Source: Minisyncoccota bacterium
GTDB lineage: Bacteria > Patescibacteriota > Minisyncoccia > Phycocordibacterales > UBA6065
Reading direction: 5' to 3'
Length of the DNA stretch: 64,000 bases
Assembly (NCBI GenBank): GCA_041661645.1
Contig: JBAZUA010000001.1
Span: forward strand, 192,189-256,188
Shown here: positions 1 to 64,000 of the stretch, piece by piece
Numbering within the stretch: the stretch's first letter is position 1
How the letters are laid out: the number at the start of each line of letters is the position of its first letter
Notes under the pieces: generated by a model
Databases searched by the model: none
What the model saw: only the letters and a program-made list of their open reading frames with translations
What the model was told of the DNA's origin: nothing
Program-made: the position numbers and the translations under genes

Positions 1-201
1 ACCTGCGTACGTCTTCCATTCGACACCATTCTGAGACCCCTCATTTTGAGAGGCCTTACCTATGGACGACTGTTGGTTTTGCGCTACGGGTTCAGCAGAA
101 TACCTATCGCTATAAATGTAGATCCCCTCGCCCACGACCAAGATTGCCAGAATGCCTATTATCAGGAACGGGACAGTGAGACCCCTTGTGAATTGTTTCA
201 T
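1..201 (-). CDS. N-terminal part of a membrane-anchored or secreted hypothetical protein; partial, continues beyond the window start
   Basis: ATG at 201 on the minus strand (MKQFTRGLTVPFLIIGILAILVVGEG...) gives a hydrophobic N-terminal anchor. The reading frame stays open to position 1. A TATAAT box sits 8 nt upstream of the ATG. Confidence 0.35.
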   Translation of the reverse strand, partial: MKQFTRGLTVPFLIIGILAILVVGEGIYIYSDRYSAEPVAQNQQSSIGKASQNEGSQNGVEWKTYAG

Positions 202-235
202 GTTTCTAAATTATATGACGGGACAATAACTCACC

Positions 236-727
236 CTAAAGAGTAATCCCGAGGAGTTTAAGGACAAAGGCCGCGAACGGATCGGCGGTAGGGCCATATA
301 CAATCACCCCGCCGAGAAGGCCCGTCAGAGATATCGAGACGAGGGCCACAAGTGCCATGACTTTCGGGAACCATCCCTCGGCGAGGATCTTTTTGAGAAG
401 GACGATGATTGCCTTGTGATATTTCACCGACAGATAGCTCGAGACCTCCCCCGCCAAGAGCGCGACATAGAGCCATGTGGATATTGCCGCGAATGTCGAA
501 TGCGCCTCCACGAGCTGACTATTAGCTCGCATGAGCTCTTCTGCTGTTTCACCCGTGGTCAGCGCGACAAAGGCCCCCAACACACCAAGGAAAAGCAGAA
601 TGCGCTCCGCCTGCTTCCATGCCACGCCCGGAAACCACTTTTGAAGCGGCAAGACCCTGATGATCGAGTATATGAAAAGCAGCGCTATTGGAAAATGAAC
701 GAAAATCGGATGAAGATTATATGTCAT
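236..727 (-). CDS. Integral membrane protein (DUF2231-like, four predicted TM helices)
   Basis: 163 aa ORF with hydrophobic segments (HPIFVHFPIALLF..., LFLGVLGAFVALTTGE...). It resembles the DUF2231 membrane protein family. No enzymatic motifs. Confidence 0.5.
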   Translation of the reverse strand: MTYNLHPIFVHFPIALLFIYSIIRVLPLQKWFPGVAWKQAERILLFLGVLGAFVALTTGETAEELMRANSQLVEAHSTFAAISTWLYVALLAGEVSSYLSVKYHKAIIVLLKKILAEGWFPKVMALVALVSISLTGLLGGVIVYGPTADPFAAFVLKLLGITL

Positions 728-750
728 CCGATAAGTATAGCAGATGGGAG

Positions 751-1611
751 TTAGCCTTTGTTTCCCGCAGGTCTCACCATCTCGACATAGGGCAGTTTGT
801 CTTTAAAGAACCGCGTTGGTTTATCTGTCTTGACGAACCCGTACTTAGAATAGAAACCGAATGCCTCTTTGTTAAACGAGAAAACATCCAGGTAACTGGG
901 CTTGGTTTCGTCTGACCAGGTCAGGAACTCTTTCATGAGACTTCCTCCAATCCCCTTTCCTTTGGCCTCATCAAGAATGTAAATACCCTCAAGAATGTTG
1001 GACGTGCCACTTTTGGAGCAATGTAGAAAGCCCACGATCTTGCCGTCATCATTTTTCACGACTCGGTACAGGGTTTTGTCGGGATTTTCCAAAGCTTCGA
1101 TGATGGTATTTTTTCTATATTCGGTATCGGTGGCAAGATAGCCCACCATGTCATCAACCGCTTTTTCCGTTAGGCCAGATTCGGGACCGACATAAGATTC
1201 CTTCCACGACCGTACGTGCATGGGGCCTATAGCAAGCTCGTCGCCCACTCGGGGAAACTCTATTGTGAATGTCTGCATCTTAGATTTGGTCACTTCGAGC
1301 TTCATTTTCAAGACATCGACAATTTCTATAAATTCTGTTCGCTTCACATCCCATCCAAAGTGTCCCCTGTCAGTATATTCATGATACTCAGTCCCCAAAG
1401 ATCTGTGAACATGTCTGGGTTCATCTATTGGGATATAAGGATCGTCCGTCGACGCGAACTGGACTATCCATTTCTGATTATCGCGGATCTTGTCCCATTG
1501 CCAGGGCTTATCGTAATAATGACTCTGCTTCTCGGCATCATAGCCAAGATCGGTATAGCAGGCGCCGATTAGAATTGACCCCAAAATCTTATGGCTTTCC
1601 GCATAGCGCAT
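751..1611 (-). CDS. GNAT family N-acetyltransferase fused in frame to the C-terminal part of an RBBP9/YdeN-type alpha/beta serine hydrolase
   Basis: The N-terminal half (GHSSGALAAM...DRGHFGWD) matches the YdeN/RBBP9 hydrolase fold. The C-terminal half (ILDEAKGKGIGGSLMKEFL...FGFYSKYGF) has the GNAT acetyl-CoA binding motif Q/RxxGxG/A. The hydrolase N-terminus lies upstream but is separated by an in-frame TAG (see pseudogene feature). Confidence 0.6.
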   Translation of the reverse strand: MRYAESHKILGSILIGACYTDLGYDAEKQSHYYDKPWQWDKIRDNQKWIVQFASTDDPYIPIDEPRHVHRSLGTEYHEYTDRGHFGWDVKRTEFIEIVDVLKMKLEVTKSKMQTFTIEFPRVGDELAIGPMHVRSWKESYVGPESGLTEKAVDDMVGYLATDTEYRKNTIIEALENPDKTLYRVVKNDDGKIVGFLHCSKSGTSNILEGIYILDEAKGKGIGGSLMKEFLTWSDETKPSYLDVFSFNKEAFGFYSKYGFVKTDKPTRFFKDKLPYVEMVRPAGNKG

Positions 1612-1689
1612 GGCGGCAAGGGCCCCGGAAGAATGACCTATGAGAACAGTCTCCTCGTCAGCGCCAAGCGACTCAATAAAAGGCAGCTA

Positions 1690-1833
1690 GAACTCCATGC
1701 GTGCCAACGCAGGGTCTGGATATTGTCTATTGATTACCTTAATCCCAAGCTTGGATAATTCACGCTCAAGATATGGATAATAAATATCGTTTGGCGTCGC
1801 ACCTCCGTTACCTGGTATGAGTATGACTTTCAT
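1690..1833 (-). pseudogene. 5' fragment of the YdeN/RBBP9-like hydrolase gene, separated from the 751..1611 ORF by an in-frame TAG at 1687-1689
   Basis: ATG at 1833 gives MKVILIPGNGGATPNDIYYPYLERELSKLGIKVINRQYPDPALARMEF, then TAG. The same frame continues LPFIESLGADEETVLIGHSSGA.... This is the contiguous N-terminus of the hydrolase fold. Confidence 0.45.
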
Positions 1834-1882
1834 TTTAAAAACCTTCTTGGTTACTGAATCTTAGTATTTCCACCCCAACACA

Positions 1883-2305
1883 TCAATAATCAAAAGGCGA
1901 GAATCCCGCGTCCACGAAGTTCTGGAGCATGTAGAAGAGCGGCTTGGGCAGTCTGTCCCATGCGCACCATCGCCACTCGTAACATTTATCCGGCTCGGCG
2001 ACCGTCGGGTGGCCCGAGTCGTAGTCTGCGACGACGAACAGGGTCACATAGTGCTTTTCGTAGGGCAGGTTTTTGTCATTCGTGATGGGGCCCATGCGAA
2101 GCCTTTTGATCGTGACCGATGCCTCCTCGAGGGTCTCGCGGTGGGCGCAGTCGAACACGTCTTCCCTGAACTCTAGATGCCCGCCGGGAAGGGACCACAT
2201 GCCGTCGCCATGCTCGCCCTTTCTCTTGCCGATCAGGATCTGCTTGTATTTGACGACGAAGACGGCGACTCCGACTCCGGGACGAAAGGATTTGGGTAAT
2301 TCCAT
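1883..2305 (-). CDS. NUDIX hydrolase
   Basis: NUDIX box GGHLEFREDVFDCAHRETLEEASV (Gx5Ex7REUxEExGU). The start was chosen at the internal ATG (MELPKSF...). The ORF extends to 2374 with an alternative upstream start. Confidence 0.7.
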   Translation of the reverse strand: MELPKSFRPGVGVAVFVVKYKQILIGKRKGEHGDGMWSLPGGHLEFREDVFDCAHRETLEEASVTIKRLRMGPITNDKNLPYEKHYVTLFVVADYDSGHPTVAEPDKCYEWRWCAWDRLPKPLFYMLQNFVDAGFSPFDY

Positions 2306-2377
2306 GGGGGAAGTATAACAAATCTCTCTGTCGGCAGCCTGGAATGATGCCGGAACCCGTTTAGAGGCCCACAAACG

Positions 2378-3013
2378 TCAATCTTGGACAATGAGGCCAA
2401 AAATCGAAGAGAGATAGAGTGCCTGTTCGATGCTGACGGTCAGGCCCTGGATCGAATCCTTGTGTAGGGAAATGTTCTCAATATTCGAACCCTTCAGGCT
2501 TACCCCTGTCAGCTTGGCCTGCGAGAACTGCGAATCTTTCAAATTGCAGTTCTGGAACAAGACATCTTTCAACTCCGCTCCTTGGAAGTCGGATTCTCCC
2601 AAGTCACAGTTTATAAATGCGACACTTTTCATTTTGGCGAACCTCAGAGACAGGCCGTTGCCCTTGGACTCCCTTATAACCACGTCCCTCATATTCGCCC
2701 GGGTAAGATAAAGGCCCTGCAAGCGGGTATTCTCAATTTCCACTCTTTCGAGAAAGATATTGTCGGCTTTCACGCCCGTGAAGTTGCTCTTCTTGATTAT
2801 CGAGTCGGTAATCCTCATCTCTGAAATCGTGGAAGACTGCAGCGAAAGCTTGTCTGCGGCGACTTCGTTGAAATCTAATTCATCAAGCTTCTTGCCTTCC
2901 AAGGACGCCTCACTGAGCGACGCGGATTCGACGCGGATTGCTAGTGATTCGCTATCGATAGTAGCCTCGGTATCTGTGACCGATTTATTCAATACCGGCT
3001 TGCGAATTTCCAT
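2378..3013 (-). CDS. Pentapeptide-repeat protein
   Basis: Tandem A(D/N)LxX-type pentapeptide repeats run through most of the ORF (SLRFAKMKSVAFINCDLGESDFQGAELKDVLFQNCNLKDSQFSQAKLTGVSLKGSNIENISL). The ATG is at 3013 and a TTG at 3022 is also possible. Confidence 0.6.
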   Translation of the reverse strand: MEIRKPVLNKSVTDTEATIDSESLAIRVESASLSEASLEGKKLDELDFNEVAADKLSLQSSTISEMRITDSIIKKSNFTGVKADNIFLERVEIENTRLQGLYLTRANMRDVVIRESKGNGLSLRFAKMKSVAFINCDLGESDFQGAELKDVLFQNCNLKDSQFSQAKLTGVSLKGSNIENISLHKDSIQGLTVSIEQALYLSSIFGLIVQD

Positions 3014-3022
3014 ATTGGTCAA

Positions 3023-3640
3023 TTAATGATTGTATTGCTCAGATTTAAAGACATGGGCTTTGTCCGCGGAAGAATCTTCCGACATGATAAGCAGGTCGCT
3101 GTTTCCAAAATGGAATTGAGTAAGCACCCTCCCCCAGTCTAGATGATAGTATTCAGCGTAAATCATCTTCCCTATATCGCCGTGGGAGACCAGCAAGATA
3201 TTTCCGGATTTATGTTTCGAAAAGATTTTGTCTAACAACACTCGCCCTCGTTTCATGAGATCCGGAAAAGTCTCGGCCCCTTCAGGATCTAGGAAGTAGG
3301 TAATTATCTCGGCTTTGATGATATTTGGCGCGCACAACTTCTCAATATCAGATATATTTTTTCCTGTCATCACGCCAAAATCTCTTTCGATCAAAAGTGG
3401 TTCTACTGTCGGTGTGGGTGAGCTTGTTGATTCTGAGATGATTCTTGCGGTCTCAAAAGCCCTGATAAGGGGGGAACTATAAACTGTGTCGAACACTATT
3501 TCTGCAGCCTTTATTTTGTTTGCCACTTCCTGAGCCTGTTCAAGACCTTTTTGAGTCAGCGCCTCGTCGCGATGGCCGTTAAGGATTCCTTCTACATTAT
3601 CCTTATTTTGTCCGTGCCGTACAAGATAAATTTTGAGCAT
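3023..3640 (-). CDS. Histidine phosphatase family protein (phosphoglycerate mutase-like)
   Basis: N-terminal RHG catalytic motif (YLVRHGQNKDN) and a later SHG motif (LLVSHGDIGK). Confidence 0.7.
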   Translation of the reverse strand: MLKIYLVRHGQNKDNVEGILNGHRDEALTQKGLEQAQEVANKIKAAEIVFDTVYSSPLIRAFETARIISESTSSPTPTVEPLLIERDFGVMTGKNISDIEKLCAPNIIKAEIITYFLDPEGAETFPDLMKRGRVLLDKIFSKHKSGNILLVSHGDIGKMIYAEYYHLDWGRVLTQFHFGNSDLLIMSEDSSADKAHVFKSEQYNH

Positions 3641-3782
3641 AATAGCAATTTAGGATATGGGTATATCATACCATTCCACCGAATGACTTGAGGCCACCTC
3701 AACTTGGTTGCCGTATAGTACGACGCCGGAACCTTCATTGGGCGGTCAGACAATCACGCAAATTGACATTTTCCTATATATA

Positions 3783-4292
3783 ATGCAATGTATTAAGATT
3801 CGTCGACGTTCGACGGATTCAAACAACAAACAGAAAGGAATTGGTTTGAAAAGACTTTATCTACCGCAAGTTCTTTGGCACAAATGGTTCGTCTTGCTGG
3901 CCGGTCTTAGGGTCAAGGGAATCCCCTTTTGGAGACTCGTGGTTCACGACTGGACCAAGTTTCTCCCGGTCGAATACGGGGTATACCGTCGGAAGTGTAC
4001 CGGGGGCAGATATTTTAAAGATGAGTGGGAGAAAGCGAAGTGGCACCACTATCTCTCCAACCCCCACCACTATCAGTATTGGATCAAGGATGGGGTTCCG
4101 GATCCGATGCCGGACGTGTTCGTCAGGGAGATGGTGGCCGATTGGATGGCCGCCGGTCGGAGCTATGAAGGGAGCTGGGAAATTCAGGGCTGGCTGGCTG
4201 AAAATTACAAGAAATTCAACCTACACCCGTCGACGCTGGAAAGACTCAAGGTCATCCTGTCGTCTCAGGGACTCGCCTGGCCAGAAGGCTGA
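3783..4292 (+). CDS. Hypothetical protein (Trp/His-rich; conserved segment WHHYLSNPHHYQYW)
   Basis: ORF with an AT-rich upstream region. I recognise no domain. It lies in a low-GC island. The start was chosen at ATG 3783. Confidence 0.4.
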   Translation: MQCIKIRRRSTDSNNKQKGIGLKRLYLPQVLWHKWFVLLAGLRVKGIPFWRLVVHDWTKFLPVEYGVYRRKCTGGRYFKDEWEKAKWHHYLSNPHHYQYWIKDGVPDPMPDVFVREMVADWMAAGRSYEGSWEIQGWLAENYKKFNLHPSTLERLKVILSSQGLAWPEG

Positions 4293-4321
4293 ATCCTCCG
4301 AATCATAAAAGAAACCTCAAG

Positions 4322-4356
4322 GCCTGTGACATAGCAATATGTTGCAGGCTTTTTTT
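4322..4356 (+). terminator. Intrinsic terminator after the 3783..4292 gene
   Basis: Hairpin gcctg-tgacatagcaatatgttg-caggc followed by ttttttt. Confidence 0.5.
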
Positions 4357-4457
4357 GTTGGTTGGCCTCCTCAGGGTAGAACCGCGCTCGTCTAAACCGC
4401 TTTATGGTGGTTTAGACGTTCTTTATCGTATTAAAACAACCCATCTTGAGCGATGTG

Positions 4458-4994
4458 TTATCTATCCACAGGAAACTCATCCTTGATCTCTGTGGCTATC
4501 TTCATTTCTAAGGCCTCAGTAGCACTGAGTACTTTTCCTTCAACTAGAATATTTCTTGTATCACCTTCTGGCTTTTGAAGTTCCGAGGCTATTATTTCAA
4601 AATATCTTTTGTCTAGCTCTTGTAACAGAGAGGTTGTTTCTTTGTGAACAGAAATCACCTGGGCTTGCTGGGGTCCACTATATGTTGGTTCATGTAATCT
4701 CACTCTACAATCTTTTACTAATGTGCGTTTAGTTCCACTTAAGAAAAGCACAAGTGCCGCAGAATCCACTTGCCCGAACCCTACTGTATTAAGCCTGATT
4801 TTTGATGATTTGATGAAATCATAGAAGCGTATAGCAGAATCAATATCACCACCCGTCGACGATATATAAAGAGTTACTTGGACATTAGGATTTGCGTGAA
4901 ATTGTTTGAATATCTCTATAATGGCAGTTCCGATGGTGCTTTCATTCACAGCGCAAGGTAACATGTACCAATATTTCATGTCTTTTGGAGGCAT
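4458..4994 (-). CDS. ClpP/crotonase-fold serine peptidase-like protein
   Basis: YISSTGGDIDSAIRFYDFIK resembles the ClpP-family segment INSPGG-V-AGLAIYDT. The gene is low-GC relative to the core genome. Confidence 0.45.
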   Translation of the reverse strand: MPPKDMKYWYMLPCAVNESTIGTAIIEIFKQFHANPNVQVTLYISSTGGDIDSAIRFYDFIKSSKIRLNTVGFGQVDSAALVLFLSGTKRTLVKDCRVRLHEPTYSGPQQAQVISVHKETTSLLQELDKRYFEIIASELQKPEGDTRNILVEGKVLSATEALEMKIATEIKDEFPVDR

Positions 4995-5201
4995 AGTTTT
5001 TTGTTGTAGATTAATAATTTAAGGAAGATAAACACACGCTTCTCATAAGCAGAATTATAACAAAAATTAATCAAAAGGTTGATTTTTGTCTGACCCATCA
5101 TTTTGAGAATTCTTGAGTGATATAAACTAAACTCAACTTGGTTGGCCGACCCGAGTTGGAACCATTAGCGGTCAAGACCTGCAATGTCGGTTTGTTACAT
5201 T

Positions 5202-5639
5202 TTATTGTACCAAATCGACGGGACTTGAGCGTTTGGCTCTTAAGTAGTTTTCCATCAGTTCAATGTCTTTATGATCCTTTGGACGATTGTATTCCGTCTT
5301 AAATTTAATCAAATCATCAAGACAAATAAAAGGTATACCGCTAAAGTATTCCGCCTTGCTCAACAATTCTTGGAGAGTTGGATTAAAATTTCTACAATTA
5401 ACATCTGTATATAGTTCGATGTCCCCTTGTTTGAGATATATTTCTCCAGGCTTGTCTGGATATGTGTAATGCATGGTTTTCCATCCTTTATTCTTGCACC
5501 CTTCGAATATTTCTGGGGAGACAACAATATCAATATCATGAATTTCTTTGAGTCCATGCATCGCCATGATTCCACTACCCACCACAACGTACTGGTCCTT
5601 GGTTAGTTTTAGATTTTTGACTTGATTAATTATATCCAT
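5202..5639 (-). CDS. Lnu/LinA-like minimal nucleotidyltransferase (Pol-beta superfamily)
   Basis: GSGIMAMHGLKEIHDIDIVV provides the GS...DxD NTase motif, with an HxDIDI core as in LinA. The C-terminal IPFICLDDLIKFK resembles LinA IPCISKEAQLLFH. It is low-GC. The ORF-track N-terminal extension overlaps the tRNA and was trimmed to MDIINQ. Confidence 0.45.
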   Translation of the reverse strand: MDIINQVKNLKLTKDQYVVVGSGIMAMHGLKEIHDIDIVVSPEIFEGCKNKGWKTMHYTYPDKPGEIYLKQGDIELYTDVNCRNFNPTLQELLSKAEYFSGIPFICLDDLIKFKTEYNRPKDHKDIELMENYLRAKRSSPVDLVQ

Positions 5640-5671
5640 ATATTTTAACGCTTCTCGAGCGATGCTCTTGT

Positions 5672-5746
5672 TGGTTGCCAGGCAGGGATTCGAACCCCGA
5701 TTACACGCCTTCAAAGGGCGGCGTCCGACCATTAGACGACCCGGCA
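5672..5746 (-). tRNA. tRNA-Gln (anticodon UUG), CCA encoded
   Basis: Manually folded cloverleaf. Acceptor TGCCGGG/CCTGGCA, anticodon loop CTTTGAA, T-loop TTCGAAT. A 3' CCA is present. Confidence 0.75.
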
Positions 5747-5769
5747 ATATAGACCGACACCCGCTAAAC

Positions 5770-6801
5770 CTACTTCCCCTCCCCCGCCACGTCAAGAACG
5801 ACGAGCTCGAGGGGAAGCTCCTTTATCGGCGACACGCCCACTTGGTCGAAAGCGCCGAGCAGGGCGCGAAGAAGCTTTGAGTCGACGACTGCATTCTTGT
5901 TTCCAACGACGGCTTTGGCAAAAGATCGATCCTCCTCGCTCGCCTGGCTGCGGGCATCGGACTCCACGTCCATCTTCTCGAGGAGGGCGAGACGGGCAAG
6001 AGACACGACGAGCTCAAGGAAGAGCTTGGGGTCGAATGACCTGCGCTTCACCTCGGCGAGGGCGGCGAAGGCCTTGGGAGCGTCGTGCGAGGCTAAGGCC
6101 AGCACGAAGGCGCGCACGAATTCTGATTTTGGCGCGCCGGTCGCCTCCTCGACATGGGCGCGGGTGATCTTCTTCCCCTCCAGGCCGGCAATGCCGCGTT
6201 CCAATGCGCCATGCGCGTCGCGGAATGATCCCTCGCTCACCAGGGCAAGAAGCTCAGCGGCGGCAGGCTCGATCGAGAAACCTTCCTTCTGTGCCACGTC
6301 CACTATCAAATCCTTCAAGGTATCAAGGGTCGGCCTGCGGAACTCGAACACCTGACAGCGAGAGACGATGGTGTCGGGCAGCTTGTGCGACTCGGTGGTG
6401 GCAAGTATGAAGACGACATGCTTCGGCGGCTCTTCCAAAGTCTTCAAAAGTGCGTTGAAAGCCTCTTTCGTGAGCATGTGAACCTCATCGATGATATAGA
6501 CCTTGTACTTGGACTCGAACGGCAAGGTGGAGACCGCATCGCGAAGGGCACGCACGTCGTCGATGCCGCGATTAGATGCCGCGTCTATCTCGTAGGTGTC
6601 ATTGGCACTCGTGCCGATGGCTCGGGCGAAAATTCGAGCGATGGATGTCTTGCCTATGCCACGGGATCCAGCGAACAGATATGCGTGGGCGATGTTGCCG
6701 CTTTCCGCCACGGCCGAGAGGGCCTTGACCACGCTGCCCTGGCCGATGATCTCGGCAAAGGTCTGGGGTCGATATTTCCGGTACAGCACCTGATGTGTCA
6801 T
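5770..6801 (-). CDS. dnaX: DNA polymerase III subunit gamma/tau (short form)
   Basis: YRPQTFAEIIGQ..., Walker A GSRGIGKTS, and LDTL...IIDEVHML clamp-loader motifs. Confidence 0.85.
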   Translation of the reverse strand: MTHQVLYRKYRPQTFAEIIGQGSVVKALSAVAESGNIAHAYLFAGSRGIGKTSIARIFARAIGTSANDTYEIDAASNRGIDDVRALRDAVSTLPFESKYKVYIIDEVHMLTKEAFNALLKTLEEPPKHVVFILATTESHKLPDTIVSRCQVFEFRRPTLDTLKDLIVDVAQKEGFSIEPAAAELLALVSEGSFRDAHGALERGIAGLEGKKITRAHVEEATGAPKSEFVRAFVLALASHDAPKAFAALAEVKRRSFDPKLFLELVVSLARLALLEKMDVESDARSQASEEDRSFAKAVVGNKNAVVDSKLLRALLGAFDQVGVSPIKELPLELVVLDVAGEGK

Positions 6802-6827
6802 GGAATGAGTATACCAGAAGCCGTGAT

Positions 6828-6853
6828 AAACGCCTCAATCGATTGAGGCGTTT
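6828..6853. repeat. Palindromic hairpin element AAACGCCTCAATCGATTGAGGCGTTT (copy 1 of 3)
   Basis: Perfect 13+13 palindrome. Related copies lie at 14648-14687 and 47648-47675. Confidence 0.6.
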
Positions 6854-6951
6854 CGGGCAAGAAAAAAGGCGACATGCGGAATGCACGTCGCCCGGGCCTG
6901 ATTGAGTCGCCAGCAAGTTATCCACGAGGGTACCGACGACAGACCCCAAAG

Positions 6952-7347
6952 TCAGTGGACGCCCTGCGAGCGAGGTCTCTTCCTGAGGGCCTCCGAAAGC
7001 GTGAGGCCGGGACCGAATTTCCTGCGCCTGGCACGGGCCATGGCAATGGGATCACTCAGCCTGACCGCAACCTTCTTCTGCTTGACCCGATACTGGAGAA
7101 TGTCGCCCTCGCCAACCTTGCGATAGAGGGTGTAGCTCAGCTGCCTCGATATCCTGCTATTCAGGATGTAGTCGATGACCTCCTGGCTATCGACCCGAAA
7201 GACATTCCTCTGCGCTGGCTCACCCGACGAGGGAATGACCGTCTTGCCCTCGCAGGCCTCCACCTTGTCGCCAAGACTGACAAAGGCGTCGTTCGTGAAA
7301 GCGTCGCCCGGCTCGAAATACCACGTGGTATTTGCTTGTTTCGTCAT
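6952..7347 (-). CDS. Hypothetical protein with a basic C-terminus
   Basis: Strong SD AGAGGAGGAAC lies 6 nt upstream of ATG 7347. Intrinsic terminators lie on both sides. No recognisable domain. Confidence 0.45.
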   Translation of the reverse strand: MTKQANTTWYFEPGDAFTNDAFVSLGDKVEACEGKTVIPSSGEPAQRNVFRVDSQEVIDYILNSRISRQLSYTLYRKVGEGDILQYRVKQKKVAVRLSDPIAMARARRRKFGPGLTLSEALRKRPRSQGVH

Positions 7348-7446
7348 ATGGTTGTTCCTCCTCTGTTGATGTGCTTGTTTCTTACCCATTACCCTACTCC
7401 TCTTTGGGGATTTGTAAACGGAGCGAGGTGCATAAAATGAAAACCC

Positions 7447-7480
7447 GCCATTTGAAGTGGCGGGTGGGCTTGAAGCCCTT
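7447..7480. terminator. Bidirectional intrinsic terminator
   Basis: cccgccatttgaagtggcggg hairpin, plus gggcttgaagccc hairpin and T-run on the plus strand. On the minus strand the first hairpin is followed by TTTTCATTTT. Confidence 0.55.
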
Positions 7481-7720
7481 TTGTTATTTTGGCGCCGTCG
7501 GATTAGAATCCGCGGTCGCCGGGGCCGGCGGTGTTGTTGGCGCGGATGGACATCCGGTCGTCGGTGATGACGCAATCCTTCTTGAGGAACGGAGGGCTGT
7601 GCGTTGCTTTCATAGGACGAGCAGGGACGGCTTCATGACCAAGACGTTAAGCGCCAGGGCGCATATCAATCAGCCGTTTTACTCTGCAAATACGATACCC
7701 AATATAATAAATATTGTCAA

Positions 7721-8734
7721 CTACCTCTCCCCTCCCAGAAAACCCTCGACCGTCTTCTCCAGATCTGCCGCGCTCTCGGCCTCCATGAGCTTCACGCGAA
7801 GCTCTTTCGCATGGTCGAAGCCATGCACGTACGCCTTGAAGTGCTTCTTCATGATGGCAAAGCTCTTTATGTCCCCAAGGAGCTTCTCGTAGAGCTTTGA
7901 ATGGTCGACGAGAACACGAAGCTTCTCCTCGAGCGTCGGAACGACGGGCTTGCCGTCCTTTGAATGAAGCTCCGAGAACAGCCACGGGTTGCCGAATATG
8001 GCGCGGCCGAGCATGACGCCATCGGCACCGGATGCCGCGGCCTTGGCCCGCGCGTCCTCCAGGTTCAAGGCATCGCCGTTGCCGATGATGAGGGTCGGGA
8101 CGCCCATCCTGTCGCGGATGCCAACGACCTCTTTGACATGCTCCCAGCGGGCGGGCACGAGGGACATCTCCTTGCGGGTGCGACAGTGCAGGGTGAGCAC
8201 GGCAACGCCCTCGGCCAGTATCTCGGGAATCCAGGTGGCTATCTCGTTCTTGTTGTATCCGATGCGGGTCTTGACCGAGACGGGGATTATCCTTCCTTTT
8301 GCGCCCATCTTTTCCGCGGCAAGTGCTACGCCCTCCTTTGCTGCGCGGATGACCTCCCTCGCGAGCCTCGGGTTCTTCATCATAGCCGCGCCCGCCCCCT
8401 GCTTCTCGATCGAGCGATCGGGACAGCCCATGTTGATGTCGATGCCGTCAAAACCAAGCTCGGCGGCGAGCCTCGAGGCCTCGCGCATCTTGTCGGGATG
8501 CGAGGAGAAGAGCTGTGCCACTATCGGTCGCTCCCCCTCGGTGTATTCGAGGTCGCGCTGAAGGACCTTTCGCCCCGGAGAGCAGAGGCCGTCGGCCGAG
8601 ACGAACTCGGTCCACAGCACGTGTGGCTTGCCGTGCTCGGTTATGACGCGTCGAAAGGCCGCGTCAGTGACGTCGGCCATGGGCGCGAGCACGAAGAACG
8701 GCCGCGGAAGCTTTTTCCAGAATCCCATTTCCAT
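7721..8734 (-). CDS. dus: tRNA-dihydrouridine synthase
   Basis: FVLAPMADVTD..., GFDGIDINMGCP... and the TIM-barrel flavoprotein Dus signature. Confidence 0.85.
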   Translation of the reverse strand: MEMGFWKKLPRPFFVLAPMADVTDAAFRRVITEHGKPHVLWTEFVSADGLCSPGRKVLQRDLEYTEGERPIVAQLFSSHPDKMREASRLAAELGFDGIDINMGCPDRSIEKQGAGAAMMKNPRLAREVIRAAKEGVALAAEKMGAKGRIIPVSVKTRIGYNKNEIATWIPEILAEGVAVLTLHCRTRKEMSLVPARWEHVKEVVGIRDRMGVPTLIIGNGDALNLEDARAKAAASGADGVMLGRAIFGNPWLFSELHSKDGKPVVPTLEEKLRVLVDHSKLYEKLLGDIKSFAIMKKHFKAYVHGFDHAKELRVKLMEAESAADLEKTVEGFLGGER

Positions 8735-8834
8735 GGGAAGAACAGTATCACGGAGCCAGACGCCTATCCTATTGACTTTTTTAAATAAATATGTAGATTT
8801 TGGATTGAACCCACCTGCTCTTCGCTACATAATT

Positions 8835-8948
8835 ATGAAAAATGCATATATCGGAATAATCACACTCGTCTGCGCGGTAGTGCTTACACTGGCCGCTATC
8901 CAAGTGCAACACCGGAATCAGAAAAGGCTTGAATCGGGAGACTTCTGA
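8835..8948 (+). CDS. Small hydrophobic protein (37 aa)
   Basis: ORF MKNAYIGIITLVCAVVLTLAAIQVQHRNQKRLESGDF. A strong plus-strand terminator at 9199-9230 supports plus-strand transcription through this region. Confidence 0.2.
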   Translation: MKNAYIGIITLVCAVVLTLAAIQVQHRNQKRLESGDF

Positions 8949-9198
8949 AATCTCGTCTCGAACGCCGGTAACGGCGTGTCCTACTTCTCGGTCAACCCAT
9001 CGGACTCCACCGGCCCACAGTTCAAAAGACTCAGCTCGTTCCTGACAGCGATACGGTCTTTCTCTAGTGCGACCGGCGCCCAAATCCTGTCAGTCACGCC
9101 AGTTGGCGAATGCGTGATGATAAAAGGAGAACCCGCATACATCGGAGTCGTGGTCACCCACACTCCCCCGCTCATGTAACATTCCCGCCCTGAAACCA

Positions 9199-9230
9199 AA
9201 GACGCGCCCCATCCGGTGCGTCTTTTTTTA
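9199..9230 (+). terminator. Intrinsic terminator (gacgcgcc-ccatcc-ggtgcgtc plus T7)
   Basis: Hairpin followed by tttttttta. Reverse orientation gives a weaker terminator for the convergent 9228..10046 gene. Confidence 0.5.
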
Positions 9231-10046
9231 TTTCTTCAATTTATAGAAAACCTTGTTACCCGCGTCGAGCCTCATGTAGTCGAGCTTCGAGAGGAAATCT
9301 GCCTGGGTCTTGGCGATGGTGGCATCGCCCAAAATGGACGAGATGTTCGCGAGGACGCTCGACAGGTCGTCGCCCGTGTCGATGATGAGGGTTCCGCCGC
9401 CGCCCAGGATGACGGTCATGTATCCCGCCTCACCCATGACGGCCTCGCGGGGATCGACGCCCAGGGTGACGAGCTCGTGCAGGAAGAACTGTATGCCCTT
9501 GAACTCTGCAGGCGTGCCGAAGAGGCTCTTCCCGAGGGGGTCGGAAGTCGTTGAGTCCCTGTAGGCGATCATGGTCGAGTCGTCGGACGGCGAGAAGACG
9601 AAGCCGTTCTCGTCGACCGCGAAGCACTGGGAGGAGTCGCCCTCCTTGCCCGAGCAGAATCGCGCCACTTCCTGTCGCTCCTCGACGGATATGGAAAGCG
9701 CCGTCAGACCGTCCCTGCCCACGTCGACGGACTTGATGATCGGCTCGCCCAAGAGCGCGGAACTGATGGCGTTGTGGGGATAAAGGAAGTCCGCACGCCT
9801 CGAGAACACGTACATATAATTGCCATCGAGGAGGGTGTTTGCGATGCCCGTTATATACGTCTCGGAAAGGCGTTTGTTTCCCGCCACGCTCACCTCACCT
9901 ATAGTCACGAAACCCGCATGGGAGAGAAAGGCGAATCCCGTCACGACGAGGGCCACGGCAAAGAAAATCGAGAGCGATACGAGAAGAAGCCTCTTCCTCT
10001 TCTTGGCTATTATCTTCCTCTGATGGACCCTGACATTGCCGCGCAT
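9228..10046 (-). CDS. FtsQ/DivIB-like cell division protein (single N-terminal TM, POTRA-like region)
   Basis: Basic N-terminus, one TM helix, then an extracytoplasmic domain with beta-rich segments. FtsQ-like length and architecture. Weak sequence signal. Confidence 0.45.
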   Translation of the reverse strand: MRGNVRVHQRKIIAKKRKRLLLVSLSIFFAVALVVTGFAFLSHAGFVTIGEVSVAGNKRLSETYITGIANTLLDGNYMYVFSRRADFLYPHNAISSALLGEPIIKSVDVGRDGLTALSISVEERQEVARFCSGKEGDSSQCFAVDENGFVFSPSDDSTMIAYRDSTTSDPLGKSLFGTPAEFKGIQFFLHELVTLGVDPREAVMGEAGYMTVILGGGGTLIIDTGDDLSSVLANISSILGDATIAKTQADFLSKLDYMRLDAGNKVFYKLKK

Positions 10047-10054
10047 GGGCTCTA

Positions 10055-11317
10055 TTATTTGGTTATGAGATCGCTTCCGAAGTATGGCTTGAGGGCCTCA
10101 GGAACGCGGACGGACCCGTCGGCCTGCTGATTGTTCTCGATGAGGGAGACGAGGATGCGGGGCGTCGGTATGGCGGTGCAGTTCAAAGAGTGCGCATACT
10201 TCATCTTGCCCTCGGCATCGCGATAGCGGGTGTTGAAACGCCTACACTGGAAGTCATGGAAATACGATGCGGACGATATCTCGCGATACTTGCCCTCCTT
10301 GGGAACCCAGAGCTCGATGTCGTACTTCTTGACCTGACCGAGGCCGAGGTCGCCGCCGCAGTTGATGACGGTGTGATACGGAATGCCGAGGGACTCGATG
10401 AACTCCTCGGTGTTGCGATTGAGCTCGTCATGGAGCCTAACTGACGTCTCGTGCGATGCCTCGCAGAGGATGACCTGCTCGAGCTTGTAGAACTCGTGCA
10501 CGCGAATGAGTCCCTTCACGTCCTTTGAATGGCTGCCCGCCTCGCGACGGAAACATGGGGAGAAGCCGAGGTACTTCTTTGGAAGATCCTTGGCGTCGAG
10601 CACCTCCTCGGCATGCATTGCCATGAGGGGAACCTCGGCGGTTCCGGCGAGAACGTCGCCGTCCTGGGTCATGTAGAAGTCCTCGACGTCACCGGGAAGG
10701 TGCGCGGTGCCATAGAGGTTCTGCTTGCGCACGATGACGGGAGGGATGACCGGGGTGAATCCCCTCTTCGAGAAGAAGTCCATGGCATACATCCAGATGG
10801 CGAACGAGAGTCGCGCCCCAGCGCCCGTCAGATAGTATCCGCGGAAGCCATGGGCCTTGGCGCCGCGCTCGAAGTCGACCATGTTGAGGGCCGTCATGAT
10901 CTCGACGTGGTCCTTCGGCTCGAAGGCAAAGGCGGGCTTGTCGCCCCACACCTTCACCTCCCTGTTGTCCGCGTCGGTCGCGCCGTCGGGAACGGACATG
11001 TCGGGGATGTTTGGCACCTGGAGCATGAGGCCCTGCCACTCCTTCATTATCTCCTTGATCGACTCTTCCTCCGCCTGAAGCTCTACCTTGAGCTTCTTCA
11101 TGGACTCGAGCAAGGTCGCCTTCATCGCGGCATCAACCGATGGGAGCTTGGCCGAGACGGCGTTCTGCTCGGCGCGCTTGGCCTCGATGGAGGTGAGAAG
11201 GGTCTTCCTCTTCTCGTCGAGGTCAACGAGTCGGTCTATGTCGATGACGACGTGCTTCTTCTGCGCGCCGGCCTTGACGAGGTCTTTGTTGTCCCTGATG
11301 AATTTGATGTCGAGCAT
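10055..11317 (-). CDS. serS: Seryl-tRNA synthetase
   Basis: N-terminal coiled-coil (MLDIKFIRDN...). Class II motifs FRREAGSHSKDVKGLIRVHEF and GSASYFHDFQCRR. Confidence 0.9.
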   Translation of the reverse strand: MLDIKFIRDNKDLVKAGAQKKHVVIDIDRLVDLDEKRKTLLTSIEAKRAEQNAVSAKLPSVDAAMKATLLESMKKLKVELQAEEESIKEIMKEWQGLMLQVPNIPDMSVPDGATDADNREVKVWGDKPAFAFEPKDHVEIMTALNMVDFERGAKAHGFRGYYLTGAGARLSFAIWMYAMDFFSKRGFTPVIPPVIVRKQNLYGTAHLPGDVEDFYMTQDGDVLAGTAEVPLMAMHAEEVLDAKDLPKKYLGFSPCFRREAGSHSKDVKGLIRVHEFYKLEQVILCEASHETSVRLHDELNRNTEEFIESLGIPYHTVINCGGDLGLGQVKKYDIELWVPKEGKYREISSASYFHDFQCRRFNTRYRDAEGKMKYAHSLNCTAIPTPRILVSLIENNQQADGSVRVPEALKPYFGSDLITK

Positions 11318-11396
11318 GGTGTTATGGGGTATTTGAGGAATATTTCAGGAAACCTTGAGGCTCCCTAAAGCTTCCTGATGATACACTAATTTTCCC

Positions 11397-12287
11397 ATGG
11401 ATTCCATACACGACAACGATTCAGGAACGCGCGAGATAGGCCCGGGAGATTTTCCCGGACTGCTCTCGTCTATGCCAAATCCGCCAGCCTTCCTGAGGAT
11501 TCGGGGCCCTCTGCCTCCCTCGACCGCGACGCACACCTACATAACGGTCATCGGATCGCGCAAATATACGGACTATGGCAAAGAGGCCTGCGAGACGCTG
11601 GTAAAGAGCCTGGCGGGATTGCCGGTGGTGATCGTCTCGGGCCTCGCCCTCGGCATGGATTCGATAGCACACAGGGCAGCCCTTAAATACGGAATGGGGA
11701 CCATCGCCATTCCCGGCTCGGGACTCGACGAGGAGTTCCTCTATCCGGCAAGCCATGTCAATCTGGCCCGCGAGATAGTGGCCGCGGGCGGGGCGCTCAT
11801 CTCTCCGTTTCCCGATGATACGCCCGCGGCCATCTGGACCTTCCCAAAACGGAACGCCATCATGGCAGGAATATCAAAGGCGACGCTCGTCATCGAGGCC
11901 GAGATAAAGTCAGGGACGCTCATCACCTCAAAGCTCGCCACCGACTATAACCGTGACGTATTCGCCGTACCCGGCTCCATATTCTCGAAGCAAAGCGAGG
12001 GGCCGCACATGCTCATACGCCTCGGCGCGACGCCCATCAGGAACGGGGACGACCTGCGCGACGCGCTCGGCTTCCCTCCCGAACGCGCATCAACGCCGAT
12101 ACACGAACGCACCGATCTCTCACCCGAAGAACTGCGCCTCGCCACGATCATCGCCGTCGAACCCGTGTCGCGCGAAGAGCTCTTCTCCCGCTTTGGCGGC
12201 GACATAAGCGACTTCAACGCCCTGATTTCCCTTCTCGAAATAAAAGAAGTGGCGGTAGAAAAAGAAGGGCGGATTATGCCCCTCTAA
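11397..12287 (+). CDS. dprA: DNA-processing protein DprA (Smf)
   Basis: Rossmann-like DprA core VIVSGLALGMDSIAHRAALKYGMGTIAIPGSGLD...VPGSIFS. Confidence 0.85.
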   Translation: MDSIHDNDSGTREIGPGDFPGLLSSMPNPPAFLRIRGPLPPSTATHTYITVIGSRKYTDYGKEACETLVKSLAGLPVVIVSGLALGMDSIAHRAALKYGMGTIAIPGSGLDEEFLYPASHVNLAREIVAAGGALISPFPDDTPAAIWTFPKRNAIMAGISKATLVIEAEIKSGTLITSKLATDYNRDVFAVPGSIFSKQSEGPHMLIRLGATPIRNGDDLRDALGFPPERASTPIHERTDLSPEELRLATIIAVEPVSREELFSRFGGDISDFNALISLLEIKEVAVEKEGRIMPL

Positions 12288-12317
12288 TTTGCCAAACTTT
12301 TTCCTTTCATGTAATAC

Positions 12318-14645
12318 TTGCCACAATATATGTCCAAACTACTCATAGTCGAGTCCCCGGCAAAGGCCAAAACCATCGGAAAATACCTCGGTGACGGCTA
12401 TACCGTAGTCGCATCCATCGGGCACGTCCGCGACCTCCCGAAGTCCAACAAGAAGGCCATCGACATCGACCACGGCTTCAAACCGCACTACGAGGTGTCC
12501 CCCGGAAAGGACTCCGTCCTGTCCGACATATCGCGCCTCGCCAAGAAGTCCGACGAAATACTGCTCGCGACCGACCCCGACCGCGAGGGAGAGGCAATCG
12601 CTTGGCACATCGCCGAGGCGGTGAACTTCGGGAAGAAGCCCGTCCGCCGCGTCGTGTTCCACGAGATCACCAAGGACGCCATCATCGAGGCGCTCACCCA
12701 CCCCCGCGACATAGACCAGAACCTGCGCCAGGCGCAGGAGGCGCGACGCGTGCTCGACAGGCTCGTGGGATACGACCTCTCGGGCGTCATCTGGAAGAAG
12801 GTTCGCTACGGCCTCTCGGCGGGCCGCGTCCAGTCCCCCGCCCTCCGCATCATCATGGAGCGCGAGCGGGAGATTCGTGCCTTCAAACCCGAGACCTATT
12901 GGACCATCTCCGCGGAAACCAAAACTGAGAAGACTTCGGCGAAACCGAGCGAGACGCTCGCCCTCAACTGCTCCATCGAGCCTCGCGAGAAGGCCGAGGT
13001 GGATCGCATACTCAAGACGGGCAAGGCCGAAGAGTGGGAGGTCGTATCGGTTGACGAGACCGAGGCCAAACGCAGCCCGAAGGCCCCCTTCACCACCTCG
13101 ACCCTTCAGCAGGCGGCCTCGACCCGCCTCGGCTATTCCCCATCGCGCACCATGTCCGTCGCCCAGAGACTCTACGAGGCGGGACTCATCAGCTACATGC
13201 GAACCGACTCGACCAACCTCTCGCAGCAGGCCATCGGGCAAATCGCCTCATATATAGAGAAGGAATACGGCAAGGCATCGGTCAACCTCCGCACCTTTAC
13301 CGCAAAATCAAAGAACGCCCAGGAAGCCCACGAGGCAGTCAGGCCAACGACCATATCCAAAAAGAGCGCGGGAGCGAATCCCGAGCAGGTCGCCCTTTAC
13401 GGGCTCATCTGGGCCCGCACCGTCGCGTCGCAGATGGTCGACGCCCGCATACTCCGCACCAAGATAGTGGCGAACACCGTCACCAAGAGCATTCCCGACT
13501 TCCATGCCAACGGCACCAGGCTCGTATCGACGGGCTGGCTCGCCGTGGACCCCGGCGCCCGAGGCGAGGACGTCGAGCTCCCAAAGGTCACCGCCGGAGA
13601 GAAGCTCGAACTCGTATCCCTCGACTCCCTCGAGAAGCAGACCGAGCCGCCTGGCCGATATTCCGAGGCGGGACTCATCAAGGAACTCGAGAAGCGCGGC
13701 ATCGGACGGCCCTCCACCTACGCCTCGATCCTTCGCACCCTCGAGGAGCGCGAGTACGTCACCAAGGAGAACAAGGCCCTCAAGCCGACCGACACGGGCG
13801 ACGTGGTGTCGTCATTCCTCGAGGAGCATTTCGGCCCGTACATAAGCGACACCTTCACCGCCGAGATGGAGGACAAGCTCGACAAGATCGCCGAGGGGCT
13901 GATGGGCTACGAGAAGACCCTCTCCGATTTCTACAAGCCGTTTTCGAAGGACGTGAAGATAAAGGACGCGCTCGACAAGGCCACAACCCTTGGCGATGCC
14001 GATGCAAAGTTCAAATGCCCCACCTGCGGATCATCCATGATTGTGAAGCTCGGGCGGGCCGGCAAGTTCCTATCGTGCTCCCGCTACCCTGACTGCGCCG
14101 GCGCGCTCATGCTCGACGGCACCGAGGTCCCGAAGGACCGCATTGTCGGCACGCATCCGGACACAGGTCTCGACATCACCGTAAAGTCCGGACGCTTCGG
14201 CCCGTACGTGCAGATGGGAGAAACGATCAAGGCCCCTAAAAAGCCCCGCAAGAAGAAGCCTACTAAAAAAGAGCTGGCTAAACTCGCAGCCGACCTTGCA
14301 GCGGGCATTGCCCCAGCCGCCGCCTCGACCAGCGCGGAACCAGAGATCGTCGGTCAGAAGGCAAAGATGGCATCCATTCCAAAGGAGATCGACCCGACCT
14401 CAATCACCCTCGCCCAGGCCGTTCACCTGCTCACCCTTCCCCGACGCCTCGGCACCCATCCCGTGACGGAAAAAGTAATCACCGCGAACATCGGACGCTT
14501 CGGACCCTACATAGTCCATGACGGAGACTTCCGCTCGGTCAAGAAGCCTGACGATGTGTATACCATCAGCCTCGGGCGCGCGCTCGACATGCTCAAGGAG
14601 GAAAAGAAGAAGCGTGGATGGAGGGCGAAGAAGAAAGCGGAATAA
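12318..14645 (+). CDS. topA: DNA topoisomerase I
   Basis: TOPRIM domain LLIVESPAKAKTIGKYL. Active-site region and C-terminal zinc ribbons (CPTCGSSM...CSRYPDC). The true start is probably the internal ATG near 12328. Confidence 0.9.
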   Translation: MPQYMSKLLIVESPAKAKTIGKYLGDGYTVVASIGHVRDLPKSNKKAIDIDHGFKPHYEVSPGKDSVLSDISRLAKKSDEILLATDPDREGEAIAWHIAEAVNFGKKPVRRVVFHEITKDAIIEALTHPRDIDQNLRQAQEARRVLDRLVGYDLSGVIWKKVRYGLSAGRVQSPALRIIMEREREIRAFKPETYWTISAETKTEKTSAKPSETLALNCSIEPREKAEVDRILKTGKAEEWEVVSVDETEAKRSPKAPFTTSTLQQAASTRLGYSPSRTMSVAQRLYEAGLISYMRTDSTNLSQQAIGQIASYIEKEYGKASVNLRTFTAKSKNAQEAHEAVRPTTISKKSAGANPEQVALYGLIWARTVASQMVDARILRTKIVANTVTKSIPDFHANGTRLVSTGWLAVDPGARGEDVELPKVTAGEKLELVSLDSLEKQTEPPGRYSEAGLIKELEKRGIGRPSTYASILRTLEEREYVTKENKALKPTDTGDVVSSFLEEHFGPYISDTFTAEMEDKLDKIAEGLMGYEKTLSDFYKPFSKDVKIKDALDKATTLGDADAKFKCPTCGSSMIVKLGRAGKFLSCSRYPDCAGALMLDGTEVPKDRIVGTHPDTGLDITVKSGRFGPYVQMGETIKAPKKPRKKKPTKKELAKLAADLAAGIAPAAASTSAEPEIVGQKAKMASIPKEIDPTSITLAQAVHLLTLPRRLGTHPVTEKVITANIGRFGPYIVHDGDFRSVKKPDDVYTISLGRALDMLKEEKKKRGWRAKKKAE

Positions 14646-14647
14646 GG

Positions 14648-14687
14648 CCACGAAAAACACCTCAATCGATTGAGGTGTTTTTCGTGG
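14648..14687. terminator. Perfect 20+20 palindrome CCACGAAAAACACCTCAATC|GATTGAGGTGTTTTTCGTGG (copy 2 of the repeated hairpin element); bidirectional terminator after topA
   Basis: Seen directly. Shares its core with the 6828 and 47648 copies. Confidence 0.6.
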
Positions 14688-14724
14688 ACAGATACGGACA
14701 GACATTCAGACGAAATCATACTTA

Positions 14725-14753
14725 TTGACAATAACCATATTTAGGTGTATAAG
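14725..14753 (+). promoter_or_regulatory. Sigma70-type promoter TTGACA-17-TATAAG placed 9 nt before ATG 14763
   Basis: The consensus -35 and -10 with 17-nt spacer end 9 nt before the start codon. There is no room for an SD, so the mRNA is likely leaderless. Confidence 0.55.
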
Positions 14754-14762
14754 CTATGACGA

Positions 14763-15068
14763 ATGCCCTCCTACAAAAAGCCATCTGATTCTAAAATAGT
14801 AGTCCGAGCCCTCCCGAAACCGTTTGCAGACGCGAACGGTTTCCAGGAATGGCTCCGCCAGCAGAAAGCGAACATCGCGCCGCGAAACCGCATTCCGGGA
14901 GCATGGCTCGACCAGCTCCCGAAGCTCGGACACGGCATCATCGTCCGCTGGGCGGACCACAAGCCGCTGCCGGTCCGTCTGGCGGGAGAACGAGTGTGGT
15001 TCAAGCCGTTCAAAAGCGGCCTTCCCCAGGGTCAGATGATAGCGCTTGAAATACCTCGTGCCGCCTGA
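14763..15068 (+). CDS. Small hypothetical protein, paralog 1 of a tandem triplet
   Basis: 101 aa. Shares an ...E.WL..Q... / GxGIIxRxI pattern with the next two ORFs. It has its own promoter and terminator. Confidence 0.5.
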   Translation: MPSYKKPSDSKIVVRALPKPFADANGFQEWLRQQKANIAPRNRIPGAWLDQLPKLGHGIIVRWADHKPLPVRLAGERVWFKPFKSGLPQGQMIALEIPRAA

Positions 15069-15092
15069 TCGGCCCTGGTCAGTGCCAGCATA

Positions 15093-15127
15093 AAGGGCGC
15101 GTTCCAAGGAACGCGCCCTTTCTTCTT
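15093..15127 (+). terminator. Intrinsic terminator (gggcgcgttcc-aagg-aacgcgccc plus tttcttctt)
   Basis: Seen directly. Confidence 0.55.
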
Positions 15128-15156
15128 GACTACGAGCGAGCTTGATGCAATATAGA
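15126..15156 (+). promoter_or_regulatory. Sigma70-type promoter TTGACT-19-TATAGA placed 8 nt before ATG 15165
   Basis: Same TTGACTA...gcaaTAT...ACACAAA architecture as the promoter before paralog 3. Confidence 0.45.
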
Positions 15157-15164
15157 CACAAACC

Positions 15165-15524
15165 ATGAACTTTGTATCCATAAAGACGACACCCATCAAC
15201 CTGCGCGACGTCGGGCGACTCGAGACATGGCTTCGAATGCAGAATCTGGAGGTGGCCCTCGATCAGGACATGCCCGAGGACTGGAAAGGCATCCTCGAGA
15301 TGAAGCACGGCTGCATAGTCAGGCGCATCATCTATGGGGAGCCGACAAAGCGCCAGAAATCAGTCGGATTTGAGCTGGTCCCGGGAGACATCATCCTCGG
15401 AACGATATCTCGGGAGGGCTATGTGCCCCTGATTTCCAATCACGAAATCCTCATACCCGAGGGACAGCTCGTGCTCGTCAAAAAGAGACGTCGAATCCCG
15501 AAGATTAACAAAGCCACCCCATAA
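15165..15524 (+). CDS. Small hypothetical protein, paralog 2 of a tandem triplet
   Basis: 119 aa. Recognisable similarity to paralogs 1 and 3 (LETWLRMQ..., GCIVRRIIYGEP). Confidence 0.5.
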   Translation: MNFVSIKTTPINLRDVGRLETWLRMQNLEVALDQDMPEDWKGILEMKHGCIVRRIIYGEPTKRQKSVGFELVPGDIILGTISREGYVPLISNHEILIPEGQLVLVKKRRRIPKINKATP

Positions 15525-15537
15525 GGGCGGCTTTTTC

Positions 15538-15568
15538 TTGACTAAGAAACTTTTTCGGGCAATATGTG
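15538..15568 (+). promoter_or_regulatory. Sigma70-type promoter TTGACT-19-TATGTG placed 6 nt before ATG 15575
   Basis: The leader is almost identical to the one before paralog 2 (gcaaTATrkrACACAAAy). Confidence 0.45.
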
Positions 15569-15574
15569 ACACAA

Positions 15575-15922
15575 ATGATCATCACACGAACCTTGTCCAT
15601 CATCGTCAAAACGCCGCAGGAACTCGAGAAGTGGCTCGACGAGCAATCCTTCGAGGGCAAACCCCTCAGACTCGCCACCAATCATGATGTCCCCGCAGAC
15701 CAGTATCACGAACTGATATCGAAAGGCAGGGGCATAATCGCCAATTTCATACCGATGAGCCACGGCGGCGGGCCGCGAAATCCGTCCCTGCCGCTCGGCT
15801 TCGAGCCTGTTGCGGGGAAAGCAAGGTTGAGCCTCATCAGCATCGGGACGGCCGTTCCCCTGCTGTTCGAGGTCTGGGGACCGCTCACCGAGGAGCAGGC
15901 GGTTGTCCTCATCGGCACATAG
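15575..15922 (+). CDS. Small hypothetical protein, paralog 3 of a tandem triplet
   Basis: The ORF track starts at GTG 15566, which overlaps the -10 box, so ATG 15575 was chosen. The protein is MIITRTLSIIVKTPQELEKWLDEQ...GRGIIANFIPM. A terminator follows at 15949-15980. Confidence 0.5.
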   Translation: MIITRTLSIIVKTPQELEKWLDEQSFEGKPLRLATNHDVPADQYHELISKGRGIIANFIPMSHGGGPRNPSLPLGFEPVAGKARLSLISIGTAVPLLFEVWGPLTEEQAVVLIGT

Positions 15923-16000
15923 CCCAATCCGGCACTTAGGAAAAAGCAAAGCCGCCCCACATCTGGGACGGCTTTTTTATATGCAACGGGCCTAACGGCT

Positions 16001-17026
16001 CTAGAGGGAAAAATTGTTTATCGAATACAGCCCCTCCTCGTTCTCACCCTCCTTTTTCTCCTCGACGGAACGATCGTCCGCGGGAGCAAGAGGCTCTTCA
16101 ACCGCTGGTTCGCCGGCCGCGACGACGTCAGACGCAACGACCGCGGCGGCAAGTGACGATACCTCGGGCTTCGCCACGGACGCGCCTCCCCTGTTCGTCT
16201 CCATGATGTTCATGATGGCCTTCAGGTCCTCGGGCGAGAAGAAGTCGATGGTGATCTTGCCCCCCTTCAATTTCTGCTCGATGGACACGCGCGTGCCGAA
16301 AGTCTCGGAGAGCTTCTGCTCGATCTCGATGATCTCGGGATCGAATGTCCTCTCCTTCTTGCGGGCCTTCTCGACGGCGATCTTGCGCGCGATCATCTCG
16401 GCCTCGCGGACGGTGAGGCGCTTGAAGATGATCTCCTTGAAGAGGGTTGACTGCTCCTCGGGACGATCGACGAGCATCATGAGCGGTCGGGCGTGGCCCT
16501 CGGATATCTTGCCCTGGGAGAGGGCCTCGAGTATGTCGGCGGGAAGCATCAGAATGCGAATCGAGTTCGAGACGTACTCGCGGGACTTGCCTATCTTTGC
16601 GGCGACTTGGACGTGCTTGAGACCAAACTCGGTGACGAGCTGCTGGAACGAGCGGGCGCGCTCGACGGGATTCAAATCCTCGCGTTGTAAGTTCTCGATG
16701 ATGGCAAGCTCGAGCTTGACCCGGGCGTCGTCGGTGTTGGCGCGGATGATGGCGGGAACCTGCTGGAGGCCGAGGAGCTTGGAGGCGCGGAGGCGTCGCT
16801 CACCGGAGATGAGCTCATACTCGACGGCAAGGCCGCCGTCCTCCTTCTGCTTTTCCGTGCGCGTCACGACGAGCGGCTGGAGCAATCCATACATGCGAAT
16901 CGATTCGGCGAGGGACGCGAGGGCGGCCTGATCAAACTCCCTGCGTGGCTGATAGGGGTTCGGGCTTATCTTGCTCGTCTCTATCCAGAATATGGAGTCG
17001 CCGGAGAACTGTGAGGGTTGTGACAT
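16001..17026 (-). CDS. parB: Chromosome partitioning protein ParB/Spo0J
   Basis: ParB box GERRLRA, HTH region, and an N-terminal ParB/Srx fold (PNPYQPRREFD). Confidence 0.85.
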   Translation of the reverse strand: MSQPSQFSGDSIFWIETSKISPNPYQPRREFDQAALASLAESIRMYGLLQPLVVTRTEKQKEDGGLAVEYELISGERRLRASKLLGLQQVPAIIRANTDDARVKLELAIIENLQREDLNPVERARSFQQLVTEFGLKHVQVAAKIGKSREYVSNSIRILMLPADILEALSQGKISEGHARPLMMLVDRPEEQSTLFKEIIFKRLTVREAEMIARKIAVEKARKKERTFDPEIIEIEQKLSETFGTRVSIEQKLKGGKITIDFFSPEDLKAIMNIMETNRGGASVAKPEVSSLAAAVVASDVVAAGEPAVEEPLAPADDRSVEEKKEGENEEGLYSINNFSL

Positions 17027-17140
17027 GTGTTGGTGGGTTATGCGCTGATTTTATCACACTCCCCGCCCCGCAAAAAATACCGCGCCCCTTAATTGAGAAA
17101 AAGGCAATTCTGGTGTAAGTTGGTGGGGCGCGGAACTCAT

Positions 17141-17224
17141 TGCCGGAGTGGCGGAACTGGTCAGACGCGCACGACTCAAAATCGTGTATCGAAAGGTGTG
17201 TGGGTTCGACTCCCACCTCCGGCA
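17141..17224 (+). tRNA. tRNA-Leu (anticodon CAA), long variable arm, no encoded CCA
   Basis: Acceptor GCCGGAG/CTCCGGC. Anticodon stem-loop CACGA-CTCAAAA-TCGTG. Variable arm TATCGAAAGGTGTGT. T-arm GTGGG-TTCGACT-CCCAC. Confidence 0.75.
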
Positions 17225-17225
17225 C

Positions 17226-17260
17226 AAAAAAGGCCCGTCTTCAGACGGGCCGATAAAAAA
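17226..17260 (-). terminator. Intrinsic terminator for the 17267..17506 gene
   Basis: ggcccgtc-ttca-gacgggcc hairpin followed by a T-run on the minus strand. Confidence 0.5.
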
Positions 17261-17266
17261 GAAACT

Positions 17267-17506
17267 TCACTGAACTCCCGGAGGACCATCGCCCCACTCC
17301 TTGAGCGCCTCAGCGTGAGCCGCCTCGAGCATCCTAATCAAATCAGGCATTCCGTTGACGCGCTTGAGGTCGATGCTTTCTTTAAGTCGCGCCCCGATGG
17401 CACGGACCTCCTCAACCCTTCCAACGCTTTTCTTTGACACCAGGACGAAAAAGGACGCCTTCCTGTGAGCAGGATCGGTTCTCTTGAACTCAACTTGAGA
17501 TAGCAT
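17267..17506 (-). CDS. Small hypothetical protein (79 aa)
   Basis: SD AGGAG lies 9 nt upstream of ATG 17506. A terminator lies downstream. Confidence 0.45.
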   Translation of the reverse strand: MLSQVEFKRTDPAHRKASFFVLVSKKSVGRVEEVRAIGARLKESIDLKRVNGMPDLIRMLEAAHAEALKEWGDGPPGVQ

Positions 17507-17574
17507 ACTAAGGTTCTCCTAAATAGCGGGTTATGGTTGCAAATCCCTTTCAGTCCTGATATTACTGGGTTCTC

Positions 17575-18504
17575 ATGAAAAGGCAAACGCCGAAAACCCT
17601 CCCCAAGATAATCGTCGTCCTCGGCCCCACCGCAACGGGCAAGAGCGACCTTGCCGTCCATCTCGCACTAAAATTCAACGGCGAGATCATTTCCGCCGAC
17701 TCGAGGCAGGTATACAGGGGCATGGACATCGGCTCAGGCAAGATAACCGAGACAGAGACGAAAGGTGTCCCCCATCACCTGCTCGACGTCGCCGACCCGC
17801 GCAAGAGGGTCTATAACGCGGACGAGTTTCGTAAGGATGGCGCCGCGGCTATCACCGACATACTGTCACGCGGGAGGCTCCCCATCATCGCGGGCGGCAC
17901 GGGCTTCTACATCGACGCGCTTGTCTCGGGCGAGGTGTTTCCCGAGGTCGCTCCCGACCAAAAGCTCCGTGACAGGCTCGCAAAGAAATCGGCGACGGCT
18001 CTCATGAAGGAAATCTCAAGGCTGGACCCTCGCCGTGCCAGGGCCCTCGATCCCCTGAACAAGGTCCGAATCATACGCGCCATCGAGATCGCCCGCACAC
18101 TGGGTTCCGTGCCCAAGGTTAAGTCACGAAAGCTCTACGAAACCCTCTACATCGGCCTCAACCTGCCGACGGAACGACTTCGCGAGAGGATACACCTTCG
18201 CCTGATGAAGAGAATGGAGGGAGGCAAGATGGTCCGCGAGATATCGCGCTTGCGCACGAGCGGCATGACCTGGAAGCGCCTCTTCGCGCTCGGCCTCGAA
18301 TACCGATACCTGTCACTCTATCTCCGAAAGAGGCTTTCAAAGGAAGAGATGCTCCTGGAACTCGAGAAAGAGATAGCCCAGTACGCCCGAAGGCAGATGC
18401 AATGGTTCAAGAGGAACGAGAACGTCACATGGCTCTCGCCGGGAGAGAACGCGAAAGCAGCCCAGAAGGCGAGAAAGTTCCTCTCGACCGACAAATCTTT
18501 ATAA
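17575..18504 (+). CDS. miaA: tRNA dimethylallyltransferase
   Basis: P-loop GPTATGKS. The motif segments DSRQVYRGMDIGSGK, LLDV, and ...IIAGGTGFY.... Confidence 0.9.
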   Translation: MKRQTPKTLPKIIVVLGPTATGKSDLAVHLALKFNGEIISADSRQVYRGMDIGSGKITETETKGVPHHLLDVADPRKRVYNADEFRKDGAAAITDILSRGRLPIIAGGTGFYIDALVSGEVFPEVAPDQKLRDRLAKKSATALMKEISRLDPRRARALDPLNKVRIIRAIEIARTLGSVPKVKSRKLYETLYIGLNLPTERLRERIHLRLMKRMEGGKMVREISRLRTSGMTWKRLFALGLEYRYLSLYLRKRLSKEEMLLELEKEIAQYARRQMQWFKRNENVTWLSPGENAKAAQKARKFLSTDKSL

Positions 18505-18565
18505 AGAATTTATCCATTCTTTCCCATTCGTGTGAGAAACTAGTGCAATCTCGACGAAACAGAAG

Positions 18566-19537
18566 ATGGAAGATTTCCGACCACACAAAAAGCCTCGGCC
18601 GTGTTCCTCGGCGCTCCAGGGACATTGGTGCGAACACGCAATCAAGCTCGTCCTTGTGGGTTCAATCATCATGCTCGCCTCGACCGACAGGCTCGTGTGC
18701 TGGAAACTAGCCACCGTGACGGCACTGGGCCTCTGGCTCCTGAGCAAGCATCTCGCTCGCAAAAACAAGGGACGGCAGGAAAAGGCGAAACTCGAGCAGA
18801 TGACCCAGCTTTCCAGGTTCGCGGAGCTCGGACGCATGTCCACGGGTTTGTTCCATGACCTCATCAGCCCGCTTTCCGCAATCAGCCTGACTCTTCAAGA
18901 AATAGAAACGAGCACGCACCCAGACATCGACGGCGTCAGGGAAAGGCTCGAAAGGTCTGTCATGGCAAGCAGGCGCATGGACCGTTTCATAACGTCAATA
19001 CGACAGAGGATACGATCGGACGAATTCAGGGAGGTGTTCCCGGCCAATACCATGATCGACAATACGGTTGGTCTCTTTCAGTACAAGGCCTCTAGGGAGG
19101 GTGTTGAATTGCGCGTCACCGCCAAACAGGACCTGAGCATATTCGGGAACGCCACGAAATTCTGCCAAGTGACGTCAAACCTCATATCGAACGCCATCGA
19201 TGCCTATGCAGGCGTCGAGAAAGACGAGAAAAGGGAAAGATATGTGTCGGTATCGCTCTCGCGGCGCAAAGGTAAAGCCATCATGGTCGTCGAAGACCAA
19301 GGGTCTGGCATAGAGCCAAGCGTGATGCCTCGGATATTTGAGCCATTCTTCACGACCAAGTCCCGAGAGACGGGGACAGGACTGGGACTCTGGATCACCA
19401 AGGAGATAGTCGAGGGCGAGTTCGGCGGGTCCATACGGGTAAAGAGCAGACCTGGATCGGGGACACGATTCGAGGTGATCATACGGAGGGAGAAGCCTGG
19501 AACTCAGACGGACTCCTCGACGAGCACCGTCTTGTGA
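18566..19537 (+). CDS. Sensor histidine kinase (two N-terminal TM helices, HisKA plus HATPase_c)
   Basis: H-box FHDLISPLSAI. N-box NLISNAIDA. G-boxes DQGSGIE and GTGLGLWI. Confidence 0.75.
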   Translation: MEDFRPHKKPRPCSSALQGHWCEHAIKLVLVGSIIMLASTDRLVCWKLATVTALGLWLLSKHLARKNKGRQEKAKLEQMTQLSRFAELGRMSTGLFHDLISPLSAISLTLQEIETSTHPDIDGVRERLERSVMASRRMDRFITSIRQRIRSDEFREVFPANTMIDNTVGLFQYKASREGVELRVTAKQDLSIFGNATKFCQVTSNLISNAIDAYAGVEKDEKRERYVSVSLSRRKGKAIMVVEDQGSGIEPSVMPRIFEPFFTTKSRETGTGLGLWITKEIVEGEFGGSIRVKSRPGSGTRFEVIIRREKPGTQTDSSTSTVL

Positions 19538-19731
19538 GGAGAATGATGCCCGCTCACGATCCGTATAACCCTCTTGGACGGCCCCAGATGGGCCCTCAGC
19601 AGCTTAAGCGCCCTCGCATTCGCAAGGCCTCGCTCGGGCGCGACGGAGACGGCCACGGCATATTCGCCGGCCTTCTTCTCCCTCACCGACTCTTTCTTCG
19701 TCTCCGTCGTGACCGTTATCTTTAGATGCAT
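19504..19731 (-). CDS. DUF167/YggU family protein
   Basis: GEYAVAVSVAPERGLANARALKLLRAHLG...VRIVSGHHSPHKTV matches the YggU (UPF0235) consensus. It overlaps the kinase 3' end convergently by 34 nt. Confidence 0.55.
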   Translation of the reverse strand: MHLKITVTTETKKESVREKKAGEYAVAVSVAPERGLANARALKLLRAHLGPSKRVIRIVSGHHSPHKTVLVEESV

Positions 19732-19735
19732 TGTG

Positions 19736-19806
19736 TGCGAGATGGGAGAATCGAACCCCCGCCCTATGCTTGGGAAGCACATGTTCTACCACTAAACCAA
19801 TCTCGC
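19736..19806 (-). tRNA. tRNA-Gly (anticodon CCC)
   Basis: Acceptor GCGAGAT/ATCTCGC. Anticodon loop TTCCCAA. T-arm GGGGG-TTCGATT-CTCCC. Confidence 0.75.
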
Positions 19807-19828
19807 AATACCCCTCTACGATATCACA

Positions 19829-21004
19829 TTATTTATCGGACTTCCCTTTGCCGCCCCTGCCGGACTCGCCCCTCCTCAAATACCTCTTTCCCTTCAGCTT
19901 TTCCGGCAACAAGCTCTCGGCGGAATACTTCTCATATCCCGCGCCGTAGCCGAGGCCCTTCATCAACTTCGTTGGCGCGTTCCTGATCTTGAGAGGTATC
20001 GGAAGATTGCCTGTGACCTTCACGTCGGCAAGAGCCTCGAAATAGGCCTCGTATGCGGACCTGTCCTTTGCCGCCGACGCGAGATAGGCAACGCCGTGAG
20101 CAAGGTTGATCGCCGCCTCGGGCAGCCCGATGCTCTCCACGGCCGCGAACACCGCATTCGCCACGACGAGCGCCGTCGGTTGGGCGAGTCCGACGTCCTC
20201 TGACGCGAATATGACCATGCGGCGGGCGATGAACTTCGGGTCTTCCCCGCCCTCGATCATGCGCGCCAGATAATACAGGGCCGCGTCGGCATCGCTCGCC
20301 CTCATGCTCTTTATGAAGGCGCTTATGGTGTCGTAATGTTCGTCGCCCTTCTTGTCGAAGCGTATGAAAATTTGTTCGAACGTGCTTTTCAGAGTCTCGA
20401 GAGTCACCGTCCCATACAGACGCTTGGCGTTCTCGAGGGCCGTCAGCGCCATGCGCGCGTCGCCGTTTGCGAGATTGACAAGCCAGTCAAGCGCAGCCTT
20501 CGGCAGCTTTATCTTCGTCCTCTTCACGATCGCCTCGATGTCCTTCGTCTCGAGACTCTTCAGCACGAACACTCGCGAGCGCGAGAGGAGTGCGGGAATG
20601 ACTTCGAAACTCGGGTTCTCGGTCGTGGCGCCGATGAGGGTTAGTCGTCCGCTCTCGACAAAGGGCAAAAGAAAGTCCTGTTGGGCCTTGTTGAAGCGAT
20701 GTATCTCATCGAGGAACAGGAGCTTGGGACGCTGATCGAGCAGATCAGTCTCGGACATGATGCGCTTGATGTCCTCCTTGCCCGCAGAAACGGCAGAAAG
20801 CTCGTACAGGCGCGCATCCAGTGCCTTTGCGTATATTCGGGCCAACGTGGTCTTTCCCACGCCTGGAGGCCCCCAGAGAATGAAGGAAAGCAGGTGCCTG
20901 TCGTCGATTGCCTTGCGCAAAGGTTTTCCGACGCCCACCAAATGCTCCTGGCCGATGAACTCGGCGAGGGACTGCGGTCTGATTTTTGATGCGAGGGGTT
21001 CCAT
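19829..21004 (-). CDS. rarA: Replication-associated recombination protein A (AAA+ ATPase)
   Basis: Walker A GPPGVGKTT. Walker B LFLDEIHRF. The MgsA C-terminal domain is present. Confidence 0.85.
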   Translation of the reverse strand: MEPLASKIRPQSLAEFIGQEHLVGVGKPLRKAIDDRHLLSFILWGPPGVGKTTLARIYAKALDARLYELSAVSAGKEDIKRIMSETDLLDQRPKLLFLDEIHRFNKAQQDFLLPFVESGRLTLIGATTENPSFEVIPALLSRSRVFVLKSLETKDIEAIVKRTKIKLPKAALDWLVNLANGDARMALTALENAKRLYGTVTLETLKSTFEQIFIRFDKKGDEHYDTISAFIKSMRASDADAALYYLARMIEGGEDPKFIARRMVIFASEDVGLAQPTALVVANAVFAAVESIGLPEAAINLAHGVAYLASAAKDRSAYEAYFEALADVKVTGNLPIPLKIRNAPTKLMKGLGYGAGYEKYSAESLLPEKLKGKRYLRRGESGRGGKGKSDK

Positions 21005-21026
21005 GTTTTATGCGCGGGAGCGCGAA

Positions 21027-21515
21027 TTACTTCCCTTCCACCCTCAGGCGATCGAGGCCATGCTTGTCGAACTCCTTGTCATATTTGCTGTAATATTCGC
21101 GGACGCCTTCGGGAAGAAGACCGTCTTCTGTCTCTATCGAGTCGACATCCCCTTCCGAGACATTCTCCAGAAAGTCGCGCTGGCCCAGGCGATCGGAAAG
21201 CTCGAGCCAGAACTGATCCTCGATGTATTCATCAACGATTTCCTCCGTCCCGTCCATGATGTCATCGGCGGGCAGGAGCCTCTTGCCCGCTTCCTGCACC
21301 AAATCTTCCGCATCGGTGCCGATGGCCGACTCGAGGACGATTTTCTCGAGCGCGACAAGGCTTTTGAGGGCGACGCGACTCTCGGTGCCGTCGGCCTCCC
21401 CGGCCCTAGCCCCGTGAACGGTCTCCTGTATGAGAAGCCCTATGTCGAGAACGCCCAGGAGACCCCGGTACTGGTCGACATCGAGCAATATGTTGATGCG
21501 TGAATTGTCGGTCAT
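21027..21515 (-). CDS. Acidic hypothetical protein (162 aa, very D/E-rich)
   Basis: Long ORF with coding-like third-position GC. No domain recognised. Confidence 0.4.
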   Translation of the reverse strand: MTDNSRINILLDVDQYRGLLGVLDIGLLIQETVHGARAGEADGTESRVALKSLVALEKIVLESAIGTDAEDLVQEAGKRLLPADDIMDGTEEIVDEYIEDQFWLELSDRLGQRDFLENVSEGDVDSIETEDGLLPEGVREYYSKYDKEFDKHGLDRLRVEGK

Positions 21516-21592
21516 ATCCAGAAGTATGTCAGGTGCCCGCTCAAAAGCAAGATGCTTGGCATAAGGGGTTTTTGTGCTATGCTTTTGCGAAC

Positions 21593-21664
21593 GGGCCTAT
21601 AGTTTCAATGGTAAAACATCTCACTCCAAACGAGAGGTTCCAGGTTCGAGTCCTGGTGGGCCCG
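21593..21664 (+). tRNA. tRNA-Trp (anticodon CCA)
   Basis: Acceptor GGGCCTA/TGGGCCC. Anticodon loop CTCCAAA as in E. coli tRNA-Trp. T-arm CCAGG-TTCGAGT-CCTGG. Confidence 0.7.
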
Positions 21665-22328
21665 CAAATACGGTCAAATCTAGTTTAAAGCACTCTGCCG
21701 CAACAGCCCTTAGTTCCCGAGAAATTCTTACATCGTGATAACGAAGATTGGCGCATCCCTGATATCCCTCTTTTCTACAGAGGCCGGAATTCTTTTTCTG
21801 AAAAGTCTTTATGAATTGACTCGTCGGCACCCCGGTGACTTTCGACCACAGGGCAAGTTGGGCCGACACGTCATGATATGAATGAAGATGCATTTGAACC
21901 CTAAACTTACCCTCATCGAGAGAAAAGGAGGCACGGAGGGTGTTTACGAAAAGCCTCATGAGTCCAGGGTCAGAATTCATGAAAGACACTCCCGAATAGG
22001 GTGACTTAGTTCCCTCGCAGACATAAAGCATGGCGCAGAGAAAAAGCGAGGAGTCCCGATTAAATCGCACCTTCGAAACCATCTTCCGAGCACGTCTCAG
22101 AGCTTCGTCTTCCTTGCCAAGCCTTCTGTTTCGAAGGGTCTCCTGGGAACGCAATTGTCCAACGACGGATTTTGCCAGCAGTTTCTCCCTCGCTTCCGCC
22201 GAAAGGACCACATTTCTCACCCACGTCGAGACCGAGCTTTTAGACACGCCCAAAGCAGTCACTATCTCATTCAGAGAATAGCCCTGTTTCCTCAGCTCCA
22301 TGGCCCTCATTTTCTGCGCTGCCTTCAT
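21621..22328 (-). CDS. HTH-domain protein with a possible LAGLIDADG-like nuclease C-terminal domain; its 3' end overlaps tRNA-Trp
   Basis: N-terminal HTH (GYSLNEIVTALGVSKSSVSTWVRN). C-terminal LFLCAMLYVCEGTKS...VSFMNSDPGLMRLFVNTL resembles the LAGLIDADG motif plus beta-sheet. Lower GC than its neighbours. Start chosen at the MKAAQK ATG. The longer track ORF overlaps rpmG in another frame. Confidence 0.4.
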   Translation of the reverse strand: MKAAQKMRAMELRKQGYSLNEIVTALGVSKSSVSTWVRNVVLSAEAREKLLAKSVVGQLRSQETLRNRRLGKEDEALRRARKMVSKVRFNRDSSLFLCAMLYVCEGTKSPYSGVSFMNSDPGLMRLFVNTLRASFSLDEGKFRVQMHLHSYHDVSAQLALWSKVTGVPTSQFIKTFQKKNSGLCRKEGYQGCANLRYHDVRISRELRAVAAECFKLDLTVFAGPPGLEPGTSRLE

Positions 22329-22408
22329 GCCACAATCGTAGCAAAAGGGTGATAAAGGAATTATAAAGACCAAAGAAAAAGGCCGCCCTTCGGGCGGCCC
22401 TTTCGCGA

Positions 22409-22564
22409 CTACTTCTTCGCCTCCTTGAAGACGACGCGCTTCCTGAGAAGCTTTGAGTACTTCTTGAGCTCGATCTTGCGCTCCACCTTCTTCTTGTTCT
22501 TTCGGGTGTAGTAGACCTCGCCGGTGGCCTTGTTCTTGAGAATGATGAGTGAGTCCTGTGACAT
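22409..22564 (-). CDS. rpmG: 50S ribosomal protein L33
   Basis: MSQDSLIILKNKATGEVYYTRKNKKKVERKIELKKYSKLLRKRVVFKEAKK matches the bL33 consensus (YxTxKNKK...LELKKY...V..KE.K). Confidence 0.7.
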   Translation of the reverse strand: MSQDSLIILKNKATGEVYYTRKNKKKVERKIELKKYSKLLRKRVVFKEAKK

Positions 22565-22636
22565 AAATTGAATGAAAATGTTGTAGGAGGATAGTATCAC
22601 AGCCTCCATAAAACCGCAATACGCGCCCGTAATCGG

Positions 22637-23788
22637 CTATTTCAGGGCAATGCGCGGTATGAGGGGATTTATGCGGGTGACCACCTCGTAATTGATCGTG
22701 CCGGCCTTTTCGGCCATCTCGTCGGCGGAAATCGTCTCGGAACCCTGAGTGCCGATCAGGACCACCTCGTCGCTCTCTCTCGCGCCGGGCATGTCAGTCA
22801 CGTCAACGATGGCCATATCCATACTCACCCTGCCGATGATGTTTGCCCTTTTGCCCCCAATGAGCACCTGACCCCTGTTGGAGACGCCTCTCGACAGGCC
22901 GTGCCAATAGCCGACGGGGATAACGGCGATGCGGGAGTCTCGCGCGACCTCATATGTCAGGTCATAGCCGACCTTTGACCCGCGAGGCACAAACTTGGTC
23001 TCGGTGACGATGGTTTTCCACGAGAGGGCGGAAACGAGATGTATCGCCTTGGCGTGTCTCCGTATCTCGGGCGACGGCCAAAGACCGTAGAGAGATATAC
23101 CCGCCCTCGACATATCGCAATGAAAATCATCGGAAAAGAGTATGCCTGAACTTGCCGACGCGTGGGTGATGGGCGTGAACCCCTTCTCCCTGAGCCTCTC
23201 GACGGCCGCCTTGAACTTGCCGATCTGCATCCTCGAATATGCCTCGCTCGTGGGGGTCTCCATGGCGGCAAAGTGGGTGTACGCGCCCTCGATCACCGCA
23301 GGAAAGCCTGCCGCGGAGATAGTGCGAACGGCCTGCTGTATCTGGGGCTCGAGCAGGCCCTGCCTGTGGAGGCCCGTGTCGAACTTGATGTGGATGCGGA
23401 GTCTCTTGGAAAGCTTCGTCTTTGCCAAATTCTGAAGCGACTCGAGCGATGATATCGTCAGAGAGACGTTCTTTGCCGCCGCGACTTTATAGAATGCGGG
23501 CAAGGTGTAGCCGAGGACGAGGACGGAGGCCTTGATGCCGGCCTTACGCAGCTCGAGCGCCTCATTCAATTCGTCGACGGCGAGCCAGTTCGCCCCACCC
23601 TTGAGCGCCGCCTTTGCGGCAACAACCATTCCATGTCCGTATGCGTTCGACTTTACCACGGCCATGAGGGCGACCTCGCCCGAGAGGAGCACCTTGAGGG
23701 TGCGGGCGTTTCCCTCGATTGCCCTTGTGTCGATTTCCACCCAGGTTCGATGGGTCGGAACGGGCGTCTTCATGGCCTTCTTTTTCAT
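22637..23788 (-). CDS. alr: Alanine racemase
   Basis: PLP-lysine motif AVVKSNAYGHG. C-terminal beta domain with GRVSMDM. Confidence 0.9.
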   Translation of the reverse strand: MKKKAMKTPVPTHRTWVEIDTRAIEGNARTLKVLLSGEVALMAVVKSNAYGHGMVVAAKAALKGGANWLAVDELNEALELRKAGIKASVLVLGYTLPAFYKVAAAKNVSLTISSLESLQNLAKTKLSKRLRIHIKFDTGLHRQGLLEPQIQQAVRTISAAGFPAVIEGAYTHFAAMETPTSEAYSRMQIGKFKAAVERLREKGFTPITHASASSGILFSDDFHCDMSRAGISLYGLWPSPEIRRHAKAIHLVSALSWKTIVTETKFVPRGSKVGYDLTYEVARDSRIAVIPVGYWHGLSRGVSNRGQVLIGGKRANIIGRVSMDMAIVDVTDMPGARESDEVVLIGTQGSETISADEMAEKAGTINYEVVTRINPLIPRIALK

Positions 23789-23834
23789 AGCGAGAATAGT
23801 AGCATAAAACCGGCCGAAGCCGGTTTTGATGTTG

Positions 23835-23917
23835 TGCGCCGAGAGGGACTCGAACCCCCGATGCCCAGTGGGCCGGAGATTTACAGTCTCCTGGAATAGC
23901 CGCTATCCGATCGGCGC
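23835..23917 (-). tRNA. tRNA-Tyr (anticodon GUA), long variable arm
   Basis: Perfect acceptor stem GCGCCGA/TCGGCGC. Anticodon stem-loop GGAGA-CTGTAAA-TCTCC. T-arm GGGGG-TTCGAGT-CCCTC. Confidence 0.75.
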
Positions 23918-23983
23918 ATGTCGCTGCGTGTAGTAATGTAGCACATTTTTGCCATCGAGCAACATTCAGACACGCAGCCGTCC

Positions 23984-26707
23984 TTATATAATCTTCTCCT
24001 TCTCCGCCTCGACGCTCTCAGCCAAGGTCTGCAAGGGAATGACCTTCCTGCCCTTCTTCACGTCGAAGGTGAATTCGACGGCCGAGCCGGTCGCACCCGC
24101 CTTGACGCCAACCTGTATCGATCCGCCCTTGCCCACGGCCTGCGAGATCATGAATCCCGCGACGGGTGTGAGTATCTTCTCCTGTATGAGTCGCCTGAGC
24201 GGTCGCGCGCCGTACTGCGGGTTGTAGCCTTCCTTCGAGAGGTATTCGAGCACCGCGGGCGCGATGTCGAGCCTGATCTCCTTCTCGGCAAGCCGCTTGA
24301 CCACCTGCTCCACCTGAATGCCGACGATGTTCCTGATAGACTCGGGCGACAGCACGTCAAAGAGTATGATCGAGTCGAGTCGATTGAGGAACTCGGGCCT
24401 GAAATAGTCCTTGAGGCTCTCCATGACCTTCGCCTTCACGTCCTCGTACTTGTTCTTGGTGCCGGTGTCGGACGCAAAGCCGAGCTTCTCCATCTTGTCG
24501 ATGAACTGGGACCCGATGTTCGAGGTGAGGATGATGACAGTGTTCTTGAAGTTTACGACACGGCCCTTGGTGTCGGTCAGGCGGCCGTTGTCGAGCACCT
24601 GCAGGAGTATGTTGAAGACCTCGGGATGGGCCTTCTCGACCTCATCGAAGAGGATGACGGAATAGGGCTTGTGTCGGACCATCTCGGTGAGGGATCCTCC
24701 CTCCTCATAGCCGACATAGCCCGGAGGCGCGCCGATGAGCTTTGAGGTCGAGTGCTTGTCCATAAACTCGGACATGTCGATGCGAATGAGTGACTTCTCG
24801 TCGTTGAACATGAACTCGGCGAGGGCCTTGGTGAGCTCGGTCTTTCCGACGCCCGTCGGTCCGAGGAACAGGAACGAGCCGATAGGCCTGTTCGGGTCCG
24901 CGATGCCGGCACGGGCGCGACGAATGGTATCGGCGATCTTCTTGACCGCCTCGAGCTGTCCGACGACGCGTCGATCAAGCTCGCTTTCCATGCGCATGAG
25001 CTTGCGAGCCTCCTCCTCGAGCATCTTGGATACTGGAATGCCCGTCCATTTGGAAACGACGTCGGCAATGTCCTGCTCGGTGATCTCCTCCTTCAGGATG
25101 CGACGCGAGGTCTGCATCTTCTTGAGCTTCTTTATCTTGACGTCGAGGTCCTTCTCGAGCATCGGTATCTTGCCGTAGCGGATTTCGGCGGCCTTGGCCA
25201 AATCGGCCTTGAGCTCGGCCGCCTCGGCGTCGATACGGAGCCTCTCGAGATCCTTCTTGTGGGACTTTATACCAGTGAGGAGCTCCTTCTCGGTCTTCCA
25301 CTTGAGCTCGACCTCCTGGGTCTGCTCCTTGAGGTCGGCAATCTCCTTCTCGATGGTCTTTATGCGAAGCTTCGGGGTCTTGGGGTCCTTGCTCACCTCG
25401 GCCTCCTTCCTGAGGGACACGAGCTCGATCTCGAGGCGCATGACCTTGCGATGGGTCTCCTCGAGAAGCGGCGGTTTGGATTCAAGAGAGATCTTCAATG
25501 CCGAAGAGGCCTCGTCGATGAGGTCCACCACCTTGTCGGGCAGGAACCTGTCGCTTATGTAACGGGACGAGAGGTTCACGGCCGCGATGATGGCGTCGTC
25601 CGTTATGCGGACGCCGTGATAGAGCTCGTACTTCTCCTTGAGGCCTCGCAGTATGGCGATGGCATCCTCGACGGTAGGCTCGACGACCTGCACGGGCTGA
25701 AAGCGTCGGGTAAGCGCCGGGTCTTTCTCTATATGCTTCTGATACTCCTTGAGGGTGGTCGCGCCGATGGCACGCAGTTCCCCACGAGCCAATGCAGGCT
25801 TGAGCATGTTCGATGCGTCCATCGATCCCTCGGACGCGCCGGCGCCGACGATGGTATGAATCTCGTCTATGAAAAGTATCACCTTTCCGTCCGACCTCTC
25901 GATCTCCTTCATGATGTTCTTGAGGCGCTCCTCGAACTCGCCGCGGTACTTGGTGCCCGCGACCAGAAGGCCGAGGTCGAGCGAGACCAGTTCTTTGTCC
26001 TTGAGGGACTCGGGAACGTCGCCCTGGGCCATGCGCAGGGCGAGGCCCTCGACGATCGCGGTCTTGCCCACTCCCGCCTCTCCAATGAGCATCGGGTTGT
26101 TCTTGGTTCGGCGCGAGAGTATCTGGATGATGCGGTTTATCTCGCTGTCGCGGCCGATGACGGGGTCAAGGCGATTCTCGAGGGCGAGCTTGGTCAGGCT
26201 GCGGGTGTACTTGAGGAGGGCGCGAGGCTTCTTGGCGGGAGAGGGCTCGTTGCTCTTGCTCGTGCGGAGTTCCTCGAGCACGCGAAGCACGCCTGCCTTG
26301 TCTATCTTGAAGCGGGTGAGCAAATCGAGGGCCGGGCTCTGCATCTCGAGGAGGGCGATGAAGAGATGCTCGGTAGAGATGAACTCATCGCCGAGGGACG
26401 CCGCGACCTTAGACGAGTTCTCGAGGGCCTGGGCAAGCTCGGGCGTGAGATATATCTGGTACGACTGGGAGAGCGTCGCCCCCTGTTGGGTGCCCTCGAG
26501 GGACTCCGCGAGAGTGTCGCTGAGAAGAAGGGTGTCGACCTCGAGCTTCTCGAGAATGGCCGAAACCATGCTCTCCTCCTGAATGATGAGGGATGAGAGG
26601 AGGTGAAGGGGGTTGACGTGATTCTGCCCCCGCTCGATGGCGAGCTCGTGGGCCCGCCTGATGGCCTCCTTGGCCTTGGTGGTGAAATGATTAAGGGGTG
26701 GTGTCAT
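23984..26707 (-). CDS. clpB: ATP-dependent chaperone ClpB
   Basis: Clp N domain, two AAA+ modules (GEAGVGKTA and GPTGVGKTE Walker A motifs), and a long middle coiled-coil domain typical of ClpB. 907 aa. Confidence 0.9.
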
Positions 26708-27467
26708 ATTGTTTGATTATATTCGAAGGAATAAAGGCTTTGTCTGAAGGACTGTCATTCTGTATGCCCACGACCTCACCCAGAAGATTAGCAAGAACTG
26801 CCGAAGAATCAAAGTCCTCGCCCAAAGGACTCGTTTTGAGGGTCATACCGTCGCCGGCACCGCGAATCGACGAGACTATTCCCGTGGCGGCGACGGGATC
26901 AGCAACTCCGCCCACGGCCACCACCGCCTGGCCCAGTTTCACCGCACCTGAGTCGGCGAAGGCAACCGCCGAATAGGCTCGGGCGTCCAGGGGGTTGGCG
27001 CTCTGATCCGCCTGGAACAGGGATAGTCCGCGAGCGGCGTCTCGCGACACGAAGACGAGAGAGACGACGTTGCCGCCAGAGAGTTTGGCGACCAGAGGCG
27101 CCTCTCCGAGAACGCCGGAGGAGGTGACGATCCTTCCCGTCGGAGAGACGATGACGCCGAGGCCGACAAAGGCCCCGGGGACGCCCTGGTTTGAGACGAA
27201 TATTCTGACGATCGATCTCGACACCCTCGCAATAGCATCCGTGACAGCCTGATCGTCCTTAACAATGACAGTCTCACGGGCGGCGGAGGTGGCGATGGTG
27301 GGAGACACCTTCTCTATGGTGCGCTCGACGACTCTGCTTATAGTCTGGGTGGCAGTGGGCTGACCCTGATCAGTGAGAGAGACCGTGACGATGCTTGAGG
27401 CAATGGACGAGACAAAGCTGACGAGGAGGGCGAGCAAGACTATCTGTTGTCTGGTGAGATGCTCCAT
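26691..27467 (-). CDS. Membrane-anchored trypsin-like (HtrA/S1C-like) protein, probably non-catalytic
   Basis: N-terminal TM helix, then a chymotrypsin-fold-like region. No GNSGGPL-type serine motif is evident. Overlaps the clpB start by 17 nt. Confidence 0.45.
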   Translation of the reverse strand: MEHLTRQQIVLLALLVSFVSSIASSIVTVSLTDQGQPTATQTISRVVERTIEKVSPTIATSAARETVIVKDDQAVTDAIARVSRSIVRIFVSNQGVPGAFVGLGVIVSPTGRIVTSSGVLGEAPLVAKLSGGNVVSLVFVSRDAARGLSLFQADQSANPLDARAYSAVAFADSGAVKLGQAVVAVGGVADPVAATGIVSSIRGAGDGMTLKTSPLGEDFDSSAVLANLLGEVVGIQNDSPSDKAFIPSNIIKQYDTTP

Positions 27468-27587
27468 AAAATAATCATACTACAAATCACCTCCCCTGGC
27501 ATGCGTTTCAGGAGAACGGGCTCTTGGCTTGCTATCCGAGGCCCTCACTCTCGCACCGCCGTGCTCCGAGAGTCTCCTTCACGCATG

Positions 27588-28772
27588 CTACCGAAGCTCC
27601 TTGAGTGCGGAGATTATTTTATGTATGTCGGAGAGGGTCGCGTCGGGGGCAAGGGAGAATCTGAGGGTGTTTCTCGCCCTCCAGTCAGGACCACCAAGTG
27701 CGGAGACGACATATGACGACTCCTCACCCTTAAGGCAAGAGCTTTTTGTGGAGCAGGCGATGCCCGCATGATCGAGCTTGAGCACGGCGAATTCCGGATC
27801 GGAAAGTCCTGACAATGATAGGTTCACATTGTTCGGAAGCCTTTTTTCGAATGAGCCGTTTAACATGATGTCTGTAAAGGCCTTTCCGAGCGCCGCGACG
27901 AATACGTCTCGGATAGAGGACGCCTGCCTCACCCGCACTTCCCTGCCCTCGTGGGCAATCCTGAGGGCCTCGGTGAATCCAGCCGCGAGCTCTACGCTCT
28001 CGGTGGTCGGCCTCATGCCACGCTCCTGCCCGCCGCCGAGCATCGTCGGCCTGCATGGCGTGCCATGACGCAGGGCAAGAAGCCCAATGCCCTTTGGGCC
28101 CTGCATCTTGTGGGCGTCGAGAGTCAGGGCATCGACGCGAAGCCCCTCGAGATCGCAGGCAAGCCAGAGCGGTGCCTGTGAGGCGTCTGAATGGAATACC
28201 GGAAACAACGCGCCATCCTCACCCACCTTGGCCGCTCGAATCTTCCTGATGCCCGCGCCTATTTTCGAAATAGGCTGAATGGTTCCAATCTCATTGTTGG
28301 CAAGCATGCAGGTCACGAGAACGGTGTTCGGGCGAATGGCTGCTAGCATTTCATCCGCACTGACGATGCCCACCTCATTTGTCCCCACGTAAGTGACAGA
28401 AGCGCCCCTTCGCTCGAGATCACGCAGTGTCTCGAGTATTGACGAGTGTTCGATAGCCGTACTGACGATATGAATGTCGGTCAGCGGCATGCCTTCGGCC
28501 ACACAAGCCTCAACCACTCCACGCACGATCATGTTATTCGCCTCGGTTCCCCCGCTCGTGAAATACATCTCATCCGACTTAGCCGAGAGGATCATGGCAC
28601 ACGCGACGCGAGATGCGCTCAACGCGTTCTTCGCGACGACGCCCTCGGCATGTATCGCCGATGGGTTCGCCCAGAAGGCACGGGCCTTCGACATCGCCTT
28701 GGCGACGCGAGGATGCAGCGGCGTGGTGGCCGCCCAGTCTGCGTATATGCGTCTTTTCCTGAATCCAAACAT
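27588..28772 (-). CDS. Cysteine desulfurase (class V aminotransferase, IscS/NifS-like)
   Basis: PLP-lysine region TLDAHKMQGPKGIGLL. Catalytic Cys loop SSCLKGEES. ADWAATTP N-terminal motif. Confidence 0.85.
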   Translation of the reverse strand: MFGFRKRRIYADWAATTPLHPRVAKAMSKARAFWANPSAIHAEGVVAKNALSASRVACAMILSAKSDEMYFTSGGTEANNMIVRGVVEACVAEGMPLTDIHIVSTAIEHSSILETLRDLERRGASVTYVGTNEVGIVSADEMLAAIRPNTVLVTCMLANNEIGTIQPISKIGAGIRKIRAAKVGEDGALFPVFHSDASQAPLWLACDLEGLRVDALTLDAHKMQGPKGIGLLALRHGTPCRPTMLGGGQERGMRPTTESVELAAGFTEALRIAHEGREVRVRQASSIRDVFVAALGKAFTDIMLNGSFEKRLPNNVNLSLSGLSDPEFAVLKLDHAGIACSTKSSCLKGEESSYVVSALGGPDWRARNTLRFSLAPDATLSDIHKIISALKELR

Positions 28773-28848
28773 TGTCCACTCATACTATGCAAAACAAAGA
28801 AAAACCGCCAGCACTGAGCTGGCGGTTGAATCATGCTTACCAATGGGA

Positions 28849-29382
28849 CTAGTTGACGATACCGCCATCTCGAAGGCTTATCAAATGACGAAGGTCTCCA
28901 TCGCCGATAAACCTGGAGACATCAAGGTAGCCCTCTAGTGAGGTGGCCTCGATGGTGAAGGTCGCGCCGCCGCCCTTTCTCTTGACCACACTGCTCGCGA
29001 AGACAAAGAACATCGTCCTCTCGATGCCGCAGGCGGCACGAAGCCTCTTGAACACCTCCCTCTTATGATCGGTGTCGATCGGGGACACGTCCCTGAAAAC
29101 CGCGACCATGAATTCCCTGGATGCCCCGCAAGGCCTTTTGCCGATCTGGGTAAGATCATAGCGGGACCTCATGATCTTCCTGAGCTTGTGCTCGTCACAT
29201 TTCCACGACAGACCCTTTGGCACATCCGCCAGAATCTTTTTGAAGAGAGTCTTCTTGGCGCGGCCGTCTTCCATCTGGAGAAGCTTGAGAACCTTCTCGT
29301 AAAACCCCAATACTATATTATTCACAATGTGCAATGCGGTGCGTTTTCGCAATACGTGCCCTATTATTAGAACGATTGGCAA
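28849..29382 (-). CDS. Hypothetical protein
   Basis: 177 aa ORF upstream of the desulfurase gene, with an AT-rich 5' region. No domain recognised. Confidence 0.4.
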   Translation of the reverse strand: MPIVLIIGHVLRKRTALHIVNNIVLGFYEKVLKLLQMEDGRAKKTLFKKILADVPKGLSWKCDEHKLRKIMRSRYDLTQIGKRPCGASREFMVAVFRDVSPIDTDHKREVFKRLRAACGIERTMFFVFASSVVKRKGGGATFTIEATSLEGYLDVSRFIGDGDLRHLISLRDGGIVN

Positions 29383-29524
29383 ACGTTCGCAGGGTCAGAG
29401 AGGCCCGACCCGTACACCAACACTCTGCCATTCGACTCATGATTAGTCAAACAGCACCCCATCAAGACCAGATAAAATAAAAATAAACGTTGCCCTTAGG
29501 CCCTCTTTGAGCTAAGATGGGCAA

Positions 29525-29998
29525 ATGACCCTCCCCGTCGAAACACTCGCCCTGATCCTTATCGCCCTCGTCCTCGTAGTCGGTCTCGCCCTCCTGCGCC
29601 TCGAGCTCAAAGTACGAAGGCTGACCCGCGGCGCGGACGGCAAGAGCCTCGAGGCGGCGATCGGCGGGCTCGGACAGGCAATCGTCGACCTCAGGAAGTT
29701 CGAGGAGGAATCAAAGGGCTATTTCAAGAACCTCGAGAAGCGCGTCCGCCGAAGCAACCAGGCCATCGAGACCGTTCGCTTCAACGCCTTCAAGGGAGAC
29801 GGCCTCGGCGGCAACCAGAGCTTCGCCACCGCCATGCTCGACGAGAAGGGCGACGGCGTGGTCATCTCGAGTCTCTATTCCCGCGAGCGGGTGTCGGTGT
29901 TCGCCAAGGGTATCGTGGGATTCAAGCCGCAGATCAATCTCTCGGAGGAAGAGACCCAGGCGGTATCATCTGCCCAGGCAAAGCTCGCCGCCAAGTAG
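29525..29998 (+). CDS. DUF4446 family protein
   Basis: N-terminal TM, then RFNAFKGDGLGGNQSFATAMLDEKGDGVVISSLYSRERVSVFAK, matching the DUF4446 consensus. Confidence 0.55.
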   Translation: MTLPVETLALILIALVLVVGLALLRLELKVRRLTRGADGKSLEAAIGGLGQAIVDLRKFEEESKGYFKNLEKRVRRSNQAIETVRFNAFKGDGLGGNQSFATAMLDEKGDGVVISSLYSRERVSVFAKGIVGFKPQINLSEEETQAVSSAQAKLAAK

Positions 29999-30016
29999 CA
30001 ATTCAATGAAACGCCC

Positions 30017-31525
30017 ATGTCACTACAACTCAACAACCCCAAGCGTCCGCCAGTCGTCTCCGTCATGGGCCACATTGACCATGGCAAATCGACGCTGCTC
30101 GACTACATCCGCAAGTCCAACATCGTAGCCGGAGAGGCCGGAGGCATCACCCAGCGCATCAGCGCCTACGAGGTCGTGCGCGAGACCAAGGAGGGTCCCC
30201 AGAAGATCACGTTCATCGACACCCCCGGACACGAGGCGTTCGCGGGCATGCGCGAGCGCGGTGCCAACACCGCCGATATCGCCATTCTCGTCGTATCGGC
30301 AGAGGACGGCGTCAAGAAGCAAACCATCGAGGCCTACAAGCAGATCGTGGCTGCCAAGGTCCCCTTCATCGTGGCCATCACCAAAATCGACAAGGAGGCG
30401 GCAAACGTCGAGAAGGCAAAGATCTCCCTCGCCGAGAACGAGATATATCTCGAGGGCTACGGCGGAAACATTTCATACGTGCCGGTTTCGGCAAAGACGG
30501 GAGCGGGCATCGACGACCTGCTCGACCTCATACTCCTCACCGCGGAGGTCAGCGACCTCGAGGGCGATTACGAGACCTTGGCCACGGGCGTCGTCATAGA
30601 GGCCCATCGCGACCCCAAGAAAGGCATCTCGGCCACCCTCATCATCAAGAACGGATCATTGCGAACCGGCATGTTCGTCGCCGCAGGCACGGCCTTCTCC
30701 CCCGTCCGCATGCTCGAGGATTTCGCCGGAAAGAAAATCGACGAGGCCGCCTTCTCGAGCCCCATCCGCATCGTGGGCTGGAGCGAGGTTCCCGCCGTCG
30801 GCAGCACCTTCACCTGCTTCATGTCAAAGAAGTCCCTCGAGGCATACCTCGAGCGCCTGGCCGAGGAAAAGGCCCAGCCGGTGTTCGCCGCGCGAAAGAC
30901 GGATGATCCCAACGCCTCAAAGAAGATGCTCCCCATCATCATCAAGGCCGATGTGGCAGGATCGGTCGAGGCAATCGAGCACGAGATAAGGAAGATACAG
31001 AGCGATCGAGTCGCGGTGAAGATCGTCTACGCATCCATCGGCGACATCACCGAGTCAGACATCAAGACCGCGGGAGGCGGCACCGAGACCCTCGTCGTCG
31101 GCTTCAACGTGAAGGCGGATGGTCAGGCCAAGGCCATGATCGAGCGCCTCGGCATCTCGTACGCCACCTTCGACATCATCTACAAGCTCATGGAATGGCT
31201 CGAGGAGAAGATCAAGGCGACCACGCCCAAGGTCAAGAGCGAGGAGATCATCGGCAAGGCAAAAATCCTCAAGTTCTTCAGCGCCACCAAGGACAAGCAG
31301 ATCGTCGGCGGCAAGGTCATCGAGAACGAGATACAGCTCGGCGCCAAGGTGAAGATCGTCCGCCGCGAGACCGTCATCGGCGAGGGCGTCATCCGCGAGC
31401 TCCAGCAGGCCAAGTCAAAGACCAGCACGGTCAAGGACGGCTTCGAGTTCGGCGCCATGATCGACGCCAAGATGGAGCTTGCCGCGGGCGACGTCATCGA
31501 GGCATTTACCATCGTCGAGAAATAA
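30017..31525 (+). CDS. infB: Translation initiation factor IF-2 (short form lacking the N-terminal extension)
   Basis: G1 [10 protein letters not shown]3 DTPGHEAF. G4 TKID. IF-2 C-terminal beta-barrels. Confidence 0.9.
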
Positions 31526-31546
31526 TCGCGCGCAGCCACCACACAC

Positions 31547-31873
31547 ATGTCATCATTCAAACAAGGCAGATTCGAAGAGATACTTCGCGACCTCGCGGCC
31601 CGCTTCCTCTCGCGCGAGTCTAACCGAACGTCACTCATCACCGTCACCAAGATAGAGACCAATGACCAAGCGTCGACTGCCACGATCTTCTTCACCGTGC
31701 TCCCCGAGAGCCAGGAGGCGGCCGCCCTCGACTTCGTGAAGAGGCAACGCGGTAACTTCCGCGAGTTCGTAAAGGATAACGCCCGCCTGATGCGCATTCC
31801 CTTCTTCGACTTCGAGGTGGACCGCGGCGAGAAGAGCCGCCAGAAAATTGACGCGCTCACCAATGGGAACTAA
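31547..31873 (+). CDS. rbfA: Ribosome-binding factor A
   Basis: KH-like RbfA fold. SRESNRTSLITVTKIETNDQASTATIFFTV...FFDFEVD. Confidence 0.8.
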   Translation: MSSFKQGRFEEILRDLAARFLSRESNRTSLITVTKIETNDQASTATIFFTVLPESQEAAALDFVKRQRGNFREFVKDNARLMRIPFFDFEVDRGEKSRQKIDALTNGN

Positions 31874-31908
31874 GATAGTCAGGGGCGCGGCGGGCGCCTA
31901 GTTAGTAC

Positions 31909-31980
31909 GGCCACGTAGAAAAGTGGTAATTCGGAGATCTGCAAAATCTCTATGCGCGAGTTCGATTCTCGCCGTGGCCT
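31909..31980 (+). tRNA. tRNA-Cys (anticodon GCA)
   Basis: Acceptor GGCCACG/CGTGGCC. Anticodon stem-loop GAGAT-CTGCAAA-ATCTC. T-arm GCGAG-TTCGATT-CTCGC. Confidence 0.75.
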
Positions 31981-32004
31981 CAAGGACGTTTCTTCGATAC
32001 AAGG

Positions 32005-32088
32005 TGGGTCAGGTGGGGGTCGAACCCACATCCGCTTTCGCGGACACCATTTTAAGTGGTGCGCGTATACCAGTTCCGCCACTAACCC
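32005..32088 (-). tRNA. tRNA-Leu (anticodon UAA), long variable arm
   Basis: Acceptor GGGTTAG/CTGACCC. D-arm as in Leu tRNAs (TGGCGGAACTGGTATACGC). Anticodon loop CTTAAAA. Variable arm TCCGCGAAAGCGGAT. Confidence 0.7.
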
Positions 32089-32221
32089 GATACCGAGAAG
32101 ATTATCACCTCGCACGCCTTTAGACCAACCTCGGTGGGAGCAAGACTTATATCGCAGATAAAAACTGGAAAAAAAGACAGATATGCGTTAAGATGGCTTT
32201 CGTCCCCAGACAGCGCAATAT

Positions 32222-32294
32222 CCTCCCTTAGCTCAGTTGGTAGAGCTGCTCCCTCTTAAGGAGAAGGTCGTAGGTTCGATTCCTACAGGGAGGA
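32222..32294 (+). tRNA. tRNA-Lys (anticodon CUU)
   Basis: Acceptor CCTCCCT/AGGGAGG. D-arm GCTC-AGTTGGTA-GAGC. Anticodon loop CTCTTAA. T-arm GTAGG-TTCGATT-CCTAC. An intrinsic terminator follows at about 32305-32350. Confidence 0.7.
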
Positions 32295-32389
32295 CAAACG
32301 AACGAAAGGCCGAAATGAGAAAACTCATTCCGGCCTTTCTGATACACAGAAGAGGGTGTCAAAATATTATTTGACAAAATCTTAAAAAA

Positions 32390-32695
32390 ATGGAGTATTC
32401 GAAGAAGAACCATATGCAACTTACATCCTACAGACTCTCTGGTTACGAAGGCTATTTCGTAAAAGGAGACGGGAGCACCCATGTGTGCGACAACTCTTGT
32501 TATCAACTGGAATTCAAGGCAAAAGGTGACGCCTCTGCGATAAGGCGCTCACTGGCCAGGGTCCGAACATTCGCAAGGACCTTCGAAGGGGCCGATTGGT
32601 ATAAGTTCGAGGTCGCCCTCCATCGCAAGGACAGCAAAGACGAGAGTCCGCTGCTCAAAGCCTCGGTAATCAAGAATTTGAAGAGGAAACCCTGA
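32390..32695 (+). CDS. Small hypothetical protein (101 aa)
   Basis: ORF preceded by an AT-rich promoter-like region (TTGACA at 32372) and followed by a terminator (gccggc hairpin plus tttttatt at about 32720-32757). Confidence 0.4.
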   Translation: MEYSKKNHMQLTSYRLSGYEGYFVKGDGSTHVCDNSCYQLEFKAKGDASAIRRSLARVRTFARTFEGADWYKFEVALHRKDSKDESPLLKASVIKNLKRKP

Positions 32696-32761
32696 TCCCG
32701 TCAAAATACGACAACGCCCTCCAAGCCGGCTTTCCAAAAAGAACGCCGGCTTTTTATTGTC

Positions 32762-32790
32762 TTGACCCACCCCTCGATGTCATCTACTAT
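32762..32790 (+). promoter_or_regulatory. Sigma70-type promoter TTGACC-17-TACTAT driving tRNA-Leu(UAG)
   Basis: The -10 box ends 9 nt before the tRNA 5' end. Confidence 0.5.
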
Positions 32791-32799
32791 GTCCCTAAC

Positions 32800-32880
32800 G
32801 CGCGAGTGGTGAAATGGCAGACACACCTGCCTTAGGAGCAGGCGCCGCAAGGCATGGAGGTTCAAGTCCTCTCTCGCGCA
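32800..32880 (+). tRNA. tRNA-Leu (anticodon UAG), long variable arm
   Basis: Acceptor GCGCGAG/CTCGCGC. Anticodon stem-loop CCTGC-CTTAGGA-GCAGG. T-arm GGAGG-TTCAAGT-CCTCT. Confidence 0.7.
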
Positions 32881-32897
32881 CAGCAAGGACGACAAGA

Positions 32898-32926
32898 TTG
32901 ACTTTTTCTATTTTAAATGATATTGT
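32898..32926 (+). promoter_or_regulatory. Sigma70-type promoter TTGACT-17-TATTGT upstream of the response regulator gene
   Basis: Consensus spacing. GGAG lies just before ATG 32934. Confidence 0.45.
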
Positions 32927-32933
32927 TTTGGAG

Positions 32934-33362
32934 ATGAAAAAAGCTCCTTGTCTCAAACCCCTTGTCCTCATCGTCGAGGACACCAGGGACATTGCGATAC
33001 TGTATCGCCACATGCTCAGCGCGCTCGGCATCAACACGGTAGCCAGCGCAGAAACGATAGCGGAGGCAAAAGCCAATGTCGCCAAAATCGACTTTGACAT
33101 AATCCTCTCCGACAACAGCCTGCCTGATGGCAAGGGTCTCGATTTCCTTAACAAGATGGCGCTTCGCCACCCGGGAACCTATCGATGCCTCATAACGACA
33201 GATCTCGATCTGACGGCCGGCGACAAGCTCAGGCACAACTTCAAGGCGAAGCCCCTTAAGTTGAGCGAAATGGAGGGTATAATCGAGGCCGCAAAGAAGC
33301 ATGCCGAGGAACATGCGGCGGCGAGACAGGCCGCAAGGCGGTCCGCAAGAAAGACTCACTGA
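32934..33362 (+). CDS. Single-domain response regulator (CheY-like receiver)
   Basis: LIVEDTRD acidic pocket. Phospho-acceptor region DIILSDNSLPDGKG. Conserved Lys in FKAKPLK. A terminator follows at 33371-33413. Confidence 0.6.
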   Translation: MKKAPCLKPLVLIVEDTRDIAILYRHMLSALGINTVASAETIAEAKANVAKIDFDIILSDNSLPDGKGLDFLNKMALRHPGTYRCLITTDLDLTAGDKLRHNFKAKPLKLSEMEGIIEAAKKHAEEHAAARQAARRSARKTH

Positions 33363-33472
33363 TGGCCTTCGAAGGCCTCGGGTTCAACTTCGTTGAACCC
33401 GAGGCCTTTTTTCTTGCCCCTTCACCAGCCCAAAAACGGCCCGCCAAAGCCCTCTTTTCACAATCCCCCACA

Positions 33473-33501
33473 CTTGACTTTTGACCTATAAAGTGCTATT
33501 A
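33473..33501 (+). promoter_or_regulatory. Consensus sigma70 promoter TTGACT-17-TATTAT followed by an approximately 120-nt structured leader
   Basis: The leader contains a gggg...[gcgc-aggt-gcgc]...cccc nested helix and a GGAGAGG/CCTCCC hairpin. SD GGAG lies 8 nt before ATG 33628. Confidence 0.5.
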
Positions 33502-33627
33502 TATACAGGTAGATGCACGGGGACGCGCAGGTGCGCATAAACCCCTTTGACAGACAAAAACTTTCAAGGAGAGGCCTAATTCCTCCCGAGAAAACTTCAA
33601 CACCAACAATCAGACTGGAGTTAAACT

Positions 33628-34605
33628 ATGAGACTGCTAAAAAGTATTGAGTTATGGATAAACGCGGCGATATGGATCGTCGGGCTTGTCCTCATCGAAC
33701 TGGCCGTGGCGGCCTTTCTGGGAGCCTTCGAGTTCCCCTATCAATCGCTCGTGTCATCGGCCCTCGGGCTCATGGCGTGGGCGTTCATCGTATCATGGAG
33801 CGTGAATAGGACCCTGATATACGTGAACTTTCAGAAAGCGCGTATCGGGATGAACATGTTCAACGGCGAAACAAAAACACTGTTCGCGGGCTGGAACATG
33901 ATCTATGTCTGGGAAGAGCTCCAGGAGCAGGAATTCGACCTGGTGAAGCGCGAGCTGGTCGAGGAGCACGGGACAGAGACATACACGTCACTCGACAGCG
34001 TTGTGCTCTTCGCCAAATGGACCATGGTCATCTCGCCCGATCCGAAAAACCTCAAGGTGTTTGCCGGATTCGACTGGAAGACCATCGTTGCGCAATTCAG
34101 GGCACACACGAACCAGGTCCTGTCTGACGAGTGCGGCAGGCGACTGGCGTCGGACACAACGACGAACAAGGCTGTTCTGAGCGCGATCGTCGCAAAGGCC
34201 TTCGGGGGCGCAAAACAAAGCGACCTGGAACTCAAGTACGGGGTCACGGTAAGCGACCCCGAGCTGGCGGACATCGATCAGGACCCGGCGGTCCTGAAGG
34301 CAAAGCAGATTGGCGTCGACACCGAGGTGTTTGCGAATGCGGTCAAGAACCTCATGCAGATAGCCCGGGACAACAACGACAACAGCCTGACCCTGCAGGA
34401 GGCCAAGAACACGGTGCTGATGATCATGAAGACGCCCGGAGTCGAGTTCAAGCTCTACGACCTCAAGGTCAACGGGCTGGAGCAACTGCAGCACCTCGCC
34501 TGGGGAGGATTGCACGGAGTCGGCGGCGGAGGAAAAGGACAAAACCCGGGCGGCGGCAAAAAGCCCCGCGGCGGACAACAGCAGCAACAACAAGCCAAAC
34601 CCTGA
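33628..34605 (+). CDS. Membrane protein with two N-terminal TM helices and a Gly/Gln-rich C-terminal tail; possibly SPFH/band-7-like
   Basis: TM helices, then GWNMIYVWEE...SLDSVVLFAKWTMVISPD, which weakly resembles SPFH. Low-complexity tail GGLHGVGGGGKGQNPGGGKKPRGGQQQQQQ. Confidence 0.45.
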   Translation: MRLLKSIELWINAAIWIVGLVLIELAVAAFLGAFEFPYQSLVSSALGLMAWAFIVSWSVNRTLIYVNFQKARIGMNMFNGETKTLFAGWNMIYVWEELQEQEFDLVKRELVEEHGTETYTSLDSVVLFAKWTMVISPDPKNLKVFAGFDWKTIVAQFRAHTNQVLSDECGRRLASDTTTNKAVLSAIVAKAFGGAKQSDLELKYGVTVSDPELADIDQDPAVLKAKQIGVDTEVFANAVKNLMQIARDNNDNSLTLQEAKNTVLMIMKTPGVEFKLYDLKVNGLEQLQHLAWGGLHGVGGGGKGQNPGGGKKPRGGQQQQQQAKP

Positions 34606-34619
34606 AAGGAAACTAAATA

Positions 34620-35018
34620 GTGAAAAAACACAACATCGGAAAGTTCGTCATATGGGGCTGCGTCATCGTGGCCCTGATCATGACGCGCTGTGTCTACCAA
34701 GACACCAAGACCAAGAAGGCAATACAGGCACAGGTGACGATCGCCGACCGGCAGAGCGTCATCCCCAGCGACCATCCCGAAGGCGGGGTCTGGAGACAGG
34801 TAGAAGCCGGCACGTGGAGCACATGGGTGCCCACGCTCGGCAAGATGATCAGCATCGCACCGGGATCGGCGGAAGTCGAGTACGAGTGCCTGCTCGCGGA
34901 CGGAAAGATCGTTTCCAAGCAAGGCAAGCCCAACGGCAACCTTGATTGGACCGAACCCGTCGTCAGCGAGCGATTCAAGTCGAACGTAAACCTGCTCTAT
35001 CAGTCGAAAGATCGATAA
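34620..35018 (+). CDS. Membrane-anchored hypothetical protein (GTG start)
   Basis: SD AAAGGAAA upstream. N-terminal TM helix. A terminator-like hairpin plus T-run follows at about 35044-35082. Likely co-transcribed with 33628..34605. Confidence 0.45.
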   Translation: MKKHNIGKFVIWGCVIVALIMTRCVYQDTKTKKAIQAQVTIADRQSVIPSDHPEGGVWRQVEAGTWSTWVPTLGKMISIAPGSAEVEYECLLADGKIVSKQGKPNGNLDWTEPVVSERFKSNVNLLYQSKDR

Positions 35019-35120
35019 GAAGGAAGCGTTCACATAGCAAAGAGCCCCTGCATTCATGCACGGGCTCTTTTTTCTTGCCTATTTTTTACCGGACGACATT
35101 AGCCAATCCAACCCGCTGAA

Positions 35121-35360
35121 CTAGACCCCCAGGGTTCCGGCGATGATCCTTATGATGCCCCACACCGAGATCATGATGAAGAGGCCGATGGTGCTGTAGA
35201 GGATGTGATTCGCCCCATCGGTCCTGGCCGTGCTCTCGCTCGAGTTACGCACATAGCTATACACCCCATAGACGAAATACGCGATGGCTACCGCAAAGAT
35301 AAGCTTGATCGCGGGATCAACCACGAACTCAAAAAAATCCTGGACTATTTGTGCATCCAT
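35121..35360 (-). CDS. TrbC/VirB2-like pilin family paralog P1 (two-helix core only, no signal peptide)
   Basis: 79 aa with two hydrophobic helices separated by a short polar loop (NSSESTARTDGAN). C-terminal helix STIGLFIMISVWGIIRII matches the family motif. Confidence 0.45.
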   Translation of the reverse strand: MDAQIVQDFFEFVVDPAIKLIFAVAIAYFVYGVYSYVRNSSESTARTDGANHILYSTIGLFIMISVWGIIRIIAGTLGV

Positions 35361-35374
35361 AGGGACGAGACTTG

Positions 35375-35743
35375 CTAGATGTTAGGGATCGAAGGAAGCT
35401 GCTTCTGGACGTTGTCCGCCCTGTTCTGGGTATCGAGACCGAAGGTGCTGACGAGGATGTTGACGAGTCCCCAGACCGAGATCATGACGAAGAGGCCGAT
35501 GATTCCGTAAATGATCTTGTCCTTTGCCGCCGCCTTTGCCTCCTCGCTTCCCGACATCACGTACTTTGCGATGCCGTAGATGAAGTACACGACCGCAGCC
35601 GCGATGATGAGGGGAAGAACGGTGTTAAGTATCTTGCTGATGAAACCGAATATGCTGAACACATCCGTTATCTTGGTGGTGCCCTGGGCCGCCGCCATGA
35701 ACGGAAGGGCGAACGATGCTGCGATAATGCCGATTTTTTTCAT
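35375..35743 (-). CDS. TrbC/VirB2-like pilin family paralog P2
   Basis: Signal peptide MKKIGIIAASFALPFMAAAQG. Helix 1 LPLIIAAAVVYFIYGIAKYV. Loop MSGSEEAKAAAKDK. Helix 2 IIYGIIGLFVMISVWGLVNIL. Confidence 0.55.
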   Translation of the reverse strand: MKKIGIIAASFALPFMAAAQGTTKITDVFSIFGFISKILNTVLPLIIAAAVVYFIYGIAKYVMSGSEEAKAAAKDKIIYGIIGLFVMISVWGLVNILVSTFGLDTQNRADNVQKQLPSIPNI

Positions 35744-35850
35744 ACGTTTTTCTAAATTCCTTATAATCTGCTAATGCCGTTATGCCCCTTGATTATACCA
35801 ATAAAACCAGATATGGCATAGGGCATGGGGATAAGATTCCGTACCTGCCC

Positions 35851-36246
35851 CTAGTCTGGTATGAGGGTTGGTATGTCGACCGAGTCAGCATCCTGACTGA
35901 GTCTGAAGGTGTTGTCGAGGATGTTCACGAAACCCCAAATAGACATCATGACGAAGAGGCCTATGACGCCGTAATAGATGGTCTTCTTCCCCTCCTCCCT
36001 CTTCTCCTCGCTCGAGAGCATCTTGAAGGCGCCGATAACCACATAGACGACGGAGAGGGCGACAACGAGATATACGAAGTAGTCAAAGAATCCGATGATG
36101 CAGTTCACAAGATTCTCGGCCCCAAACTCGAGCTGCCCGCAGGCGCTTACGGAACCCGTGTTGGCATTGGCGGCCAGCACGGCAAATGGAGTGGCCATCA
36201 CCGCCAGCAGAGAAAGGACGACCGCGCCCATGAATGCTTTTTTCAT
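35851..36246 (-). CDS. TrbC/VirB2-like pilin family paralog P3 (Cys pair)
   Basis: Signal peptide. C-x12-C (SACGQLEFGAENLVNC). Helix-loop-helix with [38 protein letters not shown]. Nearly identical core to P6. Confidence 0.55.
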   Translation of the reverse strand: MKKAFMGAVVLSLLAVMATPFAVLAANANTGSVSACGQLEFGAENLVNCIIGFFDYFVYLVVALSVVYVVIGAFKMLSSEEKREEGKKTIYYGVIGLFVMMSIWGFVNILDNTFRLSQDADSVDIPTLIPD

Positions 36247-36248
36247 CG

Positions 36249-36728
36249 CTATATTGATGTGGTTACGAACTTGTTAATGACGGTCCTGACGACCTCGGTT
36301 ATGACATTCGCCCCGATGAGGAGAATCGCGCCGACGATCGTGTACTTGAACGTCTTCTTGGCATCCTCCAAAGCATCGGGCTTCCCCTGCGCTATGACAA
36401 ACTTGAATCCCGATATGATGAGGAAGAGTGCGATGACCGCATAGCTCAGGCTGTAGACGAAGTTGATGACGAGGTAGAAAAAGTCGGGAATGGTCTTCAC
36501 CTTGTCGCCGAGGGGATTCTCGAGCTTGACTGATGCCGAGGTGTCCTTCAGCGGAACCTTGGCCGGTGTCACTGGTGTCCCGCTGGTCTGGAGGGGCGTG
36601 CCCGTGGTCTGCAGGGGTGCCGAAGTCGTCTGAACGGGCGTTCCTGTGGTTTGGGTGTCAGCAGCCAGGGCGAGAACCGGCACGGCGACCGAGACAAGAA
36701 GGGCGAAGGCGATGATGTGATGCTTCAT
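36249..36728 (-). CDS. TrbC/VirB2-like pilin family paralog P4 with a Thr/Pro-rich repeat linker
   Basis: Signal peptide. Repeats TTGTPVQTTSAPLQTTGTPLQTSGTPVTP. Then helix-loop (KPDALEDAKK)-helix. Confidence 0.5.
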   Translation of the reverse strand: MKHHIIAFALLVSVAVPVLALAADTQTTGTPVQTTSAPLQTTGTPLQTSGTPVTPAKVPLKDTSASVKLENPLGDKVKTIPDFFYLVINFVYSLSYAVIALFLIISGFKFVIAQGKPDALEDAKKTFKYTIVGAILLIGANVITEVVRTVINKFVTTSI

Positions 36729-36733
36729 GTGAA

Positions 36734-37237
36734 TTATTTCTTAAAATAGCTATTCCAGATGCCCTGCTGATCGGTCTTTATCTGGCCGGCCAGAAGGTTG
36801 TCGAGCACCGTGTACACCAATATGAATGATATGAGAATCCATATCAGGCCGATGGCGACGTACCTGAACATGTGCTTCGCCTTCTCGAGCTTGGCTGGAT
36901 TGCCGTTCGACATGAGGTATAGAAACGCCGTGTACATGATGATGGCGAGCACGACGGGAATCGAGAGGTAGAGCAGGAACTTGATGATCCTGTTGGCCAT
37001 CTCGATGAGGGCGTTGAAGTCGCAGTCCCTGCCCGAGATCACATTGCCATCAGCATCCTTCTGGGCCACGCCCGTGCACGGTACAATCTGGAAATCAGCC
37101 TGTTTCGGATCGGCCGAGCCGCCCACCGCAGTCGCTGTCTCGGCAAAAGCGACGATCGGCACGGTGGTCGAGAGGGCCGATCCCGCCAGGACGAGGATAA
37201 AGAGGGACGCGAGGAAGGCTTTGTTTACATGTTTCAT
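36734..37237 (-). CDS. TrbC/VirB2-like pilin family paralog P5 (Cys pair)
   Basis: Signal peptide. CTGVAQKDADGNVISGRDC. Helix-loop (NGNPAKLEKAKH)-helix. Stop overlaps the start of the upstream gene (ATGA). Confidence 0.5.
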   Translation of the reverse strand: MKHVNKAFLASLFILVLAGSALSTTVPIVAFAETATAVGGSADPKQADFQIVPCTGVAQKDADGNVISGRDCDFNALIEMANRIIKFLLYLSIPVVLAIIMYTAFLYLMSNGNPAKLEKAKHMFRYVAIGLIWILISFILVYTVLDNLLAGQIKTDQQGIWNSYFKK

Positions 37238-38520
37238 ATATTGGTTCTAAGAAGATTGTCTATTTCCGTGCTGGCGTCGCGGACGGCGTTGCTGGTTCGA
37301 GACCTGCCCGAAGTGACGCTCTCTATGAGCTTGGTAAAGGCGGCCGACGTGCCGCTCTCACTTGGATCAAGCCAGGCATGCGATATGAGGGCACTGTCAT
37401 AGAAGACTGACTTGTAGGCATTGCCCTGTGGCACGGCGATGAGGCTTCGGCGCACGGGCGGATAGCCGCTCGCGCCGACCCATTCGGTCTGAAGGGAATC
37501 TCCGGTGAGGGTCACCGCGGCGGTATAGGCGGCAAGGAGGTTCGGCGAGGACTTGAGCAGGGTCACGGCCTGCATGTTGCCAAAGGTCACCTTCCTGCCG
37601 GGAATCTGCGGTACGGGAGCGACGTCAAAGTTGAGGTTCGGGTTGGCCGCCCGGATGTCGGCGAGCTCGCTTGCAAAGCCGAAATAGACGGCGAGCCGAC
37701 CTGACAGGAACATTGCCCTATCGGAAGGAAGGGACCTATTCCAGGAATACGCCGGCTTAACCGGATTCGAGAACTCGGTGAAGAAATTGACCGCCTGCTC
37801 GCCAGGGACCAGACCATTGCCCTGATCAGAAAACACGCTGCGCAGAGATGCGTACTGGTCGCGGGAGACAATGGCGGTGCCTGCCTGAAGGGAGAGGAGG
37901 GAGATCATGTCCTTGGCATGCGTCACGTTGCTCGTGGCTCCGAAGGCGATAAGGGCCTGGCTTATGTTGCCTGACGCGTCCTTCTGGATTATCTTCGGCG
38001 CGAGCGAATAGAAGTCAGTCCACGACGATGGGGGCATGGGCACGTTGGCATTCGAAAATATGTTCCTGTTCCAGTACATGACGATTGGGTCAATGGAAAA
38101 CGGCAGGCCTATGATGCCGTCCGGCACGAGGTAAAGCTCCCCCTCCTCTATAAATGAGTCCTTGAAGGCCCTCTCCGAATAGGAGGTAAAGGGTATAGTG
38201 TAGAACTTGTCCTGCTGGCTCACGATGAGGTTCTGGGGCAAGAGAATCATGTCGGGACCCTTGCCGCGGGCGAGGGCCGCCACGAGATCAGCCTCAAAGG
38301 TGTCAGGGCTCTTTGCCACATAGCTTATGTTCATGGTGTCACGGTTCGCAAGGGCCGCCTTGGATAGAAAATTCGTGAATGTCTCGTTATCGATAGTCCC
38401 CCACATGGTCACCTGGACGGCACTATTCGAATTGCTGCTTTTCTGAACGGAAAAGAGAACCGCTGCGATAAGGGCCGCCATAACGAGAACTCCGGTCAGG
38501 ATGAGTTGGAAGCGAGTCAT
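37234..38520 (-). CDS. Extracellular solute-binding protein (SBP family 1-like), membrane anchored; no cognate permease or ATPase in the window
   Basis: N-terminal TM/signal. VQVTMWGTIDNE...GPDMILLPQNL... is typical of sugar-type SBPs. Translationally coupled with the flanking genes (4-nt and 1-nt overlaps). Confidence 0.55.
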   Translation of the reverse strand: MTRFQLILTGVLVMAALIAAVLFSVQKSSNSNSAVQVTMWGTIDNETFTNFLSKAALANRDTMNISYVAKSPDTFEADLVAALARGKGPDMILLPQNLIVSQQDKFYTIPFTSYSERAFKDSFIEEGELYLVPDGIIGLPFSIDPIVMYWNRNIFSNANVPMPPSSWTDFYSLAPKIIQKDASGNISQALIAFGATSNVTHAKDMISLLSLQAGTAIVSRDQYASLRSVFSDQGNGLVPGEQAVNFFTEFSNPVKPAYSWNRSLPSDRAMFLSGRLAVYFGFASELADIRAANPNLNFDVAPVPQIPGRKVTFGNMQAVTLLKSSPNLLAAYTAAVTLTGDSLQTEWVGASGYPPVRRSLIAVPQGNAYKSVFYDSALISHAWLDPSESGTSAAFTKLIESVTSGRSRTSNAVRDASTEIDNLLRTNI

Positions 38521-39047
38521 TATTGTTTTCGGGAAATTATACCATAATGCTGGGCGCCGGCGCTTATCTCCCTCTCAAAGACCAGGCCTGCCTCGGTCAA
38601 AAGCTTGATGGCGGCATCCTTGTACACGACATGCTCGGGATGCGGCCCCATATGGGAAAACGACGCGGACCAATCGATGAGCAGCACGCGACCCTTGTGC
38701 TTGAGGATGCGCTTTGCTTCCGAGAGAAAGGATTTCTTGTCCTCAATCATGAAAAGCACGTTCGAGACGATCACGACATCACAGGAACCCTCGCGGATCT
38801 TGGTGCCGCCGAGTCGTTCGAGGTCTCCCACGATGACGTCTATGTTGCGAACATGGAATCTCTGGGCCTCTTTCTTGAGCCGCTCGAGCATGTCCCTCTG
38901 GACGTCGACGGCATATACCTTGCCCATGGGGGCGACGGCCTTGGCTGCCTCAAGGGAATAGAATCCCGATCCTGAGCCGAGGTCGGCGACGATCATGCCG
39001 TCGGAGATGCCGAGCTGCTGTATATTGTGGCCAGGGTCGCTGAACAT
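38520..39047 (-). CDS. Class I SAM-dependent methyltransferase
   Basis: Motif I VADLGSGSGFYS. Motif II DVVIVSNVLFMIED. Motif III KGRVLLIDW. Confidence 0.7.
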   Translation of the reverse strand: MFSDPGHNIQQLGISDGMIVADLGSGSGFYSLEAAKAVAPMGKVYAVDVQRDMLERLKKEAQRFHVRNIDVIVGDLERLGGTKIREGSCDVVIVSNVLFMIEDKKSFLSEAKRILKHKGRVLLIDWSASFSHMGPHPEHVVYKDAAIKLLTEAGLVFEREISAGAQHYGIISRKQ

Positions 39048-39114
39048 GCGTCTAGTATAGCAAATAAAAAGAGCCCAGGTTGTGCCTGGGCTCCTTGATA
39101 CCTAACAGCGGTCA

Positions 39115-39954
39115 TTATTGCTTCATGACCGCGACCACGATGGGCTGATCCTTGCAGTAGAACTGCACCCACTGAACCCGGTCGCTCGTGAACGGCAAGA
39201 CGATCTTGCCATCACGTATAACCGCGGCCAGGTCGGTCGTCTGACCGCCCCAATCGCTCCAGGAACCACGGTCTTGACTGAACTTGACCTTGATCCGAAG
39301 ACCTGGTGTCGCCGAGACCGCGACGCCAGCCATGAGCTGCTCTGTCGAGACCTCACAGGATTTCTTGCCAGCCGCGAACGGATGGCTGACAAACTTGCTC
39401 AGGTCAACAGCGTCTGTCTGAGGACTCGCGTCCCAGGTGCTCACCATGACCAAGGCAGGTTGGGCTGGCATGCGGGTTGGAGCGATCATCACGGATTTAG
39501 ACAGGGCGTCGAAATCCTTGCGAAGCTTTGCAACCTCGGCCTTGAGGGCATCGCCCTCTGCCTTCGCCTTGTCTAACTCGACCTTAAGGGCCGCGTTCTC
39601 CTTGTCCTTGTCGATGATTGCCTTCGCCAGGTTGGCGACGACCTCATTCTGAACCGACAGCGTCTCCTTCTGGGCTGCCTTTGCAGGCTCCACCTTGGAG
39701 ACGGCCGACGACGGCTTGTCCGGAACGATCACGATCGGAAGCGGCGCCGAAACGGGCTTGGCCTCCGACTTGGCCGCCGCCACCTTGGCACGAGCGGCCT
39801 GAACCTCCTTCACAATGGGACTCACCGCAGAAGAGACATACATGACCAGGACAGTGAGGATGACACCGAGGCTCACCCAGACGATCCGCGACTTCACCTT
39901 CGCCCGCGCCATAAGGCGTTGGGCTTCATTTTCCTTACCTTCGTTGTTTTCCAT
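39115..39954 (-). CDS. Membrane-anchored coiled-coil protein (Ala/Lys-rich)
   Basis: One TM helix, then a long A/K/E-rich predicted coiled-coil (KVELDKAKAEGDALKAEVAKLRKDFD), and a C-terminal globular region. Confidence 0.45.
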   Translation of the reverse strand: MENNEGKENEAQRLMARAKVKSRIVWVSLGVILTVLVMYVSSAVSPIVKEVQAARAKVAAAKSEAKPVSAPLPIVIVPDKPSSAVSKVEPAKAAQKETLSVQNEVVANLAKAIIDKDKENAALKVELDKAKAEGDALKAEVAKLRKDFDALSKSVMIAPTRMPAQPALVMVSTWDASPQTDAVDLSKFVSHPFAAGKKSCEVSTEQLMAGVAVSATPGLRIKVKFSQDRGSWSDWGGQTTDLAAVIRDGKIVLPFTSDRVQWVQFYCKDQPIVVAVMKQ

Positions 39955-40081
39955 AGGATAAATCCCCTTTCAATGAACAGTCGGGCACAGTTTTAGCGCC
40001 CGTAGTTGTTGAGAACTGTTCTTCCTAATTGTATCACAATACTGTTGAAAGTCAATAGCGATAGACTCCCAAGAAACGGCC

Positions 40082-40711
40082 CTAGAACGTCCTCTCGAGG
40101 GGTGTCGGGGTCATCGGTGCGTCGCCTGAAAGCTGGAAGGTGCCCTCAAGGATATTGACGAATCCCCATATGGACATCATGACGAAGAGGCCGACGATGC
40201 CGTAGATGATGGCGTTCTTCCCCTCCTCCCTCTTCTCCTCGCTCGACAGCATCTTGAACGCCCCAAGGATCGTGTAGATCACGGTGAGGGACACGATGAG
40301 ATATATGAAATAATTAATGTACACGATGATGCAGTCGACGACGCCCACAAACCCGCCGTCGGTGAGGCTGTCGCAGGCTGTACTACCGCCCCTACCGCCG
40401 CCCGAGCCGAGTGAGAAAGTCGAGTTGTCCATCTTCGAGTTCGAGAAATCGTTGGTGGGTATGATTGCCTGCCCGACAGGCTCCGGGGCGGTGCTGGTGA
40501 AAACAGTCCCGCCCTCCGCCGTACCAGCCGTATCCACAGGAATGAACTGCGCGGATGTGGCCGCTGGCACCGAAAGAATGACGAGAAGCGATGAGACGAG
40601 GGCGAAGCGTGATATTGAAGTCATAGTGGTTTCATTATAGCAAAGAAAAAGCGGGACATCTGCCCCGCTTTCCCACATATGTGAATTTATCCGAAACTTA
40701 GAGACAAACAA
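40082..40711 (-). CDS. TrbC/VirB2-like pilin family paralog P6 (Cys pair, Gly-rich linker)
   Basis: Signal peptide. [64 protein letters not shown]. The start overlaps the gyrA 3' end by 14 nt. Confidence 0.55.
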
Positions 40712-43166
40712 CGCTCGCGAGCGAATCCCCCTCCCTCAGCTTCATGACGCGCACGCCCTGGGTCTGTCGCCCGAGGGTCGGTATCTCGTCGAGCTCGACG
40801 CGGACGACCTGGGACTTCTTGGACATGGCCACGAGCTCGCTGTCCTCCTCGGTGATAACCTTGGCCGAGATGACGACGCCCGTCTTGTCGGTAACCTTCA
40901 TGGTGAGTATTCCCGATCCGCCGCGATTCTGGGTCTTGTACTCAGATGCCTCGGTGGTCTTGCCGTAACCGTTCTTTGATATGACCATGACACGGGCGTT
41001 CTTTGCGTCCTTTCTGACGGGATCGGCGTTGATGACGCTGTCTCCCTTGCCCAAGTCAATGCCGCGTACGCCCATGGCCGACCTGCCCATCTCGCGCACG
41101 TCGCTTTCCTTGAATCTAATCGACTGCCCGTCAGCGGTGAAGACGAAGGTGTCGTCGCCCTTTGACACGAAGGTGACGGACACCAGCGAGTCGCCCTTGT
41201 CGAGAGTGATGGCGATGAGGCCGCTGCGACGCACGTCATGGAAGCCCTCGGCCTTGACCTTCTTTGCGGTGCCGAGCTTGGTGACCATCATGAGGGATAG
41301 TTCGGCAGACTGCTTTGACTCCTTCGGCATCGGAAGAATGGAGGTGACCTTCTCGTCATCGGCGAGCGAGAGGAAGTTGACGAGGGCCTTACCCTTGGTG
41401 GCGCGCTTGCCTTCCGGAAGCTCGTACATCTTTATCTGATACGCCTTTCCCTTGTCCGTGAAGAACAGGATGTCGGCATGGGTGTTGGTGGTGACGAGCT
41501 TGGTGACGAAGTCCTCCTCCTTGGTGTCGAGGTCTACCACGCCAACGCCGCCGCGGCGCTGCTTCTTGTATTCGTCCGGCGCGGTTCGCTTGACGTATCC
41601 GCCCTGGGTAAGCACGAGGACGCTCTCCACGTCAGGTATGAGATCTTCCTCGTTGATGACCTTCGCGCCGTGCTTGATGACCTTGGTGCGTCGCTCGTTG
41701 CCGTACTTGGCCTTGATCTCGATGAGCTCGGACTTTATGACGCCAAGGATCTTCTTTGGGCTGGCGAGAAGGGCCTTGAGCTCCTCGATGAGTGCCTGAA
41801 CGGCCTTGAGCTCATCCTCGATCTTCTTGCGCTCGAGTCCGGCGAGCTTCTGCAGTCGCATGTCGAGGATGGCCTGGGCCTGGAGTGCCGAGAACTTGAA
41901 CTTCTTCATGAGGCCGTCCTTGGCTTCTTCTACGTCCTTTGACGCCCTGATGAGCTTGATGATCTCGTCTATGTGATCGAGGGCCTTCTTGAGGCCGAGC
42001 AGGATGTGCTCGCGGGCCTCGGCGATGCGCAGGTCGTATATCGTGCGGCGCTTGACCACCTCGACGCGATGCTCGATGAAATGCTCGAGGATGGATTTGA
42101 GGGAGAGGGTCTCCGGTCGGCCCTTGACGAGGGCGACGACGTTCATGTGGAAGGTGTCCTCGAGCTGGGTGTGCTTGTACAAAAAGTTGAGTATCTTCTG
42201 GGGATGTGCTCCTGACTTGAGATCGATCACCACGCGAATGTCCTTGGCGGACTCGTCGCGAAGGCCCTTGATGCCCTCGATGCGCTTCTCGCGGACATGG
42301 TCGGCGATGGCCATGATGAGGTCTGCCTTCACGACGCGATACGGGATGGAAGAGATGATGATCTGGAAAATCCCGGCCTTGTTCTCGACGATCTCGGCAT
42401 CGCCACGGGTGAGGATGCCTCCCTTTCCGGTTGCGTAGGCATGCTGAATGTCCTTCTCGCTGTAAATGGTGCCTCCCGTCGGGAAGTCGGGACCCTTCAC
42501 GTATTTCAAGAGATCCTCGGTCGTCGCATCTCCGTCATCCATGAGGTGCACGGTCGCGTCGAGAACCTCGCCCAGGTTATGAGGAGGGATGTTCGTTGCC
42601 ATTCCAACGGCGATGCCGAGAGTACCGTTCAACAGAAGGTTCGGCACGGCAGTCGGGAGAACCGATGGCTCCTTGCGGGTGTTGTCGTAGTTCGGTCGGA
42701 AGTCCACAGTCTCCTTCTCGAGGTCGCGCAGGAGTTCGCCCGCGATGCGAGACATCTTTGCCTCGGTATACCTATATGCGGCGGCTCCGTCTCCGTCAAT
42801 CGATCCGAAGTTTCCCTGTCCGATGACGAGCGGATAGCGCATCGAGAAATCCTGGGCCATCTTGACCATGGCCTCGTACACGGACGCGTCGCCGTGGGGG
42901 TGATACTTACCGAGCACGTCTCCGACGATGGTCGCCGACTTCTTGGTCTTTGCGGACGCGGTGAGGCCGATGTCATGCATGGCATAGAGGATGCGTCGAT
43001 GCACAGGCTTGAGTCCATCACGCACGTCGGGCAGCGCTCGGGCGGTGATGACGGACATGGCATAGTCGAGATACGACTCGCGCATTTCAGTGACGATGTT
43101 TCGCGCCACGACGCCCTTTACTTCGAATGGCAGTTTTGGCTCGGGTGGGGTGTTTTTAGGGCTCAT
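40698..43166 (-). CDS. gyrA: DNA gyrase subunit A
   Basis: [21 protein letters not shown]. Active-site Tyr region ([10 protein letters not shown]...). C-terminal beta-pinwheel repeats. Confidence 0.9.
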
Positions 43167-43216
43167 GCGTTGTTTTTAGTGCGTAAAGTATAGCATTTCT
43201 GGCATTTGGCCAGTAC

Positions 43217-43245
43217 TTGACTATATATGTATTATAGTGTATTAT
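43217..43245 (+). promoter_or_regulatory. Sigma70 promoter TTGACT-17-TATTAT placed 8 nt before ATG 43254
   Basis: Seen directly. No SD is possible, so the mRNA is likely leaderless. Confidence 0.5.
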
Positions 43246-43253
43246 ATAAAAGT

Positions 43254-43544
43254 ATGAAAAAACTGCTCTTCGTTAGTCTTATCCTCCTCGCATGCCTCGC
43301 TTCGGCCGGCACCGCTCACGCAGACACGACTATAGGCCTGGTGAACGGCACAGGCAAATCCACCTTGCAGATCAAAGCGTTCGCTTCAGACAGCTATCCA
43401 GATGAAGCCGTCAATAAGGCGAACACCTGGCTGGACGGTCTCAACAAGACCACCATTATTGTTTCAGTGACACCCACGGCGGTGGGAACTTCGTCCCACA
43501 AGCAACATGTTATCACGATCGTCTATTACAGATCAGAGCCGTAG
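43254..43544 (+). CDS. Small secreted protein (signal peptide, 96 aa)
   Basis: MKKLLFVSLILLACLASAGTAHA signal peptide. AT-rich. A terminator follows at about 43566-43607. Confidence 0.5.
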   Translation: MKKLLFVSLILLACLASAGTAHADTTIGLVNGTGKSTLQIKAFASDSYPDEAVNKANTWLDGLNKTTIIVSVTPTAVGTSSHKQHVITIVYYRSEP

Positions 43545-43610
43545 TCGGAGAAAAAATAAGGCCCCCAAGACCTACACAAGCCCCGCTTCACCGCGCGGGC
43601 TTTTTTGTAC

Positions 43611-44006
43611 TTAATTTATATCAGCGGGATAAGGACCATCGACGGGAGCGGCCACATCATCAGATGGCACGGTATCAATAGGGGCGACATAATCCGTCGT
43701 CGTGGCCTGTGAAGTCGTGGAAACCTTGACACCGTCATCCTTCGGAAAGAACTGATCCCAGGAACCCCCTATCTTCGAGCCAATGTCCTTCAGATTATTG
43801 TTCTGGGGCGTATTGATTTCGAAGGAGAGGCCCCCGTTCTCGAGCCTGAAGACGAGCGCAACTACCCAAAAGAGGGCGATAACGAGAGTGGCTGTAGCGG
43901 ATGCGCCGAATATGAAGCGAAGCTTCTCCGCGTCTGACTTATTCCTCAGCTTTTCTATGTGTTTGAACATTGCCTCTGTCGCGGGACGATTGCCCGCATG
44001 TCTCAT
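43611..44006 (-). CDS. Hypothetical membrane protein (one TM)
   Basis: 131 aa ORF with TM segment FIFGASATATLVIALFWVVALVF. The stop overlaps the start of the upstream gene. Confidence 0.4.
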   Translation of the reverse strand: MRHAGNRPATEAMFKHIEKLRNKSDAEKLRFIFGASATATLVIALFWVVALVFRLENGGLSFEINTPQNNNLKDIGSKIGGSWDQFFPKDDGVKVSTTSQATTTDYVAPIDTVPSDDVAAPVDGPYPADIN

Positions 44007-44635
44007 TACGCCTGCGCCTCGAGAACGACCACGTCCGCGTCCTTGCCATCGAGATCCTTCCTCTTGAGGGTCAATTTGTCCTGCGGCTTCTGGGCCTCCT
44101 CGCCCGCCTCCTTGAGAAAGGCCTTTATTGCCGCGGGGTCATCGCCAACAGGGATGATCAGCCTTGGCTCGAGCTTGACCGCGAGCTTGTAGGCGTCGCT
44201 TGGCGAGAGAGTGTCCCCCGCCGTTCCGACAGGGACGAAGAGCACGTCGATCTGCTCGATCTCCTCGTTCGCCTCGCCCGGGATGTCCTTGGTCGAGAGA
44301 GCCCCGAGGAAGCAGAGGTTCATGTTCTCGAGCTGCACCGTGTATATGGTGTTGATGAGGGGCTTGCCGCCGTGATTGGTCTCGGAGGAGAAGCCCTTGA
44401 TGAAGACATCCTTTATCTCGTATTCGCCAGGGCCGGTCACAGCGAAGGCCTCCTTTCCGCCGAATGACACCTGATCGACACCGTTAAGGTCGGCGTGATT
44501 GGCCGAGACGAGGGCAATGTCCGCGCCGAAGCGGCTCGACTTGAGCTTCGAGTCCTTTGATATCGGATTGACGGCAAGGGTGATGTCGCCAAACTGAACC
44601 TTGAAAAAATGACCGCCTTGATATGTGATTACCAT
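44006..44635 (-). CDS. MBL-fold metallo-hydrolase
   Basis: Conserved segments ITYQGGHFFKV, ALVSANHADLNG and VLFVPVGTAGDTLS match the metallo-beta-lactamase fold. The start was chosen at the internal ATG (MVITYQ). Confidence 0.55.
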   Translation of the reverse strand: MVITYQGGHFFKVQFGDITLAVNPISKDSKLKSSRFGADIALVSANHADLNGVDQVSFGGKEAFAVTGPGEYEIKDVFIKGFSSETNHGGKPLINTIYTVQLENMNLCFLGALSTKDIPGEANEEIEQIDVLFVPVGTAGDTLSPSDAYKLAVKLEPRLIIPVGDDPAAIKAFLKEAGEEAQKPQDKLTLKRKDLDGKDADVVVLEAQA

Positions 44636-44689
44636 GCGGGAAGTATAGAGCATTTCCGATTTTGTATCCAGATTGACAAGGGTTTTCCG

Positions 44690-45060
44690 AGTAGTAGCAT
44701 ACGGACCAAGGCCTAAGCTCCTTGGAAACAAAGAAAACTCGAATTCCTGGGCGTGAGCGCCCTCGAACAGGCCAAACCCGTCGTGCGGGCACGACGGGGG
44801 TTGCAGGACCTCAGCACAGGCCCATCTAGCGAACGGGTCCAGGGGCACCTAAGTAGCCTTTGTCCCAGCGCGAACGGGACAGGGGCGAATCCGGCAGACA
44901 ACCCCGCCACAAGTGTCCAACCGCACGCGTCGCAACGCGTGTACGAAGTGGCGACGGCGCTGCCAAGCCTAAATCCGACGAGCTTTTGCTGCATAGCCGC
45001 ACTCCTGCAGGGTGTGGCTATTTTGTTTGAGACATCCTCGTCACTTGCCAAACGAGCACG
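44690..45060. ncRNA. Candidate structured non-coding RNA (unassigned)
   Basis: An approximately 370-nt GC-rich non-coding stretch between divergent genes. It is packed with perfect hairpins: CCAAGG-ccuaagcu-CCUUGG, CCCGUCGU-gcgggc-ACGACGGG, ACGCG-ucgcaa-CGCGU, GUCCC-agcgcgaac-GGGAC. The ORFs in it are implausible. Confidence 0.3.
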
Positions 45061-45130
45061 CCTACTGCCTATGTCTATTTTTTATTTTCTCTTTATAGGT
45101 TTTCACTCCATCCCATAGCAAAATAAGCTC

Positions 45131-45547
45131 ATGCAGAGGAAGAACTCACCATCAAAACCATACGGCCAGCTCGCCACGAAAAGCGACGTGAGGGAAATTG
45201 TCACGGAAGTCATCGACAACTTTGCCATCATGATGAAACGCAGCTTCGACGACATCAACGATAGAATGGTGACAAAGGAAGAGTTCAACGAATTCAAGGC
45301 TGAAATGCATGAGTTCAAGGATGAGATGCATGAGTTCAAAACGAATATGCTTGAATTCAAAGACGGCACAGAACCAGCCCTATACAGCCTTCAAACGGAT
45401 ATGCTCGACGTCAAATCAAGACTAACAAAGGTAGAGACCGGACTGACGAACGTCGAAAACGGCGTCACATCCCTCACGGCGGCCGTGCGCAGCAACTGGC
45501 GTGATCACGAAGGTCGCATTACCAGACTCGAGGAGCGAGTCACCTGA
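45131..45547 (+). CDS. Coiled-coil repeat protein, paralog A
   Basis: N-terminal ATKSDVREIVTEV. Central EFKAEMHEFKDEMHEFKTNMLEFK repeats. C-terminal VRSNWRDHEGRITRLEERVT. Paralogous to 52296..52775. Confidence 0.5.
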   Translation: MQRKNSPSKPYGQLATKSDVREIVTEVIDNFAIMMKRSFDDINDRMVTKEEFNEFKAEMHEFKDEMHEFKTNMLEFKDGTEPALYSLQTDMLDVKSRLTKVETGLTNVENGVTSLTAAVRSNWRDHEGRITRLEERVT

Positions 45548-45667
45548 TTGAATGGGTCTATCGTGTAAAACCCTTTGCGGACATGGGTGATTTCCATATT
45601 TTGCACCCAGATTGACAGACCCCCTCATAAGAGTAGTCTTGTGAACAGGAAACCCAATGCTCATCAA

Positions 45668-46306
45668 ATGAATACCGTAACAGAATCAAACGAACTACAG
45701 GAAGTCAAATTCCTTAAACTGCAAATGACCAGACAGGCCGAACGGGCCAACAGCATGGTGGGGGAAATAAAAGACCTCTACCAAAAGCTGAGAACCGAGG
45801 AATGCCTAGAGGTCGAGATTACGGAAAAATACAACAAATCCGTGACGGCCCTCGTCATCGACGAAGCCGAACGCAGGGGCGTATCATTCTGCAGCCTCTG
45901 CGAAGAAGAAAGGCCGGCCTCGTCCATGGTCTGCGTGCTCTTCACGGGATCAAAGATCATAAGGATGGGAGACCACGGGACAGAGACAGAATATCTGAGG
46001 GACTTCTCCACGCCTCATCTGCTCTGCCCGACCTGCCTCGACACACACACCAAGAAAAGCGGCTGGATAGGACCATTCAACTCCATCGCCCAGGGTTCCG
46101 AGACGTTTTATCTCTGGCATACGGACAAGCGTTCGGACGGGCTTTACGCCCACGTCCTCGGATACAACAAGCTCGTGCCCGTAAAACCACCACAGGCGAT
46201 CCCGCCCGACAAGATAAACGAAAAGGCCTCGCAGTGGGGCCTTCCGACAACCATCGGGTTTCCCCACAGGAGACTTAATGAGCCCACGGAACGTGGCTGG
46301 GACTGA
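45668..46306 (+). CDS. Hypothetical protein with two CxxC pairs (possible zinc ribbon)
   Basis: CSLCEEE...CPTCLD. Start chosen at MNTVTESNEL. AT-richer than the core. A terminator follows at 46328-46365. Confidence 0.4.
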   Translation: MNTVTESNELQEVKFLKLQMTRQAERANSMVGEIKDLYQKLRTEECLEVEITEKYNKSVTALVIDEAERRGVSFCSLCEEERPASSMVCVLFTGSKIIRMGDHGTETEYLRDFSTPHLLCPTCLDTHTKKSGWIGPFNSIAQGSETFYLWHTDKRSDGLYAHVLGYNKLVPVKPPQAIPPDKINEKASQWGLPTTIGFPHRRLNEPTERGWD

Positions 46307-46327
46307 GCCCATCCCTCGGACAAGCAC

Positions 46328-46365
46328 ATGCGGGCCGGCGACCAAAGGTCGCCGGCCCTTTTACT
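46328..46365 (+). terminator. Intrinsic terminator (ggccggcgacc-aaa-ggtcgccggcc plus cttttacttt)
   Basis: Seen directly. Confidence 0.55.
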
Positions 46366-46521
46366 TTCACAAAAAGGACTTTACCGCGAGGCCCTTTCAT
46401 GCTAACCTCTTCCCTACCTGACTTTTCGTCAGTTTTTATTTTTCACCGGCTTCGGTAACCCTTTCTCAGGACCACTTGCAACGAGCATCGAGAGGAAGCA
46501 CCGAAACGGACCTTTAATATC

Positions 46522-47613
46522 ATGGCAGAAGAAATCAAGAAGGCGGAGCCGACCACGCTCATGGGCAAATTGCTCAATGACACGGCCACCCCACCAAATG
46601 TCGGCGACCTCATCGAGGGAACCGTCATCGCTATCGACAAGAAGGGCGTCTTCATAGACCTCCCCCCATTCGGTACCGGCATCATCTACGGACGCGAGTA
46701 CATCGTCGCCCGAGACGTCATCAAGAAGATCAACGTCGGCGACAAGGTCGCTGCGAAGATCGTCGATGCGTCAAACAAAGACGGCTATATCGAGCTTTCC
46801 CTCAAGGAGGCCCGACAGGCCCTCATCTGGACCGAGGCCGAGCTCGCCATCGTCGAGAAGAAGATCCTCGAGCTCCCTATCAAGGAGGCAAACAAGGGCG
46901 GACTCATCATCGAGTGGCAGGGCATCCAGGGATTCCTTCCCGCCTCCCAGCTCAAGCCCGAGCATTACCCACGCGTTCAGGACGGTGACAAGGATCGCAT
47001 CCTCGAGGAGCTCAAGAAGCTCGTCGGCACCAAGCTCGCCGTATCGATCATCGGCGCATTCCCCAAGGAAGGCAAGCTCATCTTCTCCGAGAAGAACTCT
47101 GAGCAGAAGGACAAGACCGAGCAGGTCGCCAAGTTCAAGGTCGGCGACGACGTTGAGGGAAAGGTCACCGGCATGGTTGACTTCGGAGTCTTCGTCAAGA
47201 TCGACGAGGGTCTCGAGGGTCTCGTTCACATCTCAGAGATTGACTGGGCACTCGTCGAGGATCCAAAGACCCGCTTCAAGGTAGGCGACAAGGTCAAGGT
47301 CCGCGTCATCGAGATCAAGGACGGCAAGGTCTCCCTCTCCATCAAGGCCCTCAAGCCAAACCCATGGGTAGAGGCGGGCAAGAAGTACAAGAAGGAGCAG
47401 ATCGTGAAGGGCGTCGTCATCAAGTTCAATCGACACGGCGCGCTCGCCTCGATCGAGGAAGGCATCGCGGGCCTCGTCCACGTTTCCGAATTCGGAACCG
47501 AGGAGAAGCTCCGACAGAACCTCGAGCTCGGCAAGACCTACAGCTTCAAGATCACCCTCTTCGATGCTGGCAGCCAGAAGATGACCCTTGCCTTCGCGGG
47601 AGAGAAGAAGTAA
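46522..47613 (+). CDS. rpsA: 30S ribosomal protein S1 (four S1 domains)
   Basis: Repeated S1/OB motifs (GDLIEGTVIAIDKKGVFIDL, GDDVEGKVTGMVDFGVFVKI, GDKVKVRVIEIKDGKVSLSI). Confidence 0.85.
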   Translation: MAEEIKKAEPTTLMGKLLNDTATPPNVGDLIEGTVIAIDKKGVFIDLPPFGTGIIYGREYIVARDVIKKINVGDKVAAKIVDASNKDGYIELSLKEARQALIWTEAELAIVEKKILELPIKEANKGGLIIEWQGIQGFLPASQLKPEHYPRVQDGDKDRILEELKKLVGTKLAVSIIGAFPKEGKLIFSEKNSEQKDKTEQVAKFKVGDDVEGKVTGMVDFGVFVKIDEGLEGLVHISEIDWALVEDPKTRFKVGDKVKVRVIEIKDGKVSLSIKALKPNPWVEAGKKYKKEQIVKGVVIKFNRHGALASIEEGIAGLVHVSEFGTEEKLRQNLELGKTYSFKITLFDAGSQKMTLAFAGEKK

Positions 47614-47647
47614 TCAGGACTCAATAGAACGGCTCACGTAAGCCACA

Positions 47648-47680
47648 TAAAACACCTCAACCCATTGAGGTGTTTTACTT
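47648..47680 (+). terminator. Terminator hairpin AAAACACCTCAA-CCCA-TTGAGGTGTTTT plus acttt (copy 3 of the repeated element)
   Basis: Seen directly, after rpsA. Confidence 0.55.
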
Positions 47681-47699
47681 TGGCCCGGACAGGTTGACT

Positions 47700-48177
47700 A
47701 GAGACCTAGAAAAGGTACCATTTTGAATGGACGCAGATGCTCGAAATCCCGACACATCGCCAAGTGATCATGCCCGAAGGATGATTGCGAAGGAGCAAGA
47801 GGCGACTAAGGTTGCACGGTTTGGTTGACCACACCAGGGTCCCCACCCGGCCGATGTCCCTCTAAGATGGAGGGGCAGAATGTCTTGATCTGAGGGGCTC
47901 GTTGTGACCTCACATGAAATAGGTACACGGCCAGCTTGGTATCAAGCGATTCGGAGGATCCGTCCGGCGAAGAGCACGAGGAAAAGCACTCAGAGGGTGG
48001 GAACAGCGTCGATTGACATCCGCTGTTCCCACCCTAGCCCTTTCCACCCAACATCATTTTGCTATACTTATGGCCTGCGACAAGCCTGAGGACAGACACT
48101 CAACCAAACTCGCAGCAGGCAGGCGACGCCTTCGGTCGCCTGCCCACCACTTTAGTTCTTTCTGACTCTCAAGAGAA
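47700..48177. ncRNA. Candidate structured non-coding region (unassigned), ending at a bidirectional terminator
   Basis: About 480 nt with no convincing ORF. Strong hairpins: GGGAACAGCG-ucgauugacauc-CGCUGUUCCC, and GGCAGGCGAC-gccuucg-GUCGCCUGCC with a UUCG loop. A CCCUC-uaagaug-GAGGG hairpin is also present. Confidence 0.25.
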
Positions 48178-48212
48178 AAGCGCCCCATCGAATGGGGCGC
48201 TTTTGATGTCAG
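48178..48212. terminator. Bidirectional intrinsic terminator (gcgcccc-atcgaat-ggggcgc flanked by A- and T-runs)
   Basis: Seen directly. Confidence 0.55.
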
Positions 48213-48225
48213 GAAGCTGAGACAG

Positions 48226-48459
48226 TCACCTCCCGCCAAAGCCTTCGGAGAACAGCGCGCTGATATCGATCAGGACAAGGGTGCACAGAACGCCGAAGGC
48301 GATGATCAGAAAGAAGAGGACAATGAGACATCTGCCGAGAACGTGTCGCCAGAGCTTTTCCTTGTCGCACAGGTGCCTTCCCCAGCCGATAAACCAGGTG
48401 ATGACGGCCGCCACGATAAGGGAGACCAGGACCGGATAGATGATTTCTATGATTCTCAC
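48226..48459 (-). CDS. Small membrane protein (two TM, 77 aa)
   Basis: Hydrophobic ORF ending just before the terminator. Confidence 0.35.
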   Translation of the reverse strand: MRIIEIIYPVLVSLIVAAVITWFIGWGRHLCDKEKLWRHVLGRCLIVLFFLIIAFGVLCTLVLIDISALFSEGFGGR

Positions 48460-48551
48460 GAGTAAGCTTTCGTTGATAGGTTAAGAACGCCACCGTAAAG
48501 CCTACGCCTCCCGCGGATGAAGTCAATCGCCCTTGTCGCCAGAGGGACGAC

Positions 48552-49205
48552 CTACTTGTTGAACTCCGCGTTGTACTCGCTCATCGCTCGCTCGGGAGAG
48601 TCTGAAACCGCGAGCTCGAGGCAATCAACCACCTTCTTTATGACCTTCTTAAGATCGTCCGCCTCCTTCGGCTTAAAGTCTGCGACGATGAAGTTCTCGA
48701 CTATGGAATCGTGATCGAGCTTCTTTGGCTGGCCATTCGCCTTTGGCGGGACGATACCAATCCTGATGCGGAAGAAGGCCTGGGTGCCCACCGCCTTGAT
48801 GACGGACTGAACGCCCTTGTGCCCGCCCGCGCTCTTGTCCCAGGACATCTTGGCCTTACCCAGGGGTATGTCGAGGTCGTCATGAACGACGATGAGTTCC
48901 GGAAAGGCCTTTATGGACTTGCCTGTCGAATCCTTCATCTTCTTTGGGCCCTTCACCAGCTTTGCCGCCGAGAGGCCTGACTTATTCATGAAGGTCTCGG
49001 GAAGCACGAGGGTCGCCTTCCCCTTCTCCACCTTGCCAATCGATATGAGCGACTGGGACTTCTTGTCAGCCTTGAAGTCGTCAAACTTCATCTTCTGGGC
49101 GAATTTCATCACAGCCTCGCGTCCCGCATTGTGCCGCGTACCCTCGTATTCCGCCCCCGGGTTTCCTAGTCCAATGATTATCATAATGATGACAGTATAA
49201 GACAT
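48552..49205 (-). CDS. pth: Peptidyl-tRNA hydrolase
   Basis: IIGLGNPGAEYEGTRHNAGREAV matches the N-terminal motif xGLGNPGxxYxxTRHNxG. Start ATG 49205 or 49184. Confidence 0.8.
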   Translation of the reverse strand: MSYTVIIMIIIGLGNPGAEYEGTRHNAGREAVMKFAQKMKFDDFKADKKSQSLISIGKVEKGKATLVLPETFMNKSGLSAAKLVKGPKKMKDSTGKSIKAFPELIVVHDDLDIPLGKAKMSWDKSAGGHKGVQSVIKAVGTQAFFRIRIGIVPPKANGQPKKLDHDSIVENFIVADFKPKEADDLKKVIKKVVDCLELAVSDSPERAMSEYNAEFNK

Positions 49206-49341
49206 TCGATGTTCTGGCACAAAGGCTCCCGACGGAGACTCTCGGAGCACGACGGTGCGAGGGTGAGAGTGAGGGCTTTAGCTTCCAAGCGAAAAGCCCG
49301 GCCTCCAGAGGGAGCCTTTGTGCCAGAACATACGAATGCCC
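49200..49341. repeat. Imperfect inverted repeat (arms 49201-49230 and 49310-49341, 28 bp with one bulge) flanking a 76-nt spacer
   Basis: The reverse complement of arm 1 is gggagcctttgtgccagaacatcgaatgtc. Arm 2 is gggagcctttgtgccagaacatacgaatgcc. The spacer folds on its own (GGGCUUU...AAAGCCC). Arm 1 contains the pth start codon. Confidence 0.6.
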
Positions 49342-49397
49342 ATTGTGTCAACACTATGATTCGGGCTACACTTCACACACCAATAATCAAGCACCAA

Positions 49398-50003
49398 ATG
49401 GACACATCAAACGATGCGGGCAAAGAAAAGAAGGAGACCCTCTTAAAGGAGGTCCTCAAATACGCCCTCTTCGCCCTGATCATCGTCCTACCCGTGCGCA
49501 CGTGGATAGCCCAGCCATTCGTCGTGAACGGCGGATCCATGGACGATACCTTCAAGGACGGGCAATACCTCATCGTCGACGAGATATCCTACCGCTTCAA
49601 GTCCCCCGAACGAGGCGACGTGCTTATCTTCAGGTACCCCGAGGACACCTCAAAATACTTCATAAAGAGACTTATCGGCCTCCCCGGAGAAACGGTCATC
49701 GTCAAGAACGACTCGGTAACCATAGAAAACGCCGAGTACCCTGCGGGCATCGCGTTAAACGAGCCCTACACGGGATCAAGAACGCTCGGCAACACGAGCG
49801 TGACACTCGGCACGGACGAATACTTCGTCATGGGAGACAACAGGATAGTCAGCCTCGACTCGCGGGCCTGGGGAGCGCTGCCGAAAAGCGACATCATCGG
49901 GCGGCCTGTGCTCAGGCTTCTCCCCTTCGGCAAGATGGGGACGTTTCCGGGGGCAGTGGCGAGTTCGAGCATGATAGGAGGGACAACAGCACCAGCACAG
50001 TAA
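49398..50003 (+). CDS. lepB: Signal peptidase I
   Basis: Catalytic Ser box GGSMDDTF. KRLIGLPGETV. GDNRIVSLDSRAWG (Lys box region). Confidence 0.8.
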   Translation: MDTSNDAGKEKKETLLKEVLKYALFALIIVLPVRTWIAQPFVVNGGSMDDTFKDGQYLIVDEISYRFKSPERGDVLIFRYPEDTSKYFIKRLIGLPGETVIVKNDSVTIENAEYPAGIALNEPYTGSRTLGNTSVTLGTDEYFVMGDNRIVSLDSRAWGALPKSDIIGRPVLRLLPFGKMGTFPGAVASSSMIGGTTAPAQ

Positions 50004-50019
50004 TCAACCATAGAAACAC

Positions 50020-51273
50020 ATGACTGACGCACACATCAAAAAGAATGGGTCGCAAAAGGCAAAAAAACTCGAGCATCCAGCATACGTCTCGTACGAACAC
50101 CTTGACTCCGCAAGCGAGGTTGGCCTCTTCTATGGCTTTACCCCGCTCGCACTGCCCCACATGACAAACCATGATAGCACCGAGGCGAAGGCCATATCCG
50201 AAGGCGATGTCATCATCGACCATGACAATCACGAGGAGGGCGCCACCATCAGGCTCGAGGAGAAGATCGCCCTGCTTCACCTCTATGAGCGGGAGAAGAT
50301 GGCAAGCCTCTCGCAGCCAATCATGCTCTCCTACAAGAAACCGTTCGTGGGCGACAGGCGCAAGGCGAACCCAAAGGAATCGCATCACGGCCTCGAAATC
50401 ATCGGTTCCTCGAAATCCATCGCCGAGGCGATACTGCTCCAGGCATCGCTCGCCATTCTCTCCGACGCCGGCGAGACTGATCTGCACGTCGAGATAAACT
50501 CGATCGGCGACAAGGAATCCCTCAGCCGCTTCACCCGAGAGCTCACCGCATACTATCGCAAGCACATGAGCGAGCTCTCCGCCGACTGCAAGCAGCATTT
50601 CAAGAAGAACGTCTTCAGCATGCTCGCCTGCGACGACGACACCTGCAAGAAGCTATCCATCGAGTGCCCGAAGTCGATCAACTTCCTCTCCGAAAAGTCA
50701 CGCGTGCACTTCAAGGAGGTGCTCGAGTACCTCGAGGCCCTCGACGTCCCCTACATCATAAACAATGGCTTGGTGGCCAACCGAGACTATTGCGGCGAGA
50801 CCATATTCGAGATACGCGGGTCCGACCCCAAGGGCCATCCCAAGGCCATAGGCATTCGCTATGACACCCTGGCCAAGCGCCTCGGGCACAAGAAGGAAAT
50901 TCCGGCCGTGGGAGTGACCATCGCCGTGAGCAAGAAGGCCATCAAGAGCGACGCTGTCAAGACAAGCACCGTCCGGGATATTCTGAATCCACAGATCGTC
51001 TTCATGCAGCTCGGCTTCGAGGCAAAGCTCAAGAGCCTCCGCCTCATCGAGGCGCTCCGCCAGGCGAGGATCCCCGTCATGCAATCGCTCGCCAAGGACA
51101 AGATGGCCGGACAGGTTGGCATGGCCGAAAAGACCCAGGCTCCCATCGTCGTCATCATGGGCAAGAAGGAGGCCATGGAGGACAGCGTCATCGTCCGCGA
51201 GACGTCGACCAGGTCACAAGACACGGTCAGGCTCGGGGACGTGGTGGCAAGGCTGAGGAAATACAAAGTGTAG
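50020..51273 (+). CDS. Histidyl-tRNA synthetase-like protein (HisS/HisZ family) with a degenerate motif 2
   Basis: HisRS motif 3 GIRYDTLAKRLG. Class II anticodon-binding domain (PIVVIMGKKEAMEDSVIVRETST). The motif 2 region reads YKKPFVGDRRKANPKESHHGLEIIG instead of FRYERPQ.GRYREF.Q.G.E.IG. Confidence 0.6.
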   Translation: MTDAHIKKNGSQKAKKLEHPAYVSYEHLDSASEVGLFYGFTPLALPHMTNHDSTEAKAISEGDVIIDHDNHEEGATIRLEEKIALLHLYEREKMASLSQPIMLSYKKPFVGDRRKANPKESHHGLEIIGSSKSIAEAILLQASLAILSDAGETDLHVEINSIGDKESLSRFTRELTAYYRKHMSELSADCKQHFKKNVFSMLACDDDTCKKLSIECPKSINFLSEKSRVHFKEVLEYLEALDVPYIINNGLVANRDYCGETIFEIRGSDPKGHPKAIGIRYDTLAKRLGHKKEIPAVGVTIAVSKKAIKSDAVKTSTVRDILNPQIVFMQLGFEAKLKSLRLIEALRQARIPVMQSLAKDKMAGQVGMAEKTQAPIVVIMGKKEAMEDSVIVRETSTRSQDTVRLGDVVARLRKYKV

Positions 51274-51290
51274 GCAGAGGATACGAACAA

Positions 51291-51326
51291 AAAACCGCCC
51301 CGGGGCGGTTTTTTGTTCTATGACAG
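51291..51326. terminator. Bidirectional intrinsic terminator (ccgcccc-gggg-cgg flanked by A6 and T6)
   Basis: Seen directly. Confidence 0.55.
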
Positions 51327-51337
51327 GGACCGCTTCC

Positions 51338-51463
51338 CTACCTCCTCATGAGCGCGTTCGCCAGGGCATTAAGGAGCGTGATGAACGTGCTGAAGAAACC
51401 GGACACGAGGGCAATCCTGACCGGCCTATCCTGGTGCCACCTCTTGTGATGATGCGTGCTCAT
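51338..51463 (-). CDS. Possible 41-aa small protein
   Basis: ATG at 51463 preceded by TATATACAT. MSTHHHKRWHQDRPVRIALVSGFFSTFITLLNALANALMRR. Ends at the bidirectional terminator. Confidence 0.25.
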   Translation of the reverse strand: MSTHHHKRWHQDRPVRIALVSGFFSTFITLLNALANALMRR

Positions 51464-51578
51464 ATGTATATATCAAAAATGATACCCTCTATTGTACCCT
51501 CGAACGGCCAGACAATCAAAGGCCCCAAAAACAAAAAATGGCCGACGCTTACGCGACGGCCATTTGAAATCTACGAGG

Positions 51579-52178
51579 CTACGATGAACGGGCCAGAACA
51601 AGCCAGGTCATCCCCGCGAGCAGGGCGGCAGTGACCCCAAGAGTCCACCAGGCGCCCTTGTCCCGCAGATAGTCCCGATCGGACGAATCCACGGCGACAA
51701 GTCCCCACTTGATGAGGAGACCCATCACCATATGGGTTCCAAACACCATGTGAAGCATCAGCGCGGCCGACACTGGCACAATGAACGATGCCAAGATGCC
51801 GTGAGGCAGACGGAAATACAGGAGCCCGATCGCGGCAAGCGACGGAATCATGTATCCCAGATGGATCCACCCCGCGAGCGTCTGATGCCCGCCTGACGTA
51901 TGGGAGCTCGGGGTCGGATCCTTTGCCCACATCCAGGCCATGCCGCAGCTGACGATAGCCGAGACAGTCAGGGCGACCGACCACTCGTTCACGGACCATG
52001 CGCCCCCGAACCTCTGGGCGACAAGCCCAAGCAAGGGAGAGACGATGAGAAAGTCACCCCACATGCCGCCATGCTTGAGGAAATTCCTCGCGAAACCCCT
52101 CCGTGCCGCCGCCCAGTATTGCGACAGAACGATGGACATGCTGACCAGACAGACGATAATTCCGATGTAACGGTTCAC
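51579..52178 (-). CDS. Integral membrane protein (about 6 TM), hypothetical
   Basis: Multiple hydrophobic helices. His/Trp-rich loops. Confidence 0.45.
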   Translation of the reverse strand: MNRYIGIIVCLVSMSIVLSQYWAAARRGFARNFLKHGGMWGDFLIVSPLLGLVAQRFGGAWSVNEWSVALTVSAIVSCGMAWMWAKDPTPSSHTSGGHQTLAGWIHLGYMIPSLAAIGLLYFRLPHGILASFIVPVSAALMLHMVFGTHMVMGLLIKWGLVAVDSSDRDYLRDKGAWWTLGVTAALLAGMTWLVLARSS

Positions 52179-52295
52179 GATGGAACCTCCTTTTGTTGAG
52201 TTGGGTGAATCAAAGAGCTGATTCTATTCTATAGATTATACTCTTATTTTTAGCAAAAGTCAACCGTCTCGTCCCTCCCTCTTTATTTTTACTTT

Positions 52296-52775
52296 ATGAG
52301 CTTTTCGAGGCACCCGTTTTATACTGTCCGCATGTCGAGAGACAATCTCATCCCCAACGACCAGTTTGCGACGAAAAACGATGTTGAGATCATCGTAACG
52401 AAAGTCGTTGCCGCGGCACTGGATGAGGCCGTCCCACGGATAATCCAAACGGTATGCCGAATCGTCGACGAAAAGATAGACTCAAAGATAGACGCTTTCG
52501 CCATCATGGTCGGACGCGGGTTCGCCGACACGCAGGCCCAGATAAACGATATCCGGCAAGGCGTGACTGATGTTAAAAGCAGTTTGGGCAAAGTCGAATC
52601 GAGACTCAGCAAGGTGGAATCAAAGCTCGACGGCGTAGAATCAAGGTTGGGTGAAGTTGAATCAAGACTCGGTTATGTAGAAAACGAGGTGGGCTCACTC
52701 AAAGCCATTGTCAGGAGCAACTGGCAGAATCACGAAATCCGCATCGTCAAACTCGAGGAAAGGCTGGTATCTTGA
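52296..52775 (+). CDS. Coiled-coil repeat protein, paralog B
   Basis: ATKNDVEIIVTKV N-terminal motif. KVESRLSKVESKLDGVESRLGEVESRLGYVENEV 11-residue repeats. C-terminal VRSNWQNHEIRIVKLEERLVS. The start could be ATG 52332, which has a TATACT box 6 nt upstream. Confidence 0.5.
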   Translation: MSFSRHPFYTVRMSRDNLIPNDQFATKNDVEIIVTKVVAAALDEAVPRIIQTVCRIVDEKIDSKIDAFAIMVGRGFADTQAQINDIRQGVTDVKSSLGKVESRLSKVESKLDGVESRLGEVESRLGYVENEVGSLKAIVRSNWQNHEIRIVKLEERLVS

Positions 52776-52808
52776 GTTTTTTAGGCCCCTATGATACTCT
52801 GTCCGTCT

Positions 52809-53057
52809 ATGGCAACAAATGTAGAAGTAACCAAAAACGGCAGCGAGAACCCCCTTAGCCTCTTGAGGCGCTTCACCAAGCGCGTTCAGGGATCAGGCAT
52901 CCTTCCCCGCGTTCGCGGAGACAGGTACCACACCCGAACCCTTTCCTCGTACAAAAGGAAGATGAAGACCCTCGCAGGCATCACGAGACGAGAGGACCTC
53001 GCGGAGCAGATCAAGCTCGGAAAGATCGCCCCTCAGGAGCCTCGACGCGGACGATAA
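52809..53057 (+). CDS. rpsU: 30S ribosomal protein S21
   Basis: VEVTKNGSENPLSLLRRFTKRVQGSGILPRVR...YKRKMKTL fits the bS21 pattern (V.V..NE...ALRRFK....G.L.E.R....Y.KP...RKR). Confidence 0.55.
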   Translation: MATNVEVTKNGSENPLSLLRRFTKRVQGSGILPRVRGDRYHTRTLSSYKRKMKTLAGITRREDLAEQIKLGKIAPQEPRRGR

Positions 53058-53061
53058 CCCT

Positions 53062-53445
53062 ATGACGAGGGAATTCTCTCTCTCGAACAAGACAAAAGGC
53101 AAGCTTCCCCGCTTGCCTTTTGCTCGTATGAAGGACGCGGTGCTCGGGGCCGACTATGACCTCTCGCTCGTCTTCGTCGGCGATGCCGCCGCGAGAAGGC
53201 TCAACATGGAACACCGTGGCGCCGATTACGTCCCAAACGTGCTCGCCTTCGAGCTCGACGACAAGAGCGGCGAGATCTTCATCAACCCCATCGAGGCCAA
53301 GAGGCAGGCACCCGACTTTGGCAGAACCCATTTCAATTTCATCGCATTTCTATACGTCCACGCACTGTGCCATTTGAAAGGAATGGAACACGGTAGTAGA
53401 ATGGAGAGAACAGAGGCTGATTTCCGAAAGAAATTCGGAATCTAG
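53062..53445 (+). CDS. ybeY: rRNA maturation RNase YbeY
   Basis: Zinc-binding motif HALCHLKGMEHG (HxxxHxxGxxH). Confidence 0.8.
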   Translation: MTREFSLSNKTKGKLPRLPFARMKDAVLGADYDLSLVFVGDAAARRLNMEHRGADYVPNVLAFELDDKSGEIFINPIEAKRQAPDFGRTHFNFIAFLYVHALCHLKGMEHGSRMERTEADFRKKFGI

Positions 53446-53472
53446 CGCCTCGGTTTCCTCACACTACTTTTC

Positions 53473-54627
53473 ATGCGCACAAAAATAGCAGCCGGCATAG
53501 ACATCGGCACCCATGAGGTCAAGATAATCCTGACAGAGACTCGTCCCGAGGGTGAGCGAGCCACGCCAAAGATCGTCGGCGCCGCATCGGCCGAGTCAAA
53601 GGGAATCCGCCACGGATATATCGTCAATCCGGGAGAGGCGGCCGAGAGCGTCATTCAGGCGGTTGCCGCCGTGGAGAAGGCCTCGGGCATAAAGGTGAAG
53701 AAAGCCGTCATATCCATAAGCGGCATCAGCCTCTCGAGCATGGTGGGGACGGGGTCCGTGTCCATATCCCGCGGCGACTCGGAAGTGACCGAGATGGACA
53801 TCGACAAGGCCTCGGCGGTTGCGGAAAAGAACATCCCAGCCTCCGCCCTCCTGAACAGGCGCATCGTCCACACCGTCCCCCTCTCATACAAGATAGACGG
53901 CAAGCCTGTCTTCGGAAGGCCGCGCGGCATGAAGGGAAACAAGCTCGAGGTTCGAGCGCTCTTCGTCACCTGCCTCTCGCAGCATCTCGACGACCTCGTC
54001 GAGACCATAACCGAGGCGGGCATAGAGGTCATAGACATCGTCGCCTCCCCCGTCGCCGCCGCCCTCGTCGCCCTTTCGAAGAATCAGAAGGTAGCGGGCT
54101 GTGTCCTCGCCAATATCGGCGCCGAAACCCTTTCCATAGTGGTATATGAAAACAACCTGCCCATCTCACTCGAGGTGTTCCCCCTCGGCTCGACCGACAT
54201 CACGAACGATATCGCCCTCGGACTGAAGATACCGATAGAAGAAGCCGAATCGCTCAAGCGTGGCGGCACCCCCGCCCACGTTCAGTTCTCGAAAAAGAAA
54301 TTGGACGAGATAGTCAGTGCGCGACTCTATGACATGTTCGACCTCATCGAGGCCCACCTGAAAAAAATAGACAAGAATGGGCTTTTGCCCGCCGGCATCA
54401 TACTGATCGGCGGCGGAGCGGGAATTCCGCTCATAGACGAGCTCGCCAAGGACTCTCTCAGGATTCCTGCGCGCATCATCAGCCACAAGGAGGCGCCCTA
54501 TTCCGTGGCTTACGGCCTTTCGATGCTCGCCTTGAACGGCGACGAGACGGGAGCGACTGGGACGGCCCCAAAAAATAGCCCTATTGTCGAAAACAGCCTC
54601 AAGTGGCTCAAACAGTTTCTACCATAA
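53473..54627 (+). CDS. ftsA: Cell division protein FtsA
   Basis: Actin-fold phosphate 1 GIDIGTHEVKI and phosphate 2 LANIGAETLSIVV. C-terminal membrane-targeting helix. Confidence 0.85.
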   Translation: MRTKIAAGIDIGTHEVKIILTETRPEGERATPKIVGAASAESKGIRHGYIVNPGEAAESVIQAVAAVEKASGIKVKKAVISISGISLSSMVGTGSVSISRGDSEVTEMDIDKASAVAEKNIPASALLNRRIVHTVPLSYKIDGKPVFGRPRGMKGNKLEVRALFVTCLSQHLDDLVETITEAGIEVIDIVASPVAAALVALSKNQKVAGCVLANIGAETLSIVVYENNLPISLEVFPLGSTDITNDIALGLKIPIEEAESLKRGGTPAHVQFSKKKLDEIVSARLYDMFDLIEAHLKKIDKNGLLPAGIILIGGGAGIPLIDELAKDSLRIPARIISHKEAPYSVAYGLSMLALNGDETGATGTAPKNSPIVENSLKWLKQFLP

Positions 54628-54701
54628 AAACGTGTTGTCATTTCAGGGGCTTTTGGTATTATGTACCCACTTTAACAAGCAGGCCTTATCCGTAAACCAC
54701 C

Positions 54702-55898
54702 ATGCCACACATCATTCCTGAAGTAGAGACATTCGCCCGAATAAAGGTTGTAGGCGCAGGCGGTTCCGGAAAGAACACGCTTAACCACATGATCAACTCC
54801 AAGGTAAAGGGAGTCGACTTCATCGCGGTCAACACCGACGCGCAGGACCTCCATCACTCTCTCGCAAAGAAGAAGATACACGTCGGCAAGAATCTCACCA
54901 AGGGACTCGGCACCGGAATGAACCCTGATCTCGGACGACGAGCCGTCGAGGAGACAAAGGAAGAGCTTCAGGAGGCTCTCAAGGGCGCGGACATGGTGTT
55001 CGTCGCCGGAGGAATGGGCGGAGGCACCGGATCGGGCGCCGCGCCAGTCATCGCCAAGACCGCCAAGGAACTCGGCGCCCTCACCGTCGCCGTCGTCACC
55101 AAGCCCTTCTTCTTCGAGGGCATACAGCGCATGCGACTCGCCGACCAGGCACTCGAAAGCCTTCGCAAGGAGGTTGATGCGATCATCGTCATCCCTAACG
55201 ACAGGCTCCTCGCCAACATCGACCGCAACACCACCGCAAAGGCGGCCTTCGCCATGTGCGACGAGGTGCTCAAACAGGCCGTAGAGGGAATCTCAGACCT
55301 CATCACGACCCCCGGCATCATAAACATCGACTTCGCCGACATCAGGTCAATCATGGAAAACACCGGCACCGCCCTCATGGGCATCGGAACAGGATCTGGC
55401 GAGAAGCGATCGGAGGACGCCGCCAAGATGGCGATTAGCTCCCCTCTCCTCGACGTATCAATCGCCGGCGCCAAGGGCGTACTCTTCTCCATCGCAGGAG
55501 GCGACGACCTCACCATGTTCGAGATACAGGATGCAGCCAAGGTCATCACCGAGTCCATCGACCCTAACGCAAAGGTCATATTCGGAACTGTCCGCGACGA
55601 GAAGCTCAAGAAGGGCGAGGTTAAGGTGACCGTCATCGCCTCCGGCTTCGGCGACGCCCCGGCCGTGGCACCCGTCGTGCGCAGCAAGTCCCTCTTCTCG
55701 TCTTCCGTTCCCCTCGAGCACAAGGACGAGCCGAAGGGAAAGATCCACAATACCGTCACACCTCCGCCAGCTCCAGCCAAGGAAGAGAGGGCCGAACCAA
55801 AGACGGTCATCGAGGACAAAAAGGCGGCCATTCCTACCATCGAGTCAGAGGATGACGATTGGGGTGCGGTGCCGGCGTTTCTCAGACGAAAAAAATAG
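54702..55898 (+). CDS. ftsZ: Cell division protein FtsZ
   Basis: Tubulin signature GGGTGSGAAP. NTDAQDL. T7 loop. A bidirectional terminator follows at 55905-55940. Confidence 0.9.
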   Translation: MPHIIPEVETFARIKVVGAGGSGKNTLNHMINSKVKGVDFIAVNTDAQDLHHSLAKKKIHVGKNLTKGLGTGMNPDLGRRAVEETKEELQEALKGADMVFVAGGMGGGTGSGAAPVIAKTAKELGALTVAVVTKPFFFEGIQRMRLADQALESLRKEVDAIIVIPNDRLLANIDRNTTAKAAFAMCDEVLKQAVEGISDLITTPGIINIDFADIRSIMENTGTALMGIGTGSGEKRSEDAAKMAISSPLLDVSIAGAKGVLFSIAGGDDLTMFEIQDAAKVITESIDPNAKVIFGTVRDEKLKKGEVKVTVIASGFGDAPAVAPVVRSKSLFSSSVPLEHKDEPKGKIHNTVTPPPAPAKEERAEPKTVIEDKKAAIPTIESEDDDWGAVPAFLRRKK

Positions 55899-56000
55899 TT
55901 TGCATAAAAAAGGTGCCGTAAGGCACCTTTTGTTTTGGAAAGAAAAAGCCCCCGCGCGATGACTCGTGTCGGGGGCTTCGTATCATCAAAAGGACTGAAA

Positions 56001-56627
56001 TCACTGCTTTCGGGCAGCCGCCAGGCCGATATCGTCACTCACATAATTACCACGCCAGGCGTTGATGCGGAAACCTTCGGCACCAAAACGTCCGACAAGG
56101 ACGCGAAATCCCTGCGAATCTAGATCGGCGCAACGAACACAGACACTCTCGAAAAGACGCTCTCCCGATTTAAGGAAGTGGCCGATCGCGGAATAAACCA
56201 CAATCCGAGCACTCGGCGTGTCCTCGTCCTTCGAGAGAACTGCCGACTGCTCTTCCCACTTCTTCGACATCGAGCCGGCGACAGGAAGCTTTCTGAACAG
56301 CCACCAGCCAACCTCGCCCCTGTCATTGACGAACGGCTCTGCATCATACCAGTCGCGTGGATAAAACAGGGTTTGATCGGGCAGATTGGCATACAACCTC
56401 TTGATATCAATGATGGACATCGGAAATACCGCAACAAGAAGGTGTGTGTCCTTGCACTCCATCAGGGTCTCTTCCGAAAACGGAACCTTGGAAAGGAATT
56501 CAAACTGCTCCTCCGTGGGAACCACAAAGAAGTGACTGACCGCCTCATCCATCCCAAAGAAGTTCTTGCCCATGATTTCACGGGCGCGAGCCTCGGTAAC
56601 TGGTCCTGATTTTGCTTTAGTAATCAT
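56001..56627 (-). CDS. Hypothetical protein (208 aa)
   Basis: Well-formed ORF between the ftsZ terminator and trxB. No domain recognised. Confidence 0.45.
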   Translation of the reverse strand: MITKAKSGPVTEARAREIMGKNFFGMDEAVSHFFVVPTEEQFEFLSKVPFSEETLMECKDTHLLVAVFPMSIIDIKRLYANLPDQTLFYPRDWYDAEPFVNDRGEVGWWLFRKLPVAGSMSKKWEEQSAVLSKDEDTPSARIVVYSAIGHFLKSGERLFESVCVRCADLDSQGFRVLVGRFGAEGFRINAWRGNYVSDDIGLAAARKQ

Positions 56628-56820
56628 ACTTGAGTTGAGTTAGCGTGAGAAAGTATGCGAAGACGACGTGTTTTCGTATCTTTTCTCCAATAACCCAACA
56701 TCTCTCAAAGAGCCAGCTTCCTCTGGTTTATACACTCCAGAACACATAAAGTCAATAATTACACAGCTCTGCAGAAATCCCCCACCCTGCTATAATTACC
56801 TGACTAACTTTTCCATCAAC

Positions 56821-57741
56821 ATGTACGACCTAGCAATCATCGGCGGCGGGCCAGCGGGAGTGGCGGCGGGGGTATACGCCTCGAGGAAGCGTATCAAGAC
56901 CATCTTCATCACCAAAGACTGGAACAGCCAATCCACGGTATCGGAAGGCATCGAGAACTGGATAGGCACAGTGAAGATTTCCGGCGCGGACTTCGCAAAG
57001 AACATGGAAGCACACCTTCGCGCATACGCATCTGACGTCGTCGACATCAAGACAGGAGTCCTGTGCCAGAAGGTCACAAAAACCGACCAAGGATTCGAGG
57101 TAGCGACCGATGGCGGCACGTACTCGGCAAAGACCGTCCTCATCGCCACCGGCAGCCACAGGCGCAAGCTCGAGGTCCCCGGTGGCGACACGTACGAGCA
57201 CAAGGGCATCACCTACTGCGCCTCGTGCGACGGGCCGATGTTCACGGACCGGGACGTGGTGGTCATCGGCGGCGGAAACGCCGCGTTCGAGAGCGCTTCC
57301 CAGCTCCTCGCCTACTGCAAGTCAGTCACCCTCCTCAACCGCAGCGACGAGTTCAAGGCCGACCCCATCACCGTCAAGAAGGTCCTCTCAAACCCAAAGG
57401 TGCGCGCGATAAAGGGCGCGATACCGACCGAGGTAAAGGGGGACAAATTCGCCAAGTCAATCTCATACAGGGACAAGGCCACCGGCGAGATCACCGAGCT
57501 CCCCACCACGGGAATATTCGTCGAGATCGGATCGATACCGACGACGGAGTTCGCGAAGGACGTCGTGACCGTCGACCCCTACGGTCGCATCGTCGTGGAC
57601 CCTCGCACCCAGGCGGCATCGACCGCCGGAGTCTGGGCCGCAGGGGACTGCACCGACGGAATCTATCACCAGAACAACATCGCGGCGGGAGACGCCGTGA
57701 AGGCGCTCGAGGACATCTACATATATCTGAACGCGAAATAA
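56821..57741 (+). CDS. trxB: Thioredoxin-disulfide reductase
   Basis: FAD motif DLAIIGGGPAG. Redox-active CASC. NADPH motif VVVIGGGNAAFE. TATAAT at 56791-56796 upstream. Confidence 0.85.
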   Translation: MYDLAIIGGGPAGVAAGVYASRKRIKTIFITKDWNSQSTVSEGIENWIGTVKISGADFAKNMEAHLRAYASDVVDIKTGVLCQKVTKTDQGFEVATDGGTYSAKTVLIATGSHRRKLEVPGGDTYEHKGITYCASCDGPMFTDRDVVVIGGGNAAFESASQLLAYCKSVTLLNRSDEFKADPITVKKVLSNPKVRAIKGAIPTEVKGDKFAKSISYRDKATGEITELPTTGIFVEIGSIPTTEFAKDVVTVDPYGRIVVDPRTQAASTAGVWAAGDCTDGIYHQNNIAAGDAVKALEDIYIYLNAK

Positions 57742-57759
57742 ACGACTTAGAGAATCAGG

Positions 57760-57978
57760 CTAACGATATAATTGGGAATGGGTGCCGGTGTCCATGAAAA
57801 TCACAGCGACATCACAATCCTCAAATATCGCCCTATAATCTCCCGTTATATTAGTACTCCTGCAATTCCTAAGCGCTCCGCCCAACGAGTGATTGTTCAG
57901 AATGGGGTATGTTTTCCGGAAGCTTCTTGAAAGCCTTCTCAAAGCGTTTCTTGTAGCGAATAACCATGAGCCATAAAA
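57760..57978 (-). pseudogene. YafQ/RelE-family toxin remnant, N-terminally truncated, in frame immediately after the antitoxin stop
   Basis: NNHSLGGALRNCRSTNITGDYRAIFEDCDVAVIFMDTGTHSQLY aligns with the C-terminal two thirds of YafQ (GSWKGYRDAHVEPDWILIYKL...FERTGTHAALF). There is no ATG. The first in-frame start is TTG at 57942, and the frame is open back to the antitoxin TAA. Confidence 0.45.
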
Positions 57979-58257
57979 TTAAAGGCCCTTGAGATAGGCT
58001 ATCGCATCTTTTGCGTTTTCAAAGACCGGTGAGAGGCCCTTCCCTTTCTTGGTTTCCCCTATATCCCGAATGAGTGACCTTCGAGTCCTTGGATTCAAAT
58101 CATCCTTTCGAGAAAGCCTGACATCGAGATCGCCTTCGACGAACGCCCTGGTGGCGAGCTTTAGAATGGACGCAAAAGGGACGCCCTCGTTACGAGCCTT
58201 CTTCATGGCCTTCTCCTTAAGCTTGCTGTCTATGTTAAAAACTACCTGTGTATTCAT
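57979..58257 (-). CDS. RelB/DinJ family antitoxin (ribbon-helix-helix)
   Basis: MNTQVVFNIDSKLKEKAMKKARNEGVPFASILKLATRAFVEGDL resembles the DinJ N-terminal RHH. AT-rich locus. Confidence 0.5.
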   Translation of the reverse strand: MNTQVVFNIDSKLKEKAMKKARNEGVPFASILKLATRAFVEGDLDVRLSRKDDLNPRTRRSLIRDIGETKKGKGLSPVFENAKDAIAYLKGL

Positions 58258-58312
58258 ATATATATCTTAGCTATATATAAGCTATATGTCAACCACCATG
58301 CGGGCACTGGGG

Positions 58313-58993
58313 TTAATCCCTCTGATCGCTGACTATCTTCCCATCATCGAGGCGCACCACGCGCTTGGCCATCTTGGCGTACTCCTCCTCGTGCGTGACC
58401 ATGATGATAGTCTGCCCCTGCTCGTATATCTCCCTGAAGAGGGCCATGACGGTGCGGGATGATTCGTTGTCGAGGTTTGCGGTCGGCTCGTCGGCAAAGA
58501 GCACGCGGGGCTTGTGTGCGAGGGCGCGGGCCACGGACACGCGCTGTTGCTCGCCTCCCGAGAGCTGGCTTGGCAGGTTTCCGACTCGATTGCCGAGGCC
58601 GACGCGAACAAGAGACTCGGTCGCCTCCCGATACGCCTCGGCCTTGGACTTGCCCTGCATCATGAGCGGCAGCGCCACGTTCTCGACGGCGGTGAGGTCG
58701 GGCAGGAGCGCATAGTCCTGGAAGACATAGCCGAGCTGATTGAGGCGAAAGACGGTCTTCTGCTCGGCGGTCATGTTGTGCGTGTCCTTGCCGAAGACGA
58801 ATATCTCGCCCGACGTCGGCTCGTCGAGGAGCGAGAGCTGGTAGAGGAAGGTCGACTTGCCAGCGCCCGATCGCCCGACAATGGCGATGAACTCCCTCTC
58901 GTCCACCGAGAAGTCGATGCCCTTCAGCACATGGGTCTGCTTGTCCCCGTCCGTGAAGGTCTTCCTGAGATTTTTTACTTCGATGAGTTTCAT
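58313..58993 (-). CDS. ABC transporter ATP-binding protein (MacB/LolD/FtsE-like)
   Basis: Walker A GRSGAGKST. Signature LSGGEQQRVSVARA. Walker B VLFADEPT. Start at MKLIEVKNL. Confidence 0.85.
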   Translation of the reverse strand: MKLIEVKNLRKTFTDGDKQTHVLKGIDFSVDEREFIAIVGRSGAGKSTFLYQLSLLDEPTSGEIFVFGKDTHNMTAEQKTVFRLNQLGYVFQDYALLPDLTAVENVALPLMMQGKSKAEAYREATESLVRVGLGNRVGNLPSQLSGGEQQRVSVARALAHKPRVLFADEPTANLDNESSRTVMALFREIYEQGQTIIMVTHEEEYAKMAKRVVRLDDGKIVSDQRD

Positions 58994-59015
58994 AAGATGT
59001 GTTTGTTTAGGCGGC

Positions 59016-60263
59016 CTAATTCCTCCCCAGGATGGAATCAAGGGTGTTCTTTCGGACGATCATGCGGGCCGGTATATATCCCGCGACCAGAGTGGTGATG
59101 ACCAAGAGCAGTATCCTGAACATGGTCTCCCCGAAAGGCGCCACCAGGATGCCGTCGGAGAACGGGAAGTCGATTGGGTTGGCGGCGATGTACGGCTGGA
59201 GGAGGCCGAAGAGGACGGCAAGGCCTATCGACGAGCCGAGGACCGCATAGAAGATGGACTGGAAGACGTATGAGGTCTCGATTGCGGTGCCGCTGATGCC
59301 GATGCCCTTCATGATGCCGATGAACTTGCGGCGGGTGATGGCATTGATGAAGATGACGATGAATATTGTGATCGATGCGACCGCGAGGCCAATCGAACTG
59401 ATCATGTTGCCGAGCAGGGCAAAGGTCGCCTTGATGTCCTGGAGGAACTTTGGCTGGGCGTCCTCGAAGGTCTGCACGCGGGCATATTCGGCGACACCCG
59501 ACCTGATGAGGCCGTCGCGCACGGCGATCGGATCGCTTCCGGGCCTGAGCTTCATGGAAATCTCGTCCACGTTGTAGTCGTCACGCCCGATGAGCCCGCG
59601 AAGCTGGCTGTCAACGAAGAACACGCGGAAGCCAAGCTCGTCCACCTTGGACTTGATGATGCCCTTTATGGTCATCTCGCGGGTGATGCCGCCCACCTTG
59701 ATACGGACCTTGTCGCCGATATTGATGTCAGAGAGCGTGGTGAAGCCAGGGGACTCGATCGGAAGGTATTTCTTGAGGAGGTTCGCGCCGATGAGAATCT
59801 GATCATAGTCATCCGACTTGAGGTACTCGCCCTCGACGATGAACTTGGACAGGTGGGTGACGCCGTCCTCGGCCGCAGGGTCGATGCCGACAAAGCTCGA
59901 TGCGGCGCTCTCGATGTCCTCGGTCTTTGCCGCCTCCTTGTAATGCGCCTGGATACTGCCGCCCTCGATATAGCGGGCCGTGTATGCGGCGGCCTCGGGC
60001 AATGCCGACACGATAGAGAGGATCTTTGGGGTCTGCTCGATGTAGTCCTTCTTGGGGAGCTTCGAGAGTATGACGTCGCTCGTGTAGTAGACACGGTTAG
60101 CATCGACGGACCCCTGAATGAGGCCAACAAGCACGCCGGACACCACCACGAGGTTGAGGAAGGTCAGCACCATGACGAAGACGATGAGGCTCGTCGTCCA
60201 GACGCTCGCCCTGCGGATCTGGCGCAGGGCCAGGAAGAATCCTATGCGTATGAATTGCGGCAT
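59016..60263 (-). CDS. ABC transporter permease, FtsX/MacB family (four TM with a large periplasmic domain)
   Basis: N-terminal TM, large extracytoplasmic domain, and C-terminal FtsX-like three-TM bundle. Confidence 0.8.
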   Translation of the reverse strand: MPQFIRIGFFLALRQIRRASVWTTSLIVFVMVLTFLNLVVVSGVLVGLIQGSVDANRVYYTSDVILSKLPKKDYIEQTPKILSIVSALPEAAAYTARYIEGGSIQAHYKEAAKTEDIESAASSFVGIDPAAEDGVTHLSKFIVEGEYLKSDDYDQILIGANLLKKYLPIESPGFTTLSDINIGDKVRIKVGGITREMTIKGIIKSKVDELGFRVFFVDSQLRGLIGRDDYNVDEISMKLRPGSDPIAVRDGLIRSGVAEYARVQTFEDAQPKFLQDIKATFALLGNMISSIGLAVASITIFIVIFINAITRRKFIGIMKGIGISGTAIETSYVFQSIFYAVLGSSIGLAVLFGLLQPYIAANPIDFPFSDGILVAPFGETMFRILLLVITTLVAGYIPARMIVRKNTLDSILGRN

Positions 60264-60269
60264 GATTGA

Positions 60270-61703
60270 TTATTTTGCGACCGTCGGATTGAGGAGCACG
60301 GAATCCCCTTCCACGAGTCCCGAAAGCACCTCGACATTGCCCTCAGAGTCAGACATACCGAGACCAATGACCTTCTGGACGCTGTCATCGGAGGTCTTGA
60401 GAAAGACGCTATTCGACCCATCCTTCGAGACTACGGAGCGAAGCGGGATGACGAGCGCGCCCGCCTTGCGGAAGGTCTCGATCGTCACATTGGCGGTCAT
60501 GCCCGACCTCACCCTCTCGTCAGCCGCATCGAAGGCGAGCTCGACCTTGTAGTTTGAGACGCCGTCACGGATGGTCTCGGCCGGATCGACGCGGAACATC
60601 TTTGCCGGAAAAAAGACTGATGAGCCATAGGCATCAAGGGTGGCGGTTGCCGCATTCCCCACCGACACTCCGGCGATGAGAATCTCGGGAACATAGGCGT
60701 CAATGCGGTAGCCCCTGCTTATGACGGAGACGAGCGCCTGATTGGGCGACACGGCCTGCCCGACCTTGGCGTCCTGAACCGAGACCACCCCCGATATCGG
60801 CGACACGATTGTGGTGCGAGACAGGTTCGCCTGAAGGCTCTGAACCATGGCAAGCGCGGCGCTCACCTTTGCCTGCTGTACGGGCACGTCTGACAGCGCC
60901 TGATTCAGGCTGTCCTCGGCCGATATGAGATTCGACAGAGAGGAGTTGACGTTCTGGCGGGCCAGGGCGACATCGGCCTTGTATTTGTCGATGCTTGCCT
61001 GGGACAATGACCCGTCTGCCCGGAATATGTTCACGGCCCGAGATACGTTGTTGAGGAAGGAGGATATAGTGGCGAGATATTTTCGAGCGGTCTCGGCGTC
61101 GGGACGATGCGCCCTCCAGGAGTCGAACGTCTCCTTGACGATGAGCCTCTGATAGTTGATGGTCGCCTCGAGATCGTCCGTGTCGTTGAAGGCGTTCACT
61201 ATCTCGGGATTGACCGTGTCGGGATTGGTGAAGAACTGGTCGGTCTTGTTGCGAATCGCGTCGTCGGCATTGCTATAGGCGCCGTCGATGGCCTGGGCGA
61301 GGGTGGCCTGGGCGGCCGCCGTCTTTGAGTCGAGCTGGGCGGATCCACCGAGTCGGACCAGCTCTGCCTGGGCCGAGGCGAGGTCAGCCTTTGCCTTGAG
61401 CACGTCGGCGTTGAGGGCGGCCGAATCGAGGGTCACGAGCACGTCGCCCGCGCTCACCGAATCCCCCACCCTCTTATAGACGCCCGCGACCGTGCCTCCG
61501 ATCTCGAATCCGAGGCTCGCGCTGTCCGTGGCCACGACCTTGCCGCTTATCTTCACCGTCTTGATGAGGTCATGCCTGGCGACGACGACTGTCTCGCCCG
61601 CCCCCTTCGAGCCTGAACTGAAGGTCGCGAACGCGAGAGCGAGGATGGCTATTCCGGTCGCTGAAAGGATAATCGTCTTGTGCTTCCTGATGAATGTGAA
61701 CAT
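60270..61703 (-). CDS. HlyD/MacA-family periplasmic adaptor (membrane fusion protein)
   Basis: N-terminal TM, biotinyl/lipoyl-like half motifs (ISGKVVATDSASLGFEIGGTV...GDVLVTLD), long coiled-coil hairpin, and beta-barrel. Confidence 0.75.
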   Translation of the reverse strand: MFTFIRKHKTIILSATGIAILALAFATFSSGSKGAGETVVVARHDLIKTVKISGKVVATDSASLGFEIGGTVAGVYKRVGDSVSAGDVLVTLDSAALNADVLKAKADLASAQAELVRLGGSAQLDSKTAAAQATLAQAIDGAYSNADDAIRNKTDQFFTNPDTVNPEIVNAFNDTDDLEATINYQRLIVKETFDSWRAHRPDAETARKYLATISSFLNNVSRAVNIFRADGSLSQASIDKYKADVALARQNVNSSLSNLISAEDSLNQALSDVPVQQAKVSAALAMVQSLQANLSRTTIVSPISGVVSVQDAKVGQAVSPNQALVSVISRGYRIDAYVPEILIAGVSVGNAATATLDAYGSSVFFPAKMFRVDPAETIRDGVSNYKVELAFDAADERVRSGMTANVTIETFRKAGALVIPLRSVVSKDGSNSVFLKTSDDSVQKVIGLGMSDSEGNVEVLSGLVEGDSVLLNPTVAK

Positions 61704-61749
61704 GCGTGTTATTATTTATATCCCCCTATCTTACTACAAAAAAGCGTTG

Positions 61750-61821
61750 TGACCCTACAGAGAATCGAACTCTGATTACAGCCTTGAAAAGGCCGTGTCC
61801 TAACCGTTAGACGATAGGGCC
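61750..61821 (-). tRNA. tRNA-Glu (anticodon UUC)
   Basis: Acceptor GGCCCTA/TAGGGTC. D-arm GTCT-AACGGTTA-GGAC. Anticodon loop TTTTCAA. T-arm CAGAG-TTCGATT-CTCTG. Confidence 0.75.
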
Positions 61822-61898
61822 ATTGCGGCCAAATATAGCAATATTTTGTAAAAATCGCAAAAATGTGAGAGTATGTGGAGCGCATCGGTTGCGGTCAC

Positions 61899-61985
61899 GG
61901 AGAGGTGGCAGAGTGGTCGAATGCACCAGTTTCGAAAACTGGCAGGCTCGAAAGGGTCTCGGGAGTTCGAATCTCCCCCTCTCCG
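61899..61985 (+). tRNA. tRNA-Ser (anticodon CGA), long variable arm
   Basis: Acceptor GGAGAGG/CCTCTCC. Anticodon stem-loop CCAGT-TTCGAAA-ACTGG. Variable arm. T-arm GGGAG-TTCGAAT-CTCCC. Confidence 0.75.
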
Positions 61986-62076
61986 CAGTCAGACTTTTTT
62001 ATCGGCAGACCCTGAGGCCTATGGATTTAGACAAAAGAAAACCGCCCGACGAGAGCCAGGAGGCTTTCGTGGACGG

Positions 62077-62565
62077 TCAAACCGTCGAAACTGCAAGAAC
62101 GAGATATTGTTCGGTCATATCTCTGTCCCAGATGAAGCTCTGAGCATCATTTTGCAAACCAATTCCAGGGACGTCGCTCTCGTCGCCGTCGTAGCCGAAG
62201 ATGGGGCCTCGACGGGCCGCGAGCGGCTGCTCCTTGCGAAACATCTCAACTTCGAAACGATTCGCGGGGCGGAGACCCATTTTTCCGAGCTTCTCTATCA
62301 TCTCTTCGGGCCGATGCATCATCTTGCCAAATTTGATGAGGTGGGCTTCGCCACCCTCGATGCCTTTCAACTCGAGACGAGTCAAGAGACCTCGTTCGAT
62401 GCCGACCACCGCATGGTGGTTGCCTTTGACATGGGCCGCAGGATCAAAGATAGCCGGAAAAATTCCTACCTCCAAGATGTCCTGAAACCTTTCGGGTGTC
62501 ATCTTATGCTGCTCGAGGAGTTGGAGGAAGTTTGCTAGCTGACCAGACGTAATCGTAGTTTTCAT
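62077..62565 (-). CDS. Hypothetical protein (162 aa)
   Basis: ORF in an AT-richer block downstream of the tRNA pair. No domain recognised. It lacks the peptide deformylase motifs I first considered. Confidence 0.4.
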   Translation of the reverse strand: MKTTITSGQLANFLQLLEQHKMTPERFQDILEVGIFPAIFDPAAHVKGNHHAVVGIERGLLTRLELKGIEGGEAHLIKFGKMMHRPEEMIEKLGKMGLRPANRFEVEMFRKEQPLAARRGPIFGYDGDESDVPGIGLQNDAQSFIWDRDMTEQYLVLAVSTV

Positions 62566-62859
62566 GACGAATCTTTTCGTTTCAGAAGCTATCCCCTATG
62601 AGAGGTAGCATGGGATTGTGCTTGGTCAACCGTTGTGGTTTACCATAGCCCTGAAACTCCTGTGAGAGGCTCGGGGCTATGGTAAACGAGTTTTAATGTA
62701 CTGATTTAACTTTATATATTATAACTCTTTTATATGTATATTGTCAAGTAATGCGTCTGTGACCCGTAGACCTTATTTAGAGCCATGAAATGGTGCTAAA
62801 ATATGCTTACAAGGTCTCATTGGGAAAGTTCGAATCCCTGAGACACCGCCAACAACAAA

Positions 62860-62892
62860 AAGGCGCCGTACGAACGGCGCCTTTTTCTTACA
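62860..62892. terminator. Bidirectional intrinsic terminator (ggcgccg-tacgaa-cggcgcc flanked by A5 and T5)
   Basis: Seen directly. Confidence 0.55.
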
Positions 62893-62908
62893 CTTTCTTC
62901 CCCACCCT

Positions 62909-63286
62909 TTATGCCGACACCACCCCACCCTTCCCCATCTTCTGATACCCCACGTACGAAACGACCAGTATCACCATCGCGATGATCGGGAAATACGCCA
63001 CACCAAAACCGTCGACGACCGCGATGCTGACAAAGGCCGCGATGAAATCGATGGCGAAGCCGGCATACGCCCATTCCTTGACCCTCTTTGGGACGAACGG
63101 GAGAATCAGCGCCAATGCGCCGAGAACCTTGAAGACGGTGAGCATGTTGCCGAAATACAGAGGATAGCCCAGGTGAGTGAAGCCGTCCTTTGACATCTGT
63201 GACTGCGAGGTGAGCGCGGGCATGACGCCCTCGAGCAGGAATATAAGCGAAGTCGCGATCCAAAACGATATTTTTGCTTTTTTCAT
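62909..63286 (-). CDS. DoxX family membrane protein
   Basis: Four-TM DoxX-like pattern (FWIATSLIFLLEGV..., GALALILPFVP...). Confidence 0.6.
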   Translation of the reverse strand: MKKAKISFWIATSLIFLLEGVMPALTSQSQMSKDGFTHLGYPLYFGNMLTVFKVLGALALILPFVPKRVKEWAYAGFAIDFIAAFVSIAVVDGFGVAYFPIIAMVILVVSYVGYQKMGKGGVVSA

Positions 63287-63348
63287 GGTGACTCTATTTT
63301 AACATTATTCATGCGGCGCGCTATACTGGAAAGACATAAACCATTCAT

Positions 63349-63678
63349 ATGATTAAAGAGCAACTCAAGGGCTTCGTGGATTTCATCAGGACGCAGGGCG
63401 TGGCCGGATTCGCCATCGGATTCATACTCGGCAAGGCGATATCGGACCTCGTCGCCTCGCTCGTGAGCGACATCATCAATCCGACCATCGGGCTCTTCCT
63501 CGGCAGATTCAACAGCCTCTCGGCCCTGAGTCTGAACGTGCACGGATCGATCATCGCCTATGGGAAGTTCATATCCCTCCTCATCAACTTCGTCATCGTG
63601 GCGGCCGTCGTCTATTTCGGCATCAAGAAGCTGAGCGAGCTCCTCGACAAGCCAAAGGGCGCGCCGGAGGCGAAATAG
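63349..63678 (+). CDS. mscL: Large-conductance mechanosensitive channel
   Basis: MIKEQLKGFVDFIRTQGVAGFAIGFILGKAISDLVASLVSDIINP matches the MscL TM1 consensus. 109 aa. Confidence 0.85.
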   Translation: MIKEQLKGFVDFIRTQGVAGFAIGFILGKAISDLVASLVSDIINPTIGLFLGRFNSLSALSLNVHGSIIAYGKFISLLINFVIVAAVVYFGIKKLSELLDKPKGAPEAK

Positions 63679-63762
63679 GCCGGATACTTTCCTTTATTTT
63701 TTGTTTAAGATTTCTTGGCGGTTCTTTGAATGCCCGTCGTGTATCATGCCCCCATGAAATCA

Positions 63763-64000
63763 CGGTGGGCGCACGTAAAGGAGGAGGTCATTTCCCTCAG
63801 ACAAGAGGGCGCCTCGATGAACGAGATCGAGGCGAGGTTTGGCGTGCCGAAATCGACACAGAATAGCTGGTTCTGGAAAATCGAATTACCCGAAGAGGCT
63901 CGCGCGATTCTCAGGCAGAAGAAAAAAGGACACCTGATCGAGGCTCGCAAAAAAGCAGTTGAATGGCACAACACGGAAAAGGCAAAGAGACTTGAGGCGG
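63763..64000 (+). CDS. HTH-domain protein, paralog of 21621..22328; partial, continues beyond the window end
   Basis: MKSRWAHVKEEVISLRQEGASMNEIEARFGVPKSTQNSWFWKIELPEEARAILRQKKKGHLIEARKK. The HTH and the following helix align with the 22328 gene N-terminus. The frame is open to position 64000. Confidence 0.4.

Follow-up and report, generated by a model that had tools for sequence, protein, structure and literature searches.

Tandem arrays of 2–11 genes for VirB2-like proteins of the family PF18895 (T4SS_pilin) have been published in Patescibacteria (PMC10633639; PMC12102498). The T4SS cluster of S. epibionticum ML1, SEML1_0006-0019, includes an essential array whose products are predicted to be pilin subunits (Wang et al. 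2023, PMC10633639), six in number according to a FEMS review. Quinonero-Coronel et al. (2025, PMC12102498) mapped arrays near virB4 (their Fig. S9, ring 5), and VirB4 itself, which 80% of Patescibacteria assemblies possess, is encoded close to dnaA in Paceibacteria. Their text leaves gyrA and solute-binding proteins (SBPs) unmentioned and refers to a methyltransferase only as the rRNA methyltransferase KsgA near virB4. Three further systems invite comparison: the conjugative TrbC/VirB2 pilins (PF04956; T-pilus, RP4, F-type), the pilin-like conjugal transfer proteins of the Mbov_0395 family in Mycoplasma ICEs (NF045849), and the Sulfolobus bindosome, in which small pilin-like Bas proteins are required for placing sugar-binding proteins at the surface (Zolghadr et al. 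2011, PMC3047682).

The pilin-like array described here is the form that the patescibacterial PF18895 array takes in Paceibacteria. The locus is a chromosomal, vertically inherited operon of a methyltransferase gene, an SBP gene and five specialised pilin paralogs; in this lineage, P6 (an additional copy of P3 type) and an ORFan separate gyrA from the module. As in the published arrays of the same phylum, tandem genes (here 5+1) encode sequence-divergent but structurally similar proteins of signal peptide plus hairpin, non-pilin genes sometimes interrupt, and there is no relaxase context. Unlike those arrays, this one lies neither within nor close to a virB4 cluster but in a conserved gyrA-methyltransferase-SBP-pilin operon, whose pilin paralogs are class-wide, position-specific orthologs. 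The features of the window (the whole 64-kb stretch of DNA that was analysed) that bear on this comparison are as follows.

35121-35360, minus strand: P1, 79 aa, the last gene of the array
35375-35743, minus strand: P2, 122-aa pilin with signal peptide
35792-35819, minus strand: promoter-like site before P2 (ATGCCA-16-TATAAT with TG), in a 107-nt gap
35851-36246, minus strand: P3, 131-aa pilin with signal peptide, Cys36/Cys49 pair and EEKREEGK loop
36249-36728, minus strand: P4, 159-aa pilin with Thr/Pro-rich extracellular linker
36734-37237, minus strand: P5, 167-aa pilin-like protein; extracellular N-domain with Cys54/Cys72
37234-38520, minus strand: SBP (Pfam SBP_bac_8/SBP_bac_1), membrane-anchored, oligosaccharide type
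38520-39047, minus strand: class I SAM-dependent methyltransferase, 175 aa, without TM segment (Pfam Methyltransf_31/11/25)
39068-39096, minus strand: terminator-like hairpin between the coiled-coil and methyltransferase genes (12-bp stem, T-rich tail)
39115-39954, minus strand: 279-aa membrane protein (single-pass, coiled-coil), its gene lying between gyrA and the conserved module
40028-40055, minus strand: promoter-like site upstream of the coiled-coil gene (TTGACT-16-TACAAT with TG)
40082-40624 (revised start), minus strand: P6, 180-aa pilin with long Gly-rich extracellular N-region and Cys pair
40645-40674, minus strand: intrinsic-terminator-like hairpin directly past the gyrA stop codon (13-bp stem, T-run)
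40698-43166, minus strand: gyrA, conserved upstream of the module, whose chromosomal position it anchors
49209-50003: signal peptidase I gene

All six small co-oriented ORFs reported in the preliminary description are present on the minus strand (35121-37237 and 40082-40624) and encode paralogous two-helix membrane proteins; the overlaps of SBP with P5 (ATGA, 37234-37237) and of methyltransferase with SBP (1 nt, 38520) are likewise there. P6 had been delimited as a TTG-extended ORF (40082-40711). Its start is almost certainly ATG 40624, which gives the 180 aa of the NCBI call; the strong gyrA terminator hairpin (40674-40645) and then TGCTATAAT fall inside the TTG extension, and P6 has its own TGCTATAAT box. 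The promoter-like site at 35792-35819 suggests a separate P2-P1 transcript. The array does sit next to gyrA, and this neighbour is conserved, but a terminator stands between the two in the present window.

Pairwise BLASTP puts the paralogy of the six genes far beyond chance (P3-P6, 2e-40 with 61% identity; P1-P2, 3e-18; P2-P6, 4e-17; more weakly, P4-P5, 4e-8, and P3-P4, 4e-5) and separates two subgroups, {P1, P2, P3, P6} and {P4, P5}; identity among array members is low (16–61%). The architecture attributed to all six, a signal peptide followed by two helices, is seen in P2 to P6, for P3-P6 as a signal-peptide-like segment and two hydrophobic helices in hydropathy profiles and for P2 with a signal peptide recognised by eye; P1 has no signal peptide and consists of the two-helix core (residues 8-36 and 52-79 are hydrophobic). 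All three Cys pairs are there (P3 C36/C49; P5 C54/C72; P6 C84/C98), and so are P4's Thr/Pro-rich linker and P6's Gly-rich spacer. The ‘conserved core’ once quoted for the six turns out to be a composite of P3/P6 and P2 sequences. Structure prediction agrees with the proposed helix-loop-helix: the AlphaFold model of P3 is a hairpin (H42-78/H80-113, pLDDT 75.7).

Membership in the T4SS_pilin family of CPR bacteria is borne out for five of the six proteins, which exceed the PF18895 gathering score of 26.6 bits (P1, 27.1; P2, 48.1; P3, 48.3; P4, 37.6; P6, 39). P5 stays below it at 20.9 bits, whereas orthologs at the same position in other genomes pass (25–36 bits). Two of the six (P2 and the 180-aa P6) carry the NCBI name ‘pilin’ in a Candidatus Paceibacterota MAG. 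The assignment to TrbC/VirB2 proper was not demonstrated: only P4 matches PF04956, below threshold (20.5 against 27.9 bits; the weak match recurs in P4-type orthologs), and profile-profile comparison with eight MPF_T VirB2/TrbC proteins gave 1–2% probability. Neither a PDB sequence search nor a fold search, for which a hairpin is uninformative, detected homology to experimentally characterised VirB2/TrbC. That homology stays below detection counts against the VirB2-like filament favoured below.

What the proteins share with TrbC/VirB2 pilins is a leader, two hydrophobic helices with a short charged loop, a mature size of about 70–100 aa and those sub-threshold P4-type matches. They differ in having no significant sequence or profile similarity, no adjacent virB1/virB3/virB4, a monoderm organism, five distinct subunits rather than one major pilin plus VirB5, and, in some subunits, large Ig-like N-domains or concatenation. 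The NF045849 proteins are likewise small two-TM proteins, of monoderm MPF_FATA-type systems, and P2 scores 37 bits against that model, under its curated cutoff of 40; they are, however, single-copy and lie inside an ICE beside VirB4/TraG-type genes. To our knowledge, a filament has never been seen for the PF18895 family.

As previously described, the 64-kb window holds no T4SS ATPase, VirB6 or type IV pilus assembly gene. Its ORFs of at least 450 aa encode solely TopA, ClpB, IF-2, GyrA and an HlyD-like protein, and since there is no other ORF of that length, VirB4 and VirD4 are absent; a 445-aa reading frame (25259-26596, plus strand) antisense to clpB is regarded as spurious. Nor was VirB4, VirD4 or VirB6 seen within about 10 kb of the related arrays of some 60 relatives. 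Three array-bearing genomes, all drafts, could be matched to a published table, which scores one as VirB4-positive and two as VirB4-negative. Both the missing neighbours and the two negative drafts count against assembly by a T4SS.

Across approximately 60 species-level relatives, the common order is gyrA, methyltransferase, membrane-anchored oligosaccharide-type SBP and four to seven pilins; it recurs in nearly all of the 78 genome loci whose flanks were long enough, and each additional context that was sampled shows it too. The earlier grouping of SBP and methyltransferase with the array is upheld by this synteny and by the translational coupling of the SBP to the first pilin, whose start follows the SBP stop within 10 nt in 55 of 67 loci (overlapping in 22). 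Position 1 after the SBP is P5-type in 51 of 67 relatives and position 2 P4-type in 47, with P2/P3-types mid-array and the P1-type terminal in most. Because this position-specific orthology holds across genomes whose GyrA proteins are just 54–89% identical, the sequences point to ancient, specialised, fixed subunits rather than recent variants, which contradicts the suggestion that paralog diversification reflects variable surface structures. Among the paralogs, conservation is highest in P2, a candidate major subunit whose orthologs show as much as 83% identity; P6, judged by sequence, is a recent P3-type duplicate found only in a subset of relatives. In relatives, TIG and FN3-like (Ig-like) domains are fused to the first, P5-type subunit, and fused proteins of seven to eight units exist; in one genome (L097), the middle type is amplified, with seven units fused in a single protein. 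Such a seven-unit ‘poly-pilin’ is hard to square with subunit-by-subunit extraction into a helical pilus, an observation against a filament model.

The closest solved relatives of the SBP are oligosaccharide SBPs (PDB 4r9f, 2e-10; 5ci5; 6rjy). Its N-terminal anchor (a short leader, FQ and about 22 hydrophobic residues) is conserved in about 60 of 66 orthologs, which is unusual for a mere anchor; the prepilin signals Gly at -1 and Glu at +5 are absent from it. No transporter partner lies nearby, and no ABC permease partner was identified. The coiled-coil protein, formerly counted with the module, proved to be a lineage-specific ORFan outside it: its sole Pfam match is a weak DivIC coiled-coil, a search of 5.8 billion proteins returned just itself, and it has no similarity to the syntenic protein of genome L002.

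On balance, we lean towards a surface filament or complex that is heteromeric, VirB2-like and coupled to the SBP, and that a T4SS encoded elsewhere probably assembles. The pilins would be exported by Sec, with signal peptidase I available in the window, and would insert as hairpins of N-out/C-out topology whose charged loop is cytoplasmic, assembling into one heteromeric filament or stalk with defined roles. For the individual paralogs, the SBP and the methyltransferase, the roles that we infer are these: P2/P3-types (most conserved, with a promoter-like site of their own, and amplified or fused in some genomes) may form the bulk; P4/P5-types, with variable extracellular N-domains that are Ig-like in relatives, may be adhesive or tip subunits; and the leaderless P1-type may serve as base or terminator. 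A VirB4-type T4SS elsewhere in the genome would most likely drive assembly. The SBP, co-translated with the first pilin, would be retained at or within the structure and bind host-derived oligosaccharide, for adhesion or nutrient capture, and the methyltransferase could modify a component or be merely a syntenic passenger.

A T4SS-independent, bindosome-like complex is a less probable but serious alternative. Here the five hairpin proteins and the SBP would form a fixed hetero-oligomeric scaffold, spanning membrane or cell wall, that brings the oligosaccharide SBP, along with Ig-domain adhesins, to the cell surface; in it, the PF18895 hairpin would act as an anchor that oligomerises in the membrane rather than as a pilin that polymerises. 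It would accommodate an array never near virB4 in the window or the 60 or so relatives, the tight SBP-pilin coupling, an ordered paralog set that suggests defined stoichiometry, the multi-unit fusions, the two VirB4-negative genomes (albeit incomplete drafts) and the conserved SBP anchor. Its precedent, the Sulfolobus bindosome (PMC3047682), is proposed to deploy binding proteins in the cell envelope and likewise ties sugar-type SBPs with an unusual conserved hydrophobic N-terminus to small pilin-like membrane proteins. The likeness goes no further than analogy: Bas proteins resemble type IV pilins, carry signal peptides of class III and depend on the BasE/BasF ATPase and platform, whereas here VirB2-like hairpins accompany an SBP without a canonical prepilin site or permease partner, and the window holds no Bas/PilB-like ATPase. 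Moreover, the same family is embedded in, and essential with, the Saccharibacteria T4SS cluster, and 1135 of 1948 assemblies have it close to virB4.

It is improbable that the array encodes T4SS pilins while the genes for SBP and methyltransferase have housekeeping functions unrelated to it and just share the conserved neighbourhood downstream of gyrA. The wider block (S1, a metallo-beta-lactamase-fold gene and gyrA through RbfA, IF-2, NifS-like and ClpB) is syntenic as a whole, so conserved order alone is weak evidence of co-function, and spacing between methyltransferase and SBP is looser than between SBP and pilin. Yet an ATGA overlap or short gap between SBP and pilin, kept in those 55 of 67 genomes over deep divergence, is typical of co-translated partners, and the SBP lacks a transporter nearby. 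Slightly harder still to credit is the pilin reservoir proposed in the preliminary description, in which diversified variants serve antigenic or host-range variation as alternative major pilins for a machine elsewhere. Low intra-array identity, differing extracellular N-terminal regions (Cys loops, T/P linker, Gly spacer), the P6 duplication, the amplification in L097 and the published reading of arrays as adaptation to different hosts all fit it; but old paralogs that keep position and type down to 54% GyrA identity are the opposite of rapid turnover, P2 is strongly conserved, and each copy is a complete, apparently expressed operon gene, with no silent cassettes or recombination repeats. A phage origin as holin-like or generic small two-TM proteins, for which the architecture and a weak PADLOC match of P3 (‘2TM effector’, E=0.004) might speak, is effectively refuted by the chromosomal housekeeping context in every genome, cleavable signal peptides with extracellular Ig-domain fusions, and the lack of relatives among 2.9 million IMG/VR viral contigs.

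Pilin arrays of the VirB2-like kind are already on record for Patescibacteria (PMC10633639; PMC12102498); what is new here is the context, namely a conserved operon with an SBP and position-specific orthology among the pilins. The operon with a sugar-type SBP hints that the structure may help to capture material from the host.

Six small ORFs, here called P1 to P6, lie on the minus strand of this Candidatus Paceibacterota MAG, as the preliminary description had it. Five of them stand in tandem, and the sixth is separated from these by three genes encoding a solute-binding protein (SBP), a methyltransferase (MT) and a coiled-coil membrane protein.

Genes of the array and the intervening genes (positions in the window)
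35121-35360, minus strand: P1, pilin-like protein, 79 aa
35375-35743, minus strand: P2, pilin-like protein, 122 aa
35851-36246, minus strand: P3, pilin-like protein, 131 aa
36249-36728, minus strand: P4, pilin-like protein, 159 aa
36734-37237, minus strand: P5, pilin-like protein, 167 aa
37234-38520, minus strand: SBP, membrane-anchored solute-binding protein
38520-39047, minus strand: MT, methyltransferase
39115-39954, minus strand: coiled-coil membrane protein, ORFan
40082-40711 as first described, start revised to ATG 40624, minus strand: P6, pilin-like protein, 180 aa

The paralogy claimed for the six was borne out by pairwise BLASTP, in which P3 and P6 are 61% identical (E=2e-40) and further matches join P1 to P2 (E=3e-18), P2 to P6 (E=4e-17), P4 to P5 (E=4e-8) and P3 to P4 (E=4e-5), so that two subgroups emerge, {P1,P2,P3,P6} and {P4,P5}. 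The shared plan of a signal peptide followed by two helices holds, by hydropathy and inspection, for P2-P6, and P1 has the two-helix core only. The Cys pairs of P3, P5 and P6, the Thr/Pro linker of P4 and the Gly-rich spacer of P6 are all present, and both gene overlaps are real, with a common ATGA for SBP and P5 (37234-37237) and a common base, 38520, for MT and SBP. The start of P6 had to be moved: a terminator hairpin 3' of the gyrA stop (40674-40645, 13-bp stem and T-run) is followed by TGCTATAAT, and the true start is therefore ATG 40624, which is also the start in the NCBI annotation (180 aa). In the same MAG, on a contig of 263 kb, the sequence of P3 is identical to WC763_01395, and NCBI calls P6 and P2 'pilin'. 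Terminator- and promoter-like sites, among them an extended -10 promoter-like site of its own in front of P2, suggest four separate transcription units, namely P6 alone, the coiled-coil ORFan alone, MT-SBP-P5-P4-P3, and P2-P1.

Membership in the T4SS_pilin family of the candidate phyla radiation (PF18895; gathering threshold 26.6 bits, whole-protein score) was established for five of the six by profile HMM, with 27.1 bits for P1, 48.1 for P2, 48.3 for P3, 37.6 for P4 and 39.0 for P6. P5 scores 20.9 bits, under the threshold; because its positional orthologs in other genomes reach 25-36 bits and it matches P4 at E=4e-8, we accept it as a divergent member. The family architecture of helix, short charged loop and helix is present by hydropathy and in the AlphaFold model of P3 (39-sequence alignment, pLDDT 75.7), where a signal helix and a short helix are followed by a long hairpin (H42-78/H80-113), the predicted helix-loop-helix; P1 has this architecture without a signal peptide. 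The preliminary description had also invoked TrbC/VirB2 proper, and this part found no support in the sequence and profile comparisons. Only P4 matches TrbC (PF04956), at 20.5 bits and thus under the gathering threshold of 27.9 bits, a weak match seen again in P4-type orthologs; hhalign against eight MPF_T VirB2/TrbC proteins (alignment from plasmid records) gave a non-significant probability of 1-2%, and a profile search of PDB sequences returned no pilin, only a spurious FabK. P2 falls just short of the NCBIfam profile for a Mycoplasma ICE 'pilin-like conjugal transfer protein' (37 bits, cutoff 40). The family itself is large, with 20,631 cluster representatives at E<=1e-3 in the family profile search, and is poorly annotated in public metagenomes; the automatic JGI names of P2 homologs are scattered ('NADH:ubiquinone oxidoreductase subunit 6', 'fumarate reductase subunit D', 'cation transporter-like permease') and evidently spurious.

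Groups of such pilin genes in Patescibacteria have been described as arrays (Wang 2023, PMC10633639; Quinonero-Coronel 2025, PMC12102498), and P1-P6 fall within that definition; the array as a kind is therefore already known. The locus belongs among the PF18895 pilin arrays of Patescibacteria and works like them. In the survey of Quinonero-Coronel and colleagues, PF18895 and related profiles were run on 3,035 genomes, of which 2,417 assemblies contained VirB4, encoded near dnaA/dnaN in Paceibacteria; VirB2-like pilins were found in 1,948 VirB4-containing assemblies, near virB4 in 1,135 of these, and were grouped into 441 arrays (2-11 genes each), notably in Microgenomatia and Saccharimonadia (PMC12102498). 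Four features set the present locus apart from the published arrays: its distance from virB4, its place inside a conserved operon with gyrA, MT and SBP, the ordered and orthologous make-up of its paralog set, and its occurrence in Paceibacteria, a class that had not been singled out for its arrays.

The conserved operon emerged from a genome scan with one genome per species and the P3-subfamily alignment as query, which gave 78 loci; the MAGs behind them are all of Parcubacteria/Paceibacteria type and include Taylor-, Campbell-, Nomura-, Zambryski-, Kaiser- and Giovannonibacteria (the many 'Saccharibacteria' titles among them are probably placeholder names). Where the flanks were long enough, virtually every locus has gyrA, MT, SBP and 4-7 PF18895 genes one after another on one strand. 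The same order recurs on contigs encoding P3 homologs and around distant P2 homologs (45-53% identity) that were sampled on purpose. Complete genomes of Paceibacteria have the module too, OZ246398.1 and CP174359.1 being examples. Identity to the window is 54-89% for GyrA, with medians of 38% for SBP and 46% for MT, and the gyrA-MT-SBP-pilin block is therefore old. SBP, described at first as an orphan associated with the pilins, does belong with them: besides the conserved order, the distance between its stop and the start of the first pilin gene does not exceed 10 nt in 55 of 67 loci, 22 of which show an overlap.

When each pilin of the relatives was assigned to its best-matching window paralog, the first position after SBP proved to be P5-type in 51/67 loci and the second P4-type in 47/67, the middle positions P3/P2-type, and the last usually P1-type, a leaderless protein of about 80 aa. 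The genes are thus position-specific orthologs, P2 being the best conserved (up to 83% identical). Going by this pattern in the sequences, the paralogs are specialised subunits and not a recently diversified reservoir, the latter notion from the preliminary description being contradicted by position-specific orthology in the 67 loci.

Elsewhere, P5-type subunits reach 350-700 aa and carry Ig-like domains N-terminal to a C-terminal PF18895 hairpin.

Ig-like domains on P5-type pilins of related loci
L084:6860-8968 and L054:8377-9444: IPT/TIG repeats
L083:6943-8559, L044:6649-8157 and L042:6372-7871: FN3/purple-acid-phosphatase-N-like Ig domains

Their domain composition suggests an adhesin-bearing subunit, in the manner of an adhesin on a pilin anchor. 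Fusions among the pilins themselves occur as well. At the middle position of the gyrA-MT-SBP-pilin operon, one related locus shows an expansion of the middle type: a 606-aa 'poly-pilin' ORF (L097:8001-9821, P0095) strings together seven PF18895 hairpin units in tandem, with linkers of about 15-20 aa between them, and five single pilin genes of 106 aa each come after it. Eight units are present in another protein, P0177 (820 aa), and 2-8 in many of the top family matches.

SBP scores over the gathering threshold for SBP_bac_8 (71.2 bits) and SBP_bac_1 (56.2 bits), has one N-terminal TM segment, and finds its nearest solved relatives in 4r9f (2e-10), 5ci5 (1e-6) and 6rjy (2e-4), all oligosaccharide binders. 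No ABC permease or ATPase gene adjoins it in any of the loci, where its neighbours are MT and the pilins; the sole ABC genes in the window are a MacB/FtsX-HlyD-type set at 58-62 kb. Its N-terminus (window 38434-38520; orthologs from L002 to L084) consists, in about 60 of 66 orthologs, of a short, basic or polar leader, FQ (occasionally FK) and about 22 hydrophobic residues, an unusually conserved membrane-anchor sequence that recalls a pilin signal, yet matches Pfam Pilin_N only weakly (E=0.21). MT is a soluble class I SAM enzyme (Pfam). The coiled-coil protein has no homolog but itself among 5.8 billion proteins and is dissimilar to the protein at the equivalent place in the nearest relative. 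Its NCBI name, 'septum formation initiator family protein', is probably a mis-annotation, being based on a match to DivIC that covers only the coiled coil and stays under the Pfam threshold; a VirB8/TraM-like component (TM, coiled coil and C-domain) was considered for it and dropped for want of any homolog.

The absence of a secretion machinery from the window, stated in the preliminary description, was upheld by an ORF survey, in which VirB4, VirD4, VirB6 and type IV pilus assembly genes were all missing from the 64 kb. The only ORFs of at least 450 aa encode TopA, ClpB, IF-2, GyrA and an HlyD-like protein (a 445-aa frame antisense to clpB was judged spurious), and those of middle size are housekeeping genes (SerRS, ParB, MgsA, Alr, NifS-like, MiaA, histidine kinase, DprA and LepB; HisRS, FtsA, FtsZ, TrxB, the ABC/FtsX/HlyD set, DnaX, Dus and FtsQ). 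There is no virB4 within about 20 CDS of the array, the window reaching 35 kb and 23 kb to either side; no virB3/virB4/virB6 mating-pair-formation gene in the 64 kb; no VirB4-like large ORF in related loci at a distance of up to about 10 kb from the array; and no T4SS gene in the roughly 10 kb past the window's left edge that are covered by L085, another assembly of the same organism.

Several features of the surroundings may be recorded. Positions 1-6000 have a G+C content of 44-48%, against 55-61% elsewhere in the window, and contain acetyltransferase, NUDIX, histidine phosphatase and ClpP genes among others; this stretch may have a composition of its own and may have been acquired. The dprA-topA pair (11397-14645) is the only competence-related gene content seen. 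Rfam matches between 30 and 45 kb are tRNAs only, and four tRNA genes (Cys, Leu-taa, Lys, Leu-tag; 31909-32881) lie just upstream of a response-regulator-like ORF, whose longest frame (32814-33362) overlaps tRNA-Leu, so that its true start is probably downstream. Two plus-strand genes convergent with the array, 33628-34605 and 34620-35018, have no Pfam family; the former encodes a protein with an N-terminal TM region and a Gly/Gln-rich tail (…GGGGKGQNPGGGKKPRGGQQQQQQAKP), and the relatives' genes at this place give weak or clear Band_7/SPFH matches (L005, L097). About 7-10 kb past the left edge, L085:13097-16537 encodes a 456-aa protein (Ice_binding and weak SpaA_2 matches) followed by two sortases, so that this genome may also encode a surface fibre assembled by sortase.

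Starting from the family, topology, operon structure, orthology pattern, SBP coupling and adhesin-domain fusions observed here, all without T4SS genes nearby, we propose that a single heteromeric structure at the surface is built from the five subunits together. Its bulk would consist of P2/P3-type pilins, the P4/P5-type would present variable extracellular domains, and the leaderless P1-type would serve as base or terminator; the co-translated SBP would be placed in or at this structure and bind host-derived oligosaccharide. The assembly engine would most likely be a VirB4 T4SS encoded elsewhere, given a prior of about 80% that the genome has one.

A T4SS-independent, 'bindosome-like' complex, by analogy with the Sulfolobus Bas system (PMC3047682), is a rival that we keep alive. 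Matched by organism name, the published VirB4 table covers three array-bearing loci only, and of these three genomes, all drafts, one is VirB4-positive and two are VirB4-negative, which together with the fused poly-pilins and the invariant SBP-pilin link leaves room for such a complex. The likeness to Sulfolobus is incomplete, in that SBP lacks Gly/Ala at -1 and Glu at +5, and the window encodes neither a PilB-like ATPase nor a PilC-like platform (BasE/BasF). In its boldest form, which we think unlikely, the gyrA-linked MT-SBP-five-pilin operon would be a distinct, class-wide machine of Paceibacteria, VirB4-independent or loosely tied to VirB4, whose VirB2-like hairpins build a structure that brings an oligosaccharide-binding protein and adhesins with Ig domains into place where the cell meets its host; it would then be either a conduit for nutrient capture or a VirB2-based counterpart, in bacteria, of the archaeal bindosome. 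A defence system was rejected, PADLOC having given only a generic methyltransferase (mad2) and a weak 2TM match. The holin or phage reading was rejected as well, since the homologs lie in housekeeping chromosomal context everywhere and have no relatives in IMG/VR viral contigs.

Paceibacteria are the largest patescibacterial class. What is new for them is an ancient, ordered set of five pilin paralogs, apart from virB4 and co-translated with a sugar-type binding protein. Full-text searches of the literature yielded no other description of the gyrA-MT-SBP-pilin operon; the text of PMC12102498, whose Fig. S9 (ring 5) maps the arrays near virB4, is silent on gyrA and on binding proteins, and the one methyltransferase it names is KsgA near virB4. 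Surveys limited to virB4 neighbourhoods miss a major class of arrays. In the single species tested, epibiotic growth requires the patescibacterial T4SS and its pilin arrays, and a 2025 review has speculated that the pilus serves to take up material from the host as a conduit. A class-wide, position-conserved operon coupled to SBP offers a concrete handle on what the pilins are for, turning a vague idea of 'variable pilins' into testable points, namely the roles of the subunits, an SBP-pilin complex, oligosaccharide capture, and dependence on or independence of VirB4. If the operon does encode an SBP-deploying machine, it would provide the first concrete substrate clue to the function of patescibacterial 'T4SS pilins'.

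Follow-up and report, generated by a model that had tools for sequence, protein, structure and literature searches.

The plus strand between an MBL-fold hydrolase gene and a gene for a coiled-coil protein probably carries a stand-alone gene for a structured noncoding RNA of about 325 nt (~44705–45029), whose family lies outside Rfam. The region is part of a 64-kb stretch of DNA, referred to here as the window, which comparison of the MBL protein places in Candidatus Paceibacterota (Patescibacteria/CPR). A sigma-70-type promoter and an intrinsic terminator, both belonging to the gene itself, would start and end its transcription. Its 5′ and 3′ parts would pair in a closing helix, A1/A2, from which five domains, F, B, C, D and E, radiate outward. 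The strands that join these helices may form the functional core, either a binding pocket or a contact surface for protein or RNA, with the helices as its scaffold, and the RNA would act in trans as a folded molecule, not as a switch on the downstream mRNA.

CPR bacteria, or Patescibacteria, account for a large part of the diversity of bacteria. Full-text literature searches turned up no account of an RNA like this one in CPR bacteria and almost nothing on lineage-specific structured RNAs there, and CPR lineages go unmentioned in a recent survey that covered the ncRNAs of 50 bacterial genomes. The RNA rather likely founds a class of ~325-nt, six-helix-junction RNAs that has not been described before and is confined to a Paceibacterota (CPR) lineage, with a near-invariant junction that would serve as a catalytic or ligand- or protein-binding core, and it may cooperate with the adjacent, fast-evolving coiled-coil protein in a hot spot between the MBL gene and rpsA. 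With its 325 nt, six covarying helices and conserved junction, such an RNA would be comparable in complexity to a ribozyme or a large riboswitch. Complex RNAs such as RNase P, OLE, raiA and HEARO were later shown to have unusual biochemistry. If the family turns out to reach further than a few genomes, structural and functional studies of RNA in minimal-genome organisms would gain a new target, a significance that is tempered by the very narrow known distribution and the absence of a functional clue.

A Noncoding Region with Its Own Predicted Promoter and Terminator

The 495-nt gap between the two genes (44636–45130) is noncoding. An earlier note on this DNA had seen no plausible ORF between the start of the MBL gene and 45131, and inspection of the ORFs likewise found chance ORFs only. 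Most indels among homologues have lengths that are not multiples of three (7/10, 13/16, 7/7, 2/2 and 13/14 in five homologue pairs), which supports the noncoding nature of the RNA region. The GC content is 0.62–0.63 at 44700–44999, compared to 0.45–0.53 on both flanks, and the four stems that the note had named in this region, which it called GC-rich and dense in hairpins, are all there.

Only one strand appears to encode the RNA. The plus strand folds at −140 kcal/mol (z = −2.74), which none of 100 shuffled sequences equals, whereas the fold of the minus strand (z = −0.80) is no better than those of shuffles. The base of helix B includes two invariant G-U pairs that would turn into C-A mismatches if the sequence were read on the minus strand, which argues for the plus strand only.

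A promoter scan found a sigma-70-like promoter upstream of the RNA and a promoter-like site for the MBL gene on the minus strand, in a back-to-back arrangement (Table 1). Transcription of the RNA is predicted to start at ~44705–44708. Because it is bracketed by this promoter and by a strong intrinsic terminator, the transcript is predicted to span ~44705–45029, about 325 nt with 62–63% GC. The signal TTGACA-16/17-TAGNNT lies upstream of every homologue for which upstream sequence is available, including both of the tandem copies found in one genome, and promoter and terminator are on the plus strand in every member. A U-tract follows the terminator stem in all homologues, and in the hand alignment five of the 11 pairs of the stem have compensatory changes. 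The RNA gene thus has a promoter and a terminator of its own, kept across homologues, at the level of sequence prediction and with the caveat that CPR promoters are poorly known.

The earlier note had proposed a structured ncRNA at 44690–45060. Promoter, terminator, homologues and covariation all support that candidate, and a structured RNA does lie in this range, but the predicted transcript is narrower.

Table 1. Features of the region between the MBL-fold and coiled-coil genes (window coordinates; sequences of RNA elements as in the window).
Feature	Position	Strand	Basis or remark
MBL-fold hydrolase gene	44006–44635	minus	Pfam Lactamase_B_3, E = 3.8e-22
Promoter-like site for the MBL gene, TGGATA-17-TATACT	44670 to 44642	minus	Promoter scan
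Predicted sigma-70-like promoter, TTGACA-16-TAGCAT	44673–44700	plus	Promoter scan, 10/12 matches
5′ leader before the closing helix, contains CCAAGG	44701–44714	plus	Alternative hairpin with 44720–44725 possible
5′ strands of A1 (AAGCUC) and A2 (UUGG)	44715–44725	plus	Partner 44975–44985
J1, conserved A-rich junction strand, AAACAAAGAAAACUCGAA	44726–44743	plus	Homologue alignment
Hairpin F, UUC-CU-GGGCG UGAG CGCCC-UC-GAA	44744–44767	plus	Compensatory in 8/10 pair columns
Hairpin B, GGCC-AAA-CCCGUCGUG CGGG CACGACGGG-GGUU	44770–44802	plus	5/9 pairs compensatory; conserved base
Domain C, GG-A-CCUCA ... AGGGG-CA-CC, variable interior	44806–44849	plus	3/5 inner pairs compensatory
J4 (UAAGUA), domain D (GCCU ... 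GUCCC/GGGAC ... GGGC) and J5 (GAAUCC)	44850–44892	plus	Alignment
Domain E, base GGCAG/CUGCC, variable 62-nt arm, contains RNase P-like GCAGACAAC	44893–44964	plus	Alignment
J6 junction strand, AAGCCUAAAU	44965–44974	plus	AAGCCUA conserved
3′ strands of A2 (CCGA) and A1 (GAGCUU)	44975–44985	plus	0–2 nt between both strands in all members
Predicted intrinsic terminator, 12-bp stem (44993–45021), then UUUGUUUG / TTTTGTTTG	44993–45029	plus	Terminator scan
Coiled-coil ORF, 138 aa	45131–45547	plus	Downstream neighbour of the RNA gene

Homologues and Distribution

Seven further distinct full-length homologues were found (L001, L085, L086a, L086b, L087, L089 and L090), giving eight distinct full-length copies in seven genomes of one clade. 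Two more are partial: L082, in which the 5′ end is cut off, and L094, a 3′ fragment. Other loci are duplicates, since L083 is the window's own source contig and identical to it, while L088, L091 and L096 are the same as L087, L090 and L001, respectively. The genome of L086 has two tandem copies, of which L086b is typical and L086a is divergent and 440 nt long.

A single-sequence nhmmer search of 80 MBL-anchored loci aligned the whole region to the window in L001 only. A degenerate pattern scan of metagenome contigs returned L082 as a true homologue, the source contig L083 and two chance matches in coding DNA. L085, L086, L087, L089, L090, L096 and L094 were found through contigs that encode homologues of the coiled-coil protein. 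No further copies turned up in a profile search of 710 kb of collected sequence. A "mini" covariance model of 184 positions, in which the hairpin interiors are replaced by GAAA, recovers its seven source members at 27–41 bits. In 510 kb, no other match had an E-value below 0.28, and neither L086a nor a candidate RNA in L017 was matched; a marginal match in L029 covers the terminator hairpin only and was discarded. No copy was found in viral and phage collections, where three viral pattern scans and a phage blastn search gave chance matches or nothing.

Among the sequences searched, the RNA is restricted to a small clade of Paceibacterota (CPR), which are ultra-small bacteria. The genomes that bear it form a tight clade, in which the MBL protein has 86–95% amino-acid identity to that of the window, and relatives with MBL identity of 81% or less have no RNA at the site. 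In most relatives, the MBL gene adjoins rpsA (ribosomal protein S1) directly, in divergent orientation, with a gap of ~250 nt. Where the RNA is present, it lies between the MBL-fold gene and the coiled-coil gene, upstream of rpsA; the exception is one partial copy whose contig starts inside the RNA. Since all RNA-bearing genomes form one tight clade, this conserved gene order may be merely inherited.

Architecture of the RNA

In the predicted structure, the closing helix has 6 bp in its A1 part and 4 bp in A2, and it is accompanied by five hairpins, the domains F, B, C, D and E, and by the terminator. The same architecture was obtained independently from RNAalifold with the four closest members and from an anchor-based block alignment of all members. 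Sequences of group 1, the closest-knit subgroup, have an extra, sixth hairpin.

All six pairs of A1 show compensatory changes, and its versions among members include AAGCUC/GAGCUU, GUUCUC/GAGAAC, CCAGGG/CCC..UGG and UCGCCU/AGG.CGA. In A2, two of the four pairs are compensatory. The stem CCAAGG/CCUUGG (44706/44720), which the earlier note had listed, can form in the window, but it is kept neither in the group-1 homologues nor in L001, overlaps the covariation-supported A1/A2 and is probably non-native. The J1 strand that follows has a core, CAAAGAAAACUCGAA, that is nearly invariant in six of seven full members and recognisable in L086a.

Helix B is the 8-bp stem CCCGUCGU/ACGACGGG (44777/44791) that had been noticed before, and the two invariant G-U pairs are part of its GGCC/GGUU base. 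The inner pairs of domain C occur as UCUCG/CGAGA, UCGCG/CGCGA, CCCCU/AGGGG and CCUUG/CGAGG. Domain D has the previously noticed GUCCC/GGGAC (44862/44876) as its inner hairpin, but the compensatory conservation of this domain belongs to its outer helix, with changes in five of seven pairs by our own count in the hand alignment and in two of the four pairs that could be scored with a counting tool. Helix B and the outer helix of D are thus stems whose conservation, with compensatory changes, was found when the homologous intergenic regions were compared. The motifs AGUA and GAAU around helix D are kept in all members. The combination of AGUA on the 5′ side with GAA on the 3′ side suggests the signature of a G-bulge (loop E or sarcin-ricin-type) module.

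The base helix of domain E is invariant except in L087, where AGCAG/CUGCU represents one compensatory change. Its interior cannot be aligned between subgroups. Another of the stems noticed earlier, ACGCG/CGCGU (44925–44940), exists at the tip of this variable domain, but is specific to the window. J6 differs in L087 (AAGUCUA) and L090 (AAGCAUA). From the closing helix it is only 4–11 nt to the terminator.

Tertiary contacts are not part of the model. J1–J3 and J2–J6 are complementary, but their support amounts to one substitution or none, and no such helices are claimed. J1 could also pair with the U-tract of the terminator or with the coiled-coil gene's leader, but this is trivial A/U complementarity with no covariation, and was set aside as well.

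Covariation and Conservation

Conserved structure backed by covariation was found in a hand-fitted alignment of the homologues. Including the terminator, this alignment has 63 pairs, 35 of which have compensatory changes on both sides, and 17 of its 475 cells are non-canonical. The counting tool, which was given the hand alignment padded with N and from which the terminator was excluded, scored 49 pairs, with 95.7% of cells paired compared to 78.0 ± 1.4% in shuffles. Excluding the terminator, 27 pairs had changed on both sides, compared to 11.5 ± 2.3 in shuffles, and none of 500 shuffles reached either figure. In slid registers, the share of paired cells did not exceed 53%, and no more than 10 pairs had changed on both sides. 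Fitting the alignment to the structure by hand inflates the pair counts, an effect that the shuffled and slid controls correct only in part, and the covariation is based on eight distinct full-length sequences, four of them close relatives. The figures are therefore strong support for the predicted structure, not proof of it.

The most conserved nucleotides are those of the strands between the helices: CAAAGAAAACUCGAA in J1, the base of B (GGCC-AAA...GGUU), AGAGUA in J4, GAAUCC in J5 and AAGCCUA in J6. The base of E, GGCAG...CUGCC, is also among them. At the DNA level, the RNA of the window is 54–57% identical to those of other members, compared to 81–88% for the MBL gene, 71–84% for the coiled-coil gene and 89–92% for the S1 gene. 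Identity in helix columns is 58–68%, similar to that at third codon positions of the MBL gene (61–67%), whereas the junction strands are 88–90% identical between the window and group 1. With pairing retained and helix identity close to that of third codon positions, the helices seem to drift at a roughly neutral, or synonymous, rate, while the junction is constrained in sequence. The idea that the RNA evolves faster than neutral was dropped for the same reason, the helix divergence being about that of third codon positions of the MBL gene. This pattern is what would be expected of an RNA in which the fold and the junction core matter.

The same data bear on the possibility that the region is a non-functional GC-rich spacer, or the remnant of a decayed gene, with incidental hairpins. 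The narrow distribution, the variable region and an overall identity between members of only about 55% would suit such a spacer. However, pairing is retained in 96% of cells despite the turnover of helix sequence, conservation of the junction strands far exceeds that of third codon positions in the flanking genes, and promoter and terminator are conserved, which makes this possibility highly improbable.

Comparison with Known RNA Families

The best reading is that the RNA belongs to no Rfam family and represents an undescribed, clade-restricted one. At gathering thresholds, Rfam 15 matched only 10 tRNAs in the 64-kb window, in line with the earlier statement that no RNase P RNA, tmRNA or SRP RNA is found elsewhere in it. 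With permissive filters (E ≤ 10), the segment 44550–45200 gave three meaningless matches, to a trypanosome snoRNA, a microRNA and an sRNA, at E = 2.7–8.3. Nothing reached the gathering score in 17 related loci, and nothing relevant was found at E ≤ 10 in five homologue-bearing loci, where the sole matches in the RNA genes cover the terminator hairpin. ARAGORN found 11 tRNAs and no tmRNA in the window.

The earlier note had left it open whether the RNA is RNase P RNA, tmRNA, SRP RNA, 6S RNA or another RNA. It is the last of these options that holds: the four named families had no Rfam match, either at gathering score or at E ≤ 10, ARAGORN was negative, and no other known family matches. The SRP RNA and 6S RNA models had no match at E ≤ 10, and the predicted fold is not a rod, as it has a multi-branch junction with six helices around it that covariation supports. 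Besides the negative ARAGORN and Rfam results, tmRNA is contradicted by the lack of a tRNA-like end and of a conserved tag frame, and the 3′ end is an intrinsic terminator; a UAA that follows GCC in the window is not kept in L001.

RNase P RNA deserves closer inspection. Neither RF00010 nor RF00011 matched, in the window at gathering score or at E ≤ 10, or in the five homologous loci at E ≤ 10. In RNase P, the conserved 5′ strand of P4 (GGAAAGUCC...) pairs with a 3′ strand that is located between P2′ and P1′. The segment GCAGACAACCCCGCC had been likened to the P4 3′ strand, but it turns out to be the 5′ strand of hairpin E (GGCAG/CUGCC), in which only GGCAGA.AAC is conserved and the sequence that follows is variable. 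A manual search found no 3′ strand complementary to the P4-like segment, and only 0–2 nt are present between the 3′ strands of A2 and A1, the site where the P4 3′ strand would fall. There is no P3 either, as no hairpin lies between the closing helix and the A-rich strand.

Could the RNA still be a divergent housekeeping RNA of one of these four kinds that standard models miss in CPR bacteria? Its size and GC content would suit RNase P RNA or tmRNA, and no other such RNA is present in the window. In addition, AAGAAAACUCG in the A-rich J1 strand resembles, with transitions as the only differences, the J3/4-P4 sequence of E. coli RNase P (AGGAAAGUCCG). Like bacterial RNase P RNA, it is about 330 nt long and GC-rich relative to its surroundings, its 5′ and 3′ ends pair in closing helices, a conserved A-rich strand follows these, and many hairpins surround a conserved core. 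However, J1 has no complementary partner, the P4 pseudoknot, P3 and the conserved regions of the specificity domain are absent, and eight homologues in six loci gave no relevant match at E ≤ 10. ARAGORN was negative, and the branched fold is unlike the rods of 6S and SRP RNA. The RNA is also clade-restricted and fast-evolving, its tandem copies in L086 have diverged, and its helices change at a synonymous rate between genomes that have 92% identity in S1. A housekeeping identity is therefore scarcely credible.

An analogy may also be found in raiA, OLE, ROOL, GOLLD and HEARO, which are likewise stand-alone and lineage-restricted RNAs with an intricate fold that were found by comparative analysis before their function. 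The present RNA has no similarity to their Rfam models, however. It is smaller than OLE, ROOL or GOLLD and is known from fewer than 10 genomes. Its neighbourhood differs too, with neither IscB nor OLE-associated proteins encoded there and no tRNA or prophage context.

Stand-Alone RNA or Leader of the Coiled-Coil Gene

The position of the RNA also invites the explanation that it is a cis-regulatory leader, in which a ligand or factor would be recognised by a riboswitch-like junction, with the terminator setting the read-through into the coiled-coil gene. The RNA lies directly upstream of that gene, on the same strand, at every locus for which downstream sequence is available, and the terminator begins only 4–11 nt past the closing helix. 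Riboswitches with large junctions, such as that for FMN, have a closing helix with radiating hairpins and a conserved junction, and the predicted architecture resembles theirs, as an analogy: like the FMN (RFN) element, the RNA would have a closing helix and five hairpins, conserved junction nucleotides, a nearby terminator and a downstream gene on the same strand. However, it is about twice the size of the FMN element, it matched no riboswitch model, and its downstream gene has no metabolic annotation. An antiterminator search found that the best upstream partner of the terminator 5′ arm varies between homologues among B, F and C, and that in each case the terminator is the stronger pairing; thus no conserved, mutually exclusive terminator and antiterminator pair is present.

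The genomic arrangement of the homologues also argues against a leader. Each tandem copy in L086 has its own TTGACA-N16/17-TAGNNT promoter and its own terminator, and L086a sits upstream of the second RNA copy, not of the coiled-coil gene directly. In L094, the RNA terminator and the coiled-coil gene are kept apart by a gene for a PemK toxin, which runs on the opposite strand. About 100 nt of separately conserved sequence lie between the terminator and the ORF, and distant homologues of the coiled-coil protein (39–44% identity to that of the window) occur in other contexts without the RNA. A leader, although the strongest alternative, is thus unlikely. The lack of an antiterminator, the separate promoters of the tandem copies, the PemK insertion and the RNA-less distant homologues favour an independent, trans-acting structured RNA, which is probably the correct interpretation.

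The Variable Site and the Coiled-Coil Protein

Another explanation, which overlaps with that of a stand-alone transcript and differs from it only by naming a partner, is that the RNA is one half of an RNA-protein accessory module with the coiled-coil protein, either a ribonucleoprotein or an antitoxin- or conflict-type pair. RNA and coiled-coil gene occur together and are jointly absent from relatives at MBL identities of 81% or less, where the MBL gene abuts rpsA. The site is a variable hot spot: other inserts are found in L002, L004 and L011, the window has an extra ORF of 243 aa, and L094 has PemK. The coiled-coil gene also evolves faster than its flanks, at 71–84% DNA identity compared to 89–92% for S1. 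Type III toxin-antitoxin loci are laid out as an RNA gene, a terminator and a protein gene, an arrangement that the present locus resembles, by analogy.

However, shared descent accounts for the joint presence of both within one tight clade, and phage and viral collections contained no copy. The neighbouring proteins had no informative match in Pfam, PADLOC, PHROG or NCBIfam that would assign them a function. An AlphaFold model of the coiled-coil protein consists of two long helices (pLDDT 78.9) and had no fold match in the PDB. Such a module is therefore quite unlikely, and any functional pairing of the RNA with the coiled-coil protein would be speculative. As for ToxIN-like loci, the present RNA is predicted to have a single complex fold, unlike the tandem short repeats of ToxI, and the coiled-coil protein has no match to a nuclease family. 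What the loci share is a promoter, an RNA, a terminator and a protein gene on one strand in a variable, fast-evolving region.

The site between the MBL gene and rpsA

The interval between the MBL-fold hydrolase gene and rpsA is an insertion hot spot (features listed below). At this site, other relatives carry unrelated inserts: a 195-aa ORF in L002, a 132-aa ORF in L004 and a 60-aa hydrophobic ORF in L011. A PemK-family toxin gene is found in L094, a locus with a partial homologue of the RNA. At the MBL end of the interval, the block AGAUUGACA, in the region of the two back-to-back promoter-like sites, is kept even in relatives with other inserts (L004, L006, L011 and L017).

Features of the window and of related loci (L-numbers)
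Feature	Location	Strand	Remarks
Back-to-back promoter-like sites	window 44642-44700	-/+	TGGATA-17-TATACT (-, MBL gene); TTGACA-16-TAGCAT (+, RNA)
Spacer, ~100 nt	window 45030-45130		RNA terminator to coiled-coil start codon
Coiled-coil gene	window 45131-45547	+	homologues P0001-P0013
243-aa ORF	window 45575-46306	+	between coiled-coil gene and rpsA
S1 leader, ~75 nt	window ~46430-46521		directly 5' of S1 start codon; conserved in many Paceibacterota
rpsA (S1)	window 46522-47613
tRNA-Tyr(GTA)	window 23834-23917	-	ARAGORN call; not in Rfam gathering-score list
Tandem RNA gene copies, one genome	L086:2198-2637 and L086:2663-3019
Structured RNA, ~290 nt	L017:2725-3019	minus strand of locus	between MBL gene and rpsA
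PemK-family toxin gene	L094:8-130 and L094:225-611 (partial RNA copy and toxin gene)	opposite	between RNA terminator and coiled-coil gene

Other structured RNAs at the site

The RNA in L017, with a fold z-score of -4.6, is either distinct from the window RNA or a very divergent version of it that occupies the same site. It has the TTGACA promoter context of the window RNA and a terminator of its own, and shares with the window RNA family GAAGAAAGAUGACAAUAUCGAUUCC, which resembles the conserved A-rich junction strand J1, together with a ...GGAGC-GAAU... element. It lacks the GGCC-AAA...GGUU base of hairpin B and gave no hit in the profile search, with the mini covariance model or in Rfam, and there is no coiled-coil gene at this locus.

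In L086, the RNA gene is present twice. The upstream copy, 440 nt long with a fold z-score of -3.3, has diverged strongly in its 3' half. Its terminator and the downstream copy's promoter overlap, the U-tract of the one with the -35 box of the other.

The coiled-coil family and the 243-aa ORF

The window coiled-coil protein and its homologues P0001-P0013 contain from none to about eight short repeats of the “EM.EFK” type, and their long helix, of 92 to 208 aa, changes in length with the number of repeats. The spacer upstream of the gene (CACUUGCCAAAC ... UGUCU.UUUUUUAUUUUC.CUUUAUAGGUUUU) is more conserved among homologues than most of the RNA. A weak hairpin with a T-run after it lies in this spacer, which may be a promoter or leader belonging to the coiled-coil gene itself.

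The predicted product of the 243-aa ORF has two CxxC pairs, which suggests zinc binding. It has no meaningful match in Pfam, PHROGs, NCBIfam or PADLOC, and the ORF is missing at the equivalent position in L085, L086, L087 and L089, all of which carry RNA homologues.

A structured leader upstream of rpsA

The S1 leader is also present in L003, L005, L006, L007, L010, L011, L013, L014, L016, L017 and L087. Its outer helix is CYYCGAAAUU/AAUUUCRGG, with UUCGGU/ACCGAA as the window version, and its inner helix is CUYUYY/RRARAG; the sequence UAACCC is invariant. RNAalifold found compensatory changes in nine of its 15 pairs. The leader, which has no match in Rfam, may be an S1 autoregulatory element.

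tRNA genes

ARAGORN called 11 tRNAs in the window, versus 10 from Rfam at the gathering score.

Follow-up and report, generated by a model that had tools for sequence, protein, structure and literature searches.

A candidate rpsA-linked non-coding RNA gene with a boxA-like motif in Paceibacteria

What, if anything, is encoded in the structured DNA that follows rpsA in a genome of the Paceibacteria (Patescibacteria/CPR)? Patescibacteria/CPR have tiny genomes with one rRNA operon, and to our knowledge almost nothing is known about their regulatory RNAs. The window, i.e., the whole stretch of 64,000 nt (64 kb) that was analysed, carries rpsA at 46522-47613 (+ strand, three S1 domains), preceding a region at 47700-48212 that an earlier note had read either as a housekeeping non-coding RNA (tmRNA, RNase P RNA or 6S RNA) or as a degraded gene remnant. 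The structured non-coding RNA locus behind this proposal stands, whereas the proposed identities do not. Judged from the comparison of related loci, the region very probably holds a non-coding RNA gene in its own right, one of a family confined to this lineage. The more specific reading that we favour, and hold tentatively, is that 47694-48204 (+ strand) constitutes an independent non-coding RNA gene of ~480 nt, belonging to an rpsA-linked family and carrying a probable protein-binding box.

A structured non-coding stretch between two terminators

Region 47700-48212 is non-coding: its longest ORF spans 61 aa and no Pfam match was obtained at E <= 0.1, in agreement with the earlier note, which had also placed the region between two terminators. 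Both terminators are real. The upstream one, belonging to rpsA, has the hairpin arms CACCTCAA/TTGAGGTG with A and T tracts, and the downstream one has the stem GCGCCCCAT-CGA-ATGGGGCGC at 48180-48200, which is bidirectional because an A tract and a T tract flank it. The downstream terminator is kept, with one base pair flipped, in an 88%-identical relative (L084), and the ctRNA/terminator-type Rfam matches at 48176-48204 are weak and of the generic hairpin type. Furthermore, very stable hairpins had been described, and 47685-48215 indeed folds at -212.9 kcal/mol on the + strand versus -170.7 +/- 6.8 kcal/mol for dinucleotide shuffles (z = -6.25; - strand, z = -4.98), so that this stretch is more structured than chance, the two terminators contributing part. 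The elements pointed out before are all present. The CCCTC/GAGGG arms (47858-47862/47870-47874) and the partial motif GGAAAAGCACTC (47980-47991) are present as described, and the GGGAACAGCG stem exists as well, but with 14 bp (GGGTGGGAACAGCG/CGCTGTTCCCACCC) instead of 10 bp. The 10-bp stem GGCAGGCGAC/GTCGCCTGCC is likewise present, but its UUCG lies inside a 7-nt GCCUUCG loop and does not form the closed C(UUCG)G tetraloop.

About 160 related loci share the gene order mbl(-), rpsA(+), pth(-), lepB(+), hisS(+). In many relatives the convergent genes rpsA and pth are separated by only 35-80 nt, while in others the gap measures 200-1100 nt and, in an all-against-all comparison, its sequence is mostly unrelated among them. 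In the window the gap amounts to 938 nt and comprises region 47700-48212 together with the small ORF small77. Because so many relatives have only the short gap, the locus comparison identifies it as the ancestral Paceibacteria state and the RNA unit as an insertion, not as ancestral sequence.

The housekeeping RNAs that had been proposed have well-defined hallmarks. A tmRNA combines a tRNA-like domain (acceptor stem with G3:U70, T arm, 3' CCA context) with a tag reading frame, RNase P RNA has universal P4 core sequences in a type A or type B fold, and 6S RNA is a rod of ~180 nt with a central bubble mimicking an open promoter. The Rfam and tmRNA-finder searches that the earlier note had recommended gave no supporting match for any of them. 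At gathering scores, Rfam returned tRNAs only in the whole 64-kb window. At E <= 10, the 751 nt of 47550-48300 showed no tmRNA, RNase P, 6S, SRP or other family, just weak generic hairpin/terminator matches, and 15 related loci likewise gave no family match. ARAGORN was negative for tmRNA over the 64 kb. A tmRNA assembled by eye from GGGGCAG (47872-47878) and CUGCCC-ACCA (48140-48149) was rejected, as it has C at position 70 and thus no G3:U70, no T arm/loop and an atypical tag; read from the sequence, the tRNA-like GCCCACCA end lacks the G3:U70 pair and the T arm. RNase P RNA was rejected as well, with no match at the gathering score or at E <= 10 and with GGAAAAGCAC at 47980 being merely a partial look-alike of GGAAAGUCC, and so was 6S RNA, with no 6S-type match and a predicted fold of several hairpins, not a single rod.

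A degraded gene fared no better. In addition to the missing Pfam match, tblastn with the 159-aa protein of relative L085 matched the small77 part alone, the extra half being untraced in the window, and the conserved 5' segment of the region shows a 2-nt indel and differing reading frames between relatives, i.e., indels that are not multiples of three. Strong structure, the non-coding character, the partial GGAAAAGCAC motif and the stretch ending in GCCCACCA are what speaks for a housekeeping RNA that has diverged strongly (tmRNA, RNase P RNA, 6S or SRP RNA) or for a frameshifted protein-gene remnant. Against this stand, besides the Rfam and ARAGORN results in the window and the 15 related loci, the close relatives free of the insert, which would be without an essential RNA at this site, a sequence turnover far too fast for a housekeeping RNA, and the lack of any protein similarity or conserved reading frame. 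We therefore regard this explanation as extremely improbable and as already largely refuted. The comparison of orthologous regions, also recommended in the earlier note, revealed instead a lineage-specific family of rpsA-linked units.

Anatomy of the predicted RNA

In the favoured reading, transcription would start at a sigma-70 promoter right after the rpsA terminator and end at the terminator common with the pth-small77 operon. The resulting RNA would consist of a conserved 5' stem domain, a fast-changing middle and two long GC hairpins, each followed by a pyrimidine-rich single-stranded tract, the last of which would be a boxA-like sequence (Table 1). We infer transcription itself from the consensus signals only.

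Table 1 Sequence features of the rpsA-pth gap in the window
Feature	Position	Strand	Description
rpsA intrinsic terminator	47649-47676	+	AAAACACCTCAA-CCCA-TTGAGGTGTTTT; 5' limit of the unit; kept in L085 and L166
Promoter P1	47694-47721	+	TTGACT-16 nt-TACCAT; inferred start near 47728
Conserved 5' domain	47729-47820	+	GGAC...UCCC, invariant CUCGAAAUYCC, long-range stem
Small hairpin	47858-47874	+	CCCTC-TAAGATG-GAGGG; in the poorly conserved middle; unaligned with relatives
Hairpin 1	47995-48034	+	14-bp GC-rich stem (47995-48008/48021-48034), 12-nt loop
Pyrimidine-rich single-stranded tract	48035-48052	+	UAGCCCUUUCCACCCAAC; variant 'CUUUCC' box after hairpin 1
Internal promoter-like site	48041-48068	+	TTTCCA-16 nt-TGcTATACT, extended -10; from the promoter scan
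Hairpin 2 (boxB-like stem)	48118-48144	+	GGCAGGCGAC-GCCUUCG-GUCGCCUGCC; stem 48118-48127/48135-48144
Spacer and boxA-like motif	48145-48162	+	CACCAC, then UUUAGUUCUUUC (48151-48162)
Bidirectional intrinsic terminator	48176-48204	both	predicted to end the RNA (+) and the pth-small77 operon (-)
small77	48226-48459	-	77-aa two-helix membrane protein, own conserved promoter

A promoter scan returned two sites, P1 and the internal site, versus 0.4 +/- 0.6 expected. The boxes of P1 recur at the same spacing in the closest genomes, as TTGACC-16-TAGTAT or TATGAT in L085, L166 and L169, and P1-type boxes at equal spacing were also found in L001, L002, L005, L008, L086, L089, L006 and L176. In total, more than 12 genomes have the promoter in this position. 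The internal promoter-like site, whose TATACT recurs at the corresponding position of L166, might give rise to a short RNA of ~130 nt, its use being uncertain.

Conservation among the closest genomes (L085, L166, L169) covers the 5'-most 100-175 nt of the RNA, with 73% identity to L166 over ~175 nt and 72-75% identity to L085. Within this 5' domain, a long-range stem (GUGAUC at 47764-47769 with GGUUGC at 47810-47815) encloses a hairpin at 47764-47788 and a degenerate stretch at 47792-47815 that resembles helix 11 of 16S rRNA. Six of the 15 consensus pairs, in two helices, show a compensatory change, a count based on four genomes only. The middle of the RNA (47820-47990) is unalignable even between genomes whose rpsA is 94-96% identical, and in L084 the sequence immediately before the terminator is different; constraint is therefore weak or turnover fast.

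Both long hairpins are retained as paired structures. The L166 orthologue of hairpin 1 carries two double substitutions (T-A to C-G; A-T to G-C) and still forms all ten basal pairs, and the orthologues of hairpin 2 in L166, L085 and L169 keep 10/10 basal pairs with compensatory changes. Pyrimidine tracts similar to the one behind hairpin 1 follow a hairpin in L166, L176, L014 and L007. Hairpin 2 ends 10 nt before the box core, and the terminator stem lies 17 nt past the box. This core, GUUCUUUC (48155-48162), is located ~425 nt from the inferred transcription start and agrees with GYUCUUUA at seven of eight positions, position 8 being C; the consensus is that of PMC5725501.

Tandem units beside rpsA in related genomes

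When the region was compared with 80 and then with 164 related loci (blastn, nhmmer), it matched only L085 and, later, L166. At the level of organization, more than 15 related genomes carry one to three tandem units adjoining rpsA, in the order promoter, variable 5' part, GC hairpin, C/A-rich spacer, UU(U/A)GUUCUUUA and intrinsic terminator. The unit promoter is a near-consensus sigma-70 promoter (TTGACA/T, 16-17 nt, TAnnAT) placed directly after the preceding terminator, the spacer measures 5-7 nt and the terminator follows 10-50 nt after the box. The UU(U/A)GUUCUUUA motif contains the boxA core GYUCUUUA, which is exact in at least 12 relatives. Two units were counted in L001 and in L013, three in L008 and two or three in L005, with one each in L002, L085, L086, L169 and L173. 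A variant tail, i.e., CUUUCC or another pyrimidine-rich tract, is present in L166, L176, L089, L014 and L007 as well as behind hairpin 1 of the window. In the more distant L101, L033, L122 and L162, the hairpin-box unit precedes rpsA and is co-oriented with it; L033 has it right at the beginning of a 300-nt RNA unit, and in L162 a small ORF follows the box.

The core is enriched in these gaps. In 8.9 kb of gap sequence, the + strand has 15 copies of G[TC]TCTTT versus 1.7 +/- 1.25 in shuffles (maximum 6 in 300), i.e., ~9-fold, and the - strand has five. Moreover, a perfect GC hairpin followed by the core was found in 16 cases over all loci, nearly all adjoining and co-oriented with rpsA, and the core lies 8-13 nt after the stem in 13 of them. 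The hairpin sequences are wholly different between genomes, yet fully paired, and orthologues differ by double substitutions; on these sequence comparisons, the hairpins are under selection and maintained by compensatory changes. MAFFT did not align the hairpin-box stems with one another, and the module was therefore analysed by direct scans for hairpins and motifs (Python). The 94% relative L166 has no box: there the orthologue of hairpin 2 runs at once into a U tract and acts as a terminator. Ordinary terminators of the clade end in UUUUUGUUU, so part of the box motif could be terminator-like.

A literature search found no report of boxA-bearing, rpsA-linked or structured non-coding RNAs in Patescibacteria, and the RNA family appears to be undescribed. 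Promoter, hairpin, boxA-like core and terminator are each known; what is new is their stand-alone, tandemly duplicating combination beside rpsA. This is an RNA family missed by current RNA libraries and, even with a modest function, it would illustrate the rapid birth, duplication and turnover of RNA genes at a convergent-gene junction.

Likeness to rRNA signals and competing explanations

The favoured reading starts from what was observed, namely a non-coding locus with promoter and terminator beside rpsA, covarying hairpins and an enriched motif, and leads to protein binding and a regulatory effect of the RNA, both of which we infer. The combination of hairpin and box would copy the boxB-boxA signal of rRNA leaders, and the RNA would therefore probably act through protein binding at the exposed box. 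Candidate partners are NusB-S10, the known reader of boxA, and S1, which is encoded next door, and their binding could either load Nus factors onto the polymerase making the RNA or sequester these proteins. That the exposed box between the two hairpins binds NusB-S10 and/or S1 we consider possible but doubtful. In the literature, the boxA consensus is GYTCTTTAANA (PMC5725501), the rrn arrangement is boxB-boxA-boxC (PMC10250234, PMC10931766), and the 8-nt boxA is given as the recognition element of NusB-NusE (PMC3177189). Specific binding of boxA RNA by E. coli S1 is attributed in PMC8632103 to Mogridge & Greenblatt (1998), which makes the constant linkage to rpsA suggestive.

Compared with the antitermination signal of rrn leaders and spacers (NusB-S10 with NusA, NusG, SuhB and S4), the units share the promoter type, a variable hairpin and, a few nt downstream of it, a putative single-stranded GYUCUUUA core, as well as tandem promoters and, in relatives, associated 16S-like sequence. 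As in a boxB-boxA element, a non-conserved hairpin stands just upstream of the box in the window (48118-48144). Unlike in the rrn signal, however, the box of the window is 3'-terminal: an intrinsic terminator comes next, and neither rRNA nor any other long RNA follows. A boxC was not recognized, and position 8 is C; a promoter-proximal position ahead of a long Rho-protected RNA was not seen in the window, and only L033 has the classical order. A classical antitermination signal precedes the RNA that it protects, and a box at the 3' end, 17 nt before a terminator, speaks against such a role, as do the 7/8 match, the plain terminator formed by the orthologous hairpin in L166 and the UUUUUGUUU ends of clade terminators.

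The same 8-nt core occurs outside rRNA operons in the E. coli suhB 5' UTR and at predicted sites ahead of other genes (Baniulyte et al. 2017, PMC5725501). A role for Nus-factor sites beyond rRNA is thereby established, non-coding RNAs lying outside that survey. Such sites repress a protein gene whose start codon lies at most 50 nt further on, whereas no ORF follows the unit in the window, L162 being a possible exception among the relatives.

The likeness to rRNA extends to the 5' parts of L001, L085 and L002, which resemble 16S helix 11: the match to E. coli 16S 246-282 has E = 2.6e-5 for a family profile and E = 0.028 for L085 by itself. L001 additionally matches helix 16 (16S 404-434) at 22 of 23 positions, and there the helix 16 piece comes before the helix 11 piece, so the 16S-like pieces are out of rRNA order. 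The window's own helix-11-like stretch is degenerate and gave no significant 16S match alone, the similarity of 47826-47880 to 16S 310-360 suggested by eye was rejected as not significant, and no rRNA gene was found in the window or in any related locus examined. Ribosomal-protein leaders that mimic rRNA share the helix 11/16 likeness of the relatives' 5' parts; they differ in that, within the window's clade, no ribosomal protein gene follows the unit, its 16S pieces are out of order and the window's copy is degenerate. Several bacterial RNAs are encoded beside the gene of their partner or act as sponges, such as Y RNA with rsr, tmRNA near smpB and CsrB-type RNAs. With these the unit has in common that it is predicted to be a small, structured, independent RNA with a short exposed motif, linked to the gene of an RNA-binding protein (rpsA), but it displays a single box per unit and not the many repeats of CsrB-type sponges, and S1 as its partner is suggested by the rpsA linkage alone.

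The main rival to protein binding is a trans-acting base-pairing sRNA, whose seed for purine-rich ribosome-binding regions of mRNAs would be the pyrimidine tract (UUGUUCUUU or CUUUCC) exposed between a GC clamp hairpin and the hairpin of the terminator, the likeness to boxA being coincidental. Such an RNA would be expected to look much as the units do, with its own promoter, a Rho-independent terminator and a conserved unpaired tract, which as the most conserved part of an otherwise fast-evolving molecule is typical of base-pairing sRNAs, and in some relatives (L013 unit 2, L089) an anti-Shine-Dalgarno-like CCUCC stands just before the box. We nevertheless regard it as unlikely, as an exact conserved 8-mer match to a universal protein-binding element would hardly arise by chance and the constant rpsA linkage would be left unexplained. 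The complement of the window box was found once in the 64-kb window, a small part of the genome, that match being the box itself, versus 1.26 expected. Quite unlikely, in our view, is an evolutionary leftover, i.e., a partial duplicate of an rRNA operon (promoter, 16S pieces, spacer boxB-boxA) that arrived beside rpsA in an ancestral genome and has since been decaying, duplicating and reshuffling, its hairpins and U-rich tracts surviving mainly as terminators that protect the convergent genes. It would account for the co-occurrence of helix 11 and helix 16 pieces with a boxA-type motif, for the extreme turnover with copy numbers from 0 to 3 units, for the hairpin-box of L166 having turned into a plain terminator and for the many close relatives that manage without the insert. 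Yet near-consensus promoters are found at every unit in more than 12 genomes, and pairing in the 5' domain and in both hairpins persists through compensatory changes amid otherwise unalignable flanking non-coding DNA, which argues against a leftover because neutral decay would destroy these elements first; nor are the 16S-like pieces of L001 in rRNA order.

A very improbable alternative is an antitoxin RNA of a type I toxin-antitoxin-like pair with small77 as the toxin, controlled via the common terminator or 3' overlap as in par/Fst. With par/Fst loci the window has in common a convergent RNA and small hydrophobic ORF that use one bidirectional terminator, and in many relatives pth is likewise followed by a small membrane ORF of this type. 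This pairing was rejected because RNA and ORF do not reliably co-occur: seven relatives (L001, L002, L176, L007, L006, L014, L089) have the RNA but no such ORF, and at least two (L175, L090) have the ORF but no RNA. In addition, the overlap is confined to the terminator, with none of the extended complementarity of par/Fst, and the L085 homologue of small77 is a four-helix protein of 159 aa, unlike a type I toxin.

If the favoured reading of an rpsA-linked RNA with a protein-binding box holds, this would be the first boxA-bearing small RNA and would offer a testable handle on the coupling of transcription factors, S1 and ribosome synthesis. An extension of it that we consider improbable is that the units are 'mini-rrn' decoy RNAs, made from rRNA-type promoters and displaying both boxA (for NusB-S10 or S1) and helix 11/16 mimics. 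Were this true, ultra-small bacteria with a single rRNA operon would use them to buffer free ribosomal proteins and Nus factors and thereby tune ribosome production, and the linkage to rpsA would reflect a dedicated S1-RNA partnership.

A repeat or mobile element was considered for the region and rejected, as the rpsA terminator alone resembles sequence elsewhere; what it resembles is another terminator, at 14647-14681.

Units linked to rpsA in related loci

Upstream of rpsA, the Kaiserbacteria locus L033 has two consecutive units of ~300 nt and ~340 nt. The first begins with a hairpin-boxA and continues as a very C-rich RNA, and neither of them matched an Rfam family. In the related locus L162, the transcript that starts with the hairpin-GUUCUUU module continues past it into a small ORF (~32 aa) with a Shine-Dalgarno sequence; the boxA-like site here occupies a 5' UTR position, closer to the suhB-type arrangement. 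The RNA unit of L001 resembles E. coli 16S in two places: 23 nt share 96% identity with 16S 410-432 (helix 16) and 41 nt share 83% identity with 16S 243-282 (helix 11), their order being reversed relative to 16S. L081/L083, a JGI contig from the same strain as the window (99.96% identity over 4.6 kb), differs from it at window position 48150 by a C-to-A change immediately 5' of the box (spacer CACCAC in the window, CACCAA in L081/L083).

Features of the window and of related loci
Feature	Sequence	Position	Strand	Location
Two consecutive promoter-to-terminator units	L033 (Kaiserbacteria MAG PFBJ01000019)	2995-3800		Upstream of rpsA
Hairpin-GUUCUUU module	L162	1960-2225		Transcript start
RNA unit with 16S-like stretches	L001 (MAG DASWWW010000005)	5179-5281
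mbl-to-rpsA stretch (1.7 kb) with lineage-specific ORFs	Window	44848-46522
Hairpin GTCTAAACCGC-TTTA-TGGTGGTTTAGAC, directly followed by GTTCTTTA	Window	4390-4425	+
small77 promoter, UTR and ORF	Window	48226-48551	-

Possibly recurring elements in the window

The rpsA terminator shares 88% identity with the terminator at window 14647-14681 (stretch 14640-14760), and each of the two has a near-consensus promoter behind it, TTGACA-17-TATAAG in the case of the second. Since this second terminator both resembles that of rpsA and also precedes a promoter, the sequences suggest that the terminator-promoter junction is a recurring arrangement in this genome. The hairpin at 4390-4425 follows a terminator inside a convergent intergenic region and showed no obvious promoter; the GTTCTTTA behind it could represent a further boxA-like site, or it could match by chance.

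Surroundings of rpsA and pth

The mbl-rpsA stretch is a second variable hotspot beside rpsA. It encodes a coiled-coil-like protein of 138 aa with a repeated 'EFK..EMHEFK' and a second protein, ~215-243 aa long, that contains Cys. No Pfam match and no counterpart among 80 genome loci was found for either protein.

Downstream of pth lies small77, encoding a two-helix membrane protein of 77 aa, with a promoter of its own (TTGACT-16-TAGGCT). Compared with the related locus L084, its coding sequence is less conserved than its promoter and 5' UTR, and among 5.8 billion proteins its homologues form only two clusters. The L085 counterpart has four helices (159 aa); the motif W(F)IGWGRHLCDK is common to it and small77. 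A further boxA-like string, GCGUUCUUAAC, is present in the small77 5' UTR, ~25 nt ahead of the GTG start.
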